Of a stretch of 64,000 bases of DNA, positions 1 to 64,000 are shown in pieces. Location: contig NC_090341.1 in the NCBI RefSeq assembly GCF_035084215.1, positions 51,522,001 through 51,586,000 on the forward strand, given 5' to 3'. The number at the start of each line of letters is the position of its first letter. Within the stretch, counting starts at the first letter, position 1. The notes beneath the pieces were generated by a model, which was not told the origin of the DNA, searched no databases, and saw nothing but the letters and a program-made list of their open reading frames with translations. This DNA is from Heptranchias perlo. Taxonomy: Eukaryota. The position numbers were made by a program, and so were the translations under genes.

Positions 1-94
1 GTTTCAGACACCGGCCCTTGACGCCTGTGGAGGAGCCTTTACCAATATGCGAGTTCATGCCTGTGCAATCTAATTTCTGTCCAAGCAAAATAAG

Positions 95-2735
95 TTACAT
101 ATTTCACAATTATGGACACCGAGGGGACTGACACCAGCTGTCTTTTTTGCAGGTATTCTTATTTTCCAAATGGTCACTGCTGTATATAGATGTAGCCAGC
201 TTGTATGAAGATAGTCATTAGTTGATGAATTTTACCCGGTATATACTCATATTCCTGCAAACAAATCTTTTATTAAATGGTATTTTTATGTTCATCAAAC
301 CAGCAATTAATAAGCTCGATCAATTACCCATTAAAACAAATAAAAGACATTCCTTCATTATTTGTCTAGATTCACTTAAGGCGATAGTCAGTGATTGATT
401 GCCTGGGCAGTATGGGCTTTTGACATCCGATTCAGCTGCGCTAATGTGGGAAAACAATGTATTGTAGCCCTTGTGGGAGTCAAATGACTGGATCTTGGAT
501 ATCATGGAAAGGACTTCTTGGAAGGTGGGAACTTGCACAGGTGTGGAGTCGGTTGTTTACTCATCTTCTGGGTCACCACTTATGTAATGGTCATATGCTG
601 TGGAATTTGGCCGAGTGCTGGAGTCAATGAAATCTTGCTCCCAGGACTCGTTCAGGGATTCCTCAATAGGAAATCCATGGTCAAAGGAGACAAACTCCTC
701 TGCTGCCAGGTGCAAGGCGAGGGAGGAGAGCAGGGGAGACAGAGATTATGTAAGGCAGTATGTTCTCCTGCGTCTTCTACACTGACCGGGAAGCTACAGT
801 TTGGCGAAACACTTGGAGCATGATTTTATGATGCCGGCAGGAGGAGAGTGGCGGGTTGGTGGGGGAATTTTGGGTTCGAAATCCGGAAGGGAAGTAGGCG
901 GCCAATCAATGTCTCTTCCAGTTTTGTGCCTGGCAGCCAGCCTGATTGACAGACTGGCTGCTTGTCGGCAGAGAGGAACTACATATCCAGTGAAGGGGGT
1001 GAGGGGGGGGGGTCCAGGCAGCATTGGTTTTAAGGTATGTTAATTTTTTTACAATGGAAAATGTTACTTCATTTAGTGTATTTTTCATTGATCTGGCTCT
1101 TCCCACCTGCTTTCACCAGGTGTGAATGGGAAGCGATGGGAAAGCCACCTAAGTACAGTTAAAATCATTTTAAGTATCCAATAGACAAAATATAAAGTAC
1201 CTGAGGTACATTGCCTCTTTAAGTATCGGCCCACCGGATTTAAGTGGGGGTTGGACTTCCTGGTGACTACTGTATGCACGCACATAGATTTGCTTGAGTC
1301 TAATGCAAAAATGGGCGGGTTCCAGCCGTGATGTCTGCCTGCTCATAAAAGCATTGATTTTGTCTGGCCCCCTGCCCCCAACCCACCCAATTTTGGGCTC
1401 TAAAATTGAGCCCTTGGTGACAATGGACGGCTTGACCTGAGGCATCGAGCAAGTTGACTTGAGCAATTCCGCTGGTGGGTGATGAGGATTGCGAGGTGGA
1501 TCCAGACTGTGAATCGGTCCTTGCGTTAGTAGGTTTTGACGCTGTTGATTACGCCATGGTCAAGGAATGAGGAATGGAGGTGGTGTTGGGTGGGAAGAAC
1601 ACGAGCTTGACATTGGAAAGACGGTGATCAGCAAGGTGAGAGAGAGGGTCTTGTCCATGATGACCGTGCGATTTTGGTGGTGCATTTGAAGGTTGAAGTC
1701 CTTAATCCAGGATGTGAAGATAGCACTGGTTATCTAGGCCAGGTTCCGGAAACACCTGGGCTTAGTAGCATGTCTGATGACCAGAGGCTTGGTGAACTTA
1801 CCTGCAATTTTGCAACAGAGGTTGGCTGTGATGTGGTCCTTGGCCTTTTTGCTGCCTTTACACTGAGATGGTGAGAGTCTTGTCGGGCAAGGCCCTGATA
1901 AACATGCCGGTCTCATCCGTGTTCTACATGTCCCTTGGTTCATATGACTCGACCTTGGACGCAAGACGCTGTTTCCAGACAACATTGGAGTCAACTCTGG
2001 CACTCTGGCCCGAGATGACCTGGAACGGGATGGAGTGATGGTTGCGGAATAAGTCCAGCCACCCATTGGAGCCCTTGAACGTGGTGATACCGAGGAACTG
2101 GGTGTACTGGAGGGCTTCTTCTTGAAGGAGTGGGCCGGAGATGGGGTAGATTGTGACCAAGCTCACTGGAACCACTCCCACAGGACAGGTCAGATCTGTA
2201 GCAGGGACGCTTTCTGACAGGAGAGCAGTGGGATTTATGTGCATCAAGAAGTATGCAGGTAACTTGAGTTTTACCACAAAGGTTTTTGCCAACTCAAGGA
2301 GGTTTTGGTTGCCTCACTCGTGCTGTTTAATGAGTTCGATTTTTTTGGTCCAGTGATAATTCATTACTTTTTGGTTTACCAGTCATTTTCTCAAATCTTT
2401 CCTGGTAAAGGTTCTCCAAGTTATCTTGAATAACCAGTTGAGATTATGATCAGCAACTAATCGGCTGCAAAAATGCTAAGAATTTAAGTTTGGAAGCAAC
2501 AAAACTCACGTGAGTGGAACCTGTTGCTAACGACAATCTCAGACCTACGGCCGAATGTGAGAGCATATCCTGGGACTGCGTGTTTGCACGTCTCCTGGGA
2601 CTGTGTATGGTTGGGTGTGTGCACATCTCCTTGGTATCTGTCAACAATGCAAGTTTCTTGGGACTATCAATAAGTGTCCGTTTTTTTTTTGCAGGTGTCT
2701 GTTTTTGGGAGTGTCCGTTTCTACAGGTTTCACTG
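95..2735 (-). mobile_element. Degenerate Tigger/pogo (TIGD4/6-like) DNA transposon, interrupted by a MITE
   Basis: Minus-strand fragments from ATG 2386: ELSLDQK..ELAKTF..CGKTQV (CENP-B HTH), PISGPLLQEEA..FKGSNGWLDLFR (Tc5 HTH), NTDETGMF..LPDKTL (DDE start), acidic tail EEFVSFD..VPTFQEVL at 380-700. TIR-like CAGTGAAACCTGTAGAAACGGACAC at 2711-2735. Many stops/frameshifts; left end uncertain. Confidence 0.8.
815..1413. mobile_element. Harbinger-type MITE inserted in Tigger
   Basis: Ends GGAGCATGATTTT ... AAAATTGAGCCC; shares internal motifs (cagccagcctgattgacag, aagtacctgaggtac) with other MITEs in the window. Confidence 0.6.
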
Positions 2736-2816
2736 TTTAAATTATTGACCACCAGCAGTATTAACGCTGCACTGTGCTTCTGCCAGAGCTGGGAACGCTT
2801 CAGACTGAGGTTCAGT

Positions 2817-3310
2817 GGGCATGATTTTAGCTGGGAAAAACGGGTGGGTTGGGAGTGGGGGGGCAGTAACGATTACAAAAATTTAAAACCCGTCTCCAAT
2901 TCGCCCATTTCCGGTTTTCACAGGCAGGACGAGGGGCGGGCAACCAACCTGCTCTCAGGAGGCGGGTCGGGCATTAAAAGCTTTTAAGGAGGCTGCGGGC
3001 CTTCATTTTTAAAGCTTTTTCGATTTTAGCCCCTGGGGGCCGGGATTCCTGGACCTTCTCCATCACGCCATGTGAGAGGAGGTGAGAAGGCCTGAAACTG
3101 CAGGTAAGTGCCTTTGTAGCACAACTTGTGGGTCCGGGGGAGCAGGAGTGCTTCCCCCAGGTCCAACGAGCCTACCTGCAGCGACTCCCCCGCTCCCCAT
3201 GATCTCCAACCCCGCGATGACCGCCAATCTAACCCTAACATGTTCACGTCAAAATCATAAGGACGTCCGGGAAAGCCGTCCTCCCAGGTTTCCCGTCAGG
3301 AATTCCACCC
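2817..3310. mobile_element. Harbinger-type MITE
   Basis: Starts GGGCATGATTTT; body aligns by eye with 8974-9787 and 26738-27438 (accaacctgctc.caggaggcgg; cttgtggg.ccgg.ggagcaggagtgc). Confidence 0.6.
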
Positions 3311-3952
3311 TCCCTATGTCCTATGTGTCTGAACCAGTTGATTCATCACCTGGTCCTTTGATAGAATGATTTCCTCTTGGATGCTGTGCTTCCCCTCGTG
3401 AATGCTGCTGTCTGAATGCCTTGGTCGTCTTCTCCTCGACTGGCTGACTGACGAGTGCTCTTTTCCTTATTACCGCTATGCTACAGTCACAACCCTCACA
3501 CTGTGCTCAAAAGGCATGAGATTAAATACCCTGGTGATGCATATTGCCGCCTGTAGTCTCCGCGTGGGTTTCCTGACAGGAGATCGATGGAACCCCCTAA
3601 GTAACGGCTAAAAATAGCCATATACGCCATTTTTCCAAAGTTCTGGTAGATGATTGGGGAGAACCCCGCAGAAATTCTGCTACAGGTTTACTTCTGTAGG
3701 TTCATTGTTGGACCCTCTGATCACTTGGGCTGTATCGACCAGCTCTGGCCCTTTCCCTTTGCCTCACAGGCCCAGACTACTGGGAGGAGAGATCTGAATA
3801 CCCAGCAGTACAGCTCCTTCCTGTCCCAGTACTGATGCTAGTGTCCCATGAAATGGAACCCCTCATTCCCACACCAGTCTTTCATTTTCTTTTTTTTAAT
3901 TCGTTCATGGGATGTGGGCGTCGCTGACGAGGCCAGCATTTATTGCCCATCC

Positions 3953-6877
3953 CTAATTGCCCTCGAGAAGGTGGTGGTGAGCCGCCTTCTTGAACCGCTG
4001 CAGTCCGTGTGGTGATGGTTCTCCCACAGTGCTGTTAGGAAGGGAGTTCCAGGATTTTGACCCAGCGACGATGAAGGAACGGCGATATATTTCCAAGTCG
4101 GGATGGTGTGTGACTTGGAGGGGAACGTGCAGGTGGTGTTGTTCCCATGCGCCTGCTGCTCTTGTCCTTCTAGGTGGTAGAGGTCGCGGGTTTGGGAGGT
4201 GCTGTCGAAGAAGCCTTGGCGAGTTGCTGCAGTGCATCCTGTGGATGGTGCACACTGCAGCCACAGTGCGCCGGTGGTGAAGGGAGTGAATGTTTAGGGT
4301 GGTGGATGGGGTGCCAATCAAGCGGGCTGCTTTATCTTGGATGGTGTCGAGCTTCTTGAGTGTTGTTGGAGCTGCACTCATCCAGGCAAGTGGAGAGTAT
4401 TCCATCACACTCCTGACTTGTGCCTTGTCGATGGTGGAAAGGCTTTGGGGAGTCAGGAGGTGAGTCACTCGCCGCAGAATACCCAGCCTCTGACCTGCTC
4501 TCGTAGCCACAGTATTTATATGGCTGGTCCAGTTCAGTTTCTGGTCAATGGTGACCCCCAGGATGTTGATGGTGGGGGATTCGGCGATGGTAATGCCGTT
4601 GAATGTCAAGGGGAGGTGGTTAGACTCTCTCTTGTTGGAGATGGTCATTGCCTGGCACTTATCTGGCGCGAATGTTACTTGCCACTTATGAGCCCAAGCC
4701 TGGATGTTGTCCAGGTCTTGCTGCATGCGGGCTTGGACTGCTTCATTATCTGAGGGGTTGCGAATGGAACTGAACACTGTGCAGTCATCAGCGAACATCC
4801 CCATTTCTGACCTTATGATGGAGGGAAGGTCATTGATGAAGCAGCTGAAGATGGTTGTGCCTAGGACACTGCCCTGAGGAACTCCTGCAGCAATGCCCTG
4901 GGGCTGAGATGATTGGCCTCCAACAACCACTACCATCTTCCTTTGTGCTAGGTATGACTCCAGCCACTGGAGAGTTTTCCCCCTGATTCCCATGGACTTC
5001 AATTTTACTAGGGCTCCTTGGTGCCACACTCGGTCAAATGCTGCCTTGATGTCAAGGGCAGTCACTCTCACCTCACCTCTGGAATTCAGCTCTTTTGTCC
5101 ATGTTTGGACCAAGGCTGTAATGAGGTCTGGAGCCGAGTGGTCCTGGCGGAACCCAAACTGAGCATCGGTGAGCAGGTTATTGGTGAGTAAGTGCCGCTT
5201 GATAGCACTGTCGACAACACCTTCCATCACTTTGCTGATGATTGAGAGTAGACTGATGGGGCGGTAATTGGCCGGATTGGATTTGTCCTGCTTTTTGTGG
5301 ACAGGACATACCTGGGCAATTTTCCACATTGTCGGGTAGATGCCAGTGTTGTAGCTGTACTGAAACAGCTTGGCTAGAGGCGCAGCTAGTTCTGGAGCAC
5401 AAGTCTTCAGCACTACAGCTGGGATGTTGTCGGGGCCCATAGCCTTTGCTGTATCCAGTGCACTCAGCCGTTTCTTGATATCACGTGGAGTGAATCGAAT
5501 TGGCCGAAGACTGGCTTCCGTGATGGTGGGGATATCGGGAGGAGGCTGAGATGGATCATCCACTCGGCACTTCTGGCTGAAGATGGTTGCAAACGCTTCA
5601 GCCTTGTCTTTTGCACTCACGTGCTGGACTCCGCCATCATTGAGAATGGGGATGTTTGCAGAGCCTCCTCCTCCCGTTAGTTGTTTAATTGTCCACCACC
5701 ATTCATGACTGGATGTGGCAGGACTGCAGAGCTTTGATCTGATCCGTTGGTTGTGGAATCGCTTAGCTCTGTCTATAGCATGTTGCTTCCGCTGTTTAGC
5801 ATGCATGTAGTCCTGAGTTGTAGCTTCACCAGGTTGGTACCTCATTTTTAGGTACGCCTGGTGCTGCTCCTGGCATGCTCTTCTACACTCCTCATTGAAC
5901 CAGGGTTGATCCCCTGGCTTGTTGGTAATGGTAGAGTGAGGAATATGCCGGGCCATGAGGTTACAGATTGTGGTGGAATACAATTCTGCTGCTGCTGATG
6001 GCCCACAGCGCCTCATGGATGCCCAGTTTTGTGCTGCTCGATCTGTTCTGAATCTATCCCATTTAGCACGGTGGTAGTGCCACACAACACGTTGGATGGT
6101 GTCCTCAGTGCGAAGACGGGACTTCATCTCCACAAGGACTGTGCAGTGGTCACTCCTACCAATACTGTCATGGACAGATGCATCTGCGACAGGTAGATTG
6201 GTGAGGACGAGGTCAAGTAAGTTTTTCCCTCGTGTTGGTTCGCTCACCACCTGCCGCAGGCCCAGTCTAGCAGCTATGTCCTTCAGGACTCGGCCAGCTC
6301 GGTCAGTAGTGGTGCTAACGAGCCACTCTTGGTGATGAACATTGAAGTCCCCCACCCAGAGTACATTTTGTGCCCTTGCTACCCTCAGTGCTTCCTCCAA
6401 GTGGTGCTCAACATGGAGGAGGACTGATTCATCAGCTGAGGGAGGGCGGTAGGTGGTAATCAGCAGGAGGTTTCCTTGCCCATGTTTGACCTGATGCCAT
6501 GAGATTTCATGGGGTCCAGAGTCAATGTTGAGGACTCCCAGGGCCACTCCCTCCTGACTGTATATCACTGTACCGCCACCTCTGGTGGGTCTGTCCTGCC
6601 GGTGGGACAGGACATACCCAGGGATGGTGATGGAAGAGTCTGGGACGTTGGCTGAAAGGTATGATTCTGTGAGTATGGCTATGTCAGGCTGTTGCTTGAC
6701 TAGTCTGTGGGACAGCTCTCCCAATTTTGGCACAAGTCCCCAGATGTTAGTAAGGAGGACCTTGCAGGGTCGACTGGACTTGGTGTTTTTTTGCCGTTGT
6801 CGTGTCCGGTGCCGAGTGGTCCGATGCCGGGTGGTCCGTCCGGTTTTATTCTTATTCTGACTTTTCGTAGCGAGATT
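3953..6877 (-). CDS. APE endonuclease-reverse transcriptase, open for 974 codons with no initiating AUG
   Basis: Frame opens after TAA at 6880-6878; Arg-rich leader, then LTNIWGL, LTESYL, YRPP, VGDFNVH, LDLV, SDH (APE), then NYRPISLL, QFGFR, LDIKAAFDRV, GVPQGSVLG, MFADD, LGVTID (RT). The ORF track start at 6733 is GTG; first ATG is at 6127. Confidence 0.9.
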   Translation of the reverse strand, partial: NLATKSQNKNKTGRTTRHRTTRHRTRQRQKNTKSSRPCKVLLTNIWGLVPKLGELSHRLVKQQPDIAILTESYLSANVPDSSITIPGYVLSHRQDRPTRGGGTVIYSQEGVALGVLNIDSGPHEISWHQVKHGQGNLLLITTYRPPSADESVLLHVEHHLEEALRVARAQNVLWVGDFNVHHQEWLVSTTTDRAGRVLKDIAARLGLRQVVSEPTRGKNLLDLVLTNLPVADASVHDSIGRSDHCTVLVEMKSRLRTEDTIQRVVWHYHRAKWDRFRTDRAAQNWASMRRCGPSAAAELYSTTICNLMARHIPHSTITNKPGDQPWFNEECRRACQEQHQAYLKMRYQPGEATTQDYMHAKQRKQHAIDRAKRFHNQRIRSKLCSPATSSHEWWWTIKQLTGGGGSANIPILNDGGVQHVSAKDKAEAFATIFSQKCRVDDPSQPPPDIPTITEASLRPIRFTPRDIKKRLSALDTAKAMGPDNIPAVVLKTCAPELAAPLAKLFQYSYNTGIYPTMWKIAQVCPVHKKQDKSNPANYRPISLLSIISKVMEGVVDSAIKRHLLTNNLLTDAQFGFRQDHSAPDLITALVQTWTKELNSRGEVRVTALDIKAAFDRVWHQGALVKLKSMGIRGKTLQWLESYLAQRKMVVVVGGQSSQPQGIAAGVPQGSVLGTTIFSCFINDLPSIIRSEMGMFADDCTVFSSIRNPSDNEAVQARMQQDLDNIQAWAHKWQVTFAPDKCQAMTISNKRESNHLPLTFNGITIAESPTINILGVTIDQKLNWTSHINTVATRAGQRLGILRRVTHLLTPQSLSTIDKAQVRSVMEYSPLAWMSAAPTTLKKLDTIQDKAARLIGTPSTTLNIHSLHHRRTVAAVCTIHRMHCSNSPRLLRQHLPNPRPLPPRRTRAAGAWEQHHLHVPLQVTHHPDLEIYRRSFIVAGSKSWNSLPNSTVGEPSPHGLQRFKKAAHHHLLEGN

Positions 6878-7060
6878 TTACAACTGAGTGGCTTGCTCGG
6901 CCATTTCAGAGGGCAATTAAGAATCAACCACATTGCTGTGGGTCTGGAGTCACGTATAGGCCAGACCGGGTAAGGATGGCAGGTTTCCTTCCCTGAAGGA
7001 CATTAGTGAACCAGATGGGTTTTTACGACAATCCGGTAGTTTCATGGCCACCATTACTGA
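6866..7060 (-). promoter_or_regulatory. Structured 5' UTR, candidate IGR-IRES-like element
   Basis: Stacked hairpins: AAGGA/UCCUU (6990-6972), GGUCUGG/CCAGACC (6967-6941), CCACA-GCAA-UGUGG (6941-6928), CUGA-aa-UGGC-[CGAGCAA]-GCCA-c-UCAG (6909-6884), then in-frame GCU at 6871-6869. Confidence 0.5.
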
Positions 7061-7134
7061 TACTAGTATTTTAATTCCAGATTTTTATTTAATTAATTGA
7101 ATTTAATTAATTAATTGAATTTTTTAATTCGCCA

Positions 7135-7227
7135 GCTGCCGTGGCAGGATTTGAACTCATGACTCTGGATTTTAGTCCAGGCCTCTGGATTACTAGTCCA
7201 GTAACATAACCACTATGCTACCGTACC
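7135..7227 (-). promoter_or_regulatory. tRNA(Thr-AGT)-like internal Pol III promoter forming the LINE 5' end
   Basis: A box TAGCATAGTGG (7220-7210), B box GTTCAAATCC (7156-7147), anticodon arm CTGGA-CTAGTAA-TCCAG followed by a degenerate duplicate TGGACTAAAATCCAG. Confidence 0.82.
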
Positions 7228-8685
7228 CGTTATTCCTGCTCCATTTATTCCTGTGCCAATTTGCATGTAGCTCTGGTAGTAATCTGGATATGACCACCCT
7301 CAAGGGCTTGCTTTTTAATTTAGCTCCTGATAATTCCCTCGGGCAGGACCACCTCCCTGTTCCTTCCTTTGTCATTGGTTCTGACATGGACTCGGACAAC
7401 TGATTCTTCACCCTCCCTTTCCAAGTTACTTTCCAGCTGCTCCTGATACCAGGTAGGAAACACACCCATCTGTATTCTCAATCACTACTGCAGAGTATAG
7501 AATCGCCTATAACTACCTTTCTATTCTGCTTCTCCACCCACCCCCTTGAACTGCCTCCTGCTCCATGGTGCGCATTGTGGCTATCTTCCCCGTAGTCTTT
7601 CGCCTTATCCTCACAGGTGGCAAGTTCATCGTACCTGTTGGACAGAACCAGATTCTGCAGTACCTTCTACCTGCTTCCAGTAGGTTCCCCTTACCCTGTT
7701 GACTCAGTCACACACTCCTCTTCCTGAGCCTTGACTTCTCCACATGGTGTGACTGGGTTCTGGAGTAAATTATCCAGACATTGCTCCCCCTCTCTGATGA
7801 GCTAGAGTGCGGGTTAGACACCAACACAACAACTCTGAGCCAGAGTGATTCAAGATAGAGACATTTCCTGCAGATGTGGTCATCCAGGAGAGTCTCACTG
7901 TCCACAAATTCCCACATACTGCAGTCCCAAAACACTGACTGTGCCGCTATTATCTACTCTGCAACTGCTATATAATCAATAAATAAATGTTTAATGCTTA
8001 CTGAATCGCCTTTAATGGTGAATTAGTTTTAGCTACCGCTCAGTTTATTAAATTTATCCTATTGGGTCTATTTACTAAAAGTAAACAGTTTGTTTTTACC
8101 GTTGCCTCTTAATTAATATTTTCAAGTTAAGTTGCCCCTTTAATTTTAACTATATAGTCAATTGAGGTTGGATAATAAATTAAACACTTAGCTTAAATTC
8201 TCGGGCTCTGCCACTCCTCCCTCTGCGTTGACCCCTTCGTTTGTTTGACCTCACCTGAAATCCTGGAAGAAACAGCTGAAAATGGCCATTTATGCCATTT
8301 CTCCAAGGTTTCTGCTAAAGTTATGGCAGGAGATTGGGCCGAACTCCCCACAAGTTTACTTCTGTTGGTTAATTGTTGGACCCTCTGGTCGCTTGGGCTG
8401 TTTCAGACAGCCCTTTGTCCCACTGGCCCAGACTACTGGGAGGACAGCAGGCCTCTGCCTTCTGTTGACTGTCCAAGTGCTGACTGACCTAGGGACGGAG
8501 AGATGGCCCTTTTATACCTTTTAAATTTCACTGACCAACTTTTTCTAGCTTCAAAGTTCAGTGGCCAGTTGAAAGGTTAACTGGGACATGCTAGTCCCTT
8601 CCAAAGGGCTAATCAGTTTTGATGGACGTGTGAGAGAAATTGCTGTCAATTTTCACATGTTCCGATTAGGCTGATGTTTCCTGAC

Positions 8686-8800
8686 CAATGTTCCCTCTAA
8701 TTTTTTTCAGCCATGTGCGGAATGAATTTGGGTTTGTGCACCGATATAAAGGCTGTGTGCCCCAGTGTAAAAAAATAATCGCAACTTTGAATGGAACATT
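8686..8800. mobile_element. hAT-type terminal region
   Basis: CAATGTTCCCTCTAA terminus with a degenerate internal inverted copy (TTGAATGGAACATT) near 8787-8800; possibly the 3' end of the hAT at 16585-17975. Confidence 0.45.
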
Positions 8801-8973
8801 TTTTTAAGTAAACAATATTCAGGGTTTATAACAAACAGAACAAAGGTACAAAATAATGGATAATTGTAACAAGGCAAGCTGTCAAGGATTTTCAATTAAA
8901 CAAAATTGGTTTTTAGAAATTTCAGAAGTAAACACTGTAACCAGAGGTATGGGGACATCCGGATTGAGACCCA

Positions 8974-9787
8974 GGGCTCAACTTTCAAAATAAAAAAATG
9001 GGTCGGGGGGGGTCATTAAAAATTTCCACCGTTTCATACCAGTCTCCAACCTGCCCATTTCTGGTTTTCACTGGGGCAAGAAGGGGGGGGGGGTGGGGAC
9101 GACCAACCCGCTCCCAGGAGGCGGGTCGGGCCTTAAAACTTTTCAAGGATGCTTCTGGCCTCCATTTTTCTCGAATTCCCGATTTCAACCCTGGGGGGGC
9201 CGGGACTCCCGAGCCTTCTGTTTTACGCCTCGTGAAAGGAGGCGAGAAGGCCCAAGACTTTCCAGGTAGATGCCTAGAAAGGCACAGCTTGTGGGCCCGG
9301 AGGAGCAGGAGTGCATCCCCCAGGCCCAACAAGCCTACCTACACCGACCCCCCCCACCCCCCAAAGTGATTGTGGACCCCCCTCCCCCGATCCTCCCCCC
9401 ACACTGATCCTCCAACCCTCCCCCTCAACGATTGCAGACCCCTGCAATAACCCCCAATTCCAACCCCCCACCCACCAGTGACTGACCCCCGATCCCTATC
9501 CCCCATGACTTACGACCCCCATGCCCACCTGTGGCCCCCCCCCCCCCACCCCAATCTGCACAAACAAAGACTTACCTGAACACGTCCTCTCCCTGGCTGG
9601 CCTCCCGTTCGACAGAGACCAGCCTGTCAATCAGGCCAGTCAGTCGGACGGGAAACCGACAAAACAAAATAAAAGACGTCCTTACATTAAAATCGTACGG
9701 ACATCCGGGAAACCTGTACTAATGGGTTTCCCGACCTCAGTTTGACCCCCCATCCTCTTCCCGGCTCGGTTTTAAAATTGAGCCCCC
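8974..9787. mobile_element. Harbinger-type MITE
   Basis: TIRs GGGCTCAACTTTCAAA ... TTTAAAATTGAGCCC; family motifs shared with 2817 and 26738. Confidence 0.7.
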
Positions 9788-9888
9788 AGTGTCTGTAGAC
9801 AGCAGGCCAGATGATGGAGAAGAGGGTGACTGTCTCTGGTTGGGATATTTTTCTCTTCTGTCTTTCCCTGTTGTCCTGGTTTACTTCG

Positions 9889-10710
9889 AGAACATAAGGA
9901 ATAGGAGCAGGAGTAGGCCAATCGGCCCCTCGAGCCTGCTCCGCCATTCAATAAGATCATGGCTGATCTGATCCTAACCTCAAATCTAAATTCATGTCCA
10001 ATTTCCTGCCCGCTCCCCGTAACCCCTAATTCCCTTTACTTCTAGGAAACTGTCTATTTCTGTTTTAAATTTATTCAATGATGTAGCTTCCACAGCTTCC
10101 TGGGGCAGCAAATTCCACAGACCTACTACCCTCTGATGAAGAAGTTTCTCCTCATCTCAGTTTTGAAAGAGCAGCCCCTTATTCTAAGATTATGCTCCCT
10201 AGTTCGAGTTTCACCCATCCTTGGGAACATCCTCACCGCATCCACCCGATCAAGCCCCTTCACAATCTTATATGTTTCAATAAGATCGCTTCTCATTCCT
10301 CTGAACTCCGATGAGTAGAGTCCCAATCTACTCAACCTCTCCTCATATGTCCGCCCCATCATCCCCGGGATTAACCGAGTGAACCTTCTTTGTACTGCCT
10401 CGAGAGCAAGTATGTCTTTTCTGAAGTACGGAGACCAAAACTGTATGCAGTATTCCAGGTGCGGTCTCACCAATACCTTATATAACTGCAGCAATACCTC
10501 CCTGTTTTTATATTCTATCCCCCTAGCAATAAAAGCCAACATTCCATTGGCCTTCTTGATCACCTGCTGCACCTGCATACTAACTTTGATTTTCTTGCAC
10601 TAGGATCCCCAGATCCCGTTGCACTGCAGTACTTTCCAGTTTCTCGCCATTAAGATAATAACTTGCTCTCCGATTTTTCCTGCCAAAGTGCATAACCTCA
10701 CATTTTCCAT
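9889..10710 (-). mobile_element. 3' portion of a CR1 LINE (subfamily A)
   Basis: LYKVLVRPHLEYCIQFWSP..LEAVQRRFTRLIPG..MRRNFF; 3' hairpin and TTATGTTCT tail at 9889-9935. Confidence 0.9.
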
Positions 10711-13477
10711 TTTGTATCTCTCCCCTCTCACCTTAAATCTATGCCCCCTCGTTATAGACTCCCCTACCTTTGTGAAAAGATTTTGACTATCTACCTTATC
10801 TATGCCCCTCATTAATTTATAGACTTCTATAAGATCACCCCTAAACCTCCTACTCTCCAGGGAAAAAAGTCTCAGTCTATCCAACCTCTCCCGAAAAGTC
10901 AAACCATCAAGTCCCGGTAGCATCCCAGTAAATCTTTTCTGCACTCTTTCTAGTTTAATAATATCCTTTCTATAATAGGGTGACCAGAACTGTACACAGT
11001 ATTCCAAGTGTGGCCTTACTAATGTCTTGTACAACTTCAACAAGACATCCCAACTCCTGTATTCAATGTTCTGACCAATGAAACCAAGCATGCTGAATGC
11101 CTTCTTCACCACCCTATCCACCTGTGACTCCACTTTCAAGGAGCTATGAACCTGTACCCCTAGATCTCCTTGTTCTATAACTTTCCCCCATTAACGGAGT
11201 AGGTCCTGGCCCGATTCGATCTACCAAAATGCATCACCTCACGTTTATCTAAATTAAACTCCATCTGCCATTCATCGGCCCACTGGCCCAATTTATCAAG
11301 ATCCCGTTGCAATCCTAGATAACCTTCTTCACTGTCCACAATGCCACCAATCTTGGTGTCATCTGCAAACTTACTAACCATGCCTCCTAAATTCTCATCC
11401 AAATCATTAATATAAATAACAAATAACAGCGGACCCAGCACCGATCCCTGAGGCACACCGCAGGTCACAGGCCTCCAGTTTGAAAAACAACCCACTACAA
11501 CCACCCTCTGTCTTCTGTTGTCAATCCAATTTTGTATCCAATTGGCTACCTCACCTTCGATCCCGTGAGATTTAACCTTATGTAACAACCTACCATGCGG
11601 TACCTTGTCAAAGGCTTTGCTGAAGTCCATGTAGACCACGTCTACTGCACAGCCCTCATCTATCTTCTTGGTTACCCCTTCAAAAAACTCAATCAAATTC
11701 GTGAGACATGATTTTCCTCTCACAAAACCATGCTGACTGTTCCTAATCAGTCCCTGCCTCTCCAAATGCCTGTAGATCCTGTCCCTCAGAATACCCTCTA
11801 ACAACTTACCCACTACAGATGTCAGGCTCACCGGTCTGTAGTTCCCAGGCTTTTCCCTGCCGCCCTTCTTAAACAAAGGCACAACATTTGCTACCCTCCA
11901 ATCTTCAGGCACCTCACCTGTCGCTGTCGATGATTCAAGTATCTCTGCTAGGGGACCCGCAATTTCCTCCCTAACCTCCCATAACGTCCTGGGATACATT
12001 TCATCAGGTCCCGGAGATTTATCTACCTTGATGCGCGTTAAGACTTCCAGCACCTCCCTCTCTGTAATATGTACACTCCTCAAGACATCACTATTTATTT
12101 CCCCAAGTTCCCTAACATCCATGCCTTTCTCAACCGTAAATACCGATGTGAAATATTCATTTAGGATCGCACCCATCTCTTGTGGTTCCGCACATAGATG
12201 ACCTTGTTGATCCTTCAGAGGCCCTACTCTCTCCCTAGTTACTCTTTTGCCCTTTATGTATTTGTAGAAGCTCTTTGGATTCTCCTTTGCCTTATCTGCC
12301 AAAGCAATCTCATGTCCCCTTTTTGCCCTCCTGATTTCTCTCTTAACTCTACTCCGGCAATCTCTATACTCTTCAAGGGATCCACTTGATCCCAGCTGTC
12401 TATGCATGTCATATGCCTCCTTCTTCTTTCTGACTAGGGCCTCAATCTCCCGAGTCATACAAGGTTCCCTACTTCTACCAGCCTTGCCCTTCACTTTATA
12501 AGGAATGTGCTTACCCTGAACCCTGGTTAACACACTTTTGAAAGCCTCCCACTTACCAGACGTCCCTTTGCCTGCCAACAGACTCTCCCAATCAACTTCT
12601 GAAAGTTCCTGTCTAATCCCATCAAAATTGGCCTTTCCCCAATTTAGAATTTTAACTTTTGGGCCAGACCTATCATTCTCCATAGCTATCTTAAAACTAA
12701 TGGAATTATGATCACTGGTCCCAAAGTGATCCCTCACTAACACTTCTGTCACCTGCCCTTCCTTATTTCCCAAGAGGAGGTCAAGTTTTGCCCCCTCTCT
12801 AGTCGGGCCATCCACATACTGAATGAAAAATTCCTCCTGAATACACTCAAAAAATTTCTCCCCATCCAAGCCCCTAATGCTATGGCTGTCCGAGTCAATG
12901 TTGGGAAAGTTAAAGTCTCCTACTATTACCACTCTATTTTTCTTGCAGCTGTCTGTAATCTCCTTACATATTTGCTCCTCAATTTCCCGTTGACTATTTG
13001 GAGGTCTGTAGTACAATCCTATCAGAAGTGATCTCTCCCTTCTTATTTTTCAGTTCTACCCATATAGACTCAGTGGGCGAACCCTCGGATATATCCCCTC
13101 TCACTACTGCCGTGATGTTCTCCCTAATCAAGAACGCAACTCCCCTTCCTCTCTTACCTCCTGCTCTATCTTTCCTATAGCATCTGTACCCTGGAACATT
13201 GAGCTGCCAGTCCTGCCCCTCCCTTAGCCATGTTTCAGTAATAGCTATAACATCCCAGTCGCATGTACCCATCCATGCCCTGAGTTCATCTGCCTTGCCC
13301 ATCAGACTTCTTGCATTGAAATAAATGCAGTTTAATCTAGACTTCCCTTGGTCTTTGCCCTGCTTTCTCAGACCATCTGTCCGGTCATGTTTTGTACACT
13401 CTCCCTTACTGCCTTTTGTTTCTGTCACCACTTTACTTCCCACTGACTTCCTGCATCGGTTCCCATCCCCCTGCCCA

Positions 13478-14425
13478 TTAGTTTAAACCCTCCCCAACAG
13501 CACTAGCAAACACTCCCCCTAGGACATTGGTTCCAGTCCTGCCCAGATGCAGACCGTCCAATTTGTACTGGTCCCACCTCCCCCAGAACCGTTTCCAATG
13601 GCCCAGGAATTTGAATCCCTCCCTCTTGCACCATCTCTCAAGCCATGTATTCATCCTAGCTATCCTGTCATTCCTACTCTGACTAGCCCGTGGCACTGGT
13701 AGCAATCCTGAGATTACTACCTTTGAGGTCCTACTTTTTAGTTTAACTCCTAACTCCCTAAATTCAGCTTGTAGGACCTCATCCCGTTTTTTACCTATAT
13801 CGTTGGTACCTAGATGTACCACGACAACTGGCTGTTCACCCTCCCCCTCCAGAATGTCCTGCAGCCGCTCTGAGACATCCCTGACCCTTGCACCAGGGAG
13901 GCAACATACCATCCTGGAGTCTCGGTTGCATCCGCAGAAACGCCTGTCTATTCCCCTTACAATCGAGTCCCCTATCACTATAGCTCTGCCACTCTTTTTC
14001 CTGCCCTCCTGTGCAGCAGAGCCAGCCACGGTGCCATGAACCTGGCCGCTGCCACCTTCCCCTGGTGAGCCATCTCCCCCAACAGTATCCAAAACGGTAT
14101 ACCTGTTTTGGAGGGAGATGACCGCAGGGGACCCCTGCACTGCCTTCCTACTCTTCCTCTGTCTGTTGGTCACCCATTCACTATCTCCCTCAGTAATTTT
14201 TATCTGTGGTGTGACCAACTCACTGAACTTGCTATCCACGACTTTCTCAGCATCGCGGATGCTCCAAAGTGAGTCCATCCGCAGCTCCAGAGCCGTCAAG
14301 CGGTCAAACAGTAGCTGCAGCTGGACACACTTCCCGCAGGTGAAGGAACCAGGGACACAGGAAGGATCCCTGAATTCCCACATCCCACAAGAGGAACATG
14401 ACACGGCTCTGGGATCTCCTGCCAT
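13478..14425 (-). CDS. Intact CR1 ORF1p (C4 zinc finger, leucine zipper, SGNH esterase)
   Basis: 315 aa; CSSC..CGKC, LQLLFDRLTALEL, VIGDSIVRG, GARV, LGTND, DGLHL. Confidence 0.9.
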   Translation of the reverse strand: MAGDPRAVSCSSCGMWEFRDPSCVPGSFTCGKCVQLQLLFDRLTALELRMDSLWSIRDAEKVVDSKFSELVTPQIKITEGDSEWVTNRQRKSRKAVQGSPAVISLQNRYTVLDTVGGDGSPGEGGSGQVHGTVAGSAAQEGRKKSGRAIVIGDSIVRGIDRRFCGCNRDSRMVCCLPGARVRDVSERLQDILEGEGEQPVVVVHLGTNDIGKKRDEVLQAEFRELGVKLKSRTSKVVISGLLPVPRASQSRNDRIARMNTWLERWCKREGFKFLGHWKRFWGRWDQYKLDGLHLGRTGTNVLGGVFASAVGEGLN

Positions 14426-14636
14426 GACTTAACCCTTAAGTTAGCTTAACACAACTACAATGTCAAGAGAAAAAAAAGGAAGGAAGTCACTTACCTGTTG
14501 GCTGTGACTTCGTGCCTCCAGCAGCTGCAGTAGCTCGATCCTCCTCCTAAACAATCAGCTACTCACCAATCAGCTCCTTCCCTTCTGCTGACGTCACTTT
14601 GGGGGTTTTTTTTCTCTCTCCCTAACCCTCGCGCTC

Positions 14637-15643
14637 GGCCGCTCCTCTGCTCCGCCTCCTCAGCTGATCCTGTGCTCCTGACTCCCGCCTTTTTATGGGC
14701 CGCTCCTCTGCTCCGCCTACTCAGCTCATCCTGTGCTCCTGACTCCCGCCTTTTTATGGGCCGCTCCTCTGCTCCGCCGCCTCAGCTGATCCTGTGCTCC
14801 TGACTCCCGCCTTTTTATGGGCCGCTCCTCTGCTCCGCCGCCTCAGCTCATCCTGTGCTCCTGACTCCCGCCTTTTTATGGGCCGCTCCTCTGCTCCGCC
14901 TCCTCAGCTCATCCTGTGCTCCTGACTCCCGCCTTTTTATGGGCCGCTCCTCTGCTCCCTCGCCTCAGCTGATCCTGTGCTCCTGACTCCCGCCTTTTTA
15001 TGGGCCGCTCCTCTGCTCCGCCGCCTCAGCTGATCCTGTGCTCCTGACTCCCGCCTTTTTATGGGTCGCTCCTCTGCTCCCTCGCCTCAGCTGATCCTGT
15101 GCTCCTGACTCCCGCCTTTTTATGGGCCGCTCCTCTGCTCCGCCTCCTCAGCTGATCCTGTGCTCCTGACTCCCCCCTTTTTATGGGCCGCTCCTCTGCT
15201 CCGCCTCCTCAGCTGATCCTGTGCTCCTGACTCCCGCCTTTTTATGGGCCGCTCCTCTGCTCCGCCGCCTCAGCTGATCCTGTGCTCCTGACTCCCGCCT
15301 TTTTATGGGCCGCTCCTCTGCTCCGCCTCCTCAGCTGATCCTGTGCTCCTGACTCCCGCCTTTTTATGGGCCGCTCCTCTGCTCCGCCTCCTCAGCTGAT
15401 CCTGTGCTCCTGACTCCTGCCTTTTTATGGGCCGTTCCTCTGCTCCGCCTCCTCAGCTGATCCTGTGCTCCTGACTCCCGCCTTTTTATGGGCCGCTCCT
15501 CTGCTCCGCCGCCTCAGCTGATCCTGTGCTCCTGACTCCCCCCTTTTTATGGGCCGCTCCACTGCTCCGCCGCCTCAGCTGATCCTGTGCTCCTGACTCC
15601 CGCCTTTTTATGGGCCGCTCCTCTGCTCCGCCGCCTCAGCTGA
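14637..15643 (-). repeat. 61-bp tandem array (~16.5 copies) forming the CR1 5' end
   Basis: Sense unit CATAAAAAGGCGGGAGTCAGGAGCACAGGATCAGCTGAGGAGGCGGAGCAGAGGAGCGGCC; register shifts 1 nt per 60-nt line. Confidence 0.97.
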
Positions 15644-16586
15644 CAGGCAATGCAGCGTGTGGCTGATCTCCAAGGCGTCCAGCTCTGCGTGCGTTAGAAC
15701 CACCTCGTGTGGCGGGCCCCCTCCGGTGCGTGCCCTTTCCCGGGCGTTCTTGCATCTCTTCTCCTGTCAAGGGAAAACACAGATGCGTGATTGAGTGATG
15801 ATTGCATTGTGAGACGCTTCAAGCATTGGTGTGGGTGGGTTGAGCGTGTGGGAGATGGATGGGAGGATGCGTGTGCCACATGCCCATCCCATTGTATGGG
15901 GATTGGGGTGTGTGGTAGTGTTCGAATGGGGACAGGGACGGTGGGTACGTGCAGGCACGGTGAGGATGATAGTTGAGTGGCTGTGAGGATTGATGCGGGA
16001 GCGCTGTGGTGGCAGTGCAGAAGGGGTTGTGAGGTGTTTGAGGTGATGTGGAAGACGGAGTGTGGGAGAATGCGTTAGTGTACTCACTTTGCCAGACCTA
16101 GTGAGATCATTGAATCTCTTGCGACACTGGATCCATGTTCTTGTGGTGTTGCCCCTGCTGCTAACCTCCGCGGCCACCTCCGCCCATGCCTTCCTGGTGG
16201 CGGAGGCAGGGCACTTCCTTCCATCGCTGGGGAACAACGTCTCCCTCCTCCTCCTTTCCCCACCCAGCAGCAGCTGGAGTGAGTGGTCAGAAAATCGTGG
16301 GGCAGCCTTACCCCTGGGGTGCTCCATGGTGTGCTACTTCTTGTTTGCAGCAGGAGGAGCATTGGTGGACTGCCCCTTTAAATAGAGCTCCACCATCACT
16401 CAGACGTCATTGCGCATGCGCAGGCCGCCGGCGCGCAGCTGAGCAGCGGAAAACCCGTAACCACAGCTTAATGACTTCAATTATCCTGTGATCGCGCGGG
16501 GGACGCATTCATTTCACCGGGCGCGTTACCCACGCGCCCGATAGCCCCCCCCGCCGGGAACCCGCAGGCCTGCTAACATCGGGCCC
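15642..16586 (-). mobile_element. Harbinger fragment carrying spliced Myb/SANT (NAIF1/MSANTD4-like) gene 5' part
   Basis: Exon 1 16327-16088 (APRFSD..AWAEVAAEV..QCRKRFNDL), GTGAGT donor, acceptor TTGACAG, exon 2 from 15763 (EKRCKNARERARTGGGP); TIR GGGCCCGATGTTAGCA at 16586-16571. Confidence 0.85.
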
Positions 16587-17975
16587 ATAATTTCTGCATG
16601 GACATCACTGTTGATTGATTCCAAAAATTCAAAGACTTAGGGGGTGATTTTTGGGGGCAATTGCGGGGGCCGGGGGGCTCCAAAAATCGCGGAAATACAG
16701 TTCGGGTTAACCCACTGACTTCCAAGTTTCCCAGGGACCCACCTGTATGCGCAGGGGTGACCCAAAAACGGAAATCCCGCCGGCAATTAAAGCCAGTGGG
16801 ATGACAGTTAAAAAGCCAAATGTACCTCATTGAGGTACTTAAGGCACTTTACCTGTGACAGTTTAAGTAGTTAGAAACATTTTTAACTTAACTGGGCAGC
16901 TTGCCCACCGCTTCTGATTCACGCTTGGTGAAACCAGGCAAGAAGGGCCGGATCAGGGGAAAAGAAACTAAATCAATAAAATAAACAAAATAAACAACCA
17001 TTGCAAGGAAGTGAAAACATTGAATGCATCTGCCTTTGAAACCTGCTCCGATGTCTGATGTCTCCCGTTCCGATGTCCCCTTCTTCATCCTCCCGATCGT
17101 CCCCCTCTTCGCCGCCCCCCCCCCCCTCCCCCCGATCTTCCAGTCCAGCGCCGGATCTTCCATTCTCCCCACCCCCTGGTCTTCTATTCCAACGCTGGAT
17201 GACGTCTGGCTCTCTCTTTCTCGCCCCCCTCCCCGTGTTGCAGCTCCTGATGACAGCCAGCCTGTCAATCAGGCTAGCCGCCGGGCGTGAAACCCAGAGA
17301 AGACGTTAACCACCATCAATCAACATGCGATCATGTTGGAAACGGTAAATTCGGTTCATTCGGGTTTGCCACACACCCAATCGCCCCCATCCCCCCCCCC
17401 CCGCCACTGCCATCCCGCCTCCCCACTAATATCGGGGCCATACTTTTTGCTACACCAGCTCGCTGGTACCTTGTGATATTTAGCCATGTGGTCATGTATA
17501 TGTTGCACAGAGTGCATGGAGTTGTTCATTTGTACTCCAAGCAGTACAATGTCTATGAGAATCTTTATTTCATTGGCTTCAATCGCTCTCTTGTCATCAG
17601 GTCCATTCTATTCTCTCTGTCAGCAGCAGTTTCTGCAAGCCAAATCCCAGTGGGCGAGAATTTCTGTTTCAAAGAACAACCACAGCAGATTCATGTGATT
17701 TGCTTGATAAATGCCTCTTCACATAGTCTAACTTCCATCCATTTTCCCATTTCTTGCCAGTGGAGAAATCACCTGATATTTTTGCTCCACCACACATTAT
17801 GCAGATCAAGCCCACATCTGCACTATATTGGAATATCTCCCTCAGTTGTACACGGATCTTGCTTCTTGATTCATGAGATTCCGCCTCTACAATTTCATCT
17901 AGCCACTGTTCTTTGAATGCAAGACAGGATTTCTTCTTAGCACTGGCTCCATTGTTGGCTGATGCTGTGACTCAC
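16585..17975 (-). pseudogene. hAT transposase N-terminal remnant (TTF zinc finger, ZNF862-like)
   Basis: FKEQWL..LICIMC..FSTGKKW..WKLDYVKRHLSSKSH, IKILIDIVLL..SWCSKKY; after removing the MITE it continues VFEFLESINSDVHAEIM. Confidence 0.75.
16639..17438. mobile_element. Harbinger-type MITE inside the hAT ORF
   Basis: GGGGGTGATTTT ... AATATCGGGGCC ends; related to 52427-53239 (inverted); removal restores the hAT frame. Confidence 0.7.
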
Positions 17976-18319
17976 GAGCTTTTTGTTGAATCAGCTTAAT
18001 GACTCTGATTCAAACAAATAAATCGTGTGCAATCAGAATTTTTAAATTGAGTCAGAAATACAAAACAGCTGTCAAATCAGTCAGTGTGAATTTGGGGATC
18101 GGGAACAGTTTAATTAAAGCTCCCCCCTCCCCTCCATTGAATCCTCAGTGACGTTTTAAAAAATTATTGCATTAAAATTTACATCTTGCAGGTCTCATCG
18201 GTTTTGGCTGCCTCTATGTAAGGCAGGGAGCAGTTTGGTCATGCACACTGTGTACCCACAGATCCCACTGTGGCCTGCGCTAGTCCTTTATTCTGAGACC
18301 TAAACAGGTGGTGCAATGT

Positions 18320-18858
18320 GGTCAGGAGGTCCCTTTTTACCACTTTCACTCTGTGTTTCCAACCTTCTCCTTCACCCAGTCAATCACTGCCACCCTGTCA
18401 GTTTTGCCTGAGTCCAGTTCGGAAATGGAACAAAAAAATTACAATGAGGTCCTGCCTCATTGGCAGAACCTCTGTGTCCCCGGGCTCGCCGGGTTCTCTG
18501 CCTGCTCTCGGCCTCCCTCCCCATAAATATCCGGGCCTATATTTCTCCCCCTAATTATCCCAAGTGCATTGTGAGTGTAAAAGCAGAAAACTGGACGCTG
18601 CAGCACCACTGGGCCTCGGTATAACAAATGTAAAGGAGCTCACTTGGCAGCAAGGGCCAAAGGTACAAATTTAAACTTGAAACCAGTAAGTGCACTGGTT
18701 CAGAGTGTAGTCCCCAGCGTTTACATTCCTTCCTCTAGTCCTGGCAGGCTTCAGCGAAGTGAAGCTGCTCCTTCCATTTAATAAACTGCAGTCCCAGGGA
18801 GGACACGGGGCCCACTTCAGTCACCAATGAATACGGGCGGTAAAAACAGAAACTTAAA
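18320..18858. repeat. Copy 1 of a ~540-bp local duplication (copy 2 at 26132-26685)
   Basis: Colinear from CAGGAGGTCCCTTTT to CCAATGAATACGGGCGGTAAAAACAGAAACTTAAA with small indels. Confidence 0.92.
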
Positions 18859-18912
18859 CTCATAAAGAATCAAATCATTTCAACCTTCCCGAGGGGAAGA
18901 GGTTAGAGAATG

Positions 18913-19594
18913 GAGGTAAATTTTAACCCCCAAGAACGGGTGAGTTGGGGGCGGGTGGGGAGTAAAAATCATTCCGTTTTCAGAGCGTGACGGCATCCCA
19001 GCTCCAACAAACCTACTTCTGGAATTTGTCTGTGTGTGGAGAGCAGACACCAGGAAGTCCCGCCCCAAGCTGGTGGACAGATACTTAAAAGGGCAGTGTA
19101 CCTCAACTTGAGGTACTTAATATAAATTTAACCTCTTCGGGTTTCCCATCGCTTCCCATTCATGTCAGGTGAAAGCAGGTGGGAAGGGCCGGATCCATGA
19201 GGTGACTGCCTTTATTTTCCTGCTTGTGGGCCCAGAGGAACAGGTGCAACAAGCTCAGCTAGCCGACAGGGCCCCTGTGATCGGCCACCCACTCCAATGG
19301 TGGACCGCACCCACCTCTGACTCTTCCTCGGCCTCCAATCATCATCTCAGCCCCCCCACCCCCCCCCCCCAATCTCTTCCTCGGCCTATGATCCTTCCCT
19401 CTGATCATCGCCTAGGGCCTGCTGCAGCAGGCCTTCCTGGCCTACATCCAGCCTGTGAAGCGCGAAACCTGGAAGTGCCATTGATGGGCCTTACTAAGAT
19501 TGAGACCCACCCACTTATTTTCCGGGTTTCGCACCCAGAAATACCCCGCCCTCACCCCCCACTCCTTTCCGGGCTGGAAGTTAAAATTTACCCT
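18913..19594. mobile_element. Harbinger-type MITE
   Basis: GGTAAATTTTAAC ... GTTAAAATTTACC inverted termini; related to 59858-60594. Confidence 0.7.
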
Positions 19595-19924
19595 ATAGTC
19601 AATGATCTCTGACTACTCACTGGCCTACTGATCCCTCCCTGTGGCAGTTTTAAATTACATTTCTCATCTTCAGGAACCCAGGCAACTACTGCAATTATAG
19701 ACATCTCATTTAACATTAAATGGCCAAATACACAAGTGGAGATTTCTATCCAATCACCAAGAAGAAAAAGAAGCCAAAAATCAACTAAATGATAAACATT
19801 ATAGATATATTTTTTAAAAACCACAAATGAAGATAAAGAATCCCTGATTGCTTCTGAATGAATCTTCCCAGCGACGCAGCACATCCAGATTCTAGTTCCA
19901 GTGAACTTCACTTTGGAATCAGCC

Positions 19925-20053
19925 TCAGGCTCGGGCTGATGAGTTTGAGGATGATTCTCCCCTTTTAGCAGGATTGCTGGGCTGTAACCAGATTTCTTCT
20001 TCTCTCCTCTTCCAGATAATGGCATCAGTGACTAGCAATCACGACAGCAATAA
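19925..20053 (-). pseudogene. MHC class I pseudogene, 3' part (TM end, cytoplasmic tail, stop)
   Basis: With frameshifts reads IAVVIA..VTDAIIWKRR-EKKKSGYSPA-NPAKRGESSSNSSARA*; TGA at 19927-19925; no introns. Confidence 0.8.
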
Positions 20054-22118
20054 GAACATAAGAAATGGGAGTAGGCCACATGGCCCCTCGAGCTTGCTCG
20101 GCCATTCAAAAAGATCATAGCTGATCTTCAACCTCAACTCTACTTTCCCATCCGGTCCCTATATCTCTTGATTCCCCTAGAGTCCAAAAATCTATCAATC
20201 CAAGTCTTGAATATACTCAACGACTTAGAATCCATAGTCCTTTGGGGCAGAGAATTCCAAAGATTCACAACCCTCTGAGTGAAGAAATTTCTCCTTATCT
20301 CAGATTAAATGGCCGACCCATTATATTGAGACTATGTCCCCTAGTTCTAGACTCTGCAGCCAGGGAAAACTACCTCTCAACCCCCTGTCAGCCCCCCTCA
20401 GAATCTTATGTTTCAATGAGATCACCTCTCATTTTTCTAAACTCCAGAGAATATAGGCCCTTTTTACTCAATGTCTTCTCATAGGACAACCCTCTCATCC
20501 CAGGAATCAATCTAGTGAACCTTCATTGCACAGCCTCTAAGGCAAGTATATAAGGAGACCAAAACTGTGCACAGGACTCCAGGTGTGGTCTCACCAAAGC
20601 CTTGTGCAATTGTAGCAAGACTTCCTTACTCTAACCCCTTTGCAATAAAGGCCAACATACTATTTGCCTTCCTAATTGCTTGCTGTATCTGCATGCTAAC
20701 TTTGTGTTTCTTGTACAAGCACACCCCCCAGATCTCTCTGAACACCAACATTTAATAGTTTCTCACCATTTAAAAAGTATTCTGCTTTTCTATTCTTCCT
20801 ACCAAAGTGAACAACCTCACATTTCCCCACATTATACTCCATCTGCCACCTTCTTGTCCACTCACTTAACCTGTCTATATCCCTTTGCAAACTCTTTGTG
20901 TCCTCATCACAGCTTACTTTCCCACCTAGCTTTGTATCGTCAGCAAACCTGGATACATTACACTCGGTCCCTTCATCTAAGTCATTAATATAGATTGTAA
21001 ATAGCCGAGGCCCAAGCACCGATTCTTGCGGAACCCGACTAGTTACAACCTGCCAACCTGAGAATGTCCCGTTTATCCCTACTCCCTGTTTTCTGTCCGT
21101 TAACCAATCCTCTTTCCATGTTAATATATTACCCCCAGCCCATGAGCCCTTATCTTGCGTAACAACCTTTTATGCGGCACCTTATCGAATGCCTTTTGGA
21201 AATCCAAATATACTGCATCCACTGGTCCCCCTTTATCTACCGTGTTAGTTACACCCTCAAAAAACTCTAATAAATTTGTCAAACACGATTTCCCTTTTAC
21301 AAAACCATGTTGACTCTGCCTAATCATATGATTTTCGAAGTTCCCTGTTACCACTTCCTTAATGGATTCCAGCATCTTCCCGACGACTGATGTCAGGCTA
21401 ACGCCTGTAGTTCCCTGTTTTCTCTCTCCTTCCTTTCTTGAATAGCGGGGTAAAATTTGCTACTTTCCAGTCTGCTGGGACCATTCTAGAATCTAGGGAA
21501 TTTTGGAAGATCACAACCAATGCATCCACTATCTCTGCAGCCATCCCTTTTAGAACTCTAGGATGTAGGCCATCAGGTCCAGGGGATGTGTCGGCTTTTA
21601 GTCCCATTAGTTTGTCCAGTACTTTTTCTCTGGTGATGTTAATTGTTTTAAGTTCCTCATAGAAAAGATACATCCGCATGCATGGTTAGCATGAGCACTG
21701 TTCACATATACATGTGTATGGAGGAAACTGTCTCGAATGCATTCCATGAACTCGTCTTCCTGGCCTTTGCTAATTTTATTGGCCCAGTCTATATGAAGAT
21801 TAAAGGCCCCCACCATTATTGCATTACCTTAGTTACAAGCTCCCATTATTCCTTGATTAACACTCTGTCCAATGGTATAGCTACTGTTAGGGGGCCTATA
21901 AAACACTCCCACCGGGTTTCTCTGCCCTTTGTTATTTCTTATTTTCACCCATACTGATTCTACTTCCTGATCTTGCGAGCCAAGATCCTTTCTCACCACT
22001 GTCCGTATGTCATCCTTTATTATCAGGGCAACCTCCCTCCTTTTCCATTCTGCCTGTCTTTCTGAAACATTGAGTACCCTGGAATATTTAGTTCCCAACC
22101 TTGGTCACCTTCTAACCA

Positions 22119-24365
22119 CGGGCTCAATTTTCAGATGTCCGAGCGGTGCGTTAGTGGCGGGGGGGGGGCTCTGAAAATTGGGGATTCCCGGGGCGGGTCT
22201 AGAGCCCGGCTCCAACCCGCCCACTTTCGGGTTCTCCAATGATGCGCTTAGATGCGCCCGCAGCCCCCGCATGCGGGACTCCCACCAGCAATTAAAGCTG
22301 GCGGGATGCCACTTATCAATTAATTTAATACTTCAGGTCGTTAGGAGACCTGATTGGGAGGATATTTTAGGAGGGGTGGGATTTTCCCCTGTACTGGGGG
22401 AAACACTCCCAGTTCAAATGGACATGTAGCAGCCACCAGCCTGTGGCAGCTGCAAAGGTCCATTTGACAGGTGGGGGGACCCTCACTCATTGCAGGAGGC
22501 CACTCTGTCACTTTGGACAAAGTTTGGCCTCCACCACCTCCTCCTAATGCTAAAATTCATAAACTTGCAACCTCAACCCCGGTGTGCAGACACATTTACC
22601 TACCTTGCGGACCCCCTCAAACGTACATCTTCCGGATGGGGGCCGCCGTAGCTGCAGTCATGACCTCCTCGGAGGGCGAACAGCCACGCCATCCACCTCT
22701 GACACATGGAGCTCCACAATACGGTGCTGTGACACATCCACCTGCACAGCAGGAGGGAGGGCAACCGCAGAGAGAGATGCGTCGCAGAGGGCACTACCCT
22801 CGCCACAGGGTCTACAGACCGAGGCTTAGCTTCCTGGACCTCTCTGAGGGAGCAGTGCACACGGAGGCTCAGAGTCATTCGACATGTAGTTGTGGACATC
22901 TGCAGCCTCCTTCATGCCGAGCTGCTCCCGGCTGACCCGAGCACTATCTTCTTACCTGTCGCTGTCAAAGTCACCACTGACCTCAACAACTTCTCCTCCG
23001 GATCCTTCCAGGGTGCCACCGGGGACATTGCCAATGTCTCTCAGTCGTCTGCACAAAAGAGCCCTGCAAATACACCTACACCCACTCTGCAGTGACACAA
23101 TGGGTGGTATCAGGTGTGGGTCTTCATGGTGATCCTCAGGAAAGGGCATTATTGCACAAACCAGACAAGATTTGCAAAGACATGGCAGTAGTGGTGATAA
23201 CAAATTTTTATGTTTTTTTGCAAAACAAACAAAAGTAAATCAAAGACATGACATTTTGTCTTACACCCTTGTGCATCCCCTTTGTGCTCACAAAACCTTT
23301 GTCTTATGTTTACGGGAACCCCTACGTGGTGCTATCCCTCTGGCTTCAGCAGAGGTAGTGGCAGGTTGCTCTTGTCCATGCCCAGACCGATGAGATGCTT
23401 TGCGCGGACGCCCTCTGGGTTTCGGTGCCCGTGAGGGCCCCTCCAAAGACTGCTCCACCTGCACCTGTGCAGGGGCAGACTCGACCACCTGGAGAGGAGG
23501 CAGCATTGCGGGTACTGGTTGAGAGGGGGGCAATAGGTGAGACGTGGGACGCTTTGAGTGGCGTCCCCACTTCCATGTCCCCTTTCACCATCATCCCTCT
23601 CCTGGCCCAGGCCCACATCACTCCTTCCACCCTGCTGGACGACAGTTTGGAGGACATGTGTGAAGCCTTGGAAGGGCAGTTGTAAGGTATCTGCCTTCCT
23701 GTTTAAGGCGGCAGAACGTTGCTCACCCTGACTCCGAACGGCCGTTGTCAGGGCCTCAACGGACTCATTGTTGAGCTGTGCTTGAAGCTCGATGGAGGCT
23801 AGCCTTTCCCCCATCACAGACATTCCCGCACCTACCCGCGACACTGTCTCAGAGATGCCCTCATGTCCCTGTGACACTAGCTCAGAGATACCCTCCTGTA
23901 CCTGTGCCACCATTCCACTCATGCAGGAGTTGGACTCCTCCATCCTCTGCGCGATTGTGGAGAGTGTGCGTGGCAACTGTTCCAGTACCTCAGCAATGTG
24001 CTGCTGGCCCTCGATGACTCTCCTTTTCATGGCTGGCCCCCAGGGTTCAGCGTCTGGGTCCAGCTGAGCAGAGCCTGGAGAAGAGTGCTCCCACCAATGC
24101 GGACTCTCCACGGCTGCCCCTGCCACCAGGGTCTGCTCGTGCTCACGTGCGTGGTCACTCACCATGTGCAAGCCCAACTAAGTGAGGATGGGGACCCACC
24201 GAGGTGTGTGTATCTGCGCTGATGGATGGCTCGCTCAGATGTGACGATGCACCCACAGAGGCCGGCAGGTCCACTGAGGAATCGCCCTCCGCAGTCACGG
24301 CGCTCGCAGATGGCCATGCAAGAGAACGCAAAGCAATATTAAGCATGTGGACAAATGTTGAGGTG
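22119..24365. mobile_element. Internally deleted Harbinger element inside the CR1
   Basis: GGGCTCAATTTTC terminus; HARBI1-like RVYRPRLSFLDLSE..LPVAVKVTT.LNNFSSGSFQ on +; Myb-gene C-terminal part (23332-24177) on -; homologous to 28262-30262. Confidence 0.8.
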
Positions 24366-24810
24366 CTGCAGATAGTATCCAAATAACTCTTCCCCCACTC
24401 TGATGCATCGCAGTGTCCGCAGCTCAGACTCCAGCCCAACAACTATGAGCCGAAGATCCTCGAGCTGCAGACACTTACTGCAGGTGTGGTTGCTCGGGAT
24501 CTCGCAAACTCCCCCATGCTGCAGTTACGACACACCACCTGCCCTGCCATCTTTATCTAACCTTGTTTTATATAATTAGTTTTTAAAAAGTTTTTATTCA
24601 ATGGATTATTTATAGTTTTATTAATCTAGTTAATAATCTAGTTTGTTATTAATTTAATAAAGTAGTAGCAGTTTCATTCTCCCAGCTCTTAATTTAACCC
24701 ACTGCCCTAACTTAGAGGGAAAGAATGCAGTAATACTTACCAGCCAATCACCTACCTGCCGTCCCATGACGTCACTCCTTGATTTTTTTTCCAGTCCCAC
24801 GGAATGTATC

Positions 24811-25545
24811 GCCCCCGCCCCGGTCCCCGACCGGACCCTCCCCCGTCTCCCCCGCCCCGGTCCCCGACCGGACCCTCCCCCGTCTCCCCCGCCCGGCCCC
24901 TCCCCCGTCTCCCCCGCCCCGGTCCCCGACCGGACCCTCCCCCGTCTCCCCCGCCCCGGTCCCCGACCGGACCCTCCCCCGTCTCCTCCGCCCCGGTCCC
25001 CGACCGGACCCTCCCCCGTCTCCCCCGCCCCGGTCCCCGACCGGAGTCTCCCCCGCCCCGGTCCCCGACCGGACCCTCCCCCGTCTCCCCCGCCCCGGTC
25101 CCCGACCGGACCCTCCCCCGTCTCCCCCGTCCCGGTCCCCGACCGGGCCTTCCCCCGTCTCCCCCGCCCCGGTCCCCGACCGGACACTCCCCCGTCTCCC
25201 CCGCCCCGGTCCCCGACCGGGCCCTCCCCCGTCTCCCCCGCCCCGGTCCCTGACCGGACCCTCCCCCGTCTCCCCCGCCCCGGTCCCTGACCGGACCCTC
25301 CCCCGTCTCCCCCGCCCCGGTCCCCGACCGGCCCCAACCCCGTCTCCCCCGCCCCAGTCCCCGACCGGACCCTCCCCCGCCCCGGTCCCTGACCGGCCCC
25401 AACCCCGTCTCCCCCGCCCCGGTCCCCGACCAGCCCCAACCCCGCCCCTCCACCGCCCCGGTCCCCGACCGGGCCCGCCCCCGCCGCGGTCCCCGACCGG
25501 ACCCTCCCCCACCCCGGTCCCCGACCGGGCCCGCCCCCGCCTCCG
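24811..25545 (-). repeat. 37-bp G-rich tandem array (~20 units, some truncated) in CR1 5' UTR
   Basis: Sense unit GAGACGGGGGAGGGTCCGGTCGGGGACCGGGGCGGGG; the 37-aa periodicity of the overlapping ORFs confirms the period. Confidence 0.95.
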
Positions 25546-25647
25546 CCACTCCTCGGGACTTTAGGCCTTCGATCCTCCCTTTTATTTACCTGCCTTCACT
25601 GCTCTAATCCCCGTTGAGGTCCGCTCCTGCCTCCACTGCTCCTCCTG

Positions 25648-26070
25648 AATAACAATTCCAGAGATCAAACCAAGATTTGGTTCCTGTCGAGATCCTGGAG
25701 TCACTCGGAACGTTCTGTCCCAGTCTCTGGTCTCCACTCCTGCTTTGTTGCTATGCTGCACCTGACAGGAGTTGGTGGCTTTGTCCTTGGGTTCGATCTG
25801 AACCCATTTCTTCATCTGGTTTGGCAGGGTGTCAGTGGAATCCGTGTCCGGGATCAGCTGTCCATTTCTCAGGAGGGTGACTTCAATGTTGCGAGGGTAA
25901 AACTCCGTGACCAGGCAGGAGAGTTTGTTCACTTTAGTGTCTGACGCCTTATCTACAGAAGCAAATGCTTGAGGAGCAACGGCTCTCTGATCTCTGCAGG
26001 TATTTCCTTAGCCCCTTGACACACCTCCTCCTCCAGATAACCCTTCTTCTGGTCCCACTTGTTCTCGGTT
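25648..26070 (-). pseudogene. MHC class I pseudogene, 5' part (end of alpha2, alpha3, connecting peptide, TM start), intronless
   Basis: TENKWD-QKKGYLEEE-CVKGLRKYLQ (alpha2), VAPQ..LSCLVTEFYPRNIEVTLLRNG..LPN-QMKKWV..SCQVQHS (C1-set Ig), NLGLISGIVI. Confidence 0.9.
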
Positions 26071-26131
26071 TGGTCTATTTACTTGTTTAAAGTAAACAGT
26101 TTGTTTTTACCGTTGCCTCTTATTTTCAGTT

Positions 26132-26685
26132 TGTTCAGGAGGTCCCTTTTCCCACTTTCACTCTCCGTGTTTCCAACCTTCTCCTTCACCTCGTCAGTCA
26201 CTCAGCAGGGTGCTGGATTTCCCAGCTGGCCACCCTCTCAGTTTTGCCCGAGTCCAGTTCGGAAACAGAACAACAAAATTACAATGAGGTCCTGCCGTTA
26301 TGCTCGGCAGAACCTCTGTGTCCCCGGGCTCACCGGGTTCTCCGCCTGCTCTCGGCCTCCCTCCCCGTAAATATCCGGGCCTATAATTCTCCTCCTAATT
26401 TACCCGAGTGCATTATGAGTGCAAAAAGCAGGAAACTGGGCACTGCAGCACCACTGGGCCCCATTACAATAAATGTAAAGGAGCTCACTCGGCAGCAAGG
26501 GCCATAGGTACAAATTTAAACCTGGTTCAGAGTGTAGTCCCCAGCGTTTACATTCCTTCCCCTAGTCCTGGCAGGCTTCAGAGAAGTGAAGCTGCTCCTT
26601 CCATTTAATAAATCGCAGTCCCAGGGAGGATAAAGGGCCCACTTCAGTCACCAATGAATACGGGCGGTAAAAACAGAAACTTAAA
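26132..26685. repeat. Copy 2 of the local duplication, directly upstream of the MHC pseudogene
   Basis: Matches 18320-18858; 26132-26382 looks like a MITE end, 26383-26685 carries ISRE-like, GC, inverted CCAAT and TATA-like motifs on -. Confidence 0.9.
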
Positions 26686-26737
26686 TTGTTAAAGTTGAAT
26701 CTCCTGCTGGTCTCTCGGTGTCAGAAGCAAGTCCGTG

Positions 26738-27438
26738 GGCAGGATTTTAACTGAAAAAAAAGGTGGGTTGGGGGCGGGGGGCATTGAAAATTGCAAACAA
26801 TTTCAGAGCCGCCTCCAACCTACCCACTTCCTGTTTTCACCAGGATGGGACGAGGGGTGGGCAACCAACCTGCTCCCAGGAGGCGGTTTGGTCACTAAAA
26901 CCTTTCTAGAAGGCTGCGGGTCTCCATTTTAAAAGGCTTTGCAATTTTAACCCTTGGGGGCCGGGATTCTCGGCCTTCTCATTTATGCCATGTGAGAGGA
27001 GGCGAGAAGGCCCAAAACTACAGGTAAGTGCCTTTCTGGCACAACTTGCGGGCCCGGAGGAACAGGAGTGCTTCCCACAGGCCCAACAAGCCTGCCTGCA
27101 GCGACCCCCACCCCCATCCCCCGATGACTGACTCTCCCAGTGACTGACATCCAATTACTGACCTCTTCCCCCCCCCCCCCCACCCCACCCCCAATCCATA
27201 CAATCTAAGACCTACCTGAAGACTTACCTTTTCACGTCCTCTTCCTAGCTGAGCTCCCGTCCAACTAAGACCAACTTGTCAATCAGGCCGGCCTGTCGGA
27301 CTGCAAACTGACAAAAAAAATAAAAAGGTGTCTTTACGTCAAAATCGTAAGGACGTCCGGAAACCAGTACTTCCGGTTTCCCTTCCATGATTCGACCCCC
27401 TTCGCCCCCTTCCCAGCTCCGAGTCAGAATCCTGGCCC
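26738..27438. mobile_element. Harbinger-type MITE
   Basis: GGCAGGATTTTAACT ... AGTCAGAATCCTGGCCC ends; same family as 2817 and 8974. Confidence 0.7.
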
Positions 27439-27789
27439 AAGTTTTTGTTGGTAAAATGGCAAACAACAATAGCAGAAATCACTACTGAATCTCTTCAGGC
27501 TCGGAAACTCCTCTCTCAAGCCTGTGTCGGCTAATGCTGGCAGTAGCTGCACCATATGGGCTCGATAATAAACCCCCCCGCCCCCCAGCGATGGGTGGGA
27601 GAAGGTTGTGGGTGTGTTAAATATATGTAAATGAGCTCGCTCGGCAGGAAGGGTCAAAGAGCACAAGGGAACTCGGGGGGCGGGGGGGGGGGGGAGAAGA
27701 GAGGATTGATTTCGGGGACTTGCCGGGTTCTTAGCCCTCTGCCGAGCTCCCCCCTCACCCTTGTCTTACCAGAGTAGCCATGATGTGGA

Positions 27790-30650
27790 TGTAGCCAGAG
27801 TAGGATGGGGCTGTTTGCTAGCATACAATTTATGGAATCTCGGTTTGATTTCGGAGAGTTTTAATCGCAAATCAGTCTCTATATTCAAGCGGCTTCTACA
27901 CAAGATTATTGAGGTAAAGTTGACAAGTGTTTCAATGGCTCTTTGGGACAATCGGGAACTCTTTTCTAATTGACAACTGGAACTGATCAAGAGGCTGGAC
28001 TTCAACATTATCTCAAAACAGAATCTTCAGGACCGCCGATCAAATTCTCTTTTAGACTCACGGCAATCTTGGACTTTGCTACAAAGTCCTCTGATTTTGA
28101 ACCCAGGGCAAATCCTGTGATTCACTTGCCCGTTTCAGGGAAATAGTCGCTGAATTTTGTGCAAAGCTGAGCCAGATGCTCCAGAATGACATCTTTTAAC
28201 TTCTAGGTCTGACATTTAACAGTCCATAATAACAAGACAATGTCGGGAGCATAGTTACATTGAGCTCGATTTTCGCACCCCCGAGCGGGTGCATTCGTGG
28301 CGGGGGGCTGCGAAAATCGGGGATTCCCGGGCGGGTCTGGAGCCCGGCTCCAACCCGCCCACTTCCGGGTTCCCTAGTGACGCGCTGACATGCGCGCGCA
28401 GCCCCCGCATGCGGGACTCCCGCCGGCAATTAAAGCCGACGGGTTGCCATTTAAAGCAATCGTTGAGGCATTTCAGGTCGTTCAGAGACCTGATTAACAT
28501 GACATTTTAGGAGGGGTGGAATTTTGCAATGAACTGGGACTGTTTCCCGTACTGGGGGAAACACTCCCAGTTCAAATGGACGTGTTGCAGCCATCAGCCT
28601 GTGGCAGCTGTAAAGGTCCATTTGACAGGTGGGGTGGGGGGGGGAGACCCTCACTCATTGCAGGAGGCCACTCAGTCACTTTGGACAAAGTTTAGCCACC
28701 ACCCTCCTCCTAACAATAAAATTCACCAACTTGCACACTTACCCTGGATTGCAGACATATTTACCTACCTTGCGGACCCCGTCATGCGTACATCTTCTGG
28801 ATGGGGGCCGCCGTAGCTGCAGTCATGACCTCCTCGGAGGACGAACAGCATCACCAGCCTTGCCGGCCACGCTGTCCACCTCTGACGCGTGGAGCTCCAC
28901 AACACAGTGCTGTAACACATCCACCTGCACAGCAGGAGGGAGGGCAACGGCAGAGAGAGATGCGTCGCAGAAGGCACTACCCTCGCCACAGGGTCCACAG
29001 ACCGAGGCTCAGCTTCCTGGACCTCTCTGAGCAGCATTGCACACGGAGGCTCAGAGTCACTCGACATGTAGTCGTGGACATCTGCAGCCTCCTTCATGCC
29101 GAGCTGCTCCCGGCTGGCCTGAGCACCATCTTCTTACCTGTCGCTTTCAGAATCACCACTGCCCTCAACAACTTCTCCTACGGATCCTTCCAGGGTACCA
29201 CCGGGGACATCGCCGATGTCTCTCAGTCGTCTGCACAAAAGAGCCCTGCAAATACACCTACACCCACTCTGCAGTGACACAATGGGTAGCATCAGTTGTG
29301 GGTCTTCATAGTGATCCTCAGGAAAGGGCATTATTGCACAAACCAGACAAGATTCGCAAAGACGTGGCAGTAGTGGTGACAATATAATAGGTTATGTGAG
29401 TTGATCAGAAATTAAATATAAGTAAAAACCATGACAAACCCTCAAACACCCTTGTGCATCCCCTTCATGCTCACAACACGTTTGCCTTACGCTTCCTATT
29501 GCACATATGTGATGCATGCCCTGTGGCTGCAGCACAGGTAGTGGCAGGTTGAGTGAGGCTGACTGTGAAAGAGATGCATGAGAAGGTGAGAATGAGATAG
29601 AACCATGAGATTGTATGAGGATTGGGTTAAGTGGTAGTGGCGGGATGAGTACTGGCGAGGTGAGTAAGTGCAGGTAAGATGAGGATGAACTTTGAGTGGG
29701 TGTGAGGGGTGATGTGACAGAGTAGTGTTGGCAGTGCAGAAGGAGATGTGGGGTGGGGGCGGTGATGTGGCAGACGGAGTGTAGGGGGTGTACTCACTTC
29801 GGCTGGTGCGCGATATGTTGGTGGTGCAGGTGACCTCCTGTGCCACCTTGAGCCAGGCCTTCTTGGTGGCAGAGGCAGGCCACTTCCTCCCGCCCGCCGG
29901 GGAGAAGATCTCTGTCCTCCCCCTCCTCGTCACCCCATCCAATAAGAACTGGAGTGCGGCATCATTAAACCTGGGAGCAGCCTTTCCCCTGGGCTGCTCC
30001 ATGCTGTAATTTTTCCTATTTCCTGCAGCATCAGTCAGTGGAGGACTGCCCCTTTAAATAGGGCTCCTCCAGCTGACAGCCTATGCTGCGCATGTGCAGT
30101 CCGCCCGCCGTGCAGCTTACCAGCGCGAAACCCGGAAGCAAAGGTAAGTGGCTCCAATTAGCCTGCGATTCCGTGCGGAGCAGACTGATTTCACCGGGCG
30201 CGTTACCCACGCGCCCAGTCGACCCCCCGCTGCGAACCCGCCGCCCTGCTAATATCGGGCCCATTGTCTTGCAGTACATCGCTACTCCATGGCTAAAGTT
30301 TATTGGTAAAGCTCTGTATTTTCCTGTGCATGATGAAAATGTTACAGTTCTTACTTTGCAAAGAAAGATCAAATTCATTGAGCCTCTCAAATATGTTGGC
30401 CAATAATGCCTGGAACTGCTGGTTGAGGAAATGATGAAGTGGTGATGCACTGGTTTCTTGCTGCCCTGAATGAGAACTTCAGCACAAACAACACCTCACG
30501 GTCGAGAATTTTCATCAGAACCAGTAAACATGAATCCCAAGTCCGGTCAGGAAGGATTGTATTTTGTATTTTTCCTTTGCCCGACTCTACCTGTTCCTTC
30601 CAACATCCTCAACTTTTAGACAACGCTCTTTTCATTCACAATTACCAAAC
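27790..30650 (-). pseudogene. Internally deleted hAT-Charlie (ZBED5/SCAND3-like) transposase, split by Harbinger
   Basis: GFMFTG..RP*GVVCAEVL..KP, ANIFERLNEFDLSLQ..IQSFTNKL, DVILEHLAQLCTKFSDYFPE, RSRLNIETDLRLKLSEIKP..SKQPHP. Confidence 0.8.
28262..30262. mobile_element. Non-autonomous Harbinger with both ends
   Basis: TIRs GAGCTCGATTTTCGCA / TGCTAATATCGGGCCC, 3-bp TSD ATT; HARBI1-like N-terminus on + (28801-29277), Myb/SANT exon on - (from 30002). Confidence 0.88.
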
Positions 30651-30655
30651 ACCGA

Positions 30656-31189
30656 GGCCCCAATATTAACGGGGAGGGTGCCGGGGAGCGCGTTAGCAGG
30701 TGAAAAACCCAGCAAGACCGATAACACGGAGACCCTGCCACAGACTCCTGCCTGGCTGATGGGCGGGAATGGAATCTTAGCGGCATGAGGCCGCAGCCGG
30801 GAACAGTGTTTGGGGGGTGGGGGCGGTGCGGGCGCGATCGGGAGGGTGGAGAGTCAGTCACAAGTTCGGGGCTGGAGGGGCTGAAGGCTTCCTAGTGAGA
30901 CCGTGGGGAGCAGTCCTGCTCCTCCTGGCCCACAAGGAGTTCTAAAAGGAACTTTATGTCGGTGACTCCCGCCTGAGATCTGCCGGGCAGCCGACTGTGT
31001 GGACCTCCCACTGATGTCCAGTTAAGTTTGAAACGTGGCACCGATTACATCACTGGGCCGTGACTTTCAAATGGTAACTAGGCCCCCGAAAAATCTAAAC
31101 GGCCGGAAATGGGGTCACGTTGCTCAATCCCGATATTTTAACCCTCTCCCACCCATCGGGGAGGGAGTGTGGGTTTAAAATCGAGGCCC
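30656..31189. mobile_element. Harbinger-type MITE
   Basis: GGCCCCAATATTAAC ... TTTAAAATCGAGGCC ends; gctcctcctggcccacaag motif. Confidence 0.6.
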
Positions 31190-32029
31190 AAAAGTCTCAT
31201 TCACGACAGTTATATAATGCAGGAGCTACGGGGCGCTGATGTGGCGTGAGCTCATTGAGCATTGATACAAGGTGATCGTGTGATCAGAGGGGGAGATTTG
31301 ACCCTTTCACTGCCTGCCCAACTCACCTCAACCCAGCAATTTGGCACTGTGATCCTGGGAATTCCACCGGAAGCAGCTCTGAAAGGTCCAACAGGATCTA
31401 CATCTAATGGGAGAATGTTGATCTCATTTTCGAACCTACCACCAATCTGTCAGAGAGGGATATTAGATCGTTCAGGGAGAACGGAAAAGGATGCACGTTT
31501 GTTTCCTCGTAACTCGGACTCCCCCCCCACTCCCCCTAGACAGTAGGGATCAGCCTCGTGACCCTTCTTGTGGGATCCTCCTCTCCTGGACCCTTTTCTT
31601 GAGGACTCTAATTTAATGTGGGGGAGATTTGAAACTGCAGAAGCCCTTGTCTCATACGGCAATAACTCCTGTGCATTACGTGGGAACCACTTCAGATTTT
31701 GAGACAGTCTGAGTCTAGTATGTGGCTATAAATCTAAAGATTCGCCTAGATATTTAGCCGCACAGTGCCTGTTTTTCGGGCACTAAACAGCATCCTAAGC
31801 CTCCAATAATGATGGGCAGGATGCACGCGCCCATTTCTGGACGGAAGTGCGCTGTCCCTCACATTGGATAAGGAGTTTGCGCTGGCAACGTTTTCAATAT
31901 TCTAACACCCAAGTGCTTCACTCGCCACAAGCTGAACTCACACAGCACAACGTGGCACTAACCAGCAACAAGGACCCCGTACTTCCCTGAATGTGGAGCT
32001 GGGCAGTAGTGCTCCTGACCCCAATATTG

Positions 32030-34086
32030 GGAAAGGTGGCTCAACCGTGGCTTACAGAAGAAATTAGGAATAGTATTAGATCCAAAGAGGAGACATATAA
32101 AATTGCCAGAAAAAGCGGCAAGCCTGAGGATTGGGAGCAGTTTAGAATTCAGCAAAGGAGAACAAAGAGATTGATTAAGAGGGGAAAAATAGAGTATGAG
32201 AGTAAACTAGCAGGGAACATAAAAACTGACTGTAAAAGCATCTATAAATATGTCAAGAGAAAAAGATTAGTGAAGACAAATGTAGGTCCCTTACAGTCAG
32301 AAATGGGGGGAATTATAATGGGGAATAAAGAAATGGCAGAACAATTAAACACATACTTTGGTTCTGTCTTCACAAAGGAGGACACAAATAATCTCCCAGA
32401 AATGTTAGGGAACCAAGGGTCTAGTGAGAGGGAGGAACTGAAGGAAATCGGTATTAGTAAAAAAAATAGTGCTAGGGAAATTAATGGGGCTAAAGGCTGA
32501 CAAATCCCCAGGGCCTGATAATCTACATCCCAGAGTACTAAAGGAAGTGGCTCTGGAAATAGTGAATGCATTGGTGATCATCTTCCAAAATTCTATAGAC
32601 TCTGGAACAATTCCTACAGATTGGAGGGTGGCAAATGTAACCCCAGTATTTAAAAAAGGAGGGAGAGAAAAAACAGGGAATTACAGACCAGTTAGCCGAA
32701 CATCAGTAGTGGGGATAATGCTAGAGTCTATTATAAAGGATGTGATAACAGAACACTTGGAAGGCATTAACGGTATTAGACAAAGTCAGCATGGGTTTAT
32801 GAAAGGGAAATCATGCTTAACAAATCTACTGGAGTATTTTGAGGATGTAACTAGTAGAATAGATAGGGGGGAGAACCAGTGGATGTGGTGTACTTGGATT
32901 TTCAGAAGGCTTTTGATAAGGTCCCACACAAGAGGTTAGTGTGCAAAATTAGCGCACATGGGATTGGGGAGAATATACTGGCATGGATTGAGAATTGGTT
33001 GACAGACAGGAAACAGAGAGTAGGAATAAATGGGTCTTTTTCCAGGTGGCAGGCAGTGACTAGTGAGGTACCGCAGAGATCAGTGCTTGGGCCCCAGCTA
33101 TTCACAATATATATCAATGATTTGGATGAGGGAACAGAATGTAACATTTCCAAGTTTGCAGACAACACAAAGCTGGGATGGAATGTGAGCTGTGAGGAGG
33201 ATGCAAAGAGGCTCCAATGTGATTTAGACAAGTTGGCTGAGTGGGCAAGAACATGGCAGATGCAGTATAACGTGGATAAATGTGAGGTTATCCACTTTGG
33301 TTGTAAAAACAGAAAGACATTATTATCTGAATGGTGATAGATTGGGAAAAGGGGAGTGCAATGAGATCTGGGTGTCCTTGTACACCAGTCGCTGAAAGCG
33401 AACATTCAGGTGCTGCAAGCAGTTAGGAAGGCGAATGGTATGTTGGCGTTCGTTGCAAGAGGATTTGGAGTACAGGAACAGGGATGTCTTACTGCAGTTA
33501 TACCGCAGGGCCTTGGTGAGACCACATCTGGAGTATTGTGTGCAGTTTTGGTCTCCTTATCTGAGGAAGGATGTCCTTGCCATGGAGGGAGTGCAACGAA
33601 GGTTTACCAGACTGATTCCTGGGATGGCAGGACTGACGTATGAGGAGAGATTGGGTCGACTAGGCCGATATTCACTTAGAGTTTAGAAGAATGAGAGGTG
33701 ATCTAGTCGAAACATAAAATTCTAACAGAACTAGACAGACTAGATGCAGGGAGGATGTTCCCGATGGCTGGGGAGTCCAGAACCAGGGGTCACAGTCTCA
33801 GGATACGGGGTATGCCATTTAGAACCGAGATGAGGAGAAATTTCTTCACTCAGAGGGTGGTGAACCTGTGGAATTCTCTACCACAGAAGGCAGTGGAGGC
33901 CAAGTCATTAAATATATTCAAGAAGGAGATAGATATATTTCTTAATGCTAAAGGGATCAAGGGATATGGGGAAAAAGCGGGAACAGAGAACTGAGTTGGA
34001 CGATCAGCCATGATCATTTTGAATGGCGGAGCAGGCCCAAAGGGCCGAATGACCTATTCTTGCTCCTATTTTCTATGTTTCTATGT
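32030..34086 (+). mobile_element. 5'-truncated, frameshifted CR1 LINE
   Basis: ORF2 pieces 31991-33994 (KSPGPD, NYRPVS, YLDFQKAFDKV, RPHLEYCVQFW); tail TTTCTATGTTTCTATG. Confidence 0.92.
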
Positions 34087-34545
34087 GCCTTGGGCTTCAC
34101 CATTCATGGGCAGCGATTGTTGCCCACATGGCCAAAAATGGGTTACAAATTTTCATGGGTGTTGTCTTTTACTAATTATTTAAAAGTGCTTTTTTAAAAT
34201 AATTTTTGGGATGCTATAGCTTTTTCCCTTTATTTGAGAAAAAAACAACTAAGATTCCCTGATTTTAGCGCCAAAATATCAGCAATGCCAGGGGCTTTTG
34301 TACATCCATTAGACATTTCTTTTTTGTAACCGTGGCGCTGAACTTTTACAGCTCGGGATCCTTTCAGGCCTCTGCTGGCAACATGTGCAACATCTCGCAG
34401 CTTGCAGCGCACTGCTGCATAAGAGAGATCACTGAGGCACTACATGAACTGCGCAACAGGTTCATCACATTCCCTCTTGACAGAGCGAAGCAGAACGAGT
34501 GAGCACGAGGGTTTGCTCGTATTGCAGGCTTCCCCATAGTGCAGG

Positions 34546-35550
34546 TATAGGGTGTTTCCAATCGTGTGAGGGTCGTTCAGCCTTGCTCGTCACAACCGAA
34601 CTCACTTATTTACGGTCAAAGGTCTGTGCTTACCCTTAGGAATCACACTGAAGGATGAGGAATAATGCAATCGACACAGGTTTCAGATTTTGAACAGTAA
34701 AAGTATGTTTAATATGTACAGCAAATCTCAATATGGCGAAAACCATGCTAACGTTCCTATAGGACTATGAACAAATAGATTACTTCCCCTTGGACTTCTT
34801 AAACTAAGCCCCTCCGTGTTCCCCTCCTCACGGCTGTTAACTCCCAACACTACACTGCTAAGGTTTAGTCCGGACATGCAGAGGTAACTCTCCACAGTAC
34901 TCTTCAGGCTGTGGTTGAAATGCTCACCCTGCTGACTTTGGCTGCCGGGTCGTATCTTCTACAATCAAAGTCCTTGGGGCCGTACCCGTTCCTTGGGGCA
35001 CGCGACTTCCTTCGGTCCTGGTTGTAGAGAGAGCGGCCTGCTCTGATCTTCTGATGTTCCAGAGCTGTGTCGTTGGTGTCCGTTTGGCATCCATGGTTCG
35101 ACCCCCTCCTTCCTGAGGCTGCAACAGTTATACTGTTTTCTGGCTGATCTCGTCAGACGGTGAAAAATGCTACGATTGGTCCCTGGAGAGAAAGCTTTGT
35201 TTGAATGTGTATTATTTTCCTGGCTCTCATCTAGCTGGTTTTGGGGGACAATGGGCACTGCTGATCTTGCGTACTGTACGAGGTGTGAACTGTTTTCAGA
35301 TGGGTTCTGTTGTCCCGACCGACTGACTTAATTATATCAACCGGTGGATTTCATTGTCTCCTGAGCCAACTTGGAGCCGGTGATCATGTACGGCAATGTC
35401 TCTATTGGGTGCGGTGGGTTTTAGTTCAAAAGCATGTCCTTTCTGGTCTGGGAACTGTGTTTTAAACAGGGTCCTTTTCGCAGCCATTTTCCCAAAACTG
35501 GGGTTTTCCCCTGGCGAATAAAATCTTGGATTAAAAATGATAATCCTACA
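34546..35550 (-). mobile_element. Solo LTR inserted in the Harbinger transposase
   Basis: Ends TATAGG (from TGTAGG) ... CCTACA, CAGG/CGGG 4-bp TSD; removal restores GFPIVQ-GAID. Confidence 0.7.
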
Positions 35551-36409
35551 CGGGGTGCCATTGATTACACGCATATAGCCGTGCTCCACATCTCAACTTG
35601 GCCATCTTTATGAACAGAAAGGGGTTCCACTCCCTCATTGTGCAGCTGGTGTGTGACCACACGCAGCGCATCATGACCTGTGCCAAGTTGGAGATGGACT
35701 CCTCCATGCCCCTTGACATTGTGCGCAGGCTTTCTGGAGACTTTCCTGTGCACCAAGCATTTGATGGTGTACACCCATCAGCCATCTTCTGTAGCCTGGC
35801 CCATCAATGTCCTCATCTGACTCCTCTGCAGCAAAACCATTGTGCGACCTCGCCCCCTCTGGCAAGCTGGCACCTGTGATATCCGTTCCCCCCCGTCCCG
35901 GCTCCTGCGCACTTGTGCCCGATATCTCGCCACGCGCTGATCCCTCCTCTAACCAAGCCTCTAAAGGACGTGCAGTGTCAGTATCTGAACTGGTGGATGC
36001 GAGTGTCAGATCAAGTGACGGTGTGACTTCATTGTCAGTATCCTCCTCCTCTGACGGTGCCGGCTCCAGTTCTTGGGTATCTGCAATGACAAAGGGAGAT
36101 GGGCATCAGAAAAGATTGTGGGATGAGGGAGAAGTGGGAAACGAAAAGGAGGATTAGGTATGCAGAGACCCCCTTTGTCGGGACCTCCAGCACTGCCAGT
36201 AGCCATGGCCACAGCAACGGCCTGCCCAATGATGCGCAGCACCGTCTCCTCCAGGGGGGGGTGACATGTCCTCCCTCGAGTCTTTCGGTCTGCCTGCTGT
36301 TATGCGCCACCTTCTCCTGTAAGACACAAGGAAATGAGTCAGTGAGTATCCTGCAATATGTTTGGTTGATCTGCCTATCATGGTCGAATAGCTGCCAGTG
36401 TGTGTGACT

Positions 36410-38165
36410 TTTTTTTTATTCGTTCATGGGATGTGGGCATCGTTGGCGAGACCAGCATTTATTGCCCGTCCCTAATTGACCTTGAGAAGGTGGTGGTGAG
36501 CCACCTTCTTGAACCGCTGCAGTCTGTGTGGTGAAGGTTCTCCTACAGTGCTGTTAGGAAGGGAGTTCCAGGATTTTGACCCAGCGACAATGAAGGAACA
36601 GCGATATATTTCCAAATCGGGATAGTCTGTGACTTGGAGGGGAACGTGCAGGTGGTGTTGTTCCCTTGTACCTGCTGCTCTTGTCCTTCTAGGTGGTAGA
36701 GGTCGCGGGTTTGGGAGGTGCTGTCGAAGAAGCCTTGGCGAGTTGCTGCAGTGCATCCTGTGGATGGTACACACTGCAGCCACTGTGCACCGGTGGTGAA
36801 GGCAGTGAATGTTTAGGGTGATGGATGGGGTGCCAATCAAGCGGGCTCCTTTGTCCTGGATGGTGTCGAGCTTCTTGAGTGTTGTTGCAGCTGCACTCAT
36901 TCAGGCAAGTGGAGAGTATTCCATCACACTCCTGACTTGTGCCTTGTAGATTGTGGAAAGGCTTTGGGGAGTCAGTAGGTGAGTCACTTGCCGCAGAATA
37001 CCCAGCCTCTGGCCTGCTCGTGTGGCCACAGTATTTATATGGCTCGTCCAGTTAAGTTTCTGGTCAATGGTGACCCCCAGGATGTTGATGGTGGGGGATT
37101 CGGCGATGGTAATACCGTTGAATGTCAAGGGGTGGTGGTTAGACTCTCTCGTTGGAGATGGTCATTGCCTGGCACTTTTCTGGCGCGAATGTTACTTGCC
37201 ACTTATGAGCCCAAGCCTGGATGTTGTCCAGGTCTTGCTGCATGCGGGCTCGGACTGCTTCATTATCTGAGGGGTTGCGAATGCAACTGAACACTGTGCA
37301 ATCATCAGCGAACATCCCCATTTCTGACCTTATGATGGAGGGAAGGTAATTGATAAAGCAGCTGAAGATTTTTTGGCCTAGGACACTGCCTTGAGGAACT
37401 CCTGCAGCAATGTCCTGGGGCTGAGATGATTGGCCACCAGCAACCATTACCATCTTCCTTTGTGCTAGGTATGACTCCAGCCACTGGAGAGTTTTCCCCG
37501 TGATTCCCATTGACTTCAATTTTACTAGGGCTCCTTGGTGCTACACTCGGTCAAATGCTGCCTTGATGTCAAGGGCAGTCACTCTCACCTCACCTCTGGA
37601 ATTCAGCTCTTTTGTCCATGTTTGGACCAAGGCTGTAATGAGGTCTGGAGCCGAGTGGTCCTGGCGGAACCCAAACTGAGCATCGGTGAGCAGGTTATTG
37701 GTGAGTAAGTGCCGCTTGATAGCACTGTCGACGACACCTTCCATCACTTTGCTGATGATCGAGAGTAGACTGATGGGGCGGTAATTGGCCAGATTTTGTC
37801 CTGCTTTTTGTGGACAGCACATACCTGGGCAATTTTCCACATTGTCGGGTAGATGCCAGTGTTGAAGCTGTACTGGAACAGTTTGGCTAGAGGCGCAGCT
37901 AGTTCTGGAGCACAGGTCTTCGGCCCTACATCCGGGATGTTGTCGGGGCCCATAGCCTTTGCTGTTTCCAGTGCACTCAGCCGTTTCTTGACATCACGTG
38001 GAGTGAATCGAATTGGCTGAAGACTGGCTTCTGTGATGGTGGGGATATCGGGAGGAGGCTGAGATGGATCATCTACTCGCCACTTCTGGCTGAAGATGGT
38101 TGCAAACGCTTCAGCCTTGTCTTTTGCACTCACGTGCTGGACTCCGCCATCGTTGAGGATGTTTG
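36410..38165 (-). mobile_element. 5'-truncated copy of the tRNA-headed LINE family
   Basis: Colinear with 3890-5658, poly(A) tail, several stops/frameshifts. Confidence 0.95.
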
Positions 38166-38799
38166 TGAATTGCAAGTGTGGTACTATATGAGGATGAGAT
38201 GCAGCATCAAAAGTGCAGCATTGCGTACGAATGGGCAGCGTTTGTTGGTGGGTGGGGTGAGGGGGATGTCGTGCGTGGAGCAGTGGTGCAGTTGGTAGGA
38301 TGTGCCACTAGACACTTGCATTCACTCACTTTGACAATTCGTGTCAAATCATTGAACTTCTTTCGGCACTGCACCCACGTGCGCGGTGCAGTGCTCCTGC
38401 CATTCGCCGCCACGACCACTTCCTCCCACTGCCTCCGCAGCTGGTGTCTGGATGGTCTCCTGCCACCCTACGGGTACAGGAAGGCTTTCCGTTCCTGCAC
38501 TCCCTCCACTAAGGCCGCCAATGCGCTGTCGGAAAACTTCAGGGCACACTCTCTTGCCGCTCCAGCCATTCTGCTTGTCATCCTGCACTGCTTCCATTGA
38601 CAGTGCATCTCCCCTTTAAGAGGTGCAGGCTAACTCTACCTAGTACTAACCATGCCCCATATCGGGCCTCCTGTCGGTGTGTGCAGCCACTCAACGCATC
38701 TCTCATGCTGTCTGCATCGGAAACAAAGGCCGCGGGTTAATCACGCACCGCGACCCCCGCGCCCGGTATCGGGCCATTTTGAATTTAACCCCCGAGGTA

Positions 38800-39475
38800 T
38801 TCAACACGTGGACCTCGGCCCTTCATCCCCCTCCTCATCTGCCTCTTCATCACCATTGTCACATCTTCCTCCTCTTCAAACGGGTACAGCTTAATGCGAG
38901 TGTGAGTGGTGACACTTCTTGTTTTGCAGACAGTCCCCGTGGTGCTGGTCACAGGACTTGCTGAGCTGTGTCGGGCAGTGTCAAGCAGCCTGGGCTGCCA
39001 CTTTGGCGGTGTTACAGTAACAGGAGGGAAGACTGGAAAGGGGCTCTTGAGGCAATCGGGGGAGGGAGACCCTCGGGCAAGAGAGAACTAAGGCTTCCTG
39101 AGCAGCACTCCTGCTCCTCCTGACCCACAAAGAACCCTAAAATAACATTTCCAACTTACCTGCTGGGTCTCTTCTGGCCCACGATTCCCCTCCTGGCAGA
39201 TCTGGCCTGACAGGGAAGCTGTCACTCCTCTTCCCCGCCCACCTCCCCCCCCCCCCCCCCCCCCCGGCTCAGGCCCCGAACTAAAATTGCATTAGGTTCC
39301 GATTTTTATATTTAAAGATCATCCTCGCTGCCTTCCTGCAGGTGCCCCACTCACCTGTTCAAAAGAGCAGGTTAACATCAGGTCACGCCGGGAAGGTAGT
39401 GGGATCGGAAAGGGGAAATTACTGCCCCTCCCCTCACCCGTTTCTGCCAGGTTGGGGGAGTTAAAATCGGGGCCA
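38800..39475. repeat. Diverged repeat also present at 45050-45640 (probable MITE family)
   Basis: Shared text TGGACCTCGGCCC.TCATCCCCCTCC .. GGTCACAGGACTTGCT .. AGAGCAGGTTAACATCAGG. Confidence 0.75.
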
Positions 39476-41039
39476 TGGCCTTTTTCTGCAGTTGTATATC
39501 TTGTAAATTCTTGCTCCATGTGCTCCACTTTATGCCCTTTGTCACCATTAAAGTTTGGTGGGGTGTAATTTATGCTCTTGGGCCCAACTTCTGACACCAT
39601 TCACAATGGAGAAAGGTCAGAGGGGGACCAATTGTTCCTTGTCCTTTTCCATAACTGTTCTAAACCCTAATGGCCCATTCATCCGACTTAAATAACATAC
39701 AAACTTAGCATGCTCTTTACTGCGGGAACTTCCTGTAATGTGAACCTGTTACGAGCCCAGCGTTAACTCCAGTGAAGCTCGGACCCATGGGAGAAGCGAG
39801 AAGATCACTCACTCCCCTCGACCAATCAGATCACAGCATTTTTGACAAGCTGCGAACAGTTTCTGCACCTTGCAACGTGAAATCCAGGTAGTGAAAGGTA
39901 CAACACTAAAATCATTTGTAAAAACAGTTATAGACTGTAAGAAATATCGAATTAAATAAGAGACAGAAGGAAAAAGTAAAACTTTTTAAATTACGAAAAA
40001 CTATTAAAATCAGGAGTAATGAGACTCCAAATTTTTTAAAGTTAAATTTTCGTTGTTTAGCGGCCATTAAGACTACCACGCTGTTCAAACTTAGTTTTAG
40101 ACCTGATATTTTTCGGCGTACCTATTTTGTGGCAATATTAATTAAAGCTGGGCAGGAGAGTAAGTTGCCGTCGATCCATTGATTCCAGCTGCAAGGTCCC
40201 TTTTAACGCGAAGCTGTCATATCACCGGCGAACCCTGGAGAGCAAGTTCTGGATTTCTTCGTTTGTCTGTACATGTGTGAACACCGGAACTTGCTCTTCC
40301 GTTTGGTCACTAACAATGGTGACACTGTTGAGCTCACCGTTCACTTTGAAGCAATCACTACTGAAACATGCTTCAATTGTCCCACTTCATTCCCCAGATC
40401 CAGCACTGCTTCCTTCCTCATTGGGCTAGAAACATACTGATCGAGAAAGTTCTCTTGTACACATTTCAGGAATTCCTCCCCCTCTTTGCCCTTTACACTG
40501 TTACTATCCTAGTCTATATTGGGATAATTGAAGTCCCCCATTATCACTACTGTATACTTCTTGCACCTTTCTGTAATTTGTCTGAAAATTTGCTCCATCT
40601 CCTTCCCACTATTTGGTGGCCTGTAGGAATCACCCAGCAGTGTAATAGCTCCTCTTTTGTTCCTTAATTTTCAGCAAATAGATTCTGCTTGGTTCTCATA
40701 GTAGAAATTCCCAATGTGTCTGGAGGCAGGTGGAGGGAGGGAGCAGCGGCACTGAATGGCAGTCCTTTGAAGGTAAGAGAACTGCCACTGTCCCCTTCCT
40801 CCTTTGTACACTATGGGAGGCAACATACTGAAGACCCTCTTGGAGCACAAGTCTTCCTTCATAGTGATTTATCTTGCAATATGTTTTGCCATCTTATCCT
40901 GACTATTATAAGCCTTTCTTTATAAATTTGGTCAGGTGTGTAATCCCTTTTATTTCTCATAAGTATGAAACTCTGCTCCAATTACTTAGTCAGCAGTCGA
41001 ATTGCAATCAATCTCGCACGCATGTTGAAGCGTTAATTT

Positions 41040-44000
41040 TGTAGGATTACTATTAATTTATCCCTATGTTTAGGGAATAACCCTATTACTCGTTCCAACC
41101 TTGAGAGGAGCAACCACAGAAACTGGTACTAAGATTACAAAACACTTTATTCGATTGCCGTACAACAATAAGCAACAGCTCTAAACAAAACTCACAACGG
41201 TTGTTAAAGTAAAATCTAAGCTGTTGGTTTAAAGTAAAATTTAAGCTGTTGGGTTAAAGGCAAAGATGACCATATGGCGACTAGTGTGAGCGTGGCTGCG
41301 GTCACTGCCCCGAGACCACACTGAAATGCACCTTGCGCGGACCAGACTAACCATAATTAAAAGCTTAAACATAACATGATAATTAACAAATTAGTGTACT
41401 GCTAAACAAAATGGACTCTGCTAAACAAGATGGACCCTGTGAAAAGACATTAAAAAATGCAGACTGAGCACAACGAACTGATTAAAAACTACAGAACCAG
41501 ACTGAATAGACAAAGACCAGACTGTCTTAAGTTGATAACAGTTGTTTTAATGTGATTGGAGGTCAATTGTTGCTGTGGGGGCCTAATTGGCTAATGTGTA
41601 ACTAAGCAAGGCGAATAATGTAATAACTGCTGGATGTCTGTACTTGTAACATATAAAAGAAGCTGAACGACCATTTTAAAATTGAGAAGGTGTCTGCGTA
41701 CACTGCGGAGTGTCAAATCCTTCTCCCAAAGCTTTGTCCAATAAACTGCATGTTGAATCTTTAAGTCTGACTTCGAGTGGTGATTTTCCCACAACAACGG
41801 TGAACAGGGTTCAGCACACGGATTGACCAGACTGTAGTTCTGGGCAAGGCCAGGAAATATCTACCGAAGTGATTCTTCCTTGTCTTCTTCATGTTGCCTC
41901 TCCTCCCGATAGTACAGTTTGTTCTCTTTTTATACAGTTAGTATTCTGGCTTCCGACTCCCATAACGGGGGCTTCCTCTGTCCTTTTTTTTGTTGCAGTG
42001 TCCAAAGTGGCGTTCTTTCCTGATCTATGTCTGTTTTCTGTTGTTTTCCTCAGCAGTAGACAAAAGTCTGTTGTTTGTGGTTAATTTACATGCTGGGTTT
42101 TCCATTAGCCAAAGAGTCAAAAGTTCATGACATTTAAATGACCCAAAACAATCCAGTATCCTACATTCCCCCGTAAATTTTCAAGGAAGTCCGATATACA
42201 TGTCACCACTGGCAGCTCAAGAGTTACTCGAATGCAACAGAAATCAAAACCTGCCTGTTGCATTTCACAGGCATTCTTAGTTGACCCCTCAAAGGCGGTT
42301 AAGGGAACCAATTTACCGGTTACTCTGGGGTGGAGTTCAGGTTGTGGGATGTGGATGATCGTGATAGCAGACCCAGTATCGATTAACATCACCTGACGCT
42401 GTCCTCCATTGATAGCGACAGAAACTAGTGGGCGATTACCCTGATCACGCCGGAACCCCCTCGGCCAGCTTTGGGGAGGCCAAATCCTGTCATTGGGTCT
42501 GGTATCTTGGTCCCCCTACCAGAGTGGACTATGGGTGATACCACCTCACCTTTGGACATTTGTCCCATTTGCTGGATGGTTATGAGGTTGGCCAACTTTT
42601 CCAGGCGGTCAACCTTTCCCGTCGAGGGTTTACCTGAGCCATCATGTCTGTCTGCTCAAAGGTTGTTTCTGAGTCTAGGACGACGGTCTCGGCTAAAATG
42701 GCCAGGCTTCTGGCACCGGTAACATCGGATACCAGCCCTAATGCCCCCGCTGTTCCACCCGCTATTGTGCGCTGGCGGTCCCTCTATGGCCTCTAGTGGT
42801 CTTTGCTGCCTTCCGGCCTATATAATCTCTAATAGAACCCTGTCCCTGGGAAGTTACCTCAATCATATTAACCCAAGGAGTGTGCCTACTAACTGCCACT
42901 CGTATAGCTGTTTTCACCAGAGGCTGCAGCTGGCAGAGGAACATTTGTTTAAAGAAGACATTGTCTCGCTCACCCAGCTGGACCAGAGCCCCATTGAGCG
43001 GAGTCAACTCGTTTAAATCGAACAGCTGATTGACAAACGACCTGAGGGTGTTCTTGTGGACCTTGCGTAGTGATTGGTCCATGCCTGATTCTTCGACCGG
43101 TGTAGTAGCTGGGAGGTAAATGCGAAGATCAATAGAAGAATGGAGACCCTGGCTCACAAGCAGCCCTGAGCACCACCACCTATCCTCATCACTCAACTCG
43201 TTATGAACTTGCTGGAAAGTAGCAGATCTCCATGAGTCATCGACATGAGCAGCTGATCTCAATAAAGCATTCTTACTTTTATTGGCCCAACACGCGTACC
43301 AACGCGTCAGCATCCGGCTCTAGCAAGGGTCTTTCGTCAATAAGTGCACTAGTGATCTGACCCGCGGCGTTACACCATGTGGCGGTGACGAGAAACGACA
43401 CTGTGCCGCCTCCCTGGGTCTCCCCTCACCACAATCAGGGTTATGATAGCGTGCCACTTACCATTCTTAAGGCATCCCAATCCACGTCATCATCCTCGTC
43501 CCTGTTCTCTCTAGCTAAACTCTTGGTGTAATTAACTGTGGAGACGAGCGCCTTTTGTCCACCCAATTTCCCTTGTAACTCATAGATCTTTAATTTGCAC
43601 TGGGTATGGTCTGCCGCTGCTACGGGCTGGGTCTTCAGTTCCCATAGGGCTCCCCTAACATTTTCTAATTACAAATTTAACCTCTTATTCTTGGCTTGCA
43701 GCATATCGCGTTCCTGTATAGCCTGCTGAGACTGATTTAACATAATGGCGACATATTTTAATCGCTGTGTGAGGAGGTTGCGGCCTTTTTCAACTTCCTC
43801 AATGTCTTCTCCCAACTCATATTTCTGTGCACCGAAGTGGGCAGCGTAATTCATCAATTGAACCGCACACATCTACTCTAGTTTTCCCCTGTTAACAAGA
43901 GCCTCTAAGTAACTCGAGGCCACCTCATACGACTCATCCATCCCCGTCAAATGGGGAATCAATTTCTCACTGCCGGCCCAGTTTCTTTTGGACGACAGCT

Positions 44001-44250
44001 CTTACAAGCGATATTATGATTACTATTACTATCGGAAGATGCCAAAGCTCCTCTGCTCCCATCCCATCACAAAACGGTTCCCTACCCCCAATGTTAGGTT
44101 GCTTTCCTTGACCGTCCAGAATGTTCGAACCCCACAGTAGAACTCTTCACAGTCAGTGTCCTGCTTCGGTCTCCAGATTTGTAACAATGCCAACCCTGAT
44201 ACCTTAAGGGTGGTGATGAGATTCTTTACTGAGGTGACCAAACCAAGCAC
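41040..44250 (-). mobile_element. LTR retroelement remnant: gag-protease, PPT and 3' LTR, pol absent
   Basis: Degenerate knuckle CYRCQKPGHFSRD (~42690-42730), protease RPLVSVAING..LIDTGSAITII (42350-42440), purine tract ACGGGGAA next to LTR 42165-41040 with TGTAGGAT/ATCCTACA ends. Confidence 0.75.
41202..41796 (+). mobile_element. Solo LTR (595 bp) nested in the previous LTR
   Basis: TGTT...AACA, perfect 5-bp TSD ACGGT (41197-41201, 41797-41801), TATAAAA ~41652, AATAAA ~41740. Confidence 0.9.
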
Positions 44251-47200
44251 AAATTAAGACAATTACAATGTTCGAACGATAGTTATAAGAACAGAACGAT
44301 GTTACCCCGTTCCCTTCTTAAGTAGAGTCATAACCAGACCGGTATTCTCTTCTCCTCTGTACCTTTACCTCTACTGCTGACCTCTTATAATCATCTGCAC
44401 TTATACTGAGCCTTGAAACGGTCAGGGAAGATAAGATTGATTGGTTATTGTCAGCTTGCTGAGTTTAGACTGGAGGGAGACGAGGCTATTCAGCCACGAG
44501 TGGCTTAATCGCAACAGGCTAAATTATTTAAGTGACAGGACATTGTCCAGAGCTACAGTGACTGAGATAAGGCTGGTGGACAATGAGCAGCTTATCTCAA
44601 TAAAGCATTCTTACTAAATTCTTTTAAAGACTTTACCTAGGATTACAGTAGCTAAGCTAAGCGCAGGTCATTTCAGCTTTTTAGTTTTAACTGTTTCATT
44701 GCCAGGCAGCGTAATTAAAATTCTTTATACACCATATCTTCCTGGGCTCTTGCTCAAATCTTCCGTGACCTGTCCATTCTTACACATGTTGCTGGAGGAC
44801 GTCATCATGAGACCCCTGATTTCTCCGATCATAGAACAGTCGTATCGGAGATCTCTCCTCTTGATTGCCTGTATGTATTTTTGAAACACTGCAAAGGCAG
44901 ACATGACCGCTTGAGGCAACCTATCCAAACCACTGAACTGTTCTGGCTGTGGAGTGTATGGAGGGAATTGATTGCTCAACACTGCCCCGTGTGTTTTAAT
45001 ATCCTTCGTTTGAAAGCAGGCCCAGTAAGGTTTCTGTCCCAGTGGAGAGGAGGGGTTCGACACATGGACCTCGGCCCCTCATCCCCCTCCCCCAACATTT
45101 TCTGCCTCTTCATCACCAGTGTCACATCTTCCTCCTCCTCAAAAGGGGACAGCTTAATGCAAGGGTGAATGGTGACACTTGTTGCTTTGCAGACAGTCCT
45201 CATGCTGCTGGTCACAGGACTTGCTAAGCTGTGTCGGGCTTTGCCCAGCAGAGTTACAGTAACAGGAGGGAAGACGGGAGGGGGGCTTTGGAGGCAATCA
45301 GGGAGGGGGAGCAAGAGAGAACTAAGGCTTCCTTGTGAGGCCTTGAGCAGCACTACTGCTCCTCCTCTCCCACAAAGGAACCAGAATAACATTTTTAAAC
45401 TTAGCTGCTGGGTCTCTTCTGGCCCACGATCCCCCTCCCGGCAGGTCTGGCCTGACGGGGAAGCCGTCACTGCTCGCCACCACCCCCCCCAACACCCAGC
45501 TCCGGCCCCGGACTAAGATTGCAGTTGGACCCTGCTGCCTTCCTGCAGGCGTTCCGCTCGCCTGCTCAGAAGAGCAGGTTAACATCAGGGCACGGTGGGG
45601 ACAGAAGGGGTAAGTGACGGCCCTCATTTTAACTGCCCCCCCATCACGCCTACTCATGAGGCCTAGTGCAGCATAGAAAGATGTTAGGCCACAGAGAGTA
45701 AACCCCAATCTGACCACTATGCTTAAGGCAGTCGTTGGTGATACTACCACGAGTTACTACTGAGGTTAACGTGCAACTGCCGAAACACACAAATCACTGC
45801 TGTGATAGAATCATAGAATGTTTACAGCACAGAAGGAAACCATTCAGCCTGTCGAATCTGTGCTGGCTCTCTCCAAGAGCAATCCAGCTAGTCCCACTCT
45901 CCCGCCCTTTCCCCGTACCCCTGCAATTTTTTTTTCCTTCAAGCACTCATCCAATTCCCTTTTAAAAGCCACGATTGAATCCGCCTCTGCCACTCTTTCA
46001 GGCAGTGCATTCCAGATCATAACTACTCGCTGTGTAAAAAAGTTTTTCCTCATTTCGCCTATGGTTCTTTTGCCAATTACCTTAAATCTGTGTCCTCTGA
46101 TTCTTCACCCTTCTGCCAATGGGAACAGCTTCTCTCTATCTACTCTGTCAAGACCTCTCATGATTTTGAATACCTCTATCAAGTCTCCTCTCAACCTTCT
46201 CTGCTCTGAGGAGAACAACCCCAGCTTCTCCAGTCTATCCACGTAACTGAAGTCCCTCATCACTGGAACCATTCTAGTAAATCTCTTCTGCACCCTCTCT
46301 AAGGCCTTCACATCCTTCCTAAAGTGCGGTGCCCAGAATTGGACACAATACTCCAGTTGTGGCCAAACCAGTGTTTTATAAAGGTTCATCATAACTTCCT
46401 TGCTTTTCTACTCTATGCCTCTATTTATAAATAGATAGGATCTCATATGCTTTTTTAACTGCTTTCTCAACCTGCCCTCCCACCTTCAGCGATGTGTGCA
46501 CATATGCCCCAAGGCCTCTCTGTCCCTGCATCCCCTTTAGAATTCTACTATTTAATTTATATTGCCTCTCCTTGTTCTTCCTACCAAAATGTATAATTTC
46601 TCACTTCTCTTCGTTAAATTACATCTGCCACAAGTCCGCCCATTCCACCAGCTACGTCCTTTTGAAGTCTATCACTATCCTCCTCACTGTTCACTACACT
46701 TCCAAGTTTTGTGTCAACTGCAAATTTTGAAATTGTGCCTTGTACACCCCTGGGGAACACCACTGTATACCTTCCTCCTGTCCAAAAAACAATCGTTCAC
46801 CATTACTCTCTGTTTCCTGTTGCTTAGCCAGTTTTGTATCCATGCTGCCACTGCCCCTTTTATTCCATGGGTTTCAACTTTGCTGACAAGCCTATAATGT
46901 GGCACTTTATCAAATGCCTTTTAGAAGTCCATATACACCACATCAACCTCATTGCCCTCATCAACCCTCTCTGTCACCTCATCAAAAAACTCAATCAGGT
47001 TAGTTAAACACAATTTGCCTTTAAGAAATTCATGTACTGGCTTTCCTTAATTAATCCAAGTGACAGTTAATTTTGTCCCAGATTATCGTTTCTAAAATTT
47101 TCCCCATCACCGAGGTTAAACTGACTGGCCTGTAGTTGCTGGGTTTATCCTTACACCCTCTTTTGAACAAGGGTGTAATGTTTGCAATTCTCCAGTCCTC

Positions 47201-49286
47201 TGGCACCACCCCCATATCTAAGGATGTTTGGAAGATTATGGCCAGTACCTCCGCAATTTCTATCCTTACTTCCCTCAGTAACCTAGGATACATCCCATAC
47301 GGACCTGGTGACTTACCTACTTTAAGTACAGCCAGACTTTCTAGTACCTCCTCTTATCTATTTTTAGCCCATCCAATATCTCAACCACCTCTTTTACTGT
47401 GACTTTGGCAGCATCTTCTTCCTTGATGAAGACAGATGCAAAGTACTCATTTAGTACCTCAGCCATGCCCTCTGCCTCCATGAGTAGATCTCCTTTATGG
47501 TCCCTAATCAGCCCCACCCCTCCTCTTACTACCCATTTACTATTTATATGCCTATAGAAGTCTTTTGGATTCCCTTTTATGTTAGTTGCCAGTCTATTCT
47601 CATACTCTCCCTGCCCCTCTTATTTTCTTTTTCACTTCCCCTCTGAACTTCCTTTATTCAGCCTAGTTTTCACTTGTGTTATCAACCTAACATCTTCATG
47701 CGTCCCCTTTTTCTGCTTCATCTGACTCTTTCTCTTTTGTCATACAGGGAGCTCTGGCTTTGGTTGCCCTACCTTTCCCCCTTGTGGGAATGTAGCTAGA
47801 CTGTACCCGAACCATCTCCTCTTTAAAGGCCACCCATTGTTCGATTACAGTTTTGCCTGCCAATCTTTGATTCCAATTTACCCGGGCCAGATCCGTTCTC
47901 AACCCACTGAAATTGGCCCTCTTCCAATCAAGTATTTTTACGCTAGATTGCTCCTTGTCCTTTTCCATAACTAATCTAAACCTTATGATACTACTAAATG
48001 TTCCCCCACTGACACTTGCTCCACTTGACCCACCTCATTCCCCAGAACCAGATCCAGCAATGCCTCCTTCCTTGTTGGGCCAGAAACGTACTGATCAAGA
48101 AAGTTCTCCTGAGCACACTTCAGAAATTCTTCCCCCTCTCTGCCCTTTACACTGTTACTATCCCAGTCTATATTAGGATAATTGAAGTCCCCCATTATCA
48201 ACTACTGTATGGCTCTCTGTAATTTCCCTGCAAATTTGCTCTTCTATATCCTTCCCACTAGTTGATGACCTATAGAATACACCCGGTAGTGTAATGGCAC
48301 CTCTATTGTTTAACTCAAACCAAATAGATTCTGTCCTTGACCCCTCCAGGTCATCCTCTCTCTCCAACACGGCAATATTCTCTTTAATCAATACAGCGAC
48401 CTCCCCCACCCCCCACCTCCTTTCCTTCCCTATCTTTCCTGAACACTTTGTATCCCGGAATATTTAGTAGCCAATCCTGTCCTTTTTTGAGCCAGGTCTC
48501 AGTTATCGCCACAACATCATATTCCCATGTGGCTATTTGTGCCTGCAGCTCACCAACCTTATTTACCACGCTTCGTGCGTTTACACACATGTACTGTAAA
48601 CATATCTTAGATCTTGTATTCTGTCTTAATCTGATCCCACTTAATACCGTACTATTTCTTACTCTAGTGCTGTCTGTCTCTCCCAATCCTTTGTTCACCT
48701 TGTTCCTCCTTTCCAATGCTACATCCTGGTGCCCATCCCCCGCCAAATCAGTTTAAACCCTTCCCCACAGTGTACTAAAAGAAACCTTTTAAATGCAATT
48801 AAATGATTCCTTGTGGTTCAGGCTCAAGCCCATTGTCCAAATGCAAGTTTATTACTCAGACACCAATAGTATAATAACTATTACAGTTATACAATAAACG
48901 TGTCCAACCTGGTTTCCTGCAGACCCAAGGTGATCAGGCTTGGCTTCCGTAGGTTGGACTTCAGACCGTCCCGTCAGCTTAACTCCAAAAAGCCTGCTAC
49001 TTGTTCTTATATCTTCCCCTTACATGTCCAAAAACTTTCCCTTTAATGTGAGTCATCTCACATCATACCCAGGATGTATAATGAAGTGAGGTTCCTCCAG
49101 ACCTCGACATAATGGTCATGTTGATAGATAAATTGCTAATCAGTTTAACCTGGTAATACAAAGGGACAGGAGATGCCCTGGATAGATGATGTGATGATTG
49201 GCTGGCCTCCATTGTTCCAGCTAACTTCTGATATTAATGCATGTCCTTATCTGATAATCACATCGAGATGTGATTAACTTTGATGG

Positions 49287-49503
49287 ATGTAAGGAATCTT
49301 ACAACACCAGGTTATAGTCCAACTGTTTTATTTGAAAATCACAAGCTTTCGGAGGCTTTCTCCTTCGTCACACTCGCTCACCTGACGAAGGAGAAAGCCT
49401 CCGAAAGCTTGTGATTTTCAAATAAAACAGTTGGACTATAACCTGGTGTTGTAAGATTCCTTACATTTGTCAACCCCAGTCCATCACCGGCATCTCCACA
49501 TCA
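49287..49503. mobile_element. Penelope-type terminal-repeat-only insertion forming an 84-bp perfect inverted repeat
   Basis: Arms 49287-49370 and 49383-49466; 12-bp TSD TAACTTTGATGG at 49275-49286 and 49504-49515; arm identical to 51107-51189. Confidence 0.9.
49379..49413 (+). ncRNA. Minimal type I hammerhead ribozyme (Penelope-associated)
   Basis: CAC-CUGACGA-A-GGAG(AAAGC)CUCC-GAAA-GC-UU-GUG: conserved core, stem II, palindromic AAGCUU stem III, CAC/GUG stem I. Confidence 0.8.
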
Positions 49504-50225
49504 TAACTTTGATGGGACACAAAGCAAAATCTAATGCACAGCACTAGTGAACCTCCCTGCAAGGACATTGGTCCCAGCTCAGTTGAGGTGCAACCCGTAC
49601 AGCCTGTACAGGTCCCATCTCCCCCAGAACTGGTCCCAATGCCCCAGGAATCTAAAACCCTTCTCCAGCCATGCATTCATCTGCTCTATTCTCCTATTTC
49701 TATACTCGCTAGCGCGTGGCACCGGGAGTAATCTGGAGATTACTACCTTTGAGGTGCTGCTTATTATTCACATTCCTAACTCCTTAAAATCTGCCTGCAG
49801 GACCTCATCCCTCTTTCTACCTATGTCGCTGGTACCGATATGGACCATGACCTCTGGCTATTCACCCTCCCCCTCCAGAATATTCTGCAGCTGCTCAGTG
49901 ATATCCTTGATGCTGGCACCAGAGAGGCAACATACTCTCCTGGAATCACATCTGCAGCCGCAGAAACGCCTGTCTGATCCCCTATCACTATTGCTCTCCT
50001 GATCTTTCTTCTCCCCCGCCCTCCCCTTCCCCCAGTGCAACTGAGCCACCTATGGTGCTGTGGACATGGCTGTGGCTGCACTCCTCAGAGGAACCCTCTC
50101 CCTCATCAGTATTCAGATCGGAATACTGATTGGAGAGCGAGATGCCCTTACGGGACTTCTGCATTACCTGCCTTGTCCTCCTTGTCTGCCTGGCAGTCAC
50201 CCAGTCCCTCTCTGCCTGCACTCTC

Positions 50226-50518
50226 TTCAGCTGCAGGGTGACCACCTCGTGAAACGTGCTATCCATCTTCAGCTGCAGGGAGACCACCTCGTGAAACGTG
50301 CTATCCATCTTCAGCTGCAGGGTGACCACCTCGTGAAACGTGCTATCCATCTTCAGCTGCAGGGTGACCACCTCGTGAAACGTGCTATCCATCTTCAGCT
50401 GCAGGGAGACCACCTCGTGAAACGTGCTATCCATCTTCAGCTGCAGGGAGACCGCCTCGTGAAACGTGCTATCCATCTTCAGCTGCAGGGTGACCGCCTC
50501 GTGAAACGTGATATCCAC
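50226..50518 (-). repeat. 42-bp tandem repeat (~7 copies) in frame within CR1 ORF1
   Basis: Unit encodes MDSTFHEVVTLQLK (ORF 49988-50518). Confidence 0.95.
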
Positions 50519-51105
50519 GTAGCTCTCGGCCTAGCGAATGCACTGCAGTGACACCAGCTGCTGCTCAAGCTCCAAAAACCACTGGTTCAGCTCCTCCAGC
50601 TGACGACACTTCCTGCACCTCTGGTTGTCCAGGACACGGGAAGCGTCCTGGAGTTCCCACATGGCACAAGATGCGCATTCGACAGGACTGAGGTGCCCTG
50701 CCATGCCTCTAGTTATTAGATTACTAACTCAAATTAACAGAAATAAACTAAAGACTTAAAAAGAACACTAACCAGCTACTCATCAATCAGTTCCTTCCCT
50801 TGTGCTGACGTCAGTTTAGGGTGCTTTTACCTCGCTCCCTCACTCTTTATCCTCTCCGGCACTTTGCTGCTCCGCCTCCAAACTCCTTCATGTCCGCTCT
50901 CCTTACCTTCGGGCAATCAAGCCACAATCATAAATTGCAAGCATAGCGCACAGATTGATCTCCGAAATCTACAAACCACAGTAAAAGAAAGCACAGATTT
51001 AGGATCCAGCAAGATCAGTAGAAAAGCCCCCAGGCTCTATCTCCTTGGCCCATATTATACACCCAGCAGCATATCAGTTCCTCTTCTGTGCCTTAATTTT
51101 AACCA

Positions 51106-51856
51106 ATGTAAGGAATCTTACAACACCAGGTTATAGTCCAACTGTTTTATTTGAAAATCACAAGCTTTCGGAGGCTTTCTCCTTCGTCAGGTGAGCGAGT
51201 GTGGGATTCCATGGAAGGTTACCGCATTTATAGTCAAAGAACAATACCTGGTGATTACAGATAATCTTTCCAACTGCCAGTTGTCAAGGCAATCAAAGTG
51301 TTCAGACAGAGTGATGTTACCTACAGGACCACCGAATACACAAACGGCCAGAACACAAGACAGACAGAGAGAGAGAAACATCTGAAAGGAAGAGAAAGAC
51401 AGAGAATGACCCGTTGTGTTAAAAACAGATAACTTTTTTTCGCTGGTGGAGTTACGTGTAGCGTGACATGAATCCAAGATCCCGGTTGAGGCCGTCCTCA
51501 TGGGTGCGGAACTTGGCTATCGATTTCTGTTCGACGATTTTGCGTTGTCGTGTGTCTCGAAGGCCGCCTTGGAGAACGCTTACCCGAAGGTCGGTGGCTG
51601 AATGTCCTTGACTGCTGAAGTGTTCCCCGACTGGGAGGGAACCCTCCTGTCTGGCGATTGTTGCGCGGTGTCCGTTCATCCGTTTTCGCAGCGTCTGCAT
51701 GGTCTCGCCAATGTACCATGCTCCGGGGCATCCTTTCCTGCAACGTATGAGGTAGACAACGTTGGCCGAGTCACAGGAGTATGAACCATGTACCTGGTGG
51801 GTGGTGTCCTCTCGTGTGATGGTGGTGTCTGTGTCGATGATCTGGCATGTCTTGCA
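51106..51856 (-). mobile_element. Penelope-like element 3' fragment with GIY-YIG endonuclease
   Basis: SCDSANVVYLIRC..WYIGETMQTLRKRMNGHR..PVGEHFS..RKIVEQKSIAKF..GLNRD; terminal repeat with hammerhead. Confidence 0.9.
51159..51193 (-). ncRNA. Minimal hammerhead ribozyme, second copy
   Basis: Reverse complement identical to 49379-49413. Confidence 0.8.
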
Positions 51857-52426
51857 GAGTAATTTTAACCAAATAAGTTGTCTTTGAACCCTCAAGTACA
51901 TCATTCCTTTCCAGTGCTGTAATAGTATCTTTGATCAATACTGCCATCTCCCCTCTACTTCCTTCCCAATCTTTCCTGAATATAACAACAACTTGCATTT
52001 ACATAGCAACTTTAATGCAGCAAAACATCCCAAGGTGCATCATAGGAGCGATTGCCAAATAACATTTGACACCTAGCCACATAGAGATATTAGGACAGGT
52101 GACCAAAAGCTTGGTCAAAGCGTTGGGTTTTAAGCAGCGTCTTAAAGGAGGGCAGAGAGGTTTAGGAAGGGAATTCCAGAGCTTGGGGCTTCGGGCATGG
52201 CCGCCAGTGGTGGAGCAAAAATAATCGGGGATGCATATAAGGACAGAATTGGAGGAGTGCAGAGATCTCGGAGGGTTGTAGGGCTGGAGGAAGATGCAGA
52301 GATAGGGAGGAGTGAGGCCAAGGAGGGAATTGTAAACAAAGGTGAGAATTTTAAAAATGAGGTGTTGCCGGACCGGGAGCCATTGTAGGTCAGCGAGCAC
52401 AGGGGTGATGGGTGAACGGGACTTAA

Positions 52427-53239
52427 GGCTCAATTTTAAAATGGTGGTGGGATGGTAGCGGGGGTGGGGGGGGGGGGGGGTGAAGATGCACATGGCAAAC
52501 CTGAATTTAAAAAAACGTACCCTTTTCTGATGCGATCACGATGTAATTCATGGTGATTAAAGTTGTTTCCGGGTTTCGTGCCCGGCAGCCAGCATGATTG
52601 ACAGGCTGGCTGCTGACAGGAGCTGCAATGCCAGGGGGGTGTGGGGAGAAAAAGAGGGAGAGAGCGAGACATCATCGGCACTGGAGCAGAGAGTGGAGGG
52701 CGCTGAAGATCAGGGGGTGGGGGGAGACGAAGATCGGGGGGGGGGAGGGGGGAAGATCGCGGGGAGATTGGAGAGGGAGACATCGGGGACTGAGAGGGAC
52801 ATCGGAGAGGGAGACATCGTAGCAGGGGGGTGCCGGTGACATCGGATTATTTTGGTTTTTAACTGTGTGTAATGGTTTTTTATTTAATTTATTTACTTTA
52901 TTTTTGCCTGTTCTGGCCCTTCAGGCCTGGTTTCACCAGGTGTGAAGCGGAAGCCGTGGGAAAGCCACCCAGGTTAGTTTAAAATCAGTTTAACTATCTC
53001 TTATGTCAGAAATAAAGTATCTTAAGTACCTCAATGAGTTATATTTGGTTCTTTAACTATCACCCTGCCGGCTTTAATTGCCGGCGGAACTTCCGCATTC
53101 GGGCAGCGCGTGTGCATGCAGGCGTGTCTGTAAGAAACCCAGAAGTCGGCGGGTTGGGGCCGGCTTCCTCACCCGCTCATGATTTTCCCGATTTTTGCAG
53201 CCCCCAACGCACCCGCAATTTCAAGTGAAAATCGGGTCC
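52427..53239. mobile_element. Harbinger-type MITE
   Basis: GGCTCAATTTTAAAATGG ... TGAAAATCGGGTCC ends; related to 16639-17438. Confidence 0.7.
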
Positions 53240-53828
53240 TTGGTGCGAGTTGGGAAATGGGCAGCAGAGTTTTGCACGAGCTCAAGTTTATGGAGAGTGC
53301 AAGGTGGGAGGCTGGCCAGGAGAGCATTGGAATAGTCGAGTCTAGAGGTAACATAGGCAAATTTTAAGGCTTTCAGCAGCGAATGAAGCTCAGGTAGGGG
53401 AGGATACGGCCGATGTTATGGAGGTGGAAGTAGGTGGTCTTGCTGATGGAGAGGATATGGGGTCAGAAGCTCATCTCAGGATCAAATAGGGCGCCATGGT
53501 TGTGAACAGTCTGGTTCAGCCTCAGACATTGGCCAGGGAGAGGGATGGAGTCGGTGGTTAGGGAACGGAGTTTGTGGCGGGGACCGAAGACAATGGCTTT
53601 GCTCTTCCCAATATTTAGTTGGAGGAAATTTCTGCTCATCCAGTACTGGATGTCGGACAAGCACCATGTCACATCAGAGGCAGTGGAGGGTCGAGAGAGG
53701 TGGTGAGGTAGAGCTGGGTGTCATCAGCGTACATGTGGAACCTGACGTCGTGTTTTCAGATGGTGTCACCGAGGAGCAGCATGTAGATGAGAAATACGAG
53801 GTGCCCAAGGATAGATCCTTGGGGGACT

Positions 53829-54209
53829 TTTTTTTTCGTTCATGGGATGTGGACATCGCTGGCAAAGCCAGCATTTATTGCCCATCCCTAATTGCCCTTG
53901 AGAAGGTGGTGGTGAGCCGCCTTCTTGAACCCCTGCAGTCCGTGTGGTGAAGGTTCTCCCACAGTGCTGTTAGGTAGGGAGTTCCAGGATTTTGACCCAG
54001 CGACGATGAAGGTTCGGCGATATATTTCCAAGTCGGGATGGTGTGTGACTTGGAGGGGAACGGGCAGCTGGATTTGTTCCCATGTGCCTGCTGCCCTTGT
54101 CCTTCTAGGTGGTAGAGGTTGCGGGTTTGGGAGGTGCTGTCGAAGAAGCCATGGCGAGTTGCTGCAATGCATCCTGTGGATAGTACACGCTGCAGCCACG
54201 GTGCGCCGT
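53829..54209 (-). mobile_element. Short 3' copy of the tRNA-headed LINE family inserted in L2
   Basis: Matches 3890-4273; GACT duplicated at 53825-53828 and 54210-54213. Confidence 0.92.
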
Positions 54210-54399
54210 GACTCCGGAGGTAACGATGCGGGAAGAGAAGCCATTGCAGGTGATTCTCTGACTACGGCTGAATAGATAAGAATGGAACCAGGCGAGGACA
54301 GTCCCACCCAGCTGGAGGACGGTGTGGTCACCCGTGTCAAAGGCTGCAGACAGGTCAAGAAGAATGAGGAGGGATAGTTTACCGTGGTCACAGTCACCC

Positions 54400-54964
54400 C
54401 GCAGAATGTTCTGCACCCATTCCTTGATTTTCTTTACCCTGGTACCAGGGAAGCAACACTGTGCATCTCATTCTGCGGTTGCAGAAACGCCTGCCTGTTC
54501 CCCTGACTTTTGAATCCATTGTGACCACTGCATTCCTACACTTCACTGTACCCCCTTGTGCAGTCCTTTGCCCCACGGTGCCATGTTCCGGGCTGCACTC
54601 CTTTTGAGGTGTCATCACCCTCACCGGTATTCAATACTAAAAACCAGTAAGTGAGCAACACGCTCCTGGAGGATTCCTGTACTGCCTGCCTCTTCCTACC
54701 CTGCCAAATGGCCACCCGCTTACTATCCTGAGCTTTCTGTGGCTGTGGGGTGACCACCTCCGGGAATATATGATCCAGGAAATTCTCAGCCTCTTGTATG
54801 CCCTGCAGTGACTCCAGCCACTCCTCAAACTCAGAAACCTTGATCTCAAGCTCGAGCAGCCGAAGGCACTTCCTGCACACGTGGTTATCCAGGACACCTG
54901 AAACGTCCTGGAGTTGCCACATGGCACTGGAATGGCAGGCAACGGGTTTCAGCTGTCCTGCCAT
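54400..54964 (-). pseudogene. Degenerate CR1 ORF1 fragment
   Basis: MAGQLKPVAC..CRKCLRLLELE..EVVTPQ. Confidence 0.75.
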
Positions 54965-55364
54965 TTTATTTAGATTTACTGTCTGGTTACCTGAAGTTTT
55001 GTTTAGCTCGTGTGTGTGTGTGTATATATATATATATTATATATATACACACTGATAGCTCTAACAATTGATTAGCTTGTCAGGTTTTGGTGATGGGTCA
55101 CTTACCAAAGAATTTGTTCAGTTTTGTAAGAATGACGCGAACCTTTAGGAGCAGTTGGAGGGATCCAAAGAAGGGAACAGTCCGCTGCAAGGAAGCAAAA
55201 AAAAGAGCTCATAGCTTCAAACCTGACCTTAAGGTCCTTCTAGATGAGATGCAAGTAAGGAGAAGGACTGCTTGGTTCTCATAGTGGAAAACCCCGGTGT
55301 GACTGGAGGCATGTGGAGGGAGGTGGCAGTGGCACTGAATGGCAGTCCTGTGAAGGTAAGAGAA

Positions 55365-56846
55365 CTTTTTTTTTATGCGTTCATGGGATGTGGGCGTCGC
55401 TGGCGAGGCCGGCATTTATTGCCCATCCCTAATTGCCCTTGAGAAGGTGGTGGTGAGCCGCCTTCTTGAACCGCTGCAGTCTGTGTGGTGACGGTTCTCC
55501 CATAGTGCTGTTAGGAAGGGAGTTCCAGGATTTTGACCCAGCGACGATGAAGGAACGGCAATACATTTCCAAGTCGGGATGGTGTGTGACTTGGAGGGGA
55601 ATGTGCAAGTGGTGTTGTTCCCGTGTGCCTGCTGCTCTTGTCCTTCTAGATGGTAGAGGTCGCGGGTTTGGGAGTTGTTGTCAAAGAAGCCTTGGCGAGT
55701 TGCTGCAGTGCATCCTGTGGGTGGTACACACTGCAGCCACTGTGCGCCGGTGGTGAAGGGAGTGAATGTTTAGGGTGGTGGGTGGGGTGCCAATCAAGCG
55801 GGCTGCTTTGTCCTGGATGGTGTCGAGCTTCTTGAGTGTTGTTGGAGCTGCACTCATCCAGGCAAGTGGAGAGTATTCCATCACACTCCTGACTTGTGCC
55901 TTGTAGATGGTGCAAAGGCTTTGGGGAGTCAGGAGGAGAGTCACTCGCCACAGAATACCCAGCCTCTGACCTGCTCTCGTAGCCACGGTATTTATATGGC
56001 TCGTCCAGTTAAGTTTCTGGTCAATGGTGACCCCCAAGATGTTGATGGTGGGGGATTCAGCGATGGTAATGCTGTTGAATGTCAAGGGGAGGCGACTAGA
56101 CTCTCTCTTGTTGAAGATGGTCATTGCCTGGCACTTGTCTGACGCGAATGCTACTTGCCACTTATCAGCCCAAGCCTGGATGTTGTCCAGGTCTTGCTGC
56201 ATGCGGGTTCGGACTGCTTCATTATTTGAGGGGTTGCGAATGGAACTGAACACTGTGCAGTCATCAGCGAACATCCCCATTTTTGACCTTATGATGGAGG
56301 GAAGGTTATTGATGAAGCAGCTGAAGATGGTTGGGCCCAGTACACTGCCCTGAGGAACTCCTGCAGCAATGCCCTGGGGCTGAGATGATTGGCTTCCAAC
56401 AGCCACTACCATCTTCCTTTGTGCTAGGTATGACTCCAGCCACTGGAGAGCTTTCCCCCTGATTCCCATTAACTTCAATTTTACTGGGGCTCCTTGGTGC
56501 CACACTCGGTCAAATGCTGCCTTGATGTCAAGGGCAGTCACTCTCACCTCACCTCTGGAATTCAGCTCTTTTGTCGATGTTTGGACCAAGGCTGTAATGA
56601 GCTTTGGAGCCGAGTGGCCCTGGCGGTACCCAAACTAAGCACCGGCGAGCAGGTTATTGGTGAGTAAGTGCCGCTTGATAGCACTGTCGACGACACCTTC
56701 CATCACTTTGCTGATGATTGGGACTAGACTGATGGGGCGGTAATTGGTCGGATTGGATTTGTCCTGCTTTTTGTGGACAGGACATATCTGGGCAATTTTC
56801 CACATTGTCGGGTAGATGCCAGTTTTGTAGCTGTACTGGAACAGCT
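55365..56846 (-). mobile_element. 5'-truncated copy of the tRNA-headed LINE family
   Basis: ORF 55681-56589 nearly identical to the RT of 3953-6877; poly(A) tail; inserted in a degenerate Myb-like repeat also seen at 40685-40850. Confidence 0.95.
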
Positions 56847-56899
56847 TGTCCCTTTCCTCCCTTCCACCCCGTGGGAGCCAAAATGCTGAAAACCCTCTT

Positions 56900-57735
56900 C
56901 ATAGAATCATAGAAATTTACAGCACAGAAGGAGGCCATTCGGCCCAACATGTCTCTGCCGGCCGAGAAAGAGCTATCGGGCCTAATCCCACTTTCTACCT
57001 CTTTGTCCATAGCCTTGTAGGTTACGGCACTTCAAGTGCATATCCAAGTACTTTCTAAATGCGATGACAGTTTCTGCCTCTACCACCCTTTCAGGCAGTG
57101 AGCTCCAGACCCCCATCACACTCTGGGTGAAAAACATTTTCCTCAACTCCCCTCTAATCCTTCTACCAATTACTTTACAGCTTTTCTCCTCACTATCAAC
57201 CACATGGCCAATTTTTGTATCATCTGAAAACTTCTTAATTATGCCCCCTACATTTAAGTCTAAATCATTGATCTATACCACAAAAAGCAAGGGACTTAGT
57301 ACCGAGTCCTGCAGAACCCCAATAGAAACAGCCTTGCATTCAAAATACACCCGTCGACCATCACCCTTTGCTTCTTGCCACTGAGCCAATTTTGGATCCA
57401 ACTTGACACTTTCCCTTGTATCCCATGGGATTTTACTTTTCTTACCAGACTGCCATGTGGGACCTTGTCAAAAACTTTGCTAAAATCTATGTAGACTGCA
57501 TCAAATGCTTTACCCTCATTGACCCTCCTAGTTACCTCCTCAAAAAATTCTATAAAGTCAGTCAGACACGACCTTCCCTTATCAAATCCTTGCTGACAGT
57601 CCTTGATTAATCCGTGCCTTTCTAAATGACGATTAATATTATCCCTCAGAATTTTTTCCAATAATTTGCCCACCCCCGAGGTTAGGCTGACTGGCCTGTA
57701 ATTACTCGGTCTATCCCTTTCTCCGCTTTTAGACA
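56900..57735 (-). mobile_element. Deleted CR1 3' fragment
   Basis: NYRPVSLTS, YIDFSKVFDKV, VWSSLPERVV; ATTTCTATGATTCTATG tail. Confidence 0.85.
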
Positions 57736-58049
57736 TCTTTCATCTCGCAATATGTGTTGCCATCTCCCCTTATGAGCCTTACTTCCATTCAACTGCTTAA
57801 AATCCTTCATCTAGTTGAACAGGGTTATAGGAACAGTTTTACCACACCATCCAATGTCACCTGGGAAACATCCATTTGGACTTGTCCCTAAGCCGAGGGA
57901 AATGCAGTAATGCTATTAGTGATTAAAGGAAGATATTTAAACAAGTGAGAACACATCACTAATTTGAATATAAATCCCCTCTGCACCTGGCAATGAAGAA
58001 TTCTCCGAGTGAAGCTCTACGTGAGGCTCCAACCTTCTCTGGGATTTCC

Positions 58050-58500
58050 GTGTCCCAGGCCTTTCTGAATTGCAAAGTTGTGAGATGTCGGGAGCACTGT
58101 TGCTCCCGAACTGTCCAGGCAGCAAGATGTACCCTTCAGGACCCTGTATAGACCTCTCAATGACTGCTTGACTAGATGAATGGGCCTCGTCGTAACGCTC
58201 TTCCACTCAGAGGGGTTATGACCTATAGAAGCAATGTCACTCAAAAGCTTTCCAGACACTTAACTCTCTTCGCTGAATGGATCATGGAGGCTCGAATTCC
58301 CAAGCACACAGGTGTTATGACAACTGCCTACAGATTAGGTATATACAGACCATTTGCACATTAAGTGAGCAATATCCCTTTCTATTTAGAAAGTTCAAAT
58401 GGTTAACATTTGTTGCATCTCGCAGTGCTATGTGAGTGTTATCTGTTGCAACCCGAATTTAAAACCAGCAAAATGACAATTAGCTACAACCTCTTCAGTG
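58050..58500 (-). pseudogene. Degenerate HARBI1-like nuclease fragment
   Basis: TDNTHIAL..NRKGYCSLNVQMVC, EERYDEAHSSSQAVIERSI, LKG..CLDSSG..HNFAI. Confidence 0.7.
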
Positions 58501-58959
58501 AAGTTGCCGTAGAGCTCACATGATCTGTGTGGCCTTTGGACTCTGGGGTGGGGGTATTATCTGGTGTATTGCATTCTCAACGGATGGTGAACAAAGGAAT
58601 CCTCATGGGGAAACCCACATTGATGACTAAGAAGCCCCTTAATCTAGGTGGGGGTGACCAGAATGTGCAGTATTGTATTTCTTCGTTTCTATCTTTTCTC
58701 TCCTCAACATTTCCTGATCAATTTGGAAGTCACAGCATTTTATATTATTGACTTTGCACGAGATTGGTGAAGATAGGATTCCAATCAGTTGCCATCTTCC
58801 CTTAAAGTCAGTTTACTTCTTCCTAATTGAACTGAAACCCCATTCTTCCCCAGCATTACAATGGGGCAGCACAAGTGAGGCTACTTGAGGCATCCCGTCC
58901 CTGGTGATCTGACATCTGAAAGAGATCTAACCACTGCTGCTCGACTCTTTCCACTGGAC

Positions 58960-59500
58960 TTCATGCTATTTCAAAAGATTTGACATTTTGGAACTTGTAA
59001 TGCAAGTAGTCTGTCTCAGATGATGAGAAACAAAAGGACATTGGTAAATCTTGTACAGAAATATTCCACCTGTATGAACTGTGCTTCATCTTTTCTGTCC
59101 AGGTCAACAGATTCTCTTTGTAGAAGGACTTCATCTTCAAAAGGAAAATTCTTTTGTAATTAGGTCATTGCTGTCTCGAAGAACACCCTCAAAGCCACAT
59201 AAAGTATCCGAGAGTGAGAAAGATCATTCCTCACTCTAGGTAGGATTGCTTGGTTGGAATTCCTATGTACGTACTTTGTATGTTTGGGAAGCTCTGGGGG
59301 TGGGGGTAATATCTGGCGTATTGCGTTCTCAACGGATGGTGAGCATCTAGTACTTAAAGCATACAAAGCGACATCACACACTCTTCAGGCAGCTGTACAT
59401 CTGTTCATGGAGAAGACGAATACCAGGCTCATCCCTTTGAAGAGTCAGATTGAAAGTAGTAAGTAAGGGCAATGTTGCTTTAAAGAAGATCAAATAAACG
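58960..59500 (-). pseudogene. hAT-like transposase middle fragment
   Basis: YLIFFKATLPLLTTFNLTLQRDEPGIRLLH, VFFETAMT*LQKNFPFEDEVL. Confidence 0.6.
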
Positions 59501-59857
59501 CCTGTGATTTTGGTCTGGAATTTGCTCTTAAAATCACGGCGATGCCAACAGGGTGACTTCAGGGCAAATGGAAGAGCAACTTCTGGCACGCACATGTGCG
59601 CAGTCAAACGCCGAAATCGGAGGTTGCTCTCCGAAAGCGGCGTGATAATGACAGCTCGCCGACTGGATCACCATTCAAATGAACGGAAGAGCGTGAAGTT
59701 GCTGTACAGACACTAAGTACCCCTGAAGTTAGGGCTTGTCTGAACTCACGCGAGGAGCCTGTCCTGCCGCCATTTAAATTTTGGACATGATTAAAGAAGT
59801 CTGAGAGAGCCGGGAGTCAGAATTCATCAAGTTTTTTTCAAATTTATGTGAAATCAG

Positions 59858-60594
59858 GGGTGTAATTTTAACCCCAGGAACGGGTGGGTAGGGGCGGGTG
59901 GGTAGTCAAAATTGTAGATTTTAGCAGCGGGACCGCAACCCGACTCCAATTCATCCACATCTGGGTTTAACCCAGGCGCGTTTGGATGCGCAGAACCGAA
60001 ACCCGGAAGTCCCCTCCCCAAAAGAGACAATTTACCTCATTGTCGTAGTTGAGGAACTTAATTTTTCGTTTACTCTAAGACTGAAACTAATTTAACCTCA
60101 ACTGCACAAGTTTCCCACGGTTTATGAATCTCATCAGGTAAAAGGAGGCGAGAAGGGCAGATCCATTCTTGCACTGCTTGTGGGCCAGGAGGAGCAGGAG
60201 TGATCCCTCCAGGCCAACAAGCTTACCTGTAGCGATCGGCCGACCCCCTCTCTGATGTTCGACTGCCGAACCCCCACCTCTAAATCTTCATCCGACTGCC
60301 GACCTCCGAGTACCTCTCTGCCGGTGATCTTCTCCATGCCCACCCCCCCGCCCATGTCCTCTACGGCCCACGATCTCTCCCTCCTTCCTCTCTGATTCCC
60401 GGCTCCTTTCCCTCCCAACGGACAGCCAGCCTGCCAATCCGGCTAGCTGTCATGCAGGAAACCCGGAAGCAAAACTAATCGCCTTCAGTTGAGTTGCGAT
60501 CGCAGATTCCGATGCCCTCACTTCACTTCCGAGTTTCCCACGCGAAAATCTACCCACTCGCTGAGTTCCCAGCTCTGGGTAAAATTCATGCCCC
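59858..60594. mobile_element. Harbinger-type MITE
   Basis: GGGTGTAATTTTAACCC ... GGGTAAAATTCATGCCCC ends; related to 18913-19594. Confidence 0.65.
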
Positions 60595-60599
60595 AAGAT

Positions 60600-62950
60600 T
60601 CCTGGAAGTGTTTAAAGAGGCCTGTGGGGTGGGGTGGGGCGGGGGGGGGGAGAAATGCCTTTTCCGCTCGGGACCCCACTGTTTGTTTATATACTGTACA
60701 GAATGGAATTCCGACGCAGGGGACAAGAGAATAGTCAGGTGCCCATAGGCTCATCAGGAGGAACTATTACCCACCCCAGAGAGAGTACAGGGAGAGGCTG
60801 TCCTTTGAGATGATATCGGACGAGCTGTCTGTGAGAAGGCTACGCTTCAGTAAGGAGGCAATCGGCCGCCTCTGTGAAATGTTACAAGAGGATCTTCAGC
60901 CATGTCCTAACTCCCACAGGACCTTGTTAGTGGCCATGAAGGTAACCACAGCCCTCAAATTTTATGCTTGCGGATCATTTCAGGCAGGCACCAGTGACGG
61001 GATCAGCAGGTCATGAACACCATATTGGGTAGAGCTTCTGAGTTCATCACCTGCGATGTCACCAGTCCAGCAAAGGGAGAGGCCTATCGCAATCCACAGG
61101 ATCGCTGGCTTCCCCAGAGAGCAGGGGGCTGTGGAGGGGACCAAAGTGCCATTGAAGGCATCCAGTGAAACACCAGTCACACACATCAGGAATGTCAGTG
61201 TAGATCACAAGGGAGGTGTTCGTGATCCTTTGTCCTTCGACACTCAGACTTACAGGATTCCTTCGCCAGAGCGTGCCAAGGATCTGGATGGATCTTAGGT
61301 GACAAGGGCTACCCGCTAAAGCTATAGCAGATGACATCCTACTGCAGGACCAATAGGTCCAAGTGTGCACACGGCAAGTAGTGGAGAGGACAATTGGGGT
61401 GCTGAAATTGTCAAAGGCACGACCTCTGTGTCTTGTCTGTTGGCTGTAAACAGGAAACTCAGAGCTGGGCTACTGCTGCTCTGGACAATTTGGGGGTGTA
61501 CTCATTTGTCAAAGTGTCGAGGATTGAGAGTCTGCTGTGCACTGCACAACTTCGCCCTGCGGGAAGGACTGACCTTTAACCAGGCAGATGAGGTACCGGT
61601 GGACAAGATGTAGGATCCCAGCCCAGATGTCGCTGGGGCTGTGGGTTGTGGCTACCCACCACCCCCCCCCCCCCCCCCCCCACACACACTGCAAAAAACC
61701 ATGGCTGCAGAGGGCAGGCAGCGAGAGAGCAGCTGGTGGCTCAGTCATTGGGACAGTGCTGAAATTGACAAAATTCCTCCTCCCCTCCCCAGGAAATCAG
61801 ATAACTGGACAGACAAGATGGAAAGTCCGACTGTGAACTTTTATTGCAGCAGCAAATATTTGGGGAAAACTTTTAAGAAACAGGTAGCTAATGCAAAACT
61901 TTAATTAAACATTGAGGTGCTTAGTGCAAACTTTAAATAAAAATTGAGGTAATTTAGTCATTTTCTACTTTGGAAACAGTTGTAATGTTAACATGGTTGA
62001 CACAAATAACATTTCTCAAACAACTATTAGTGACTTCGGACTAAGATTTAAGGACAGCAGCAAGAAACAATTGTTATACAAACAATCATAAGAGAATTGT
62101 TAAATAACAAAACACCAACAAGCGAATAAAAACAAACAGCAAAGTAATTAACAGACTTGCCCCCTCACAGACTGTGCCTGAGGGTCGCTGTGACAAAGTC
62201 TGAGCAAGAGGAGGTGTCTGAGCACGAGAGGGGCACCCTATTCCCTCCTGGTCCTCACCCCTCCCTGTGAGCTGACCTCTCTTGTGCCAAAGGCATGACC
62301 TCTGTGTCTTGTCTGTTGGCTGTAATCAGAGAGCTCGGAGCTGGGGTGCTGCTGCTCCAAGTGGACGTTGGGAGATGTAGCATCTGGTAGAGGGCGAGCT
62401 ACTGGCTCTTGGACCTGGACTATATCTGCAGTGGGAGGCGGTACAGGGGCATCAGGCAGCACAGCCGTACTCGCCGCATTCACCCCCACTACATCTGAAA
62501 GAACCTAGCAAAGGTTGCCAGCTGGTCACATCCTAGGCAACGCCCTTGATCTCCAGTCTCATGGAAGCGAGAGAGTCTGGGTACTTGTCGTTCTCAGCAA
62601 CCGCCATTCACCTCACTTGTCAACTGATGAAGTCCTGGGGCAGGCGTGTACCACATCTTACAGGGGACTAGGACACATCTACCCCAACCTCCCATAGGTC
62701 CCCAACCCCCTGACAGATCAGACTCATCAATCACGTTTCCTCCCACAGGCCCCGAGTCGCATGTATCTCGCACAGAGCCGGTCAGGTGAGGCGAGGCTCA
62801 TCGTGATCAATTGTTGCCCCCACATCGGCACCCTGAATGTGCCACGTGGGGGACAGGAGTGACACATTGCCTGCTGCGACCCCCCCCCCCCCACCCCAAC
62901 CAGGGTCTCCATCCTCCTCTTCCTCTAGATACCCCCCCCCCCCCGGTTCC
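60600..62950 (+). mobile_element. Degenerate Harbinger transposase region
   Basis: RRLRFSKEAI..LCEML..MKVTTALKFYACGSFQ, IAGFP..GAVEGT, GWILGDKGYPL, CCALHNFALR. Confidence 0.8.
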
Positions 62951-63268
62951 TCCTCCTCCTCCCGCTCACTCACCGCCCTCTGCAGCCCCCAATTCACTGC
63001 CTTTTGTTGGGCCAGATGTCAGAGGGTACTCAGCCCTAGGTCACTCTGCCAATGATTCGTCTGGGCACTCCCAATTGGGTATAACCAGGCTTTATTGTAA
63101 CATTAGCAGAATCAATGATACACACGGTATTCAAGCAACAATTAACAGAATCAAGGTCGGTATTACCCAGTCCGGGTCTCTGGACAGCAGCGCAGCGTGG
63201 TAGGTCTTGTTCAAATCTGCTGTGTTTTGTTCTTTTCGCGCTCTTTCATTTATATCCTTACATTTATC

Positions 63269-64000
63269 AAGTAACAAGGTTAAGGCCCCCTAAGGTCATC
63301 TCACAGTTAACAAGGTTAAGGCCCCCTAAGGTCATCTCACAGTTAACAAGGTTAAGGCCCCCTAAGGTCAACTCACAGTTAACAAGGTTAAGGACCCCTA
63401 AGATCATCTCACAGTTAACAAGGTTAAGGCCCCCTAAGGTCAACTCACAGTTAACAAGGTTAAGGACCCCTAAGATCATCTCACAGTTAACAAGGTTAAG
63501 GCCCCCTAAGGTCAACTCACAGTTAACAAGGTTAAGGACCCCTAAGATCATCTCACAGTTAACAAGGTTAAGGCCCCCTAAGGTCATCTCACAGTTAACA
63601 AAGTTAAGGCCCCCTCAGGTCATCTCACAGTTAACAAGGTTAAGGCCCCCTCAGGTCAACTCACAGTTAACAAGGTTAAGGCCCCCTAAGGTCAACTCAC
63701 AGTTAACAAGGTTAAGGACCCCTAAGATCATCTCACAGTTAACAAGGTTAAGGCCCCCTAAGGTCAACTCACAGTTAACAAGGTTAAGGACCCCTAAGAT
63801 CATCTCACAGTTAACAAGGTTAAGGCCCCCTAAGGTCATCTCACAGTTAACAAAGTTAAGGCCCCCTCAGGTCATCTCACAGTTAACAAGGTTAAGGCCC
63901 CCTCAGGTCAACTCACAGTTAACAAGGTTAAGGCCCCCTAAGATAATCTCACAGTTAACGAGGTTAAGGCCCCCTCAGGTCATCTCACAGTTAACAAGGT
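63269..64000. repeat. 36-bp tandem array (~20 copies, runs off the window), probably inside an LTR beginning near 63096
   Basis: Unit TTAACAAGGTTAAGGCCCCCTAAGGTCATCTCACAG with alternating variants. Confidence 0.95.

Follow-up and report, generated by a model that had tools for sequence, protein, structure and literature searches.

A Zenon LINE of sharks and rays with a tRNA-derived head: a candidate Pol III-transcribed, protein-coding retrotransposon

Introduction

SINEs are defined by the use of RNA polymerase III (Pol III) for their transcription, and LINEs by transcription by Pol II together with coding capacity. Elasmobranch Zenon, a member of the CR1 group, has been described by Stuart et al. 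2026 (PMC13343379) as a LINE of about 3.3 kb that ends in a poly-A tail and has a single APE-RT ORF without ORF1, and CR1-Zenon repeats are present in the whale shark genome (bioRxiv 10.1101/443036). The words tRNA, promoter, polymerase and start codon do not occur in the main text of PMC13343379. The Zenon family, its missing ORF1 and its A tail are already known from that paper; new relative to it are the head, the absence of TTTT (T4) runs, the apparently AUG-less start and the spawning of SINEs by elasmobranch Zenon.

Some tRNA SINEs have a bipartite LINE as their basis (Bov-tA, SINE2-1_ACar and CoeSINE4) and are likewise described as short units of head and tail, both ends of which also occur in a LINE (Kojima 2015, 2018); there the head is joined to a non-coding deleted LINE, whereas in shark Zenon the coding parent bears it. 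The Persaeus SIDE of lepidopteran Zenon also shares its ends with the LINE, but lacks both a tRNA head and a Pol III promoter (PMC6740152). R2, RTE and Ingi/L1Tc, whose 5' ends are HDV-like ribozymes, are likewise non-LTR elements with one ORF, and their protein is believed to be made from RNA without a cap. Shark Zenon differs from these elements: Rfam returned no ribozyme match, and no IRES match, to the element studied here, and its 5' end is a head with A and B boxes.

The type 6 IRESs of dicistrovirus intergenic regions (IGR IRESs) are described as starting without an AUG at or beside GCU and as carrying an anticodon-loop mimic in a 3' hairpin (PMC10275262, PMC10516663), as we propose for the Zenon leader; they are 126-205 nt long, and the corresponding Zenon segment 165 nt. 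In the viral IRESs the GCU follows the pseudoknot, whereas in Zenon the GCU(A) would itself be the paired strand, and we use the comparison as a hypothesis of how the leader works, not of membership. That such IRESs may occur in non-LTR elements was suggested as a possibility by Luke et al. 2013 (PMC3894237).

Results

A full-length Zenon LINE

The window, that is the whole stretch of 64,000 nt analysed, contains on its minus strand (7230 to 3886) a full-length elasmobranch Zenon LINE of 3345 nt (Table 1). The published elasmobranch Zenon consensus 5' ends are nearly identical to its leader (first 400 nt of each row, compared by eye), and a 16-nt leader motif occurs in six rows of the supplement to PMC13343379, every one of them an elasmobranch Zenon. 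Like Zenon, the element has a single APE+RT ORF without ORF1 and a poly-A tail. An RT tree of 50 rows, none of them labelled Zenon, separates it from the CR1 of the window and puts it in a clade (99/98) that has 14 rows; the sole matches in a PDB search were the RTs of L1 and R2. An earlier note on this DNA had described one element that joins a tRNA-like A/B-box head, a 974-codon APE-RT frame without a start AUG and an A tail, with no ORF1, and each of these was seen again on recomputation. The note had also counted four features as independent; this does not hold, because the missing ORF1 and the poly-A tail are typical of Zenon generally (PMC13343379).

Table 1. Features of the Zenon copy (positions in the window)
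Feature	Position	Strand	Basis or remark
Zenon LINE, full-length copy	3886..7230	-	leader agrees with published Zenon consensus 5' ends
tRNA-derived head; tRNA +1 at 7227, three extra 5' bases	7131..7230	-	Rfam alignment
A box, perfect	7210..7220	-	5/739 non-majority bases across 73 copies
B box, perfect, 54 nt past A box	7148..7156	-	6/759 non-majority bases in family copies
Complement of the head's 5' half; predicted 32-pair rod, 5 G.U	7034..7079	-	folding; would hide tRNA fold
Conserved leader body, short helices	6917..7033	-	helix 6993-6968 with compensatory changes
Hairpin with 7-nt anticodon-like loop (6899-6893); in-frame ATG 6904-6902; ends in TAA 6880-6878	6878..6916	-	
GCTA, complements majority loop sequence; proposed start region, SINE-breakpoint hot spot	6868..6871	-	putative pairing
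Single ORF, 974 codons stop-to-stop: basic N-terminal extension, APE, RT	3953..6877	-	
APE domain, aa 44-247	~6748-6137	-	
RT domain, aa 529-777	~5293-4547	-	
3' stem-loop 3953-3902, AATAAA 3944-3939, A tail 3897-3886	3886..3953	-	

At the 3' end, the genome labelled G000 contains 45,108 occurrences of an 18-nt motif from the tail. This copy has no target-site duplication; of 30 copies, 28 have flank matches of only 0-8 nt and the remaining two of 13 and 35 nt, so that such a duplication is not a regular feature of the family.

The tRNA-derived head and the depletion of T runs

Rfam matches a tRNA at 7220-7165 with 22.3 bits (E 0.046), under the gathering score of 29, and ARAGORN calls no tRNA in the whole window. 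The anticodon position reads AGT, and the anticodon arm is duplicated at 7181-7165. All seven elasmobranch Zenon rows among the published consensus sequences (five species, four sharks and a ray; first 400 nt, by eye) open with the same A/B-box head and leader and are free of T4 over this length; the A box matches fully in six of the seven, and the B box is intact in the four sharks and one base short in the stingray consensus. In the hagfish and coelacanth Zenon rows, compared in the same manner, the head is absent, and T4 or longer runs lie near the start in two of three. For more distant relatives we collected 122 loci, of which 36 were dropped for want of a 500-codon frame; a regular expression that detects the head of the element found the A/B-box pair in none of the remaining 86 ORFs, many of whose contigs have no upstream DNA. 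Of the traits of a SINE2, the tRNA-derived head with A and B boxes is present, while shortness and lack of coding capacity are absent from this 3345-nt element with its selected ORF and present in its deletion derivatives. The head thus belongs integrally to the family and is conserved in it. A link to the salmonid SlmI/RSg-1 is conceivable.

The absence of TTTT from the sense strand, as stated in the earlier note, is confirmed over the 3345 nt, the opposite strand having 36 T4. Relative to the codon use of the element this zero is weak taken alone (2.3 expected, P ~0.07); T3 or longer runs are more clearly depleted (6 observed, 13.3±2.6 expected, P 0.001), and runs of A, C and G are not. Among the 86 homologous ORFs, four equal or undercut the T3 z-score, and only two have one T4 or none. 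Three older copies within the window contain no T4 across 3619 nt, 23 of 30 full copies are free of it, and the neighbouring CR1 has 14.

These features are consistent with a Pol III transcript, and have to be weighed against the possibility that the functional RNA comes from Pol II, by way of an internal promoter or of read-through from the flank, the head being a relic of SINE fusion or only an RNA structure or processing signal, and the low T content having another cause. We consider this unlikely. LINEs are regarded as Pol II units (PMC5786205) and the T-arm of the head is not folded like that of a tRNA; however, both boxes are maintained in the rows of five species (by eye) and the sequence between them is not. 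An AATAAA stands 41 nt ahead of the A tail, but Pol III SINE RNAs bearing AATAAA are known (PMC8466645). The relative L158, in which no head is seen (its 5' end is missing), equally has 20% T and a single T4; in the element the depletion is confined to T runs. Flanking sequence differs from copy to copy, a processing cut exactly at tRNA +1 is at odds with the three extra 5' bases shared by 30 of the 54 copies whose head start fitted the pattern, and a 5' rod of predicted -60 kcal/mol and seven ATGs upstream of the ORF would impede scanning. In keeping with an integral head, 38 contigs in one organism and 68 in another have their ends clustered at 7228. The two runs labelled RNA consist of contigs, possibly DNA, and are strongly 3'-biased. 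Read sets X6 and X18 are uninformative on start, strand or level; X23 gave 172 matches, most of them partial, and X24 none.

The leader and the start of translation

The earlier note had proposed a structured leader of about 350 nt. Compared with shuffled sequences, nt 4-200 are indeed more stable (z -5.9; antisense -5.3), but nt 195-370 show no excess (z -0.4). The two common polymorphisms of the rod segment are both switches between A-U and G.U. Across 71 copies, a pair of the helix 6993-6968 occurs as A-U 43 times, as G-C 23 times, as G.U twice and as A.C three times, and two further pairs are altered on both sides between the published rows of different species (by eye).

The hairpin with its anticodon-like loop and the complementary GCU(A) 9-10 nt beyond it are kept in the rows of five species (by eye), and in four of the five the GCT and the coding N-terminus share a frame, the three dogfish rows being off frame and mutually discordant. 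The loop and the GCTA are fixed and the intervening linker is variable; in 26 of 73 copies, among them the one studied here, there is another base at the loop position that would form the fourth pair. The complement was found post hoc, with a chance probability of about 2-6%. Compensatory change in the loop-codon pair was not seen, 126 loop-mutant copies being mostly uncompensated. One loop-mutant copy, L065, fits compensation, probably by chance. The published type 6 loop motifs (L1.1) are absent from the majority sequence of the family leader (one match exists), a search without pseudoknot prediction did not find PKII or PKIII in it, and viral contigs gave no match to a leader motif. 'IRES-like' is our interpretation of the leader, not an observation. 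Two other ideas were dropped: an RNA-modification signature at the hairpin loop, whose variable base belongs to a mutable TA site of which there are many, and membership of the MetaSINEs (the Meta, Deu and UCON3 domains in the supplement of PMC7245038 are unlike the leader by eye).

The first Met of the ORF is aa 251 (ATG 6127-6125), which lies past the APE domain. Over aa 1-250, private changes number N126:S53 and changes present in at least five copies N3:S7 (P 0.013), the indels of the N-terminal extension are multiples of 3 in all four kinds, and the closest homologue starts MATKK where the frame of the element reads ATKS. Judged by these substitution patterns, purifying selection acts on the endonuclease region ahead of the first Met. 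Between the TAA at 6880-6878 and the APE domain the only near-cognate codons are AAG and an unconserved ACG. A non-AUG start is strongly implied by the sequence.

A Pol III transcript might nevertheless be translated from an AUG, either the ATG at 6904 with read-through, or a +1-frame uORF of 77 codons from 6933 with frameshifting or reinitiation; we judge this less likely still than the Pol II origin. ATG 6904, the one in-frame ATG among the seven (27 nt before the ORF), has a strong context, but is shut by a stop in this copy and is followed by TAA in 5,684 of 7,282 exact matches; among the other 1,598, the 100 listed comprise 69 with TAG and 31 open into the ORF, so that one or two stops follow it in an estimated ~93% of all exact matches. 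The variable base after it is again one of many mutable TA sites, and TAG is found in every row of another species with an intact hairpin. Most copies of the oldest subfamily have GTG in place of this ATG, and in the whale shark row it is not in the frame of the ORF. The uORF overlaps the start of the ORF, and a +1-frame ATG is present in six of seven rows of other species; yet the +1 register has no slippery heptamer, the uORF meets an early stop in the stingray row and is shifted in that of the whale shark, and the second +1 ATG is missing from copies of this family. AUG-independent reinitiation is known for L1 ORF2, which counts in favour of the uORF.

Family copies and SINE-like derivatives

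Thousands of young copies exist. When 16 were chosen by coding sequence alone, as the first matches to an ORF motif in chromosome order, 12 reached nt 12 or less (11 under a stricter alignment), four ended within the leader, and none had another 5' end; in a sample biased toward full length, 36 of the 40 best long matches begin within nt 1-23. The main refutation proposed in the earlier note, full-length copies without the head or with an upstream ORF1, thus found nothing in its favour: such copies start at the head, without exception lack an ORF1 or a different 5' end, and have a design common to sharks and a ray. The head is a property of a family, not a chance junction. That head and LINE met by chance, or that the element is a non-autonomous chimera mobilised by another LINE, is very improbable: template-switch chimeras are common (PMC4494074) and about 6 of 90 young copies have GCT TAA, which would close the frame, but the leader runs into the same coding start at 87 of 90 distinct young loci (hand count), the frame is open for at least 969 codons in 17 of 30 full copies, changes shared among copies show purifying selection (P 0.002), and the rows of five species share the structure.

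The SINE-like copies come from repeated internal deletion: they have many separate origins and break at the hairpin/GCTA end of the leader, which bears out the suggestion in the earlier note that internal deletion would yield SINEs.

Discussion

With a promoter of tRNA type, otherwise usual only on short non-coding SINEs, with no T4, the stop signal of Pol III, and with no start codon, the transcription and translation of this element may follow a route undescribed for such elements. We think it probable that the RNA is a Pol III transcript translated without an AUG from a structured leader, and that it comes from an autonomous single-ORF Zenon LINE which gained a head of tRNA-SINE type before the split of sharks and rays and retained it as its own promoter. 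TFIIIC and Pol III would read the A and B boxes and produce an uncapped 3.3-kb RNA; its first 190 nt would form the rod, shielding the tRNA shape from processing, and the following 165 nt would bring in ribosomes internally, translation beginning without an AUG at or just past the GCU at 6871-6869. More tentatively, by analogy with PKI of the dicistrovirus IGR IRESs, the start may proceed via a pseudoknot formed between the anticodon-like loop and the GCU(A). The APE-RT protein would then bind the 3' stem-loop and copy the RNA by target-primed reverse transcription, and jumps from the 3' end to the leader end would give ready-made SINEs. The complete picture would join LINE and SINE in one unit: a protein-coding retrotransposon of cells, with Pol III as its polymerase and an initiator-free, tRNA-mimicking IRES for its translation, kept in sharks and rays, that sheds complete SINEs when reverse transcription jumps to the leader end. 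We hold this picture to be somewhat short of probable.

The intact copies and the 360-nt leader make the Pol III and IRES claims testable by standard assays, and a compact single-protein retrotransposon combining Pol III and an IRES is of interest for RNA-templated gene insertion. If the proposed reading is true, the element would be a natural 3.3-kb Pol III mRNA with possibly the first host-encoded IGR-type IRES, it would offer a direct route for the birth of SINEs with a matching partner LINE, and the divide between LINEs and SINEs would be broken by a vertebrate LINE that is young, abundant and equipped with a conserved tRNA promoter.

Family identity and genomic copies

The element, a Zenon LINE copy, has the tRNA-like A/B-box head that the earlier note had claimed; both boxes are perfect, with a spacing of 54 nt. 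The Rfam tRNA match of this head (22.3 bits) is under the gathering score, and ARAGORN, run on the window, called no tRNA there. The head is followed by a 353-nt leader, by a single 974-codon frame with APE and RT domains, whose first Met is codon 251, and, at the 3' end, by a stem-loop and the A tail; the frame, the tail and the lack of ORF1 had likewise been read correctly. The features of the window are collected in the table below. We take the Myb/SANT-like ORF and its look-alike frames to be remains of a Harbinger-type transposon.

Features of the window
Feature	Position	Strand	Remarks
Zenon LINE copy	7230-3886	minus	head, leader, single ORF, 3' stem-loop, A tail
Canonical CR1, near-complete	10126-14428	minus	esterase (GDSL) ORF1 14428-13478; ORF2 broken
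Myb/SANT-like ORF	15767-16333	minus	Pfam PF13873
Look-alike frames of the Myb/SANT-like ORF	29496-30053, 22468-22935, 28720-29277		no Pfam match
GC-rich tandem array	24654-25595		several frames open
5'-truncated copies of the element's Zenon family	36408-38161, 53828-54208, 55365-56848	minus	93-95% identical
Frame presumably resembling a Penelope-type GIY-YIG C-terminus	51452-51934	minus	no Pfam match

The protein relatives that match best are 33-38% identical and consist of a single ORF of 930-990 aa; the two closest (P0001, P0005) come from contigs of 3,433 nt, which matches the element in size. In a tree of 50 rows, none of them a labelled reference, the element falls within a clade of 14 (99/98), separate from the adjoining CR1. 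Zenon elements of five elasmobranchs are reported all to lack ORF1 and to end in poly-A, and are stated to be absent from any repeat repository (PMC13343379, Stuart et al. 2026); these two traits thus belong to the Zenon clade, and the independence of features claimed earlier does not hold. Among the matches listed from the consensus rows of that paper, compared over their first 400 nt, the element's head and leader open those of white shark, whale shark, catshark, stingray and dogfish (three rows), so that the family is already known; the head is absent from the hagfish and coelacanth rows. Neither tRNA nor promoter, polymerase or start codon is mentioned in the accessible portion of its text, and we came across no description of a coding LINE headed by a tRNA promoter in the literature as far as it was accessible, Repbase, Dfam and most subscription journals being outside the search.

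A DNA search of the genome (G000) gave 8,657 candidates, of which the best 40 were scored: all are 97-100% identical, and 36 start within element nt 1-23. Since this search favours full copies, we also took the first 16 matches, in chromosome order, of the exact ORF-start motif (3,299 matches). Twelve extend to nt 12 or earlier (11 under stricter alignment), 4 stop within the leader and none has an alternative 5' end, so the head-first architecture for which the earlier note had proposed a check is upheld. The exact head motif (5,942 matches in the genome) lies 415-462 nt upstream of the ORF-start motif in 28 of 48 matches, the leader continues into the coding start at 87 of 90 distinct young loci (hand count), and the frame is still open over 969 codons or more in 17 of 30 full copies. 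The element belongs to a family and is not a chance junction. With 45,108 occurrences of the exact tail motif, most copies must be 5'-truncated or short. At least 70% of sampled element words are present in sequencing runs of five organism labels, in organisms A and D contig ends cluster at 7228, and fragments 80-84% identical lie inside gene models of three shark genera, pointing to a cartilaginous fish as host.

Some copies deserve separate mention. One 5'-truncated copy (L070) has an inverted leader piece at its junction. In about 6 of 90 young copies the proposed start of translation itself reads GCT TAA (e.g. G000:C1, one sequence of the genome, at 5197243, 11645672 and 20160708), possibly a non-coding full-length lineage or recurrent slippage. 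Across loci L001-L076, a T within CTAG/CTAC is replaced by G, C or A much more frequently than other sites change (among them element positions 36, 166, 333, 416, 529, 962, 1855), which marks a TpA mutation hot spot of unexplained origin.

Evidence on probable Pol III transcription

As claimed earlier, TTTT is missing from the sense strand; it is missing also from three older Zenon copies of the window and from 23 of 30 full copies, and numbers 14 in the adjoining T-rich CR1, which served as control. Vertebrate Pol III terminates at T4, and its RNA is uncapped. Runs of three or more T number 6, versus 13.3±2.6 in codon shuffles (P 0.001); A, C and G runs of the element are not depleted in this test, nor is there any depletion in the adjoining CR1. 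Because 4 of 86 homologous ORFs have a T3 z-score equal to or below that of the element, the absolute absence of T4 is more telling: T4 counts across these ORFs range from 0 to 42, with at most 1 in only two. Oligo-T is given as the Pol III terminator in the accessible text of PMC4494074.

Over 73 copies, 5 of 739 bases vary in the A box and 6 of 759 in the B box, the whole head varying by 2%. In the listed rows of PMC13343379, inspected by eye, the A box is present in all five elasmobranch species and the B box in the four sharks, that of the stingray being one base short; the stretch between the boxes varies, and no T4 is seen in the first 400 nt of seven rows. The same three bases precede tRNA +1 in 30 of 54 copies, as expected from a Pol III start. 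An AATAAA 41 nt upstream of the A tail counts against Pol III. The element is probably transcribed by Pol III.

Start of translation

Before Met251, private changes are N126:S53 versus N3:S7 for changes found in at least 5 of 57 copies (P 0.013); over the whole ORF, in 30 copies, the non-CpG changes are 211:108 versus 11:19 (P 0.002). Given this shift among shared changes, together with indels in the N-terminal extension that preserve the frame and APE catalytic columns that are invariant, comparison of the copies indicates that the part upstream of Met251 is translated.

An in-frame ATG stands 27 nt upstream of the ORF. It is closed by TAA in 5,684 exact matches and, among the other 1,598, by TAG in 69 of 100 listed, in keeping with the frame without start AUG claimed earlier; the 31 listed matches left open from this ATG count against a non-AUG start. 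In the oldest subfamily it is mostly GTG, with ATG in about 1 in 10 (100 of 117 listed), and in the whale shark row it is shifted out of frame (PMC13343379). In the same source, by eye, the stingray row is open from GCT to APE with no in-frame ATG, and GCT is in frame in four of five species, being off frame in three mutually inconsistent dogfish rows. A +1-frame uORF of 77 codons overlaps the ORF start; no slippery site was found for it, and it is not preserved in two species. The closest homologue begins MATKK where the element reads ATKS. Translation probably starts at a non-AUG codon, and we moderately favour the joint reading, in which Pol III transcription would be combined with such a start by internal initiation.

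Leader structure

The structured leader of about 350 nt claimed earlier stands only in part. A rod is predicted between nt 8-45 and nt 152-197 (32 pairs), with two common polymorphisms that exchange A-U and G.U, but the antisense strand folds almost as stably, so energy alone is no proof of an RNA role. The following 165 nt do not exceed shuffled sequences in stability, although they contain a helix with one pair that is A-U in 43, G-C in 23, G.U in 2 and A.C in 3 of 71 copies (one lineage event). Between the species rows of PMC13343379, by eye, one pair of this helix is A-U/G.U/G-C and another C-G/U.G/U-A, and a third is broken in two species.

The last hairpin, its stem perfect in the oldest subfamily, has a 7-nt loop of anticodon-loop shape. 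A GCTA that lies 9-10 nt beyond the hairpin, its GCT in the ORF frame, complements the centre of this loop. Neither the loop nor GCTA changes across three subfamily ages, GCTAC being read in 93 of 100 rows, or in the listed rows of five species, while the linker varies. Such pairing would resemble PKI of the IGR IRESs as described in the accessible parts of PMC10275262 and PMC10516663, where, however, GCU comes after the pseudoknot, whereas here it would form the pairing. Chance complementarity amounts to 2-6% for a pairing found post hoc, no compensatory change was seen in it, and Rfam and motif searches of the leader found no other IGR IRES pseudoknots or motifs. That the loop may pair with GCTA in a PKI-like manner is a tentative and rather doubtful proposal.

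Formation of SINEs and a possible wider lineage

The prediction that an internal deletion yields a ready-made SINE is matched by 34 plus 519 exact matches in which the last hairpin is followed by the 3' end within 55 nt. These junctions are diverse, with young, middle or old subfamily linkers, and some keep the first ORF codons, so the direction is from LINE to SINE; some are recurrent, indicating amplification of their own. In the oldest subfamily (hand counts) such deletions account for about 57 of 72 distinct loci, a figure from a search pattern that hides earlier breakpoints and with recurrent junctions that are not independent; 31 deletions break at most one base from GCTAC, and 12 loci run on into a homologous ATG-free N-terminus. 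Of 466 read joints the 15 best-supported were listed, and 8 of these connect the tail with 6879-6907. A protected 3' edge of the leader RNA at GCUAC would account for the position of the breakpoints.

Two distant relatives, L158 (3099 nt) and L090, are nearly devoid of T4 (1 and 0, respectively); L158, whose 5' end is missing, groups weakly with the element (89/87). Both may belong to a wider lineage of Pol III type. The element belongs to a known family whose architecture, undescribed in the sources covered, is real, conserved and abundant.

Follow-up and report, generated by a model that had tools for sequence, protein, structure and literature searches.

A terminator-poor, tRNA-headed LINE from Heptranchias perlo that is probably transcribed by Pol III

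The window analysed here is a 64,000-nucleotide stretch of Heptranchias perlo DNA (NC_090341.1). A whole single-ORF non-LTR retrotransposon (LINE) of ~3.34 kb occupies 3890..7230 on the minus strand, as delimited by copy matches and sampled coverage. Three 5'-truncated copies of the LINE are found on the same strand at 36408..38161, 53828..54208, and 55365..56848, with identities to the 3890..7230 element of 95.1, 93.2, and 95.2%, respectively. As the first-pass annotation had observed, all three lack T4 on the sense strand; they carry six, one, and four T3 runs. Because these copies are 93–95% identical to the element, they are not independent evidence and were ruled out as replicates.

The best 40 genome matches to the element are 97–100% identical to it, and 36 of the 40 begin in the first 28 query bases. 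Together with its SINE forms, the family makes up 14,712 of 200,000 sampled bases. The copies have the LINE-type pattern, being interspersed and 5'-truncated with a common 3' end, and most have no TSD (a TSD of at least 7 nt was seen in 3 of 42). The window element belongs, as a young copy, to an abundant and recently active family of 3.3-kb retrotransposons, which may already be catalogued in Repbase or Dfam. An independent diverged sister family was looked for in the same genome and not found; the 76–82% identical fragments resemble old decayed copies, and a query with one of them retrieved the young family.

Translation and domain profiles reveal a single open frame of 974 codons (3953..6877, minus strand). 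Its N-terminus is a basic extension ahead of an AP endonuclease (about 6146–6748; Exo_endo_phos, residues 44–244), and a reverse transcriptase lies further along (about 4547–5293; RVT_1, residues 529–777, E 1.7e-37). The ratio N/S is 0.19 for shared changes vs 0.85 for private changes, and shared indels keep the frame in 4 of 4 cases in the N-terminal extension vs 3 of 20 in the UTR; two shared 1-nt insertions occur near the 3' end of the ORF. These comparisons show that purifying selection acts on the ORF in the replicating lineages. Its intact, selected ORF encodes both endonuclease and reverse transcriptase and its copies are LINE-type, so the element is an autonomous APE-type LINE. The first AUG within the ORF is residue 251, at the point at which related proteins (P0007) begin with Met, and seven ATGs lie upstream of the ORF. 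Translation appears to start within ~7 codons of the upstream stop.

No ORF1 is present in the element, while the neighbouring CR1 carries a GDSL ORF1. The element protein is 28% identical to the ORF2 of this CR1, and a quick tree places it outside the branch of the same-genome CR1 proteins. Lacking ORF1 and placed separately, the element does not belong to the vertebrate CR1 clade proper. Its nearest proteins are 39–43% identical, 908–984 aa long, and mostly encoded on 3.2–4.3-kb contigs. The Phe content of the element protein (2.0%) is the lowest among 105 proteins, the next being 2.2%; it tracks GC and is not counted as evidence.

At its 5' end the element has a tRNA-derived head in which an anticodon-arm-like segment is duplicated (7130..7230, minus strand), recognized from an Rfam tRNA match and from the copy 5' ends. 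The match, at 7165–7220, scores 22.3 bits (E 0.046) and does not reach the gathering score of 29; ARAGORN called no tRNA in the head of the window copy, and a clean cloverleaf is absent. The Pol III box consensuses are TRGCNNARYGG for the A box and GWTCRANNC for the B box. The minus-strand segments 7210..7220 and 7148..7158 fit them, respectively, the A box being near-invariant and the B box invariant in 14 aligned copies. Copy 5' ends cluster sharply at 7228–7230, the most frequent one being ~3 nt upstream of tRNA position +1, and contigs from 3 of 4 sequencing runs have loose ends at 7228. Of 30 loci picked by the tRNA head, 28 continue into the ORF and 2 join the head to the tail. Among 20 loci listed as matches from mid-element onward, 11 actually extend to the head, and the other 9 break off at scattered points. 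The tRNA-type head is thus shown to be the integral 5' end of the LINE. CR1 matches seemed to bunch at a single internal position, but this was discounted as probably an artefact of the search, similar partial matches having proved full-length.

Majority-sequence identity shows that an older SINE of the same genome shares its head, body, and tail with the LINE. The A and B boxes are identical to the old SINE majority at 9 of 11 and 11 of 11 positions. The AT-rich linker and 5' UTR body (6880..7129, minus strand) are also common to the older family: segments of the LINE and the old SINE majorities agree at 52/55, 36/40, and 51/56 positions up to element position 356 and at 4/16 beyond it, so that the SINE homology ends at the stop codon immediately upstream of the ORF. 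The 5' UTR of the window copy contains 21 TT and no TTT, and the 5' 451 nt of the element have a strong predicted fold (z −3.8); the 5' leaders of the copies show no clear sorting by subfamily. The 3' tail (3890..3953, minus strand), a stem-loop with a short A run, recurs in the tail of the SINE copies; its predicted fold is −23.4 kcal/mol, yet z is just −1.6. The old SINE majority shows an apparent T4, although T/A boundaries drift among the old SINE copies. Either a SINE front may have been fused to a LINE ORF, or the SINEs may have arisen by internal deletion of the LINE; the young head-plus-tail deletions indicate that SINE formation by internal deletion does happen.

The first-pass annotation had reported that the sense strand lacks T4 over 3899–7230. 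The count bears this out, with no AAAA on the plus strand, exactly six AAA (4438, 5036, 5156, 5363, 5591, and 6655), and 21 sense A4 runs where about 20 had been claimed. The T4-free stretch in fact spans 3615–7928, continuing ~700 bp beyond the element into unrelated flank. The absence of T4 by itself is weak, borderline evidence: 2.3 and 2.0 runs are expected under two codon nulls (P 0.07 and 0.12), 2.3 under a dinucleotide Markov null (P 0.09), and 4.3 under a base shuffle (P 0.011). The T3 deficit is significant under codon permutation (6 vs 13.1 expected, P 0.002). TTT has the lowest observed/expected ratio of all trimers (0.35), and codon permutation shows no shortage of A3, C3, or G3. 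The deficit is supported as one of T runs on the sense strand specifically. The proposed preference for TTC over TTT (15:4) does not hold as a specific signature, as it is matched by TAC over TAT (13:3) and a general C-ending bias.

The terminator classes of PMC3141230, to which T3V2T2 and T2V2T3 were added, give a stronger result. None of the published strong and intermediate Pol III classes occurs in the family majority sequence, in which 0 terminators are found vs 8.1 expected (0 of 3000 shuffles). The window copy has 1 vs 8.3 expected (P 0.0003), its ORF alone 1 vs 5.35 (P 0.009), and the strong classes 0 vs 4.5 (P 0.003); the UTR nulls are base shuffles only. The single T3-containing weak terminator of the window copy, a TVT3 at 5363..5367 on the minus strand, is absent from the family majority, and another letter stands at 5363 in 98–100% of the depth of four runs, so that the change belongs to this copy alone or to a minor lineage. 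The seven T3 runs of the family majority are all isolated, a form described as almost inactive in termination (PMC3141230). The sense strand of the family majority has no internal terminator apart from three weak T2VT2 motifs, which are not depleted (3 vs 2.1–2.3 expected). A context-stratified synonymous test on the ORF gives a modest effect (OR 0.31, P 0.013); the mirror test on C-runs gives a similar result (OR 0.56, P 0.016), and the relative L087 (OR 0.41) and one non-LINE ORF (OR 0.28) behave alike.

The same-genome CR1 families provide the comparison that the earlier reading called for, and comparable depletion is absent from both. The plus-strand A-runs that it had noted in the neighbouring CR1 (10863, 11483, and 11682) are present, the CR1 ORF2 holds 23 terminators vs 26.5 expected (P 0.15), and a CR1 of equal T fraction has 21 T3 in 2.7 kb vs 6 in 3.3 kb for the element (P 0.0005). 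Across 78 distant relatives, all of which contain T4 (3–57 each), the lowest terminator observed/expected ratio is 0.69, against 0.25 for the element; all 78 are T-richer (22–36% vs 19–20%) and so are not composition-matched. The nearest relatives (39–43% identical) were compared as proteins. Mutational avoidance of T-runs is excluded, because post-insertion changes make T-runs at the neutral rate: private C-to-T changes creating runs of 1, 2, 3, and at least 4 occur at 4.4, 4.1, 5.5, and 3.8 per 1000 sites. Shared substitutions fall at 1 of 254 sites vs ~2 expected, too few for power. Searches for a head in the relatives gave only two AT-rich chance matches by blastn against 80 loci, and Rfam found neither a ribozyme nor a tRNA in 16 of them; ARAGORN called no tRNA in 60 of the 80, a blank that is uninformative as the tool also misses the window head. 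The depletion evidence comes from one lineage, not from independent replicates. Taken together, the measurements support selection against Pol III terminators in the LINE, more strongly than T4 alone suggests. The original claim of such selection stands for T3 and the terminator classes, whose deficit survives amino-acid and codon control, and is borderline for zero T4 alone.

A SINE-type tRNA promoter joined to a body that lacks Pol III-stopping T-runs suggests that this is probably a protein-coding element read by Pol III. We assign a probability of about 0.65 to the reading that it is an autonomous LINE lacking ORF1, with Pol III producing its full-length RNA from the internal A/B-box promoter and that RNA being translated without a cap. 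TFIIIC and Pol III would initiate just upstream of the A box, and the terminator-free sense strand would let Pol III cross 3.3 kb and halt at the first T-run of the flank. For the window copy the predicted stop is a T5 at 3610..3614 (minus strand), 275 nt beyond the element; the earlier annotation had the right place and called the run a T4 at 3610–3613. A source copy carrying either a T4 or a terminator that contains T3 would yield truncated RNA without the 3' tail and would not spread. The uncapped RNA would be translated from a non-AUG start in the first ORF codons, and the protein would copy the RNA that encoded it, starting at the 3' stem-loop, by target-primed reverse transcription. ORF-less combinations of the head, body, and tail may be mobilised as SINEs.

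The best-surviving alternative is an ordinary Pol II LINE, whose head is a relic or serves only the SINE forms and whose T-run deficit reflects a T-poor, C-ending strand plus chance or Pol II pressures such as splice or cleavage signals and mRNA decay. LINEs are stated to use Pol II in the available text of PMC10886601 and PMC5786205, just 2–4 T4 are expected, TT and TA are both under-represented in the element (0.80 and 0.62), a two-ORF CR1 likewise has a T4-free stretch of 2.28 kb, and the synonymous test gives a modest effect that other ORFs also show. We nevertheless consider this alternative unlikely. The T3 and terminator deficits persist under nulls that preserve codons and do not appear in either CR1 family, one of which has equal T content; the A and B boxes stand intact at precisely the 5' end; and seven upstream ATGs with no AUG at the ORF start fit cap-scanning poorly.

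Rather less probable is a division of labour in which Pol III makes the template RNA and the protein is translated from another, capped RNA that Pol II transcribes at that source locus, through host read-through or a cryptic promoter. This would explain the terminator deficit without translation of an uncapped RNA, and purifying selection would require a shared locus rather than a shared molecule. A ribosome scanning the ORF would, however, meet no AUG before residue 251, translation appears to start close to the upstream stop, and dependence on a host promoter at every new source locus is less parsimonious. The head could instead act in processing or translation, as an RNase P site or a substitute for the cap, on read-through RNA made by Pol II, in the manner of the self-cleaving 5' ribozymes known from R2, RTE, and Ingi LINEs. 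This agrees with the sharp 5' ends, the well-folded 5' 451 nt, and the six LINE clades with 5' ribozymes in the available text of PMC5786205, but is very improbable since it leaves the terminator deficit unexplained, the most frequent 5' end is placed upstream of tRNA +1, and the arm is duplicated, with no clean cloverleaf.

Pol III is thought to produce only short non-coding RNAs. The wider form of the Pol III reading is somewhat favoured on the sequence features described: a self-sufficient coding retrotransposon, transcribed by Pol III over 3.3 kb with AUG-less translation of that uncapped RNA, would have purged Pol III terminators from its coding strand, would make up several percent of a cartilaginous-fish genome, would be common to several related organisms, and would spawn SINEs by internal deletion. 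If true, the textbook divide between LINEs (Pol II) and SINEs (Pol III) would be erased, and the element would provide a natural case of a long mRNA made by Pol III, a vertebrate model for initiation that needs neither cap nor AUG, and an example of a direct LINE-to-SINE route by simple deletion. Terminator depletion combined with A/B boxes offers a cheap screen across LINE libraries. Three stated rules would be broken, namely Pol II use by non-LTR elements, the non-coding nature of SINEs (unable to encode protein in the available text of PMC5786205), and the weak Pol III processivity argued to hold such elements to ~1 kb (PMC10886601).

Among known systems, the element resembles the single-ORF APE-type LINEs of the CR1/L2 group in its endonuclease and reverse transcriptase protein, 5' truncation, 3' stem-loop, and general lack of TSD, and differs in its tRNA head, AUG-less start, and terminator-free strand. 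Its group is possibly the one labelled CR1-Zenon in the whale shark by RepeatMasker; the hits contained no references labelled by clade, such as CR1-Zenon, Crack, Daphne, or L2. It shares with tRNA-derived SINEs (SINE2) a tRNA head with A/B boxes, albeit one below the Rfam cut-off, a LINE-type tail, the lack of internal T4, and a predicted stop in the flank. SINEs are 100–700 bp long (PMC10886601), whereas the element has 3.3 kb and an intact, selected 974-codon ORF; only the deletion and old SINE forms are short and non-coding. The available text of PMC5786205 says that RTE-1_DAn and related elements are LINEs containing tRNA-like sequence, a likeness that we draw from its one-sentence description rather than from sequence, and RTE-1_DAn belongs to the RTE clade. 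In the bipartite LINE-derived SINEs Bov-tA and SINE2-1_ACar and in TRIMp3 (Cassandra, Helenus, and Ajax), a Pol III promoter is joined to retroelement ends; as far as the available text of PMC5786205 and PMC10886601 describes them, all are short and non-coding, and Pol II is the assumed polymerase of their autonomous partners. The shark SINEs SacSINE1, CmiSINEs, and HE1, compared by description, are likewise tRNA-headed elements of cartilaginous fish, but their partner LINEs (L2-2_CM, CR1-4_DR-like, and HER1) share only the tail with them (PMC5499810, PMC3747384).

The element at 3890–7230 on the minus strand is a complete retrotransposon (LINE) with a single open frame of 974 codons (3953–6877, minus strand) carrying AP endonuclease and reverse transcriptase domains; ORF1 is absent. 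The T-run feature of 3899–7230 is real. As the first-pass annotation had claimed, the plus strand of this stretch contains no AAAA (T4 in the sense strand) and six AAA, all at the places it named, and sense A4 runs number 21 (claimed, about 20). Three other copies in the window also lack sense T4; these are not independent evidence because they are 93–95% identical to the element. The A-runs cited in the neighboring CR1 exist. The first downstream T-run does lie at position 3610 of the plus strand but is a T5 (3610–3614), not a T4 (3610–3613).

Against codon-preserving nulls, the claimed T-run deficit stands for T3 and is borderline for T4. The absence of T4 alone barely exceeds chance (codon nulls, P 0.07 and 0.12; Markov null, P 0.09; base shuffle, P 0.011), while T3 is clearly depleted, with 6 observed and 13.1 expected (P 0.002); A3, C3, and G3 show no depletion under codon permutation. 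In the accessible text of Orioli et al. (PMC3141230), T3VT2, T2VT3, T3VT, and TVT3, where V is a non-T letter, terminate Pol III partially, and a T3 standing by itself has almost no such activity. Terminators were counted as T4, these classes, and T3V2T2 and T2V2T3, the latter two added in the present analysis. By this test, picked after the T3 deficit had been seen, the majority sequence of the family has 0 terminators against 8.1 expected (0/3000 shuffles), the window copy has 1 where 8.3 are expected (P 0.0003), and the ORF by itself has 1 where 5.35 are expected (P 0.009). All seven T3 of the majority are isolated, and the sole TVT3 of the window copy is absent from it, with another letter in 98–100% of the depth in four runs. 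The depletion does not extend to weak T2VT2 motifs (3 vs 2.1–2.3 expected). The signal for the selection against terminators proposed earlier is stronger than the T4 count implied once partial terminators are included, but weaker as a codon-usage story: TTC over TTT (15:4) reflects a general C-ending bias (TAC:TAT 13:3).

The CR1 families of the same genome, suggested as a comparison, show no comparable depletion. Over 3.7 kb, the neighboring two-ORF CR1 carries 13 T4 and 6 T5, and its ORF2 has no deficit (23 terminators vs 26.5 expected). A second CR1, with a T fraction equal to that of the element, has 21 T3 (P 0.0005 against the element) and 12 terminators in 2.7 kb; it nevertheless has a T4-free stretch of 2.28 kb. 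Among 80 metagenome relatives (27–41% identical), the 78 whose ORF reaches 400 codons or more were used and two left out. All 78 contain T4 (3–57 each) and are T-richer than the element; a few have mild deficits, and their lowest terminator ratio is 0.69 vs 0.25 for the element. Mutational avoidance was rejected: private changes make T3 and T4 at a rate matching the background, so mutation is not avoiding T-runs, and an internal T4 has newly arisen in 7/48 full-length copies.

It is also conceivable that Pol II transcribes the element and that the T-run deficit is compositional chance. With an OR of 0.31 (P 0.013), the context-stratified synonymous test shows a modest effect that has near equals among other sequences; this counts against selection, as does the fact that the depletion evidence is from one lineage; shared substitutions have no power to test T-run avoidance. 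Set beside the terminator counts and the CR1 controls, this explanation appears unlikely.

The neighboring CR1 (10747–14485, minus strand, extending further 3′) is young, with a GDSL-esterase ORF1 and copies ~98% identical. TpA sites are hypermutable in genomic copies of both families: private T-to-G changes reach 5.2 per 1000 before A in the element (0.7–0.8 elsewhere) and 3.4 in the CR1 (1.0–1.4 elsewhere). The complementary A-to-C is likewise raised, and many TA sites change recurrently to G and to C.

The 5′ end of the element is tRNA-like in Rfam (22.3 bits, E 0.046, under the cut-off), and ARAGORN called no tRNA in the head. From their fit to the consensus, we take 7210–7220 and 7148–7158 (both minus strand) as A and B box, respectively. 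All 30 loci chosen by the head start at query positions 1–8; 28 run into the ORF, and in the other two the head is fused to the 3′ tail. The 5′ ends of 126 distinct copies cluster at positions 6–8, and among 20 loci first reported as partial matches, 11 extend to the head and nine are truncated at scattered points. The head has no match in the metagenome relatives. An older SINE family (copies 74–83% alike) shares its head, body, and tail with the element; the SINE majority sequence agrees with the element at 11/11 B box and 9/11 A box positions, and the homology ends at the stop codon immediately before the ORF. This old family (L206–L235) is abundant, and the young internal-deletion SINEs L040 and L044 share these parts too. 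The T before the A tail has grown to T4–T5 in some element copies (L013, L016, L026, L176, L184, L192), with similar length drift at an internal T/A boundary of old SINE copies.

A full-length query of the 3.25-Gb host genome gave 8661 candidates, of which the best 40, picked for completeness, are 97–100% identical to the element, 36 beginning within the first 28 query bases. In a sample of 20 arbitrary genome stretches of 10 kb each (200,000 bases), the family and its SINE forms occupy 14,712 bases, and TSDs of at least 7 nt accompany 3/42 full-length matches. Sequencing runs from seven organisms and one fish metagenome contain a fraction of 0.33–0.72 of the element's words; all four runs examined cover all 30 element bins and contain head-to-tail joints skipping the ORF. 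Among named proteins, the only high-identity match is a shark aldo-keto reductase gene model (P0046) with ~220 residues of the element ORF, an insertion that was probably mis-annotated or exonised. From this match, the host is probably a cartilaginous fish.

We predict, with a probability of roughly 0.65, that the element is an autonomous LINE transcribed by Pol III and translated cap-independently. Pol III would start from the A and B boxes, cross the whole element, and stop in the flank, and source copies bearing terminators would be unable to spread. The uncapped RNA would be translated and afterwards copied in cis, and derivatives without the ORF would be mobile as SINEs. N/S is 0.19 for substitutions common to four or more copies vs 0.85 for private ones, which argues that replicating copies need their own ORF. 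Shared indels (counts not de-duplicated) are in-frame in 4/4 cases in the basic N-terminal extension vs 3/20 in the UTR, and in 5/7 over the entire ORF, the remaining two being 1-nt insertions near its end. A stop codon lies immediately upstream of the frame, whose first Met comes at residue 251, beyond the endonuclease domain, and the UTR has seven ATGs; judging from this layout, translation must start at a non-AUG codon or in some other unconventional way. The related protein P0007 has a Met start at the corresponding place. The 5′ 451 nt form a structured region (z −3.8). We hold a division of labor, in which Pol III makes the template and a separate Pol II RNA the protein, to be improbable. 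That the head serves processing only is, beside the terminator counts, very hard to credit.

In some relatives, the 5′ regions (L133:1–200, L061:170–210, and L063) have motifs resembling HDV-like or hammerhead ribozymes, one common to L061 and L063; Rfam gave no match in these regions. All 10 kb of host locus L156 (1–10000) consist of a 30-bp satellite. Its unit agrees with the RT motif region of the element (near 4902) at 23/30 bases, and the satellite may have been born from a LINE RT fragment. Tandem arrays lie at 14637–15643 (period 61 bp), 24812–25483 (37 bp), 50224–50517 (42 bp), and 63272–64000 (36 bp).

A quick tree ruled out vertebrate CR1 proper for the element. The accessible portions of the shark SINE papers PMC5499810, PMC4824008, PMC3747384, PMC11481361, PMC10294476, and bioRxiv 10.1101/443036 do not describe its arrangement, and the main texts of the openly accessible literature yielded no account of a coding LINE driven by Pol III. 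LINEs use Pol II, and Pol III limits element length, according to the accessible text of Kojima 2024 (PMC10886601). In its protein and behavior the element is a LINE, and in its promoter it resembles SINEs.

Follow-up and report, generated by a model that had tools for sequence, protein, structure and literature searches.

We asked how a protein could be translated from a locus whose open frame has no AUG until an entire enzymatic domain has passed. For this locus, which lies in the window (the whole stretch of shark DNA analysed, 64,000 nt), a sequence-only reading had proposed that a hairpin ahead of the frame mimics an anticodon, pairs with an in-frame GCU and sets the frame as the PKI pseudoknot of a dicistrovirus does.

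The element and its open frame

Judged by its sequence, this shark locus holds, at full length, a young LINE with a single ORF, assigned to the CR1 group. The placement is putative, made from likeness to CR1-7_EBu by eye and from motifs typical of the group. The coding part and tail of the element are laid out as follows.

3953..6877, minus strand: open frame, stop to stop, 974 aa
6749..6868, minus strand: basic N-terminal leader, frame-constrained, with leader-length classes
6146..6748, minus strand: APE-type endonuclease (PF03372 on aa 44-244, model positions 4-225 of 225)
4547..5293, minus strand: reverse transcriptase (RT) domain (PF00078 on aa 529-777, E 1.7e-37)
3886..3952, minus strand: short 3′ tail and A-run, common to non-coding derivatives

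The element is 3.34 kb long (3343 nt, minus strand), and its single ORF consists of the endonuclease and the RT. All the hallmarks of APE-type non-LTR elements are present, namely an APE endonuclease and RT in one ORF, a 3′ A tail and 5′-truncated dispersed copies; no target-site duplication of the element was seen, and a PDB sequence search with the endonuclease gave no relevant match. The genome holds at least 12,068 copies of the hairpin, and by hand count about 44 among the 150 top genomic matches have open frames of at least 970 aa. Pieces of the ORF also occur in several shark gene models. A slippery A-run at about 6793-6785 is confined to the window copy and was therefore dropped as a family feature.

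Between subfamilies the endonuclease (228 codons) differs at 16, 14 and 41 first, second and third codon positions, respectively, a pattern by which it is under purifying selection. The first in-frame AUG is codon 251 (6127), downstream of the entire endonuclease. Because this AUG follows the whole of a domain that is under purifying selection, an unusual start is needed. As judged from the sequence comparisons, the leader and the endonuclease are evidently translated in frame from about the GCU described below, and translation very probably starts without an AUG, within a few codons of 6871.

The tRNA-like head, the body and probable transcription by RNA polymerase III

Upstream of the frame, the 5′ part of the element comprises a tRNA-like head and a conserved body.

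7137..7228, minus strand: tRNA-like head at the element 5′ end (sharp 5′ border, weak Rfam tRNA score)
7220-7210, minus strand: box A
7201-7185, minus strand: anticodon arm of the head, loop CUAGUAA
7180-7165, minus strand: duplicated arm in the head
7158-7147, minus strand: box B
6916..7136, minus strand: conserved 5′ UTR body (alignment of 79 copies)
7015-7000/6957-6943, minus strand: candidate helix in the body (pair counts)
6990-6972, minus strand: candidate stem-loop with a CUGCC loop
6941-6928, minus strand: candidate stem-loop in the body

The two boxes were labelled from the Pol III consensus and are presumably the A and B boxes of an internal promoter. The head scored 22.3 bits against the Rfam tRNA model (E 0.046, under the gathering score of 29), and ARAGORN found no tRNA gene in it. 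Flanks of the copies diverge at the element 5′ end (n=30), and of 26 scored copies, 20 agree with the first 14 bases at 13-14 positions. Loose ends at 7228 were also found in three runs from other organisms, which are contigs guessed to be RNA and blind to start, strand and level (the raw-read run, X22, has only 16 reads). The head of the old subfamily B has tRNA length and no duplicated arm, and its commonest anticodon loop is CUAGCAA (6 of 26 scored, most of the others one change off).

The sense strand contains no run of four Ts and only six of three Ts in 3343 nt. Base shuffles gave a mean of 21.3 T3 runs (0/2000 as low) and dinucleotide shuffles 14.9 (0/300), and 13.1 were expected in the ORF when synonymous codons were permuted (4/2000 as low). 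The lack of T4 runs alone is modest, as 139/2000 synonymous permutations were likewise T4-free. Runs of A, C and G are close to expectation, and a neighbouring CR1 used for comparison has 14 T4 runs and 49 T3 runs versus 43 expected. The element thus carries the features of a type 2 Pol III unit: its 5′ end is defined, A and B boxes lie inside it, and it has no internal oligo-T terminator. Taken together, a tRNA-like head and depletion of T runs make it probable, with good confidence, that the whole element is transcribed by RNA polymerase III and hence that its RNA is uncapped.

The fold of the body is less distinct. Rfam gave no match to the body, and covariation of the upstream helices does not rise above a column-shuffle null (3 observed, mean 1.41; 41/200 shuffles). 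The best body helix has a probability of 0.01 in the whole-UTR ensemble. A named 39-pair structure beats 500 shuffles but was built from the very sequences tested; of its two-sided cells, 34/62 come from the pair 7015:6943 and 10 from 6984:6976, that is, from few events in related copies. Labelling the body as a Deu domain was rejected against the printed alignment (PMC7245038 supplement), one short motif by eye excepted.

The hairpin, the GCU and competing starts

Between the body and the frame lie the features on which the proposed start depends.

6884..6909, minus strand: anticodon-arm-like hairpin, outer stem 4 bp, inner stem 4 bp, 7-nt loop (by folding)
6895..6897, minus strand: anticodon-like triplet AGC (in 101/106 coding copies not selected on the loop)
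6872..6883, minus strand: spacer of 12 nt (bases 1-5 fixed, next six variable by subfamily, length constant)
6869..6871, minus strand: in-frame GCU, candidate P-site codon mimic, kept at the same offset across subfamilies
6878..6904, minus strand: short frame that an in-frame AUG within the stem (6904) opens upstream, ending at UAA 6880 and in most copies also at a UAG in the loop
6909..6919, minus strand: 11 nt exactly complementary to the element 3′ end (3964-3954; 5/1000 shuffled tails reached 11 nt)

The geometry given by the sequence-only reading is exact: outer stem 6909-6906/6887-6884, inner stem 6903-6900/6892-6889, loop CGAGCAA at 6899-6893 with AGC at 6897-6895, then 12 nt of spacer (6883-6872) and GCU at 6871-6869, the third codon of the 974-aa frame. 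The next codon is indeed ACG, and the translation from it reads TKSQNKNKTGR. The hairpin is the MFE structure of a 56-nt slice, with ordinary stability (z 0.14; 96/200 shuffles fold equally well), and its pair probability is 0.87-0.94 when the entire 5′ UTR is folded. RNAalifold retained just two helices (79 decayed copies; 8 pairs kept), of which the inner stem is one; this stem has 5 bp where 6904 is G rather than A, as in 28/79 of the aligned copies, a set partly chosen for G. Pairs 6915-6913/6881-6879 could extend the hairpin by 3 bp. One outer-stem pair is broken in a sub-lineage of B, and an apparent compensatory change in the outer stem was put down to chance (one exact genome match, both single changes common). 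The 11-nt complementarity between the element ends is, by eye, incompletely kept in C-type copies.

The usual loop of the family, CUAGCAA, is a canonical anticodon loop (Y32-U33-A37-A38), with T33 in 67/106 coding copies. The CTA context of this T is hypermutable throughout the element (0.078 versus 0.0115 overall). The helix between loop and codon has 3 bp, or 4 with U33 on its other side; A37 and A38 face UC or CC and do not pair.

The element falls into four subfamilies (A, A2, B and C) with distinct spacers, each of 12 nt and each with GCU in frame. GCT stands at the hairpin offset in 64/73 A, 10/12 A2, 19/24 C and 4/10 B copies, and the distance from GCU to the endonuclease, which falls in classes of 105-126 nt, is a multiple of three in 68/73, 8/12, 17/24 and 5/10 copies, respectively (98/119 in total). 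AGC and GCT occur together in 84/106 coding copies, and 28 of 30 copies collected by protein alone have the hairpin. The 12-nt C-type spacer with GCUACAAA after it is the loose-end consensus also in runs X14, X17 and X18. As for covariation between loop and codon, the check proposed by the sequence-only reading, no coding copy (0/106) has both triplets changed and complementary; two-sided changes in this helix appear only as isolated single rows. The subfamilies are little diverged, with 91 of 110 fourfold sites invariant between them, and for this reason the covariation test is low in power and the invariance of GCU is itself weak evidence. An alternative register, in which loop GAG pairs with CUC ahead of GCU and GCU is decoded first as in CrPV, is available only to the G33 copies of A; the triplet before GCU is AUC in B and ACC or ACU in C, which does not fit it. 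No distant DNA relative turned up: the IMG/VR patterns gave 0 and 0 matches, a protein profile 0/11 confirmed matches, a metagenome pattern 36/36 chance matches and a GTDB pattern 6/6 chance matches.

In the explanation we prefer, the upstream body fold would recruit the ribosome, and the AGC of the loop would pair with the GCU 12 nt downstream as a tethered anticodon-codon mimic filling the P site. The codon after GCU (ACG, ACA or AAA by subfamily) would be decoded first, with the initiator tRNA unused, and the hairpin would probably stem from an anticodon arm of the tRNA-Ala(AGC) type, such as the head itself has. We give this mimic, with its tRNA-Ala(AGC)-type arm, P-site filling and decoding of the next codon, even odds or slightly better. 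The explanation as a whole (a tRNA-headed AUG-less LINE, its Pol III RNA and a mimic start) seems to us evenly balanced. More tentative, and rather less probable, is the full history in which a LINE became a Pol III messenger by acquiring a tRNA head as promoter, purging its oligo-T and using a duplicated tRNA-Ala anticodon arm as a mimic that starts the reverse transcriptase without factors, cap, AUG or initiator tRNA.

Could a near-cognate codon serve instead? Met-tRNAi could start, cap-independently and with factors, at the near-cognate codon of each lineage, the hairpin being a duplicated tRNA anticodon arm, structural or idle, and the AGC/GCU match a coincidence. The majority of each subfamily does have such a codon within four codons of GCU: ACG in A, where a purine stands at -3, UUG in A2 and C, and AUU or AUC in B. 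Yet no good near-cognate codon is common to all four. With GCU and the length of the spacer held fixed, the start codon would have to shift three times. AAG, a poor near-cognate codon shared six codons past GCU by 67/68 A and 8/8 A2 copies, is a possible poor start. A stop lies two codons ahead of GCU in subfamilies A and B, and in eight A-type copies UAA upstream is combined with AAA after GCU, hence neither UUG nor ACG is at hand. This lineage, in which the majority ORF is intact and matches A2 across about 510 codons, would be left with only AAG or AGG, although it may have moved in trans. Trans mobilisation independent of the hairpin follows from about 10 of 30 loci collected by head and body alone, in which the body is joined to the 3′ tail and the hairpin is absent (rough script classes). 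Editing of ACG to AUG is ruled out by the existing ACA and AAA lineages.

Coincidence was gauged by shuffling the 60 nt upstream, with criteria picked after the data were seen. A hairpin with a 7-nt loop and a triplet matching one of the first six in-frame codons arose in 183/5000 shuffles, which speaks for a near-cognate start, as does the complete lack of covariation; when a Y32/U33/R37 loop was also required, 12/5000 remained, a rule that the window copy misses because its position 33 is G. The hairpin arm is matched best by the arm of the head, and the head contains a second arm duplication, which would also suit an idle hairpin; against this, the arm match in the window copy (11/17) is not significant (803/5000). 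On balance we regard a near-cognate start as unlikely, though the strongest of the rivals.

Less likely still, and quite improbable, is a short upstream frame (from AUG 6904 or from 7054/7045/7003) followed by AUG-less resumption or by read-through of the stop. Ribosomes resume downstream without an AUG at ORF2 of human L1; here, frame 0 holds five of the seven upstream AUGs, and the frame from 6904 ends two codons before the open frame. However, 6904 begins a GUG in subfamily B, in the majority of A copies both a UAG and a UAA stop precede the frame, and an initial initiation event would still be required on uncapped RNA. That the head is vestigial and that Pol II read-through or spliced host transcripts supply the AUG, with an acceptor near CAG 6886-6884, is very improbable: the ORF pieces in shark gene models would agree with it, but TTT is strongly depleted across the element, full-length copies start sharply at the head, no spliced class occurs among 30 protein-found copies and no GT-AG joint among the 15 listed of 305 joints.

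Significance and comparison with known systems

Of the two novelties, the tRNA-headed AUG-less LINE is firmer than the PKI-like start. The division by which LINEs belong to Pol II and SINEs to Pol III is blurred by a coding LINE that has a tRNA promoter and is depleted of oligo-T along its whole length; if the proposal is true, its RNA would be a Pol III transcript of more than 3 kb that naturally encodes a protein. The mimic start, if true, would mean that a vertebrate chromosome encodes a factor-free initiation element, which arose independently of dicistroviruses and offers a model for the origin of PKI from tRNA. With a domain of 47 nt and two triplets, factor-free starts in non-LTR elements become a testable question; if active in vertebrate ribosomes, the domain would also offer a small tool with which Pol III promoters could drive cap-independent expression.

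Like CR1-group single-ORF LINEs, the shark element has an APE endonuclease and RT (37-41% identity to its best relatives) and a short basic leader ahead of the endonuclease. Its C-terminal motifs resemble, by eye, those of hagfish CR1-7_EBu, and its invertebrate relatives are P0025-P0027. While the predicted proteins of CR1-group relatives have a Met before the endonuclease (gene-caller starts only), the shark element is AUG-less and has a tRNA head. R2 and L1Tc have ribozyme-made uncapped 5′ ends and non-AUG translation, and with them and with reinitiation at L1 ORF2 the element would share uncapped RNA or AUG-independent translation of the RT. It differs from these systems in having no ribozyme match, a tRNA-like promoter as its 5′ end and one ORF.

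In the usual view (PMC5786205), Pol II transcribes autonomous LINEs and Pol III transcribes SINEs. In its layout of tRNA head, conserved body and LINE tail the element resembles tRNA-derived SINEs (Deu, Meta, UCON3, V and CORE) and bipartite non-autonomous LINEs, but unlike in SINEs, the coding element itself carries the head and the body. By eye, the body has just short motifs in common with the printed Deu, Meta and UCON3, and the head is not that of SacSINE1. Internal deletions of the element directly yield the SINE layout of head, body and LINE tail; these products agree with Kojima's proposal, which derives SINE bodies from the 5′ parts of LINEs, and bear on the origin of SINE bodies. A literature search (Repbase, Dfam and subscription papers lying outside it) found neither a tRNA-headed autonomous LINE nor a PKI-like retrotransposon start.

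Is the element, then, a dicistrovirus-type (type 6) IGR IRES? Membership in this class is not supported. RF00458 gave no match at E<=10 on 701 and 221 nt and none genome-wide, where the positive control was also unmatched, and no PKII, L1.1-like loop or PKIII was recognised. A pairing of 4-7 bp between 6997-6991 and 6913-6905, a PKII candidate, is possible in all subfamilies; it shows no compensatory change, and the outer stem is in part a competing structure. The body's CUGCC loop is one base from the CAGCC loop of SL2.2, and the origin of factor-free IRESs, which have no sequence likeness to cellular mRNA elements, is called obscure (PMC13273307). The host of this hairpin is a chromosomal retrotransposon, whereas type 6 IRESs are viral; a review raised factor-free IRESs in non-LTR elements just as a possibility (PMC3894237). 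The stem and loop of PKI measure 11 bp and 9 nt in CrPV and 9 bp and 7 nt in NediV (PMC13235965). Type 6 P3.1 has 9-11 bp with bulges and a linker of 7-9 nt, as against a predicted 8-9 bp here (at most 12 with the extension) and a spacer of 12 nt, or 10 nt + 2 when aligned on a 5-bp helix. P3.2 has 5 bp in CrPV and NediV but 3 bp (4 with U33) here, and the loop is of the seven-nt tRNA type, unlike domain 3 of type 6. In CrPV a GCU follows the paired triplet (PMC7293025), whereas here GCU is itself the paired codon.

As in type 6 IRESs, an AUG-less ORF lies directly behind the element, and a triplet complementary to the loop stands in frame just ahead of it (98/119 copies). A predicted arm of 8-12 bp, a variable linker and an overall size of about 45 nt would be shared with domain 3/PKI of CrPV (6a), HalV (6c) and NediV (6d), and the spacer keeps its length while its sequence varies, as does the variable loop of PKI. 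Of the original proposal, the need for a start without AUG is well supported, and its context proved stronger than that reading had it: a tRNA-headed element depleted of T runs, hence probably an uncapped Pol III RNA. In all four subfamilies the hairpin and GCU resemble PKI in size, spacing and frame. A dicistrovirus-type IRES is not supported, and the chances that the hairpin and GCU work like PKI appear about equal either way.

A tRNA-headed LINE with an AGC hairpin before its frame

The sequence-only reading had described a minus-strand hairpin with an AGC loop, followed by a 12-nt spacer and an in-frame GCU (6871-6869). All of these parts were found in place, and the GCU is indeed the third codon of an open frame of 974 aa (6877-3953), which closes with a short tail and an A-run. 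The element that holds this frame is a tRNA-headed autonomous LINE.

Features of the element and of the window
7180-7165: tandem duplicate of the head anticodon arm, placed between the two promoter-like boxes; carried by A, A2 and C but not by B
aa 44-244 of the 974-aa frame, minus strand: APE endonuclease
aa 529-777 of the 974-aa frame, minus strand: reverse transcriptase
36408-38161, 55365-56848 and 53828-54208, minus strand: further copies of this LINE, truncated at the 5' end, identity 93-95%
10126-14428, minus strand: broken two-ORF CR1-type LINE (ORF1, GDSL esterase, PF13472; ORF2, endonuclease-RT), the T-run control
63085-64000, plus strand: 36-nt tandem array with an open frame of at least 305 aa and weak Pfam matches per repeat (Rio2_N, E 1e-6; Phage_rep_O)
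14515-15790, 24776-25510 and 50182-50559: tandem arrays with units of 61, 37 and 42 nt
49280-49473 and 51099-51203: inverted repeats, one of 91 nt (near-perfect, 12-nt spacer) and one a 105-nt pair 1.6 kb apart

The family is young and large; 40 scored copies were 96-100% identical, frames of at least 970 aa were open in about 44 of 150 protein matches (counted by hand), and the loop-to-spacer pattern occurred at 12,068 sites against 2 for the control. The named high-identity matches were shark gene models holding pieces of the LINE ORF (78-95%). Public models of this kind (P0002, P0004, P0005, P0013 and P0014) include aldo-keto reductase-like, SVEP1-like and storkhead-box-like entries, by annotation carry-over or exonisation. 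The best full-length relatives were 37-41% identical, and their predicted proteins have a Met start ahead of the endonuclease, unlike the AUG-less LINE. By eye, against hagfish CR1-7_EBu, the LINE appears to fall in the CR1 group; searches of distant DNA (IMG/VR, metagenomes and GTDB) for relatives were all empty. Full-text literature searches found no description of the element or its strategy; Repbase and Dfam lay outside them, and the family may already be named.

Probable translation without an AUG

The proposed AUG-less start gained good support. The first in-frame AUG of the open frame (6127, codon 251) lies downstream of the entire endonuclease, and the region ahead of it is, judged by its substitution pattern, translated, because, over 228 codons, the subfamilies differ at 16 first, 14 second and 41 third codon positions. 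Translation would thus very probably begin without an AUG. We collected 122 distinct copies with the hairpin and the endonuclease start, 119 of them in four subfamilies, which have four different spacers, each of 12 nt. GCT stood at a constant offset in 64/73 A, 10/12 A2, 19/24 C and 4/10 B copies, and the spacing between it and the endonuclease motif, in classes of 105-126 nt, was divisible by 3 in 68/73, 8/12, 17/24 and 5/10, respectively. As this frame constraint extends over the first nine codons (in C, classes of 27 or 24 nt) and a UAA lies two codons upstream of GCU in A and B, the start should be at GCU or within a few codons of it.

Which codon is used bears on the mechanism. Initiation at a near-cognate codon, with the hairpin as a relic arm, is a less likely alternative. 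Subfamily A offers ACG, A2 and C offer UUG and B offers AUU/AUC, and no good candidate is common to all. AAG, a very poor initiator codon, is nearly fixed six codons past GCU in A and A2. In 8 of the 73 A-type copies the upstream UAA is present and GCU is followed by AAA; the majority ORF of these eight has no shared break and equals the A2 ORF over about 510 codons, and they could have been mobilised in trans. Reinitiation is unlikely; an in-frame AUG does lie within the stem, with one or two stops behind it, and is GUG in B.

The head, the Pol III reading and the origin of the hairpin

Flanking DNA of 30 copies diverges immediately before 7228, where contigs of three other organisms likewise end. 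In the first 92 nt of the element, the head, box A and box B sequences accompany an anticodon arm; the head matched the Rfam tRNA model at a score below the cut-off (E 0.046). The head of B, the oldest subfamily, is as long as a plain tRNA, and the duplicated arm occurs in the younger subfamilies. The B-type head (window 7228-7137) looks by eye like that of hagfish SINE2-8_EBu printed in Fig. S3 of PMC7245038. A Deu domain label for the body (7136-6916) was rejected by the alignment printed in the supplement of the same paper; 7035-7018 and 6929-6921 bear a short by-eye likeness to one Deu and one UCON3 motif, which may be chance.

The sense strand (3343 nt) contains no run of four T and six TTT runs, against 21.3 expected from base shuffles (as low in 0/2000), 14.9 from dinucleotide shuffles (0/300) and 13.1 from synonymous permutation of the ORF (4/2000). 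Runs of A, C and G were close to expectation, and the adjoining CR1 element had no T-run depletion. Since oligo-T is the terminator for Pol III, this pattern argues that the whole LINE would, with high probability, be a Pol III transcript and hence uncapped. Pol II transcription or splicing, as the alternative, is very improbable. Kojima 2018 (PMC5786205) regards autonomous LINEs as Pol II transcripts and also proposes LINE 5' parts as the origin of SINE bodies.

The family loop, CUAGCAA, matches the tRNA anticodon-loop pattern Y32-U33-A37-A38 and is also the commonest head loop in B (6/26 scored). Head and hairpin arms are distinguished by swapped stem pairs, and together these observations make it plausible that the hairpin derives from a duplicated tRNA-Ala(AGC)-type arm; taken by itself, the window copy shows no significant similarity between its arms (11/17; 803/5000). 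G33 of the window copy is one among many element-wide changes at T in CTA, the element's most variable base class: in 58 young copies (window 7233-5001, minus strand) the mean at its 34 sites is 0.078, which exceeds CpG contexts and compares with 0.0115 overall. The T usually becomes G or C, most markedly in CTAG, the mirrored position also shows A-to-C, and the cause may be a DNA-level signature or RT error.

The hairpin was kept in 28 of 30 copies found by protein alone (one was deleted within it, one truncated there), while among 30 loci that a search with just the head and body had yielded, about 10, in rough classes, join the body to the 3' tail without it. Several classes of SINE-like internal deletion link head and body to the LINE 3' tail, some retaining hairpin and GCU and others lacking them (in the genome, G000, for example loci L064, L065, L068, L076, L083 and L134). 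An 11-nt exact complement links 5' UTR 6919-6909 and the ORF stop region 3964-3954 (5/1000 shuffles); in several B-type non-coding derivatives (L260, L263, L267, L269, L273 and L275) these sites are directly joined, as if RT had jumped over the stem. In another copy (L049, near 1385-1430) an inverted 3'-tail piece is fused to the 5' UTR at a point immediately 5' of the hairpin.

Comparison with type 6 IRESs

The sequence-only reading had interpreted the hairpin as a dicistrovirus PKI-like start site, in which AGC would pair with GCU. We regard action as a PKI-like P-site mimic as the best single mechanism, with about an even chance of being right. The predicted hairpin is no stabler than shuffles (z 0.14), and its pairs have probabilities of 0.87-0.94 when the whole 5' UTR is folded. 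A hairpin with a complementary in-frame triplet arose in 183/5000 shuffles, and in 12/5000 once the tRNA loop rule was added, both tests being post hoc.

The loop-codon covariation proposed as a check did not appear. Among 106 coding copies chosen without regard to the loop, 84 had both AGC and GCT and none a compensatory double change; this invariance carries little weight, since between these subfamilies 91 of 110 fourfold sites do not vary either. Two-sided changes at 7015:6943 (U-A/A-U in 39 and 34 of 79 copies) and at 6984:6976, which closes a CUGCC loop (A-U/G-C in 53 and 10 of 79), are suggestive; the 79 rows are the window copy, 20 copies drawn from the 63 of type A and each of the 58 copies of other types, some picked by hairpin patterns. 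Upstream helices with two-sided changes did not exceed a column-shuffle null (41/200).

According to PMC13273307, a core of PKI and PKII with L1.1 loops is common to type 6 IRESs; none was recognised in the LINE 5' UTR. An Rfam search of the 5' UTR gave no type 6 match, and a genome-wide RF00458 search, whose control was uninformative, was empty too. The loop-codon helix has 3 bp in the LINE, compared to 5 bp in CrPV and NediV as described in PMC13235965. Because helix and model match both failed, we do not file the hairpin as a type 6 IRES. A review raises IGR IRESs in non-LTR elements as no more than a possibility (PMC3894237). The spacer of the LINE, in which all six middle positions vary while the length is constant, recalls the variable loop of PKI.

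Follow-up and report, generated by a model that had tools for sequence, protein, structure and literature searches.

The AUG of L1 ORF2 is dispensable, and R2 lacks one. LINE enzymes can be made by non-canonical initiation; termination-reinitiation has been proposed for L1 and SART1, and in caliciviruses this mechanism accepts near- as well as non-cognate codons (PMC5972666). A review of single-ORF APE elements (PMC3894237) raises IGR-type IRESs in non-LTR elements only as speculation. The single-ORF elements of the CR1/L2 group carry APE and reverse transcriptase (RT) in one frame, have no ORF1 and share their 3' tail with SINEs. The tRNA SINEs of cartilaginous fishes (SacSINE1, CmiSINEs, HE1), and bipartite LINE-derived SINEs, consist of a tRNA head, a conserved body and a LINE 3' tail. 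SINEs are stated to be unable to code for protein (PMC5786205), and according to PMC2666806 Pol III RNAs are uncapped, can retrotranspose with ORF2p alone and are in general regarded as non-coding. Type 6 (dicistrovirus IGR) IRESs have structured leaders of ~190 nt and start at non-AUG codons, most commonly GCU (PMC12221177).

The 64,000-nt stretch of the Heptranchias perlo genome analysed here (the window; contig NC_090341.1) carries on its minus strand an element with the following features, in window coordinates:

7228-3890, minus: full-length non-LTR retrotransposon (LINE) with one APE-RT frame, a tRNA-like head and a short A tail
7136-7228, minus: tRNA-like head (A box 7220-7210, B box 7158-7148)
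7065-7130, minus: AT-rich stretch of variable length, without TTTT
6884-7060, minus: conserved body of SINE type that may form several hairpins, common to the short SINE forms; no named domain matched
6700-6933, minus: uORF of 77 aa in the +1 frame, from ATG 6933 to TAG 6702
6884-6909, minus: last leader hairpin, 8-9 bp, with a 7-nt loop C-U-AGC-A-A at 6899-6893
6878-6883, minus: TTG 6883 and, right after it in frame, TAA 6880; older lineages have TAC or TAT at 6880, so that their TTG is open
6866-6871, minus: candidate start GCT 6871 with ACG 6868, the latter ACA or AAA in older lineages
6761-6871, minus: basic N-terminal tail starting ATKSQNKNKTGRTTRHR, read in the APE frame and containing the A7 run 6792-6786
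6146-6748, minus: APE endonuclease domain (Pfam PF03372, Exo_endo_phos), residues 44-244, all upstream of ATG 6127
6125-6127, minus: first in-frame ATG after TAA 6880, residue 251, past the SDH motif; older copies have ACG here and the ancient lineage has ACC
4547-5293, minus: reverse transcriptase domain (Pfam PF00078, RVT_1), residues 529-777
3890-3955, minus: stop codon and 3' tail, the tail common to the SINE forms; A tail 3897-3890

Judged by its sequence, this is an autonomous, single-ORF LINE of ~3.3 kb (3,339 nt) whose lineage is under purifying selection: one APE-RT frame of 974 codons runs from stop to stop (6877-3953, minus strand, 974 aa), and there is no ORF1. Thousands of copies occur in the genome and show the LINE hallmarks of dispersal, a common 3' end, an A tail and 5' truncations. 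The 5' end falls at 7224-7228 in 27 of 39 young copies, target-site duplications of at least 6 nt flank only one of the 39, and all 974 codons are kept in five of them as well as in the window copy. Likeness to the CR1/L2 group is one of architecture, the nearest full-length proteins being 32-38% identical and without names or clade labels; moreover, the closest proteins (P0001-P0009) are annotated with Met starts, that of P0001 reading MATKK and then a basic tail, whereas this element has a tRNA-like head and no in-frame AUG. A PDB sequence search returned no APE match, Rfam found no ribozyme in the element, no 2A-like motif was seen in it, and neither relatives nor the hairpin motif were found in viral contigs. 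The literature searched, with Repbase and subscription journals outside its scope, yielded no description of a tRNA-headed, AUG-less LINE.

Short forms in the genome repeat the layout of the cartilaginous fish SINEs, with a tRNA head, the conserved body and the LINE 3' tail, and they arise repeatedly from this same element by internal deletion. Compared by eye, the body has only a GGTTGACTC word in common with the UCON3 domain and is unlike the Deu and Meta domains in printed alignments; a Deu-domain/SacSINE1 label was dropped after the Deu domain could not be recognised by eye against the alignment in the supplement of PMC7245038.

A sequence-only reading of this DNA had held that the frame is open from 6877 and first meets an ATG at 6127, past the SDH motif, and this is borne out, ATG 6127 being residue 251. 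As it also stated, the APE motif LTNIWGL (residues 42-48) lies upstream of GTG 6733, which is the very next codon, and neither GTG 6733 nor ATG 6127 yields a full enzyme. Three age classes or lineages of the family lack any in-frame AUG, and in the ancient lineage the ATGs at 6127, 6904 and 6933 correspond to ACC, GTG and probably ACG: among 38 ancient rows, position 6904 is G in 29 and A in 7, and position 6932 is C in 18 and T in 18 before G, a decayed CpG from which the ancient codon 6933 was probably ACG. Between the young and older majorities, the region 6760-6128 shows 7 silent and 0 replacement changes (binomial p 7e-5), while the sequence downstream of it shows 14 silent and 10 replacement changes in the same comparison. 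Set against the ancient lineage, the endonuclease has 19 silent and 9 replacement changes, with no stop in frame 0 and 8 and 14 stops in the other frames. Common linker lengths are 156, 153, 150 and 135 nt, and the shared indels, of 3, 6 and 15 nt, are all multiples of three. Purifying selection on the endonuclease combined with triplet indels in the linker thus indicates that translation of the endonuclease, which lies upstream of ATG 6127, takes place without any in-frame AUG. In at least six distant relatives (L116, L187, L196, L199, L202, L204) there is likewise no Met before the APE motif, so a tRNA head is not a requirement for an AUG-less ORF.

One in-frame ATG within the last hairpin, ATG 6904, had been missed by the sequence-only reading. 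It is closed by TAA 6880 in all 29 other young copies, and in 17 of these by TAG 6898 as well; exact genome matches number 4,549 for the TAA-closed form against 228 with ATG 6904 open. Readthrough of TAG 6898 (UAG-CAA context) was rejected because a second readthrough, at TAA 6880, would be needed in the youngest lineage, and it is also disfavoured by the GTG at 6904 in the ancient lineage. Splicing to an upstream ATG was rejected too, no leader-to-ORF junction recurring among 40 deletion junctions. In young copies the in-frame stops leave only 6877-6860 for the start, directly after the conserved hairpin.

The tRNA-like head at the 5' end, which the sequence-only reading had also missed, matches the Rfam tRNA model at 22.3 bits (E 0.053), and that of an older copy does so at 23.8 bits, both below the gathering score of 29. 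ARAGORN reports no tRNA gene, and 13 distant relatives gave no Rfam match at E 0.5, a weak test given the low score of the head itself. The A and B box columns are each at least 94% conserved, and the boxes lie as far from the sharply defined 5' end as in a tRNA gene, the arrangement of Pol III type 2 promoters; a duplication of ~20 nt within the head (7182-7163) is found in the youngest subfamily only, older copies being without it. Among 30 loci picked by head sequence alone, 24 run on from the head into APE. The sense strand contains no TTTT run in 3,339 nt, against 22 A4, 12 C4 and 6 G4 runs, and TTTT is also absent from 32 of 39 young copies and across 2,960 columns of the ancient lineage, which, at 188 differences, is only partly independent evidence. 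TTT is depleted (p 0.002), while the absence of TTTT is borderline (p 0.01 by letter shuffle, 0.08 by dinucleotide shuffle and 0.07 by synonymous-codon shuffle), and only 1 of 87 distant relatives, which are mostly T-richer, lacks it. The well-defined 5' ends at the tRNA head, together with the lack of TTTT over 3.3 kb, suggest that the element is transcribed by Pol III, likely from that head. A role of the 3' T(n)A(n) tails in Pol III termination was also considered; T4 lies within 25 nt of the tail at 25 of 113 ends and in 51 of 423 control windows, and the pattern resembles A-tract decay.

The account that we favour, at a probability of roughly 0.45, is that Pol III would transcribe the element from its tRNA-like head into a full-length RNA without a cap, that ribosomes would enter through the folded leader in an IRES-like manner, and that initiation would occur directly at a non-AUG codon past the last hairpin. 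GCU 6871 would most likely be that codon: it is in frame and conserved across lineages, which makes it a candidate for start use, and GCTAC stays 12 nt from the hairpin while five of the seven preceding letters differ between lineages. The same 12-nt distance recurs in contigs of all four runs from four other organisms, and the MATKK start of the homolog P0001 also speaks for this position. Against it, GCT is kept in frame in only 5 of 10 measurable ancient copies, the rest being off by 1-2 nt through what appear by eye to be private indels.

The structured leader of ~190 nt and non-AUG start recall the type 6 IRESs, and the AGC in the 7-nt hairpin loop could pair with GCU; APLV1 has CUC before its GCU, as does the window copy (PMC10275262). 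In type 6 IRESs, however, the pairing partner of the loop is the triplet just upstream of GCU, whereas here that triplet varies (CTC or ACC) with no matching change in the loop. The window copy has G at loop position 6898, where 17 of 40 young copies have a letter other than T; a loop GAG:CUC pairing was rejected because it fails outside such G-variant copies, and in the ancient lineage the loop does not pair with CUC. UAGC of the loop is complementary to GCUA, but neither differs between the majorities of the lineages, and hence they offer no covariation. Rfam gave no dicistrovirus IRES match at E up to 5 or 10, PKII/PKIII and L1.1 motifs were not identified in the leader, and the predicted fold of the 221-nt leader is no more stable than those of shuffled sequences (z -0.37). 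Double compensatory changes are absent from every helix, three of the proposed pairs are lost in one lineage or another, and a helix 7052-7047/6980-6975, broken in the ancient lineage, was rejected. A bolder version, which we consider doubtful, would make the element a protein-coding SINE: in its uncapped 3.3-kb Pol III RNA the SINE body would be a factor-free, tRNA-mimicking IRES of dicistrovirus type, with the loop C-U-AGC-A-A pairing with GCU 6871 to set the frame, and SINE bodies would be conserved as the ribosome entry site of a parent LINE that spawned SINEs again and again.

Possible, though less probable than direct entry at GCU, is a start with Met-tRNAi on a capped Pol II or read-through RNA, at TTG 6883 in older copies and ACG 6868 in young ones. 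Ribosomes would get there by scanning or, once past the mini-uORFs of the leader (ATG 6955-TGA; ATG 6904-TAG/TAA), by reinitiation, for which L1, SART1 and the caliciviruses offer precedent (PMC5972666); unlike L1 and SART1, though, this element has no upstream ORF1 at which termination could occur. TTG 6883 is invariant and open in the ancient and TAC lineages, where TAT/TAC after it is a silent difference and the spacer change preserves the frame, and ACG 6868, with a purine at -3, is fixed in the youngest and largest class (50 of 102 copies, median divergence 0.9%); with TTG in older lineages and ACG in the youngest burst, near-cognate starts would explain most lineages. The exceptions are the copies combining TAA and AAA (16 of 102, median divergence 3.3%), which have neither an open TTG 6883 nor ACG 6868 and which count as exceptions if they are autonomous. 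Scanning should moreover favour ACG-to-ATG variants (3 of 102) and the 228 open ATG 6904 copies, yet neither founded a young lineage; the context of TTG 6883 is poor, and a near-cognate start leaves the tRNA head and the T-run deficit unexplained. Those same open copies, present as 9 of 102 in the sample, could instead be rare helpers that, with copies having ATG 6933 in frame, mobilise most others as passengers in trans. The short forms do show that trans-mobilisation or deletion in copying is common, but the 30 open copies inspected out of the 228 all prove old (median 92.5%) and lose the frame within 260 codons, none being at least 97% identical to the window, and purifying selection acted on the TAA-closed young lineage itself, which leaves the helper account very improbable.

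The sequence-only reading had offered two explanations of its own. It rightly placed ATG 6933 out of frame (in +1) within a GCAA hairpin (6941-6928, CCACA-GCAA-TGTGG) and noted an A7 run at 6792-6786, which is present, but its suggestion that this copy lost a base there is refuted and draws on nothing beyond the single window. Of the 29 other young copies, 28 have a spacing of 200 nt from 6933 to 6733 and one, with a private deletion at 6741, has 199; subfamilies differ at the run by 3 or 6 nt; with ATG 6933 out of frame in all 29, no base was lost here. An in-frame ATG 6933 does not hold for the family but does for a scattered minority (L073, L078, L235, L283, L290) with an extra T at the A run of 6868, which form no clade in a tree that left out L283 and L290. 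The other suggestion, that a -1 frameshift joins the 6933 uORF to APE-RT, is unlikely, as is polymerase slippage in an A run to the same effect. It can draw on the +1 frame, which young and older copies alike keep open between 6933 and 6702 and in which the substitutions at 6916, 6904 and 6898 are synonymous, and on GCT-AAA-AAA subfamilies that have A_AAA_AAA in that frame, some copies having gained a base there. That heptamer is found only in those subfamilies and is absent from the ACG-AAA, ACA-GAA and ancient ACA-AAG lineages; no conserved X_XXY_YYZ heptamer occurs in the overlap, so the frameshift goes unsupported. Codon 6933 was, as noted, probably ACG in the ancient lineage; over 6877-6703 frame 0 has 4 silent and 2 replacement changes against 1 and 5 in the +1 frame, and an open +1 frame would be expected in a linker poor in Leu, Ile and Val.

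What the locus offers is a tRNA-like SINE head joined to an AUG-less APE-RT in a young, intact, high-copy element. Gene callers will truncate such ORFs and miscall their copies as dead. With this element, a single construct can test if a Pol III transcript is able to serve as an mRNA, and in that construct both the production of LINE enzymes without an AUG and the conservation of SINE bodies become testable.

The element occupies 7228-3890 on the minus strand, lacks an ORF1 and ends 3' in a short A tail. It is an APE-type LINE whose single open frame spans 974 codons, beginning at 6877 and closing with the stop at 3953. Within this frame Pfam places an endonuclease at residues 44-244 and a reverse transcriptase at residues 529-777. 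The sequence-only reading had placed the whole endonuclease upstream of the first AUG, and this observation is real and family-wide. As it had claimed, the open frame has no ATG before 6127 (residue 251, beyond the endonuclease), GTG 6733 is the codon directly after LTNIWGL, an A7 run is present at 6792-6786, and ATG 6933 lies in the +1 frame, where it opens a 77-codon uORF. It had overlooked the in-frame ATG at 6904, from which reading ends at TAA 6880. None of 29 other young copies (those close to the window element) has ATG 6933 in frame, against the suggestion that this copy had lost a base of the A7 run, and TAA 6880 is invariant in them. The proposed comparison of both frames, made over 6877-6703 between young and older majorities, gave 4 silent and 2 replacement changes in frame 0 and 1 and 5 in the +1 frame, although the linker alone (3/2) is not significant.

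These 29 copies were picked by similarity, and we therefore sampled older classes, named by their triplets at 6880 and 6868, by pattern. In the 3.25-Gb genome, the junction 6600-6960 drew 2,284 candidates at first look, and a hairpin pattern matched exactly at 8,743 places. Class divergence is 4.2% for TAC+ACA, 3.9% for TAC+AAA, 3.3% for TAA+AAA and 0.9% for TAA+ACG, and copies share linkers (6904 to the APE Asn) of 156, 153, 150 and 135 nt. An ancient class, with some 80% identity to the window (38/47 rows kept; 9 dropped at <62% identity), has GTG and then TAG at 6904, a C/T mix at 6932 as from a decayed CpG, and ACC at codon 6127. No AUG route into APE exists in any lineage majority, whether young, older or ancient.

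In young copies the most variable base is the T of CTA (125/1,656, or 83/1,538 without three sites; overall rate 1.1%), which is usually replaced by G or C, at a rate above that of CpG, compared with 25/1,032 in the opposite-strand TAG context. Such sites occur element-wide (e.g. 7195, 7065, 6958, 6898, 6815 and 6702), and could reflect a modified U misread in reverse transcription or a DNA-level process.

Substitution patterns argue that the AUG-less endonuclease part is translated: young and older majorities differ over 6760-6128 by 7 silent and 0 replacement changes (p 7e-5), against 14/10 downstream, and in APE the comparison with the ancient class gives 19 silent codons against 9 with replacements, and no stop. 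Rare helper copies with an in-frame AUG are unlikely to supply the enzyme; ATG 6904 is open in 228 genome matches, but 4,549 are TAA-closed, and the 30 examined of the 228 are all old and broken. An additional T at another A run, that at 6868, placing ATG 6933 in frame, is found in scattered copies that form no clade in the tree, and no splice-like junction recurs among 40.

In the TAA lineages the start of translation is confined to about 6877-6860, a stretch between 6878 and the frame-keeping indels, close to the last of these leader features:

Features of the element's 5' part
7220-7210, minus strand: A box, every column at least 94% conserved
7158-7148, minus strand: B box, every column at least 94% conserved
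6909-6884, minus strand: last leader hairpin, 9 pairs in the ancient class and 8 in the young; loop C-U-AGC-A-A

GCTAC stands 12 bases past this hairpin in all three classes, with 5/7 preceding bases differing, and at the same distance in 4/4 runs from four other organisms. The nearest full-length homolog, P0001, starts MATKK with a basic tail; its counterpart here is ATKS, so an old Met seems to have been lost at this point. The loop UAGC is complementary to GCUA, recalling how dicistrovirus IGR IRESs mimic an anticodon-codon pair; GCU is their commonest first codon (PMC12221177 and PMC10275262). The start may work like that of a type 6 IRES, though probably not as a member of that class: Rfam gives no IGR IRES match, and the loop and GCUA, both invariant between lineage majorities, show no covariation. 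Also against this reading, three pairs proposed elsewhere break between lineages, leader folding is no better than in shuffles, loop position 6898 varies in 17/40 young copies, and GCT is in frame in only 5/10 measurable ancient copies. Near-cognate initiation would explain all classes but one, since older classes have an open TTG 6883 and the youngest is distinguished by ACG 6868; it leaves TAA+AAA, a class only presumed autonomous (16/102 copies), unexplained.

The tRNA-like 5' end scores 22.3 bits in the window and 23.8 bits in an older copy (Rfam; both below the gathering score of 29). Because 24/30 loci selected on the head alone continue into the endonuclease, the head is part of the LINE. 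Among 39 young copies fetched whole, the 5' end falls at 7224-7228 in 27, TTTT is missing from 32, and the 974-codon frame is complete in 5; target-site duplications are nearly absent (6 nt in one copy) and A tails measure only 7-13 nt. Contigs in four runs from the four other organisms have head-side ends at 7228 or 7222, and in single contigs from two of these the body leads to APE via a different linker. In the youngest subfamily only, some 20 nt from the anticodon arm are duplicated between the boxes (7182-7163). Identity of the body with the Deu domain was rejected by eye, as the alignment in the PMC7245038 supplement does not resemble it. In SINE-like short forms, this head and body are joined to the 3' tail by many different junctions, from 6885-6800 to 4056-3976 (loci L077, L079, L093, L096, L099, L231, L243 and L302-L331), with left ends clustered just after the last hairpin, a clustering biased by hairpin-pattern sampling; these forms look as if repeatedly generated from LINE RNA. 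The window also holds three 5'-truncated copies (38161-36409, 56848-55366 and 54208-53828; 93-95% identical).

An AUG-less APE alone is not rare, as at least six distant relatives also have no Met before APE; for the tRNA-headed AUG-less APE-RT architecture, searches of openly accessible papers listed no prior description. The nearest named protein, the shark gene model P0011 (labelled Heptranchias perlo; 80% over 27% of the query), is an aldo-keto reductase model that has absorbed about 260 residues of this LINE, probably as a mis-predicted exon. Animal-type LINE proteins encoded in 42 stretches of bacterial and archaeal MAG assemblies (L180-L221) are likely host contamination. Elsewhere in the window, Myb/SANT-like ORF fragments at 16333-15767 (PF13873) and, similarly, 30053-29496 are probably Harbinger-type transposon remnants, and GC-rich and 36-bp-like tandem repeats (24654-25595 and 63085-63999) produce long spurious ORFs.

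TTTT is absent from the 3,339 nt of the sense strand, and likewise from 2,960 called columns of the ancient class. TTT is depleted (6 vs 13.1 expected, p 0.002), but zero TTTT is by itself borderline (p 0.01-0.08). T4 counts are near expectation in CR1-like ORFs of the window, where a two-ORF CR1-like LINE at 14428-11175 (ORF1 SGNH esterase, PF13472; ORF2 APE-RT) served as a control for T runs. Of 122 loci fetched, 87 are distant relatives that carry a long ORF; one of these lacks TTTT, though most are T-richer. The metagenome contig L113, which excludes the 5' end, holds a distant relative of 912 codons with no TTTT vs 5.5 expected. The element's 5' end would work like a SINE's, and Pol III RNA is described in PMC2666806 as uncapped and as able to retrotranspose without ORF1. 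We infer that a Pol III origin would give the element an uncapped RNA for which ORF1 is not needed, and that such an origin would link the head to the absence of both ORF1 and an AUG.
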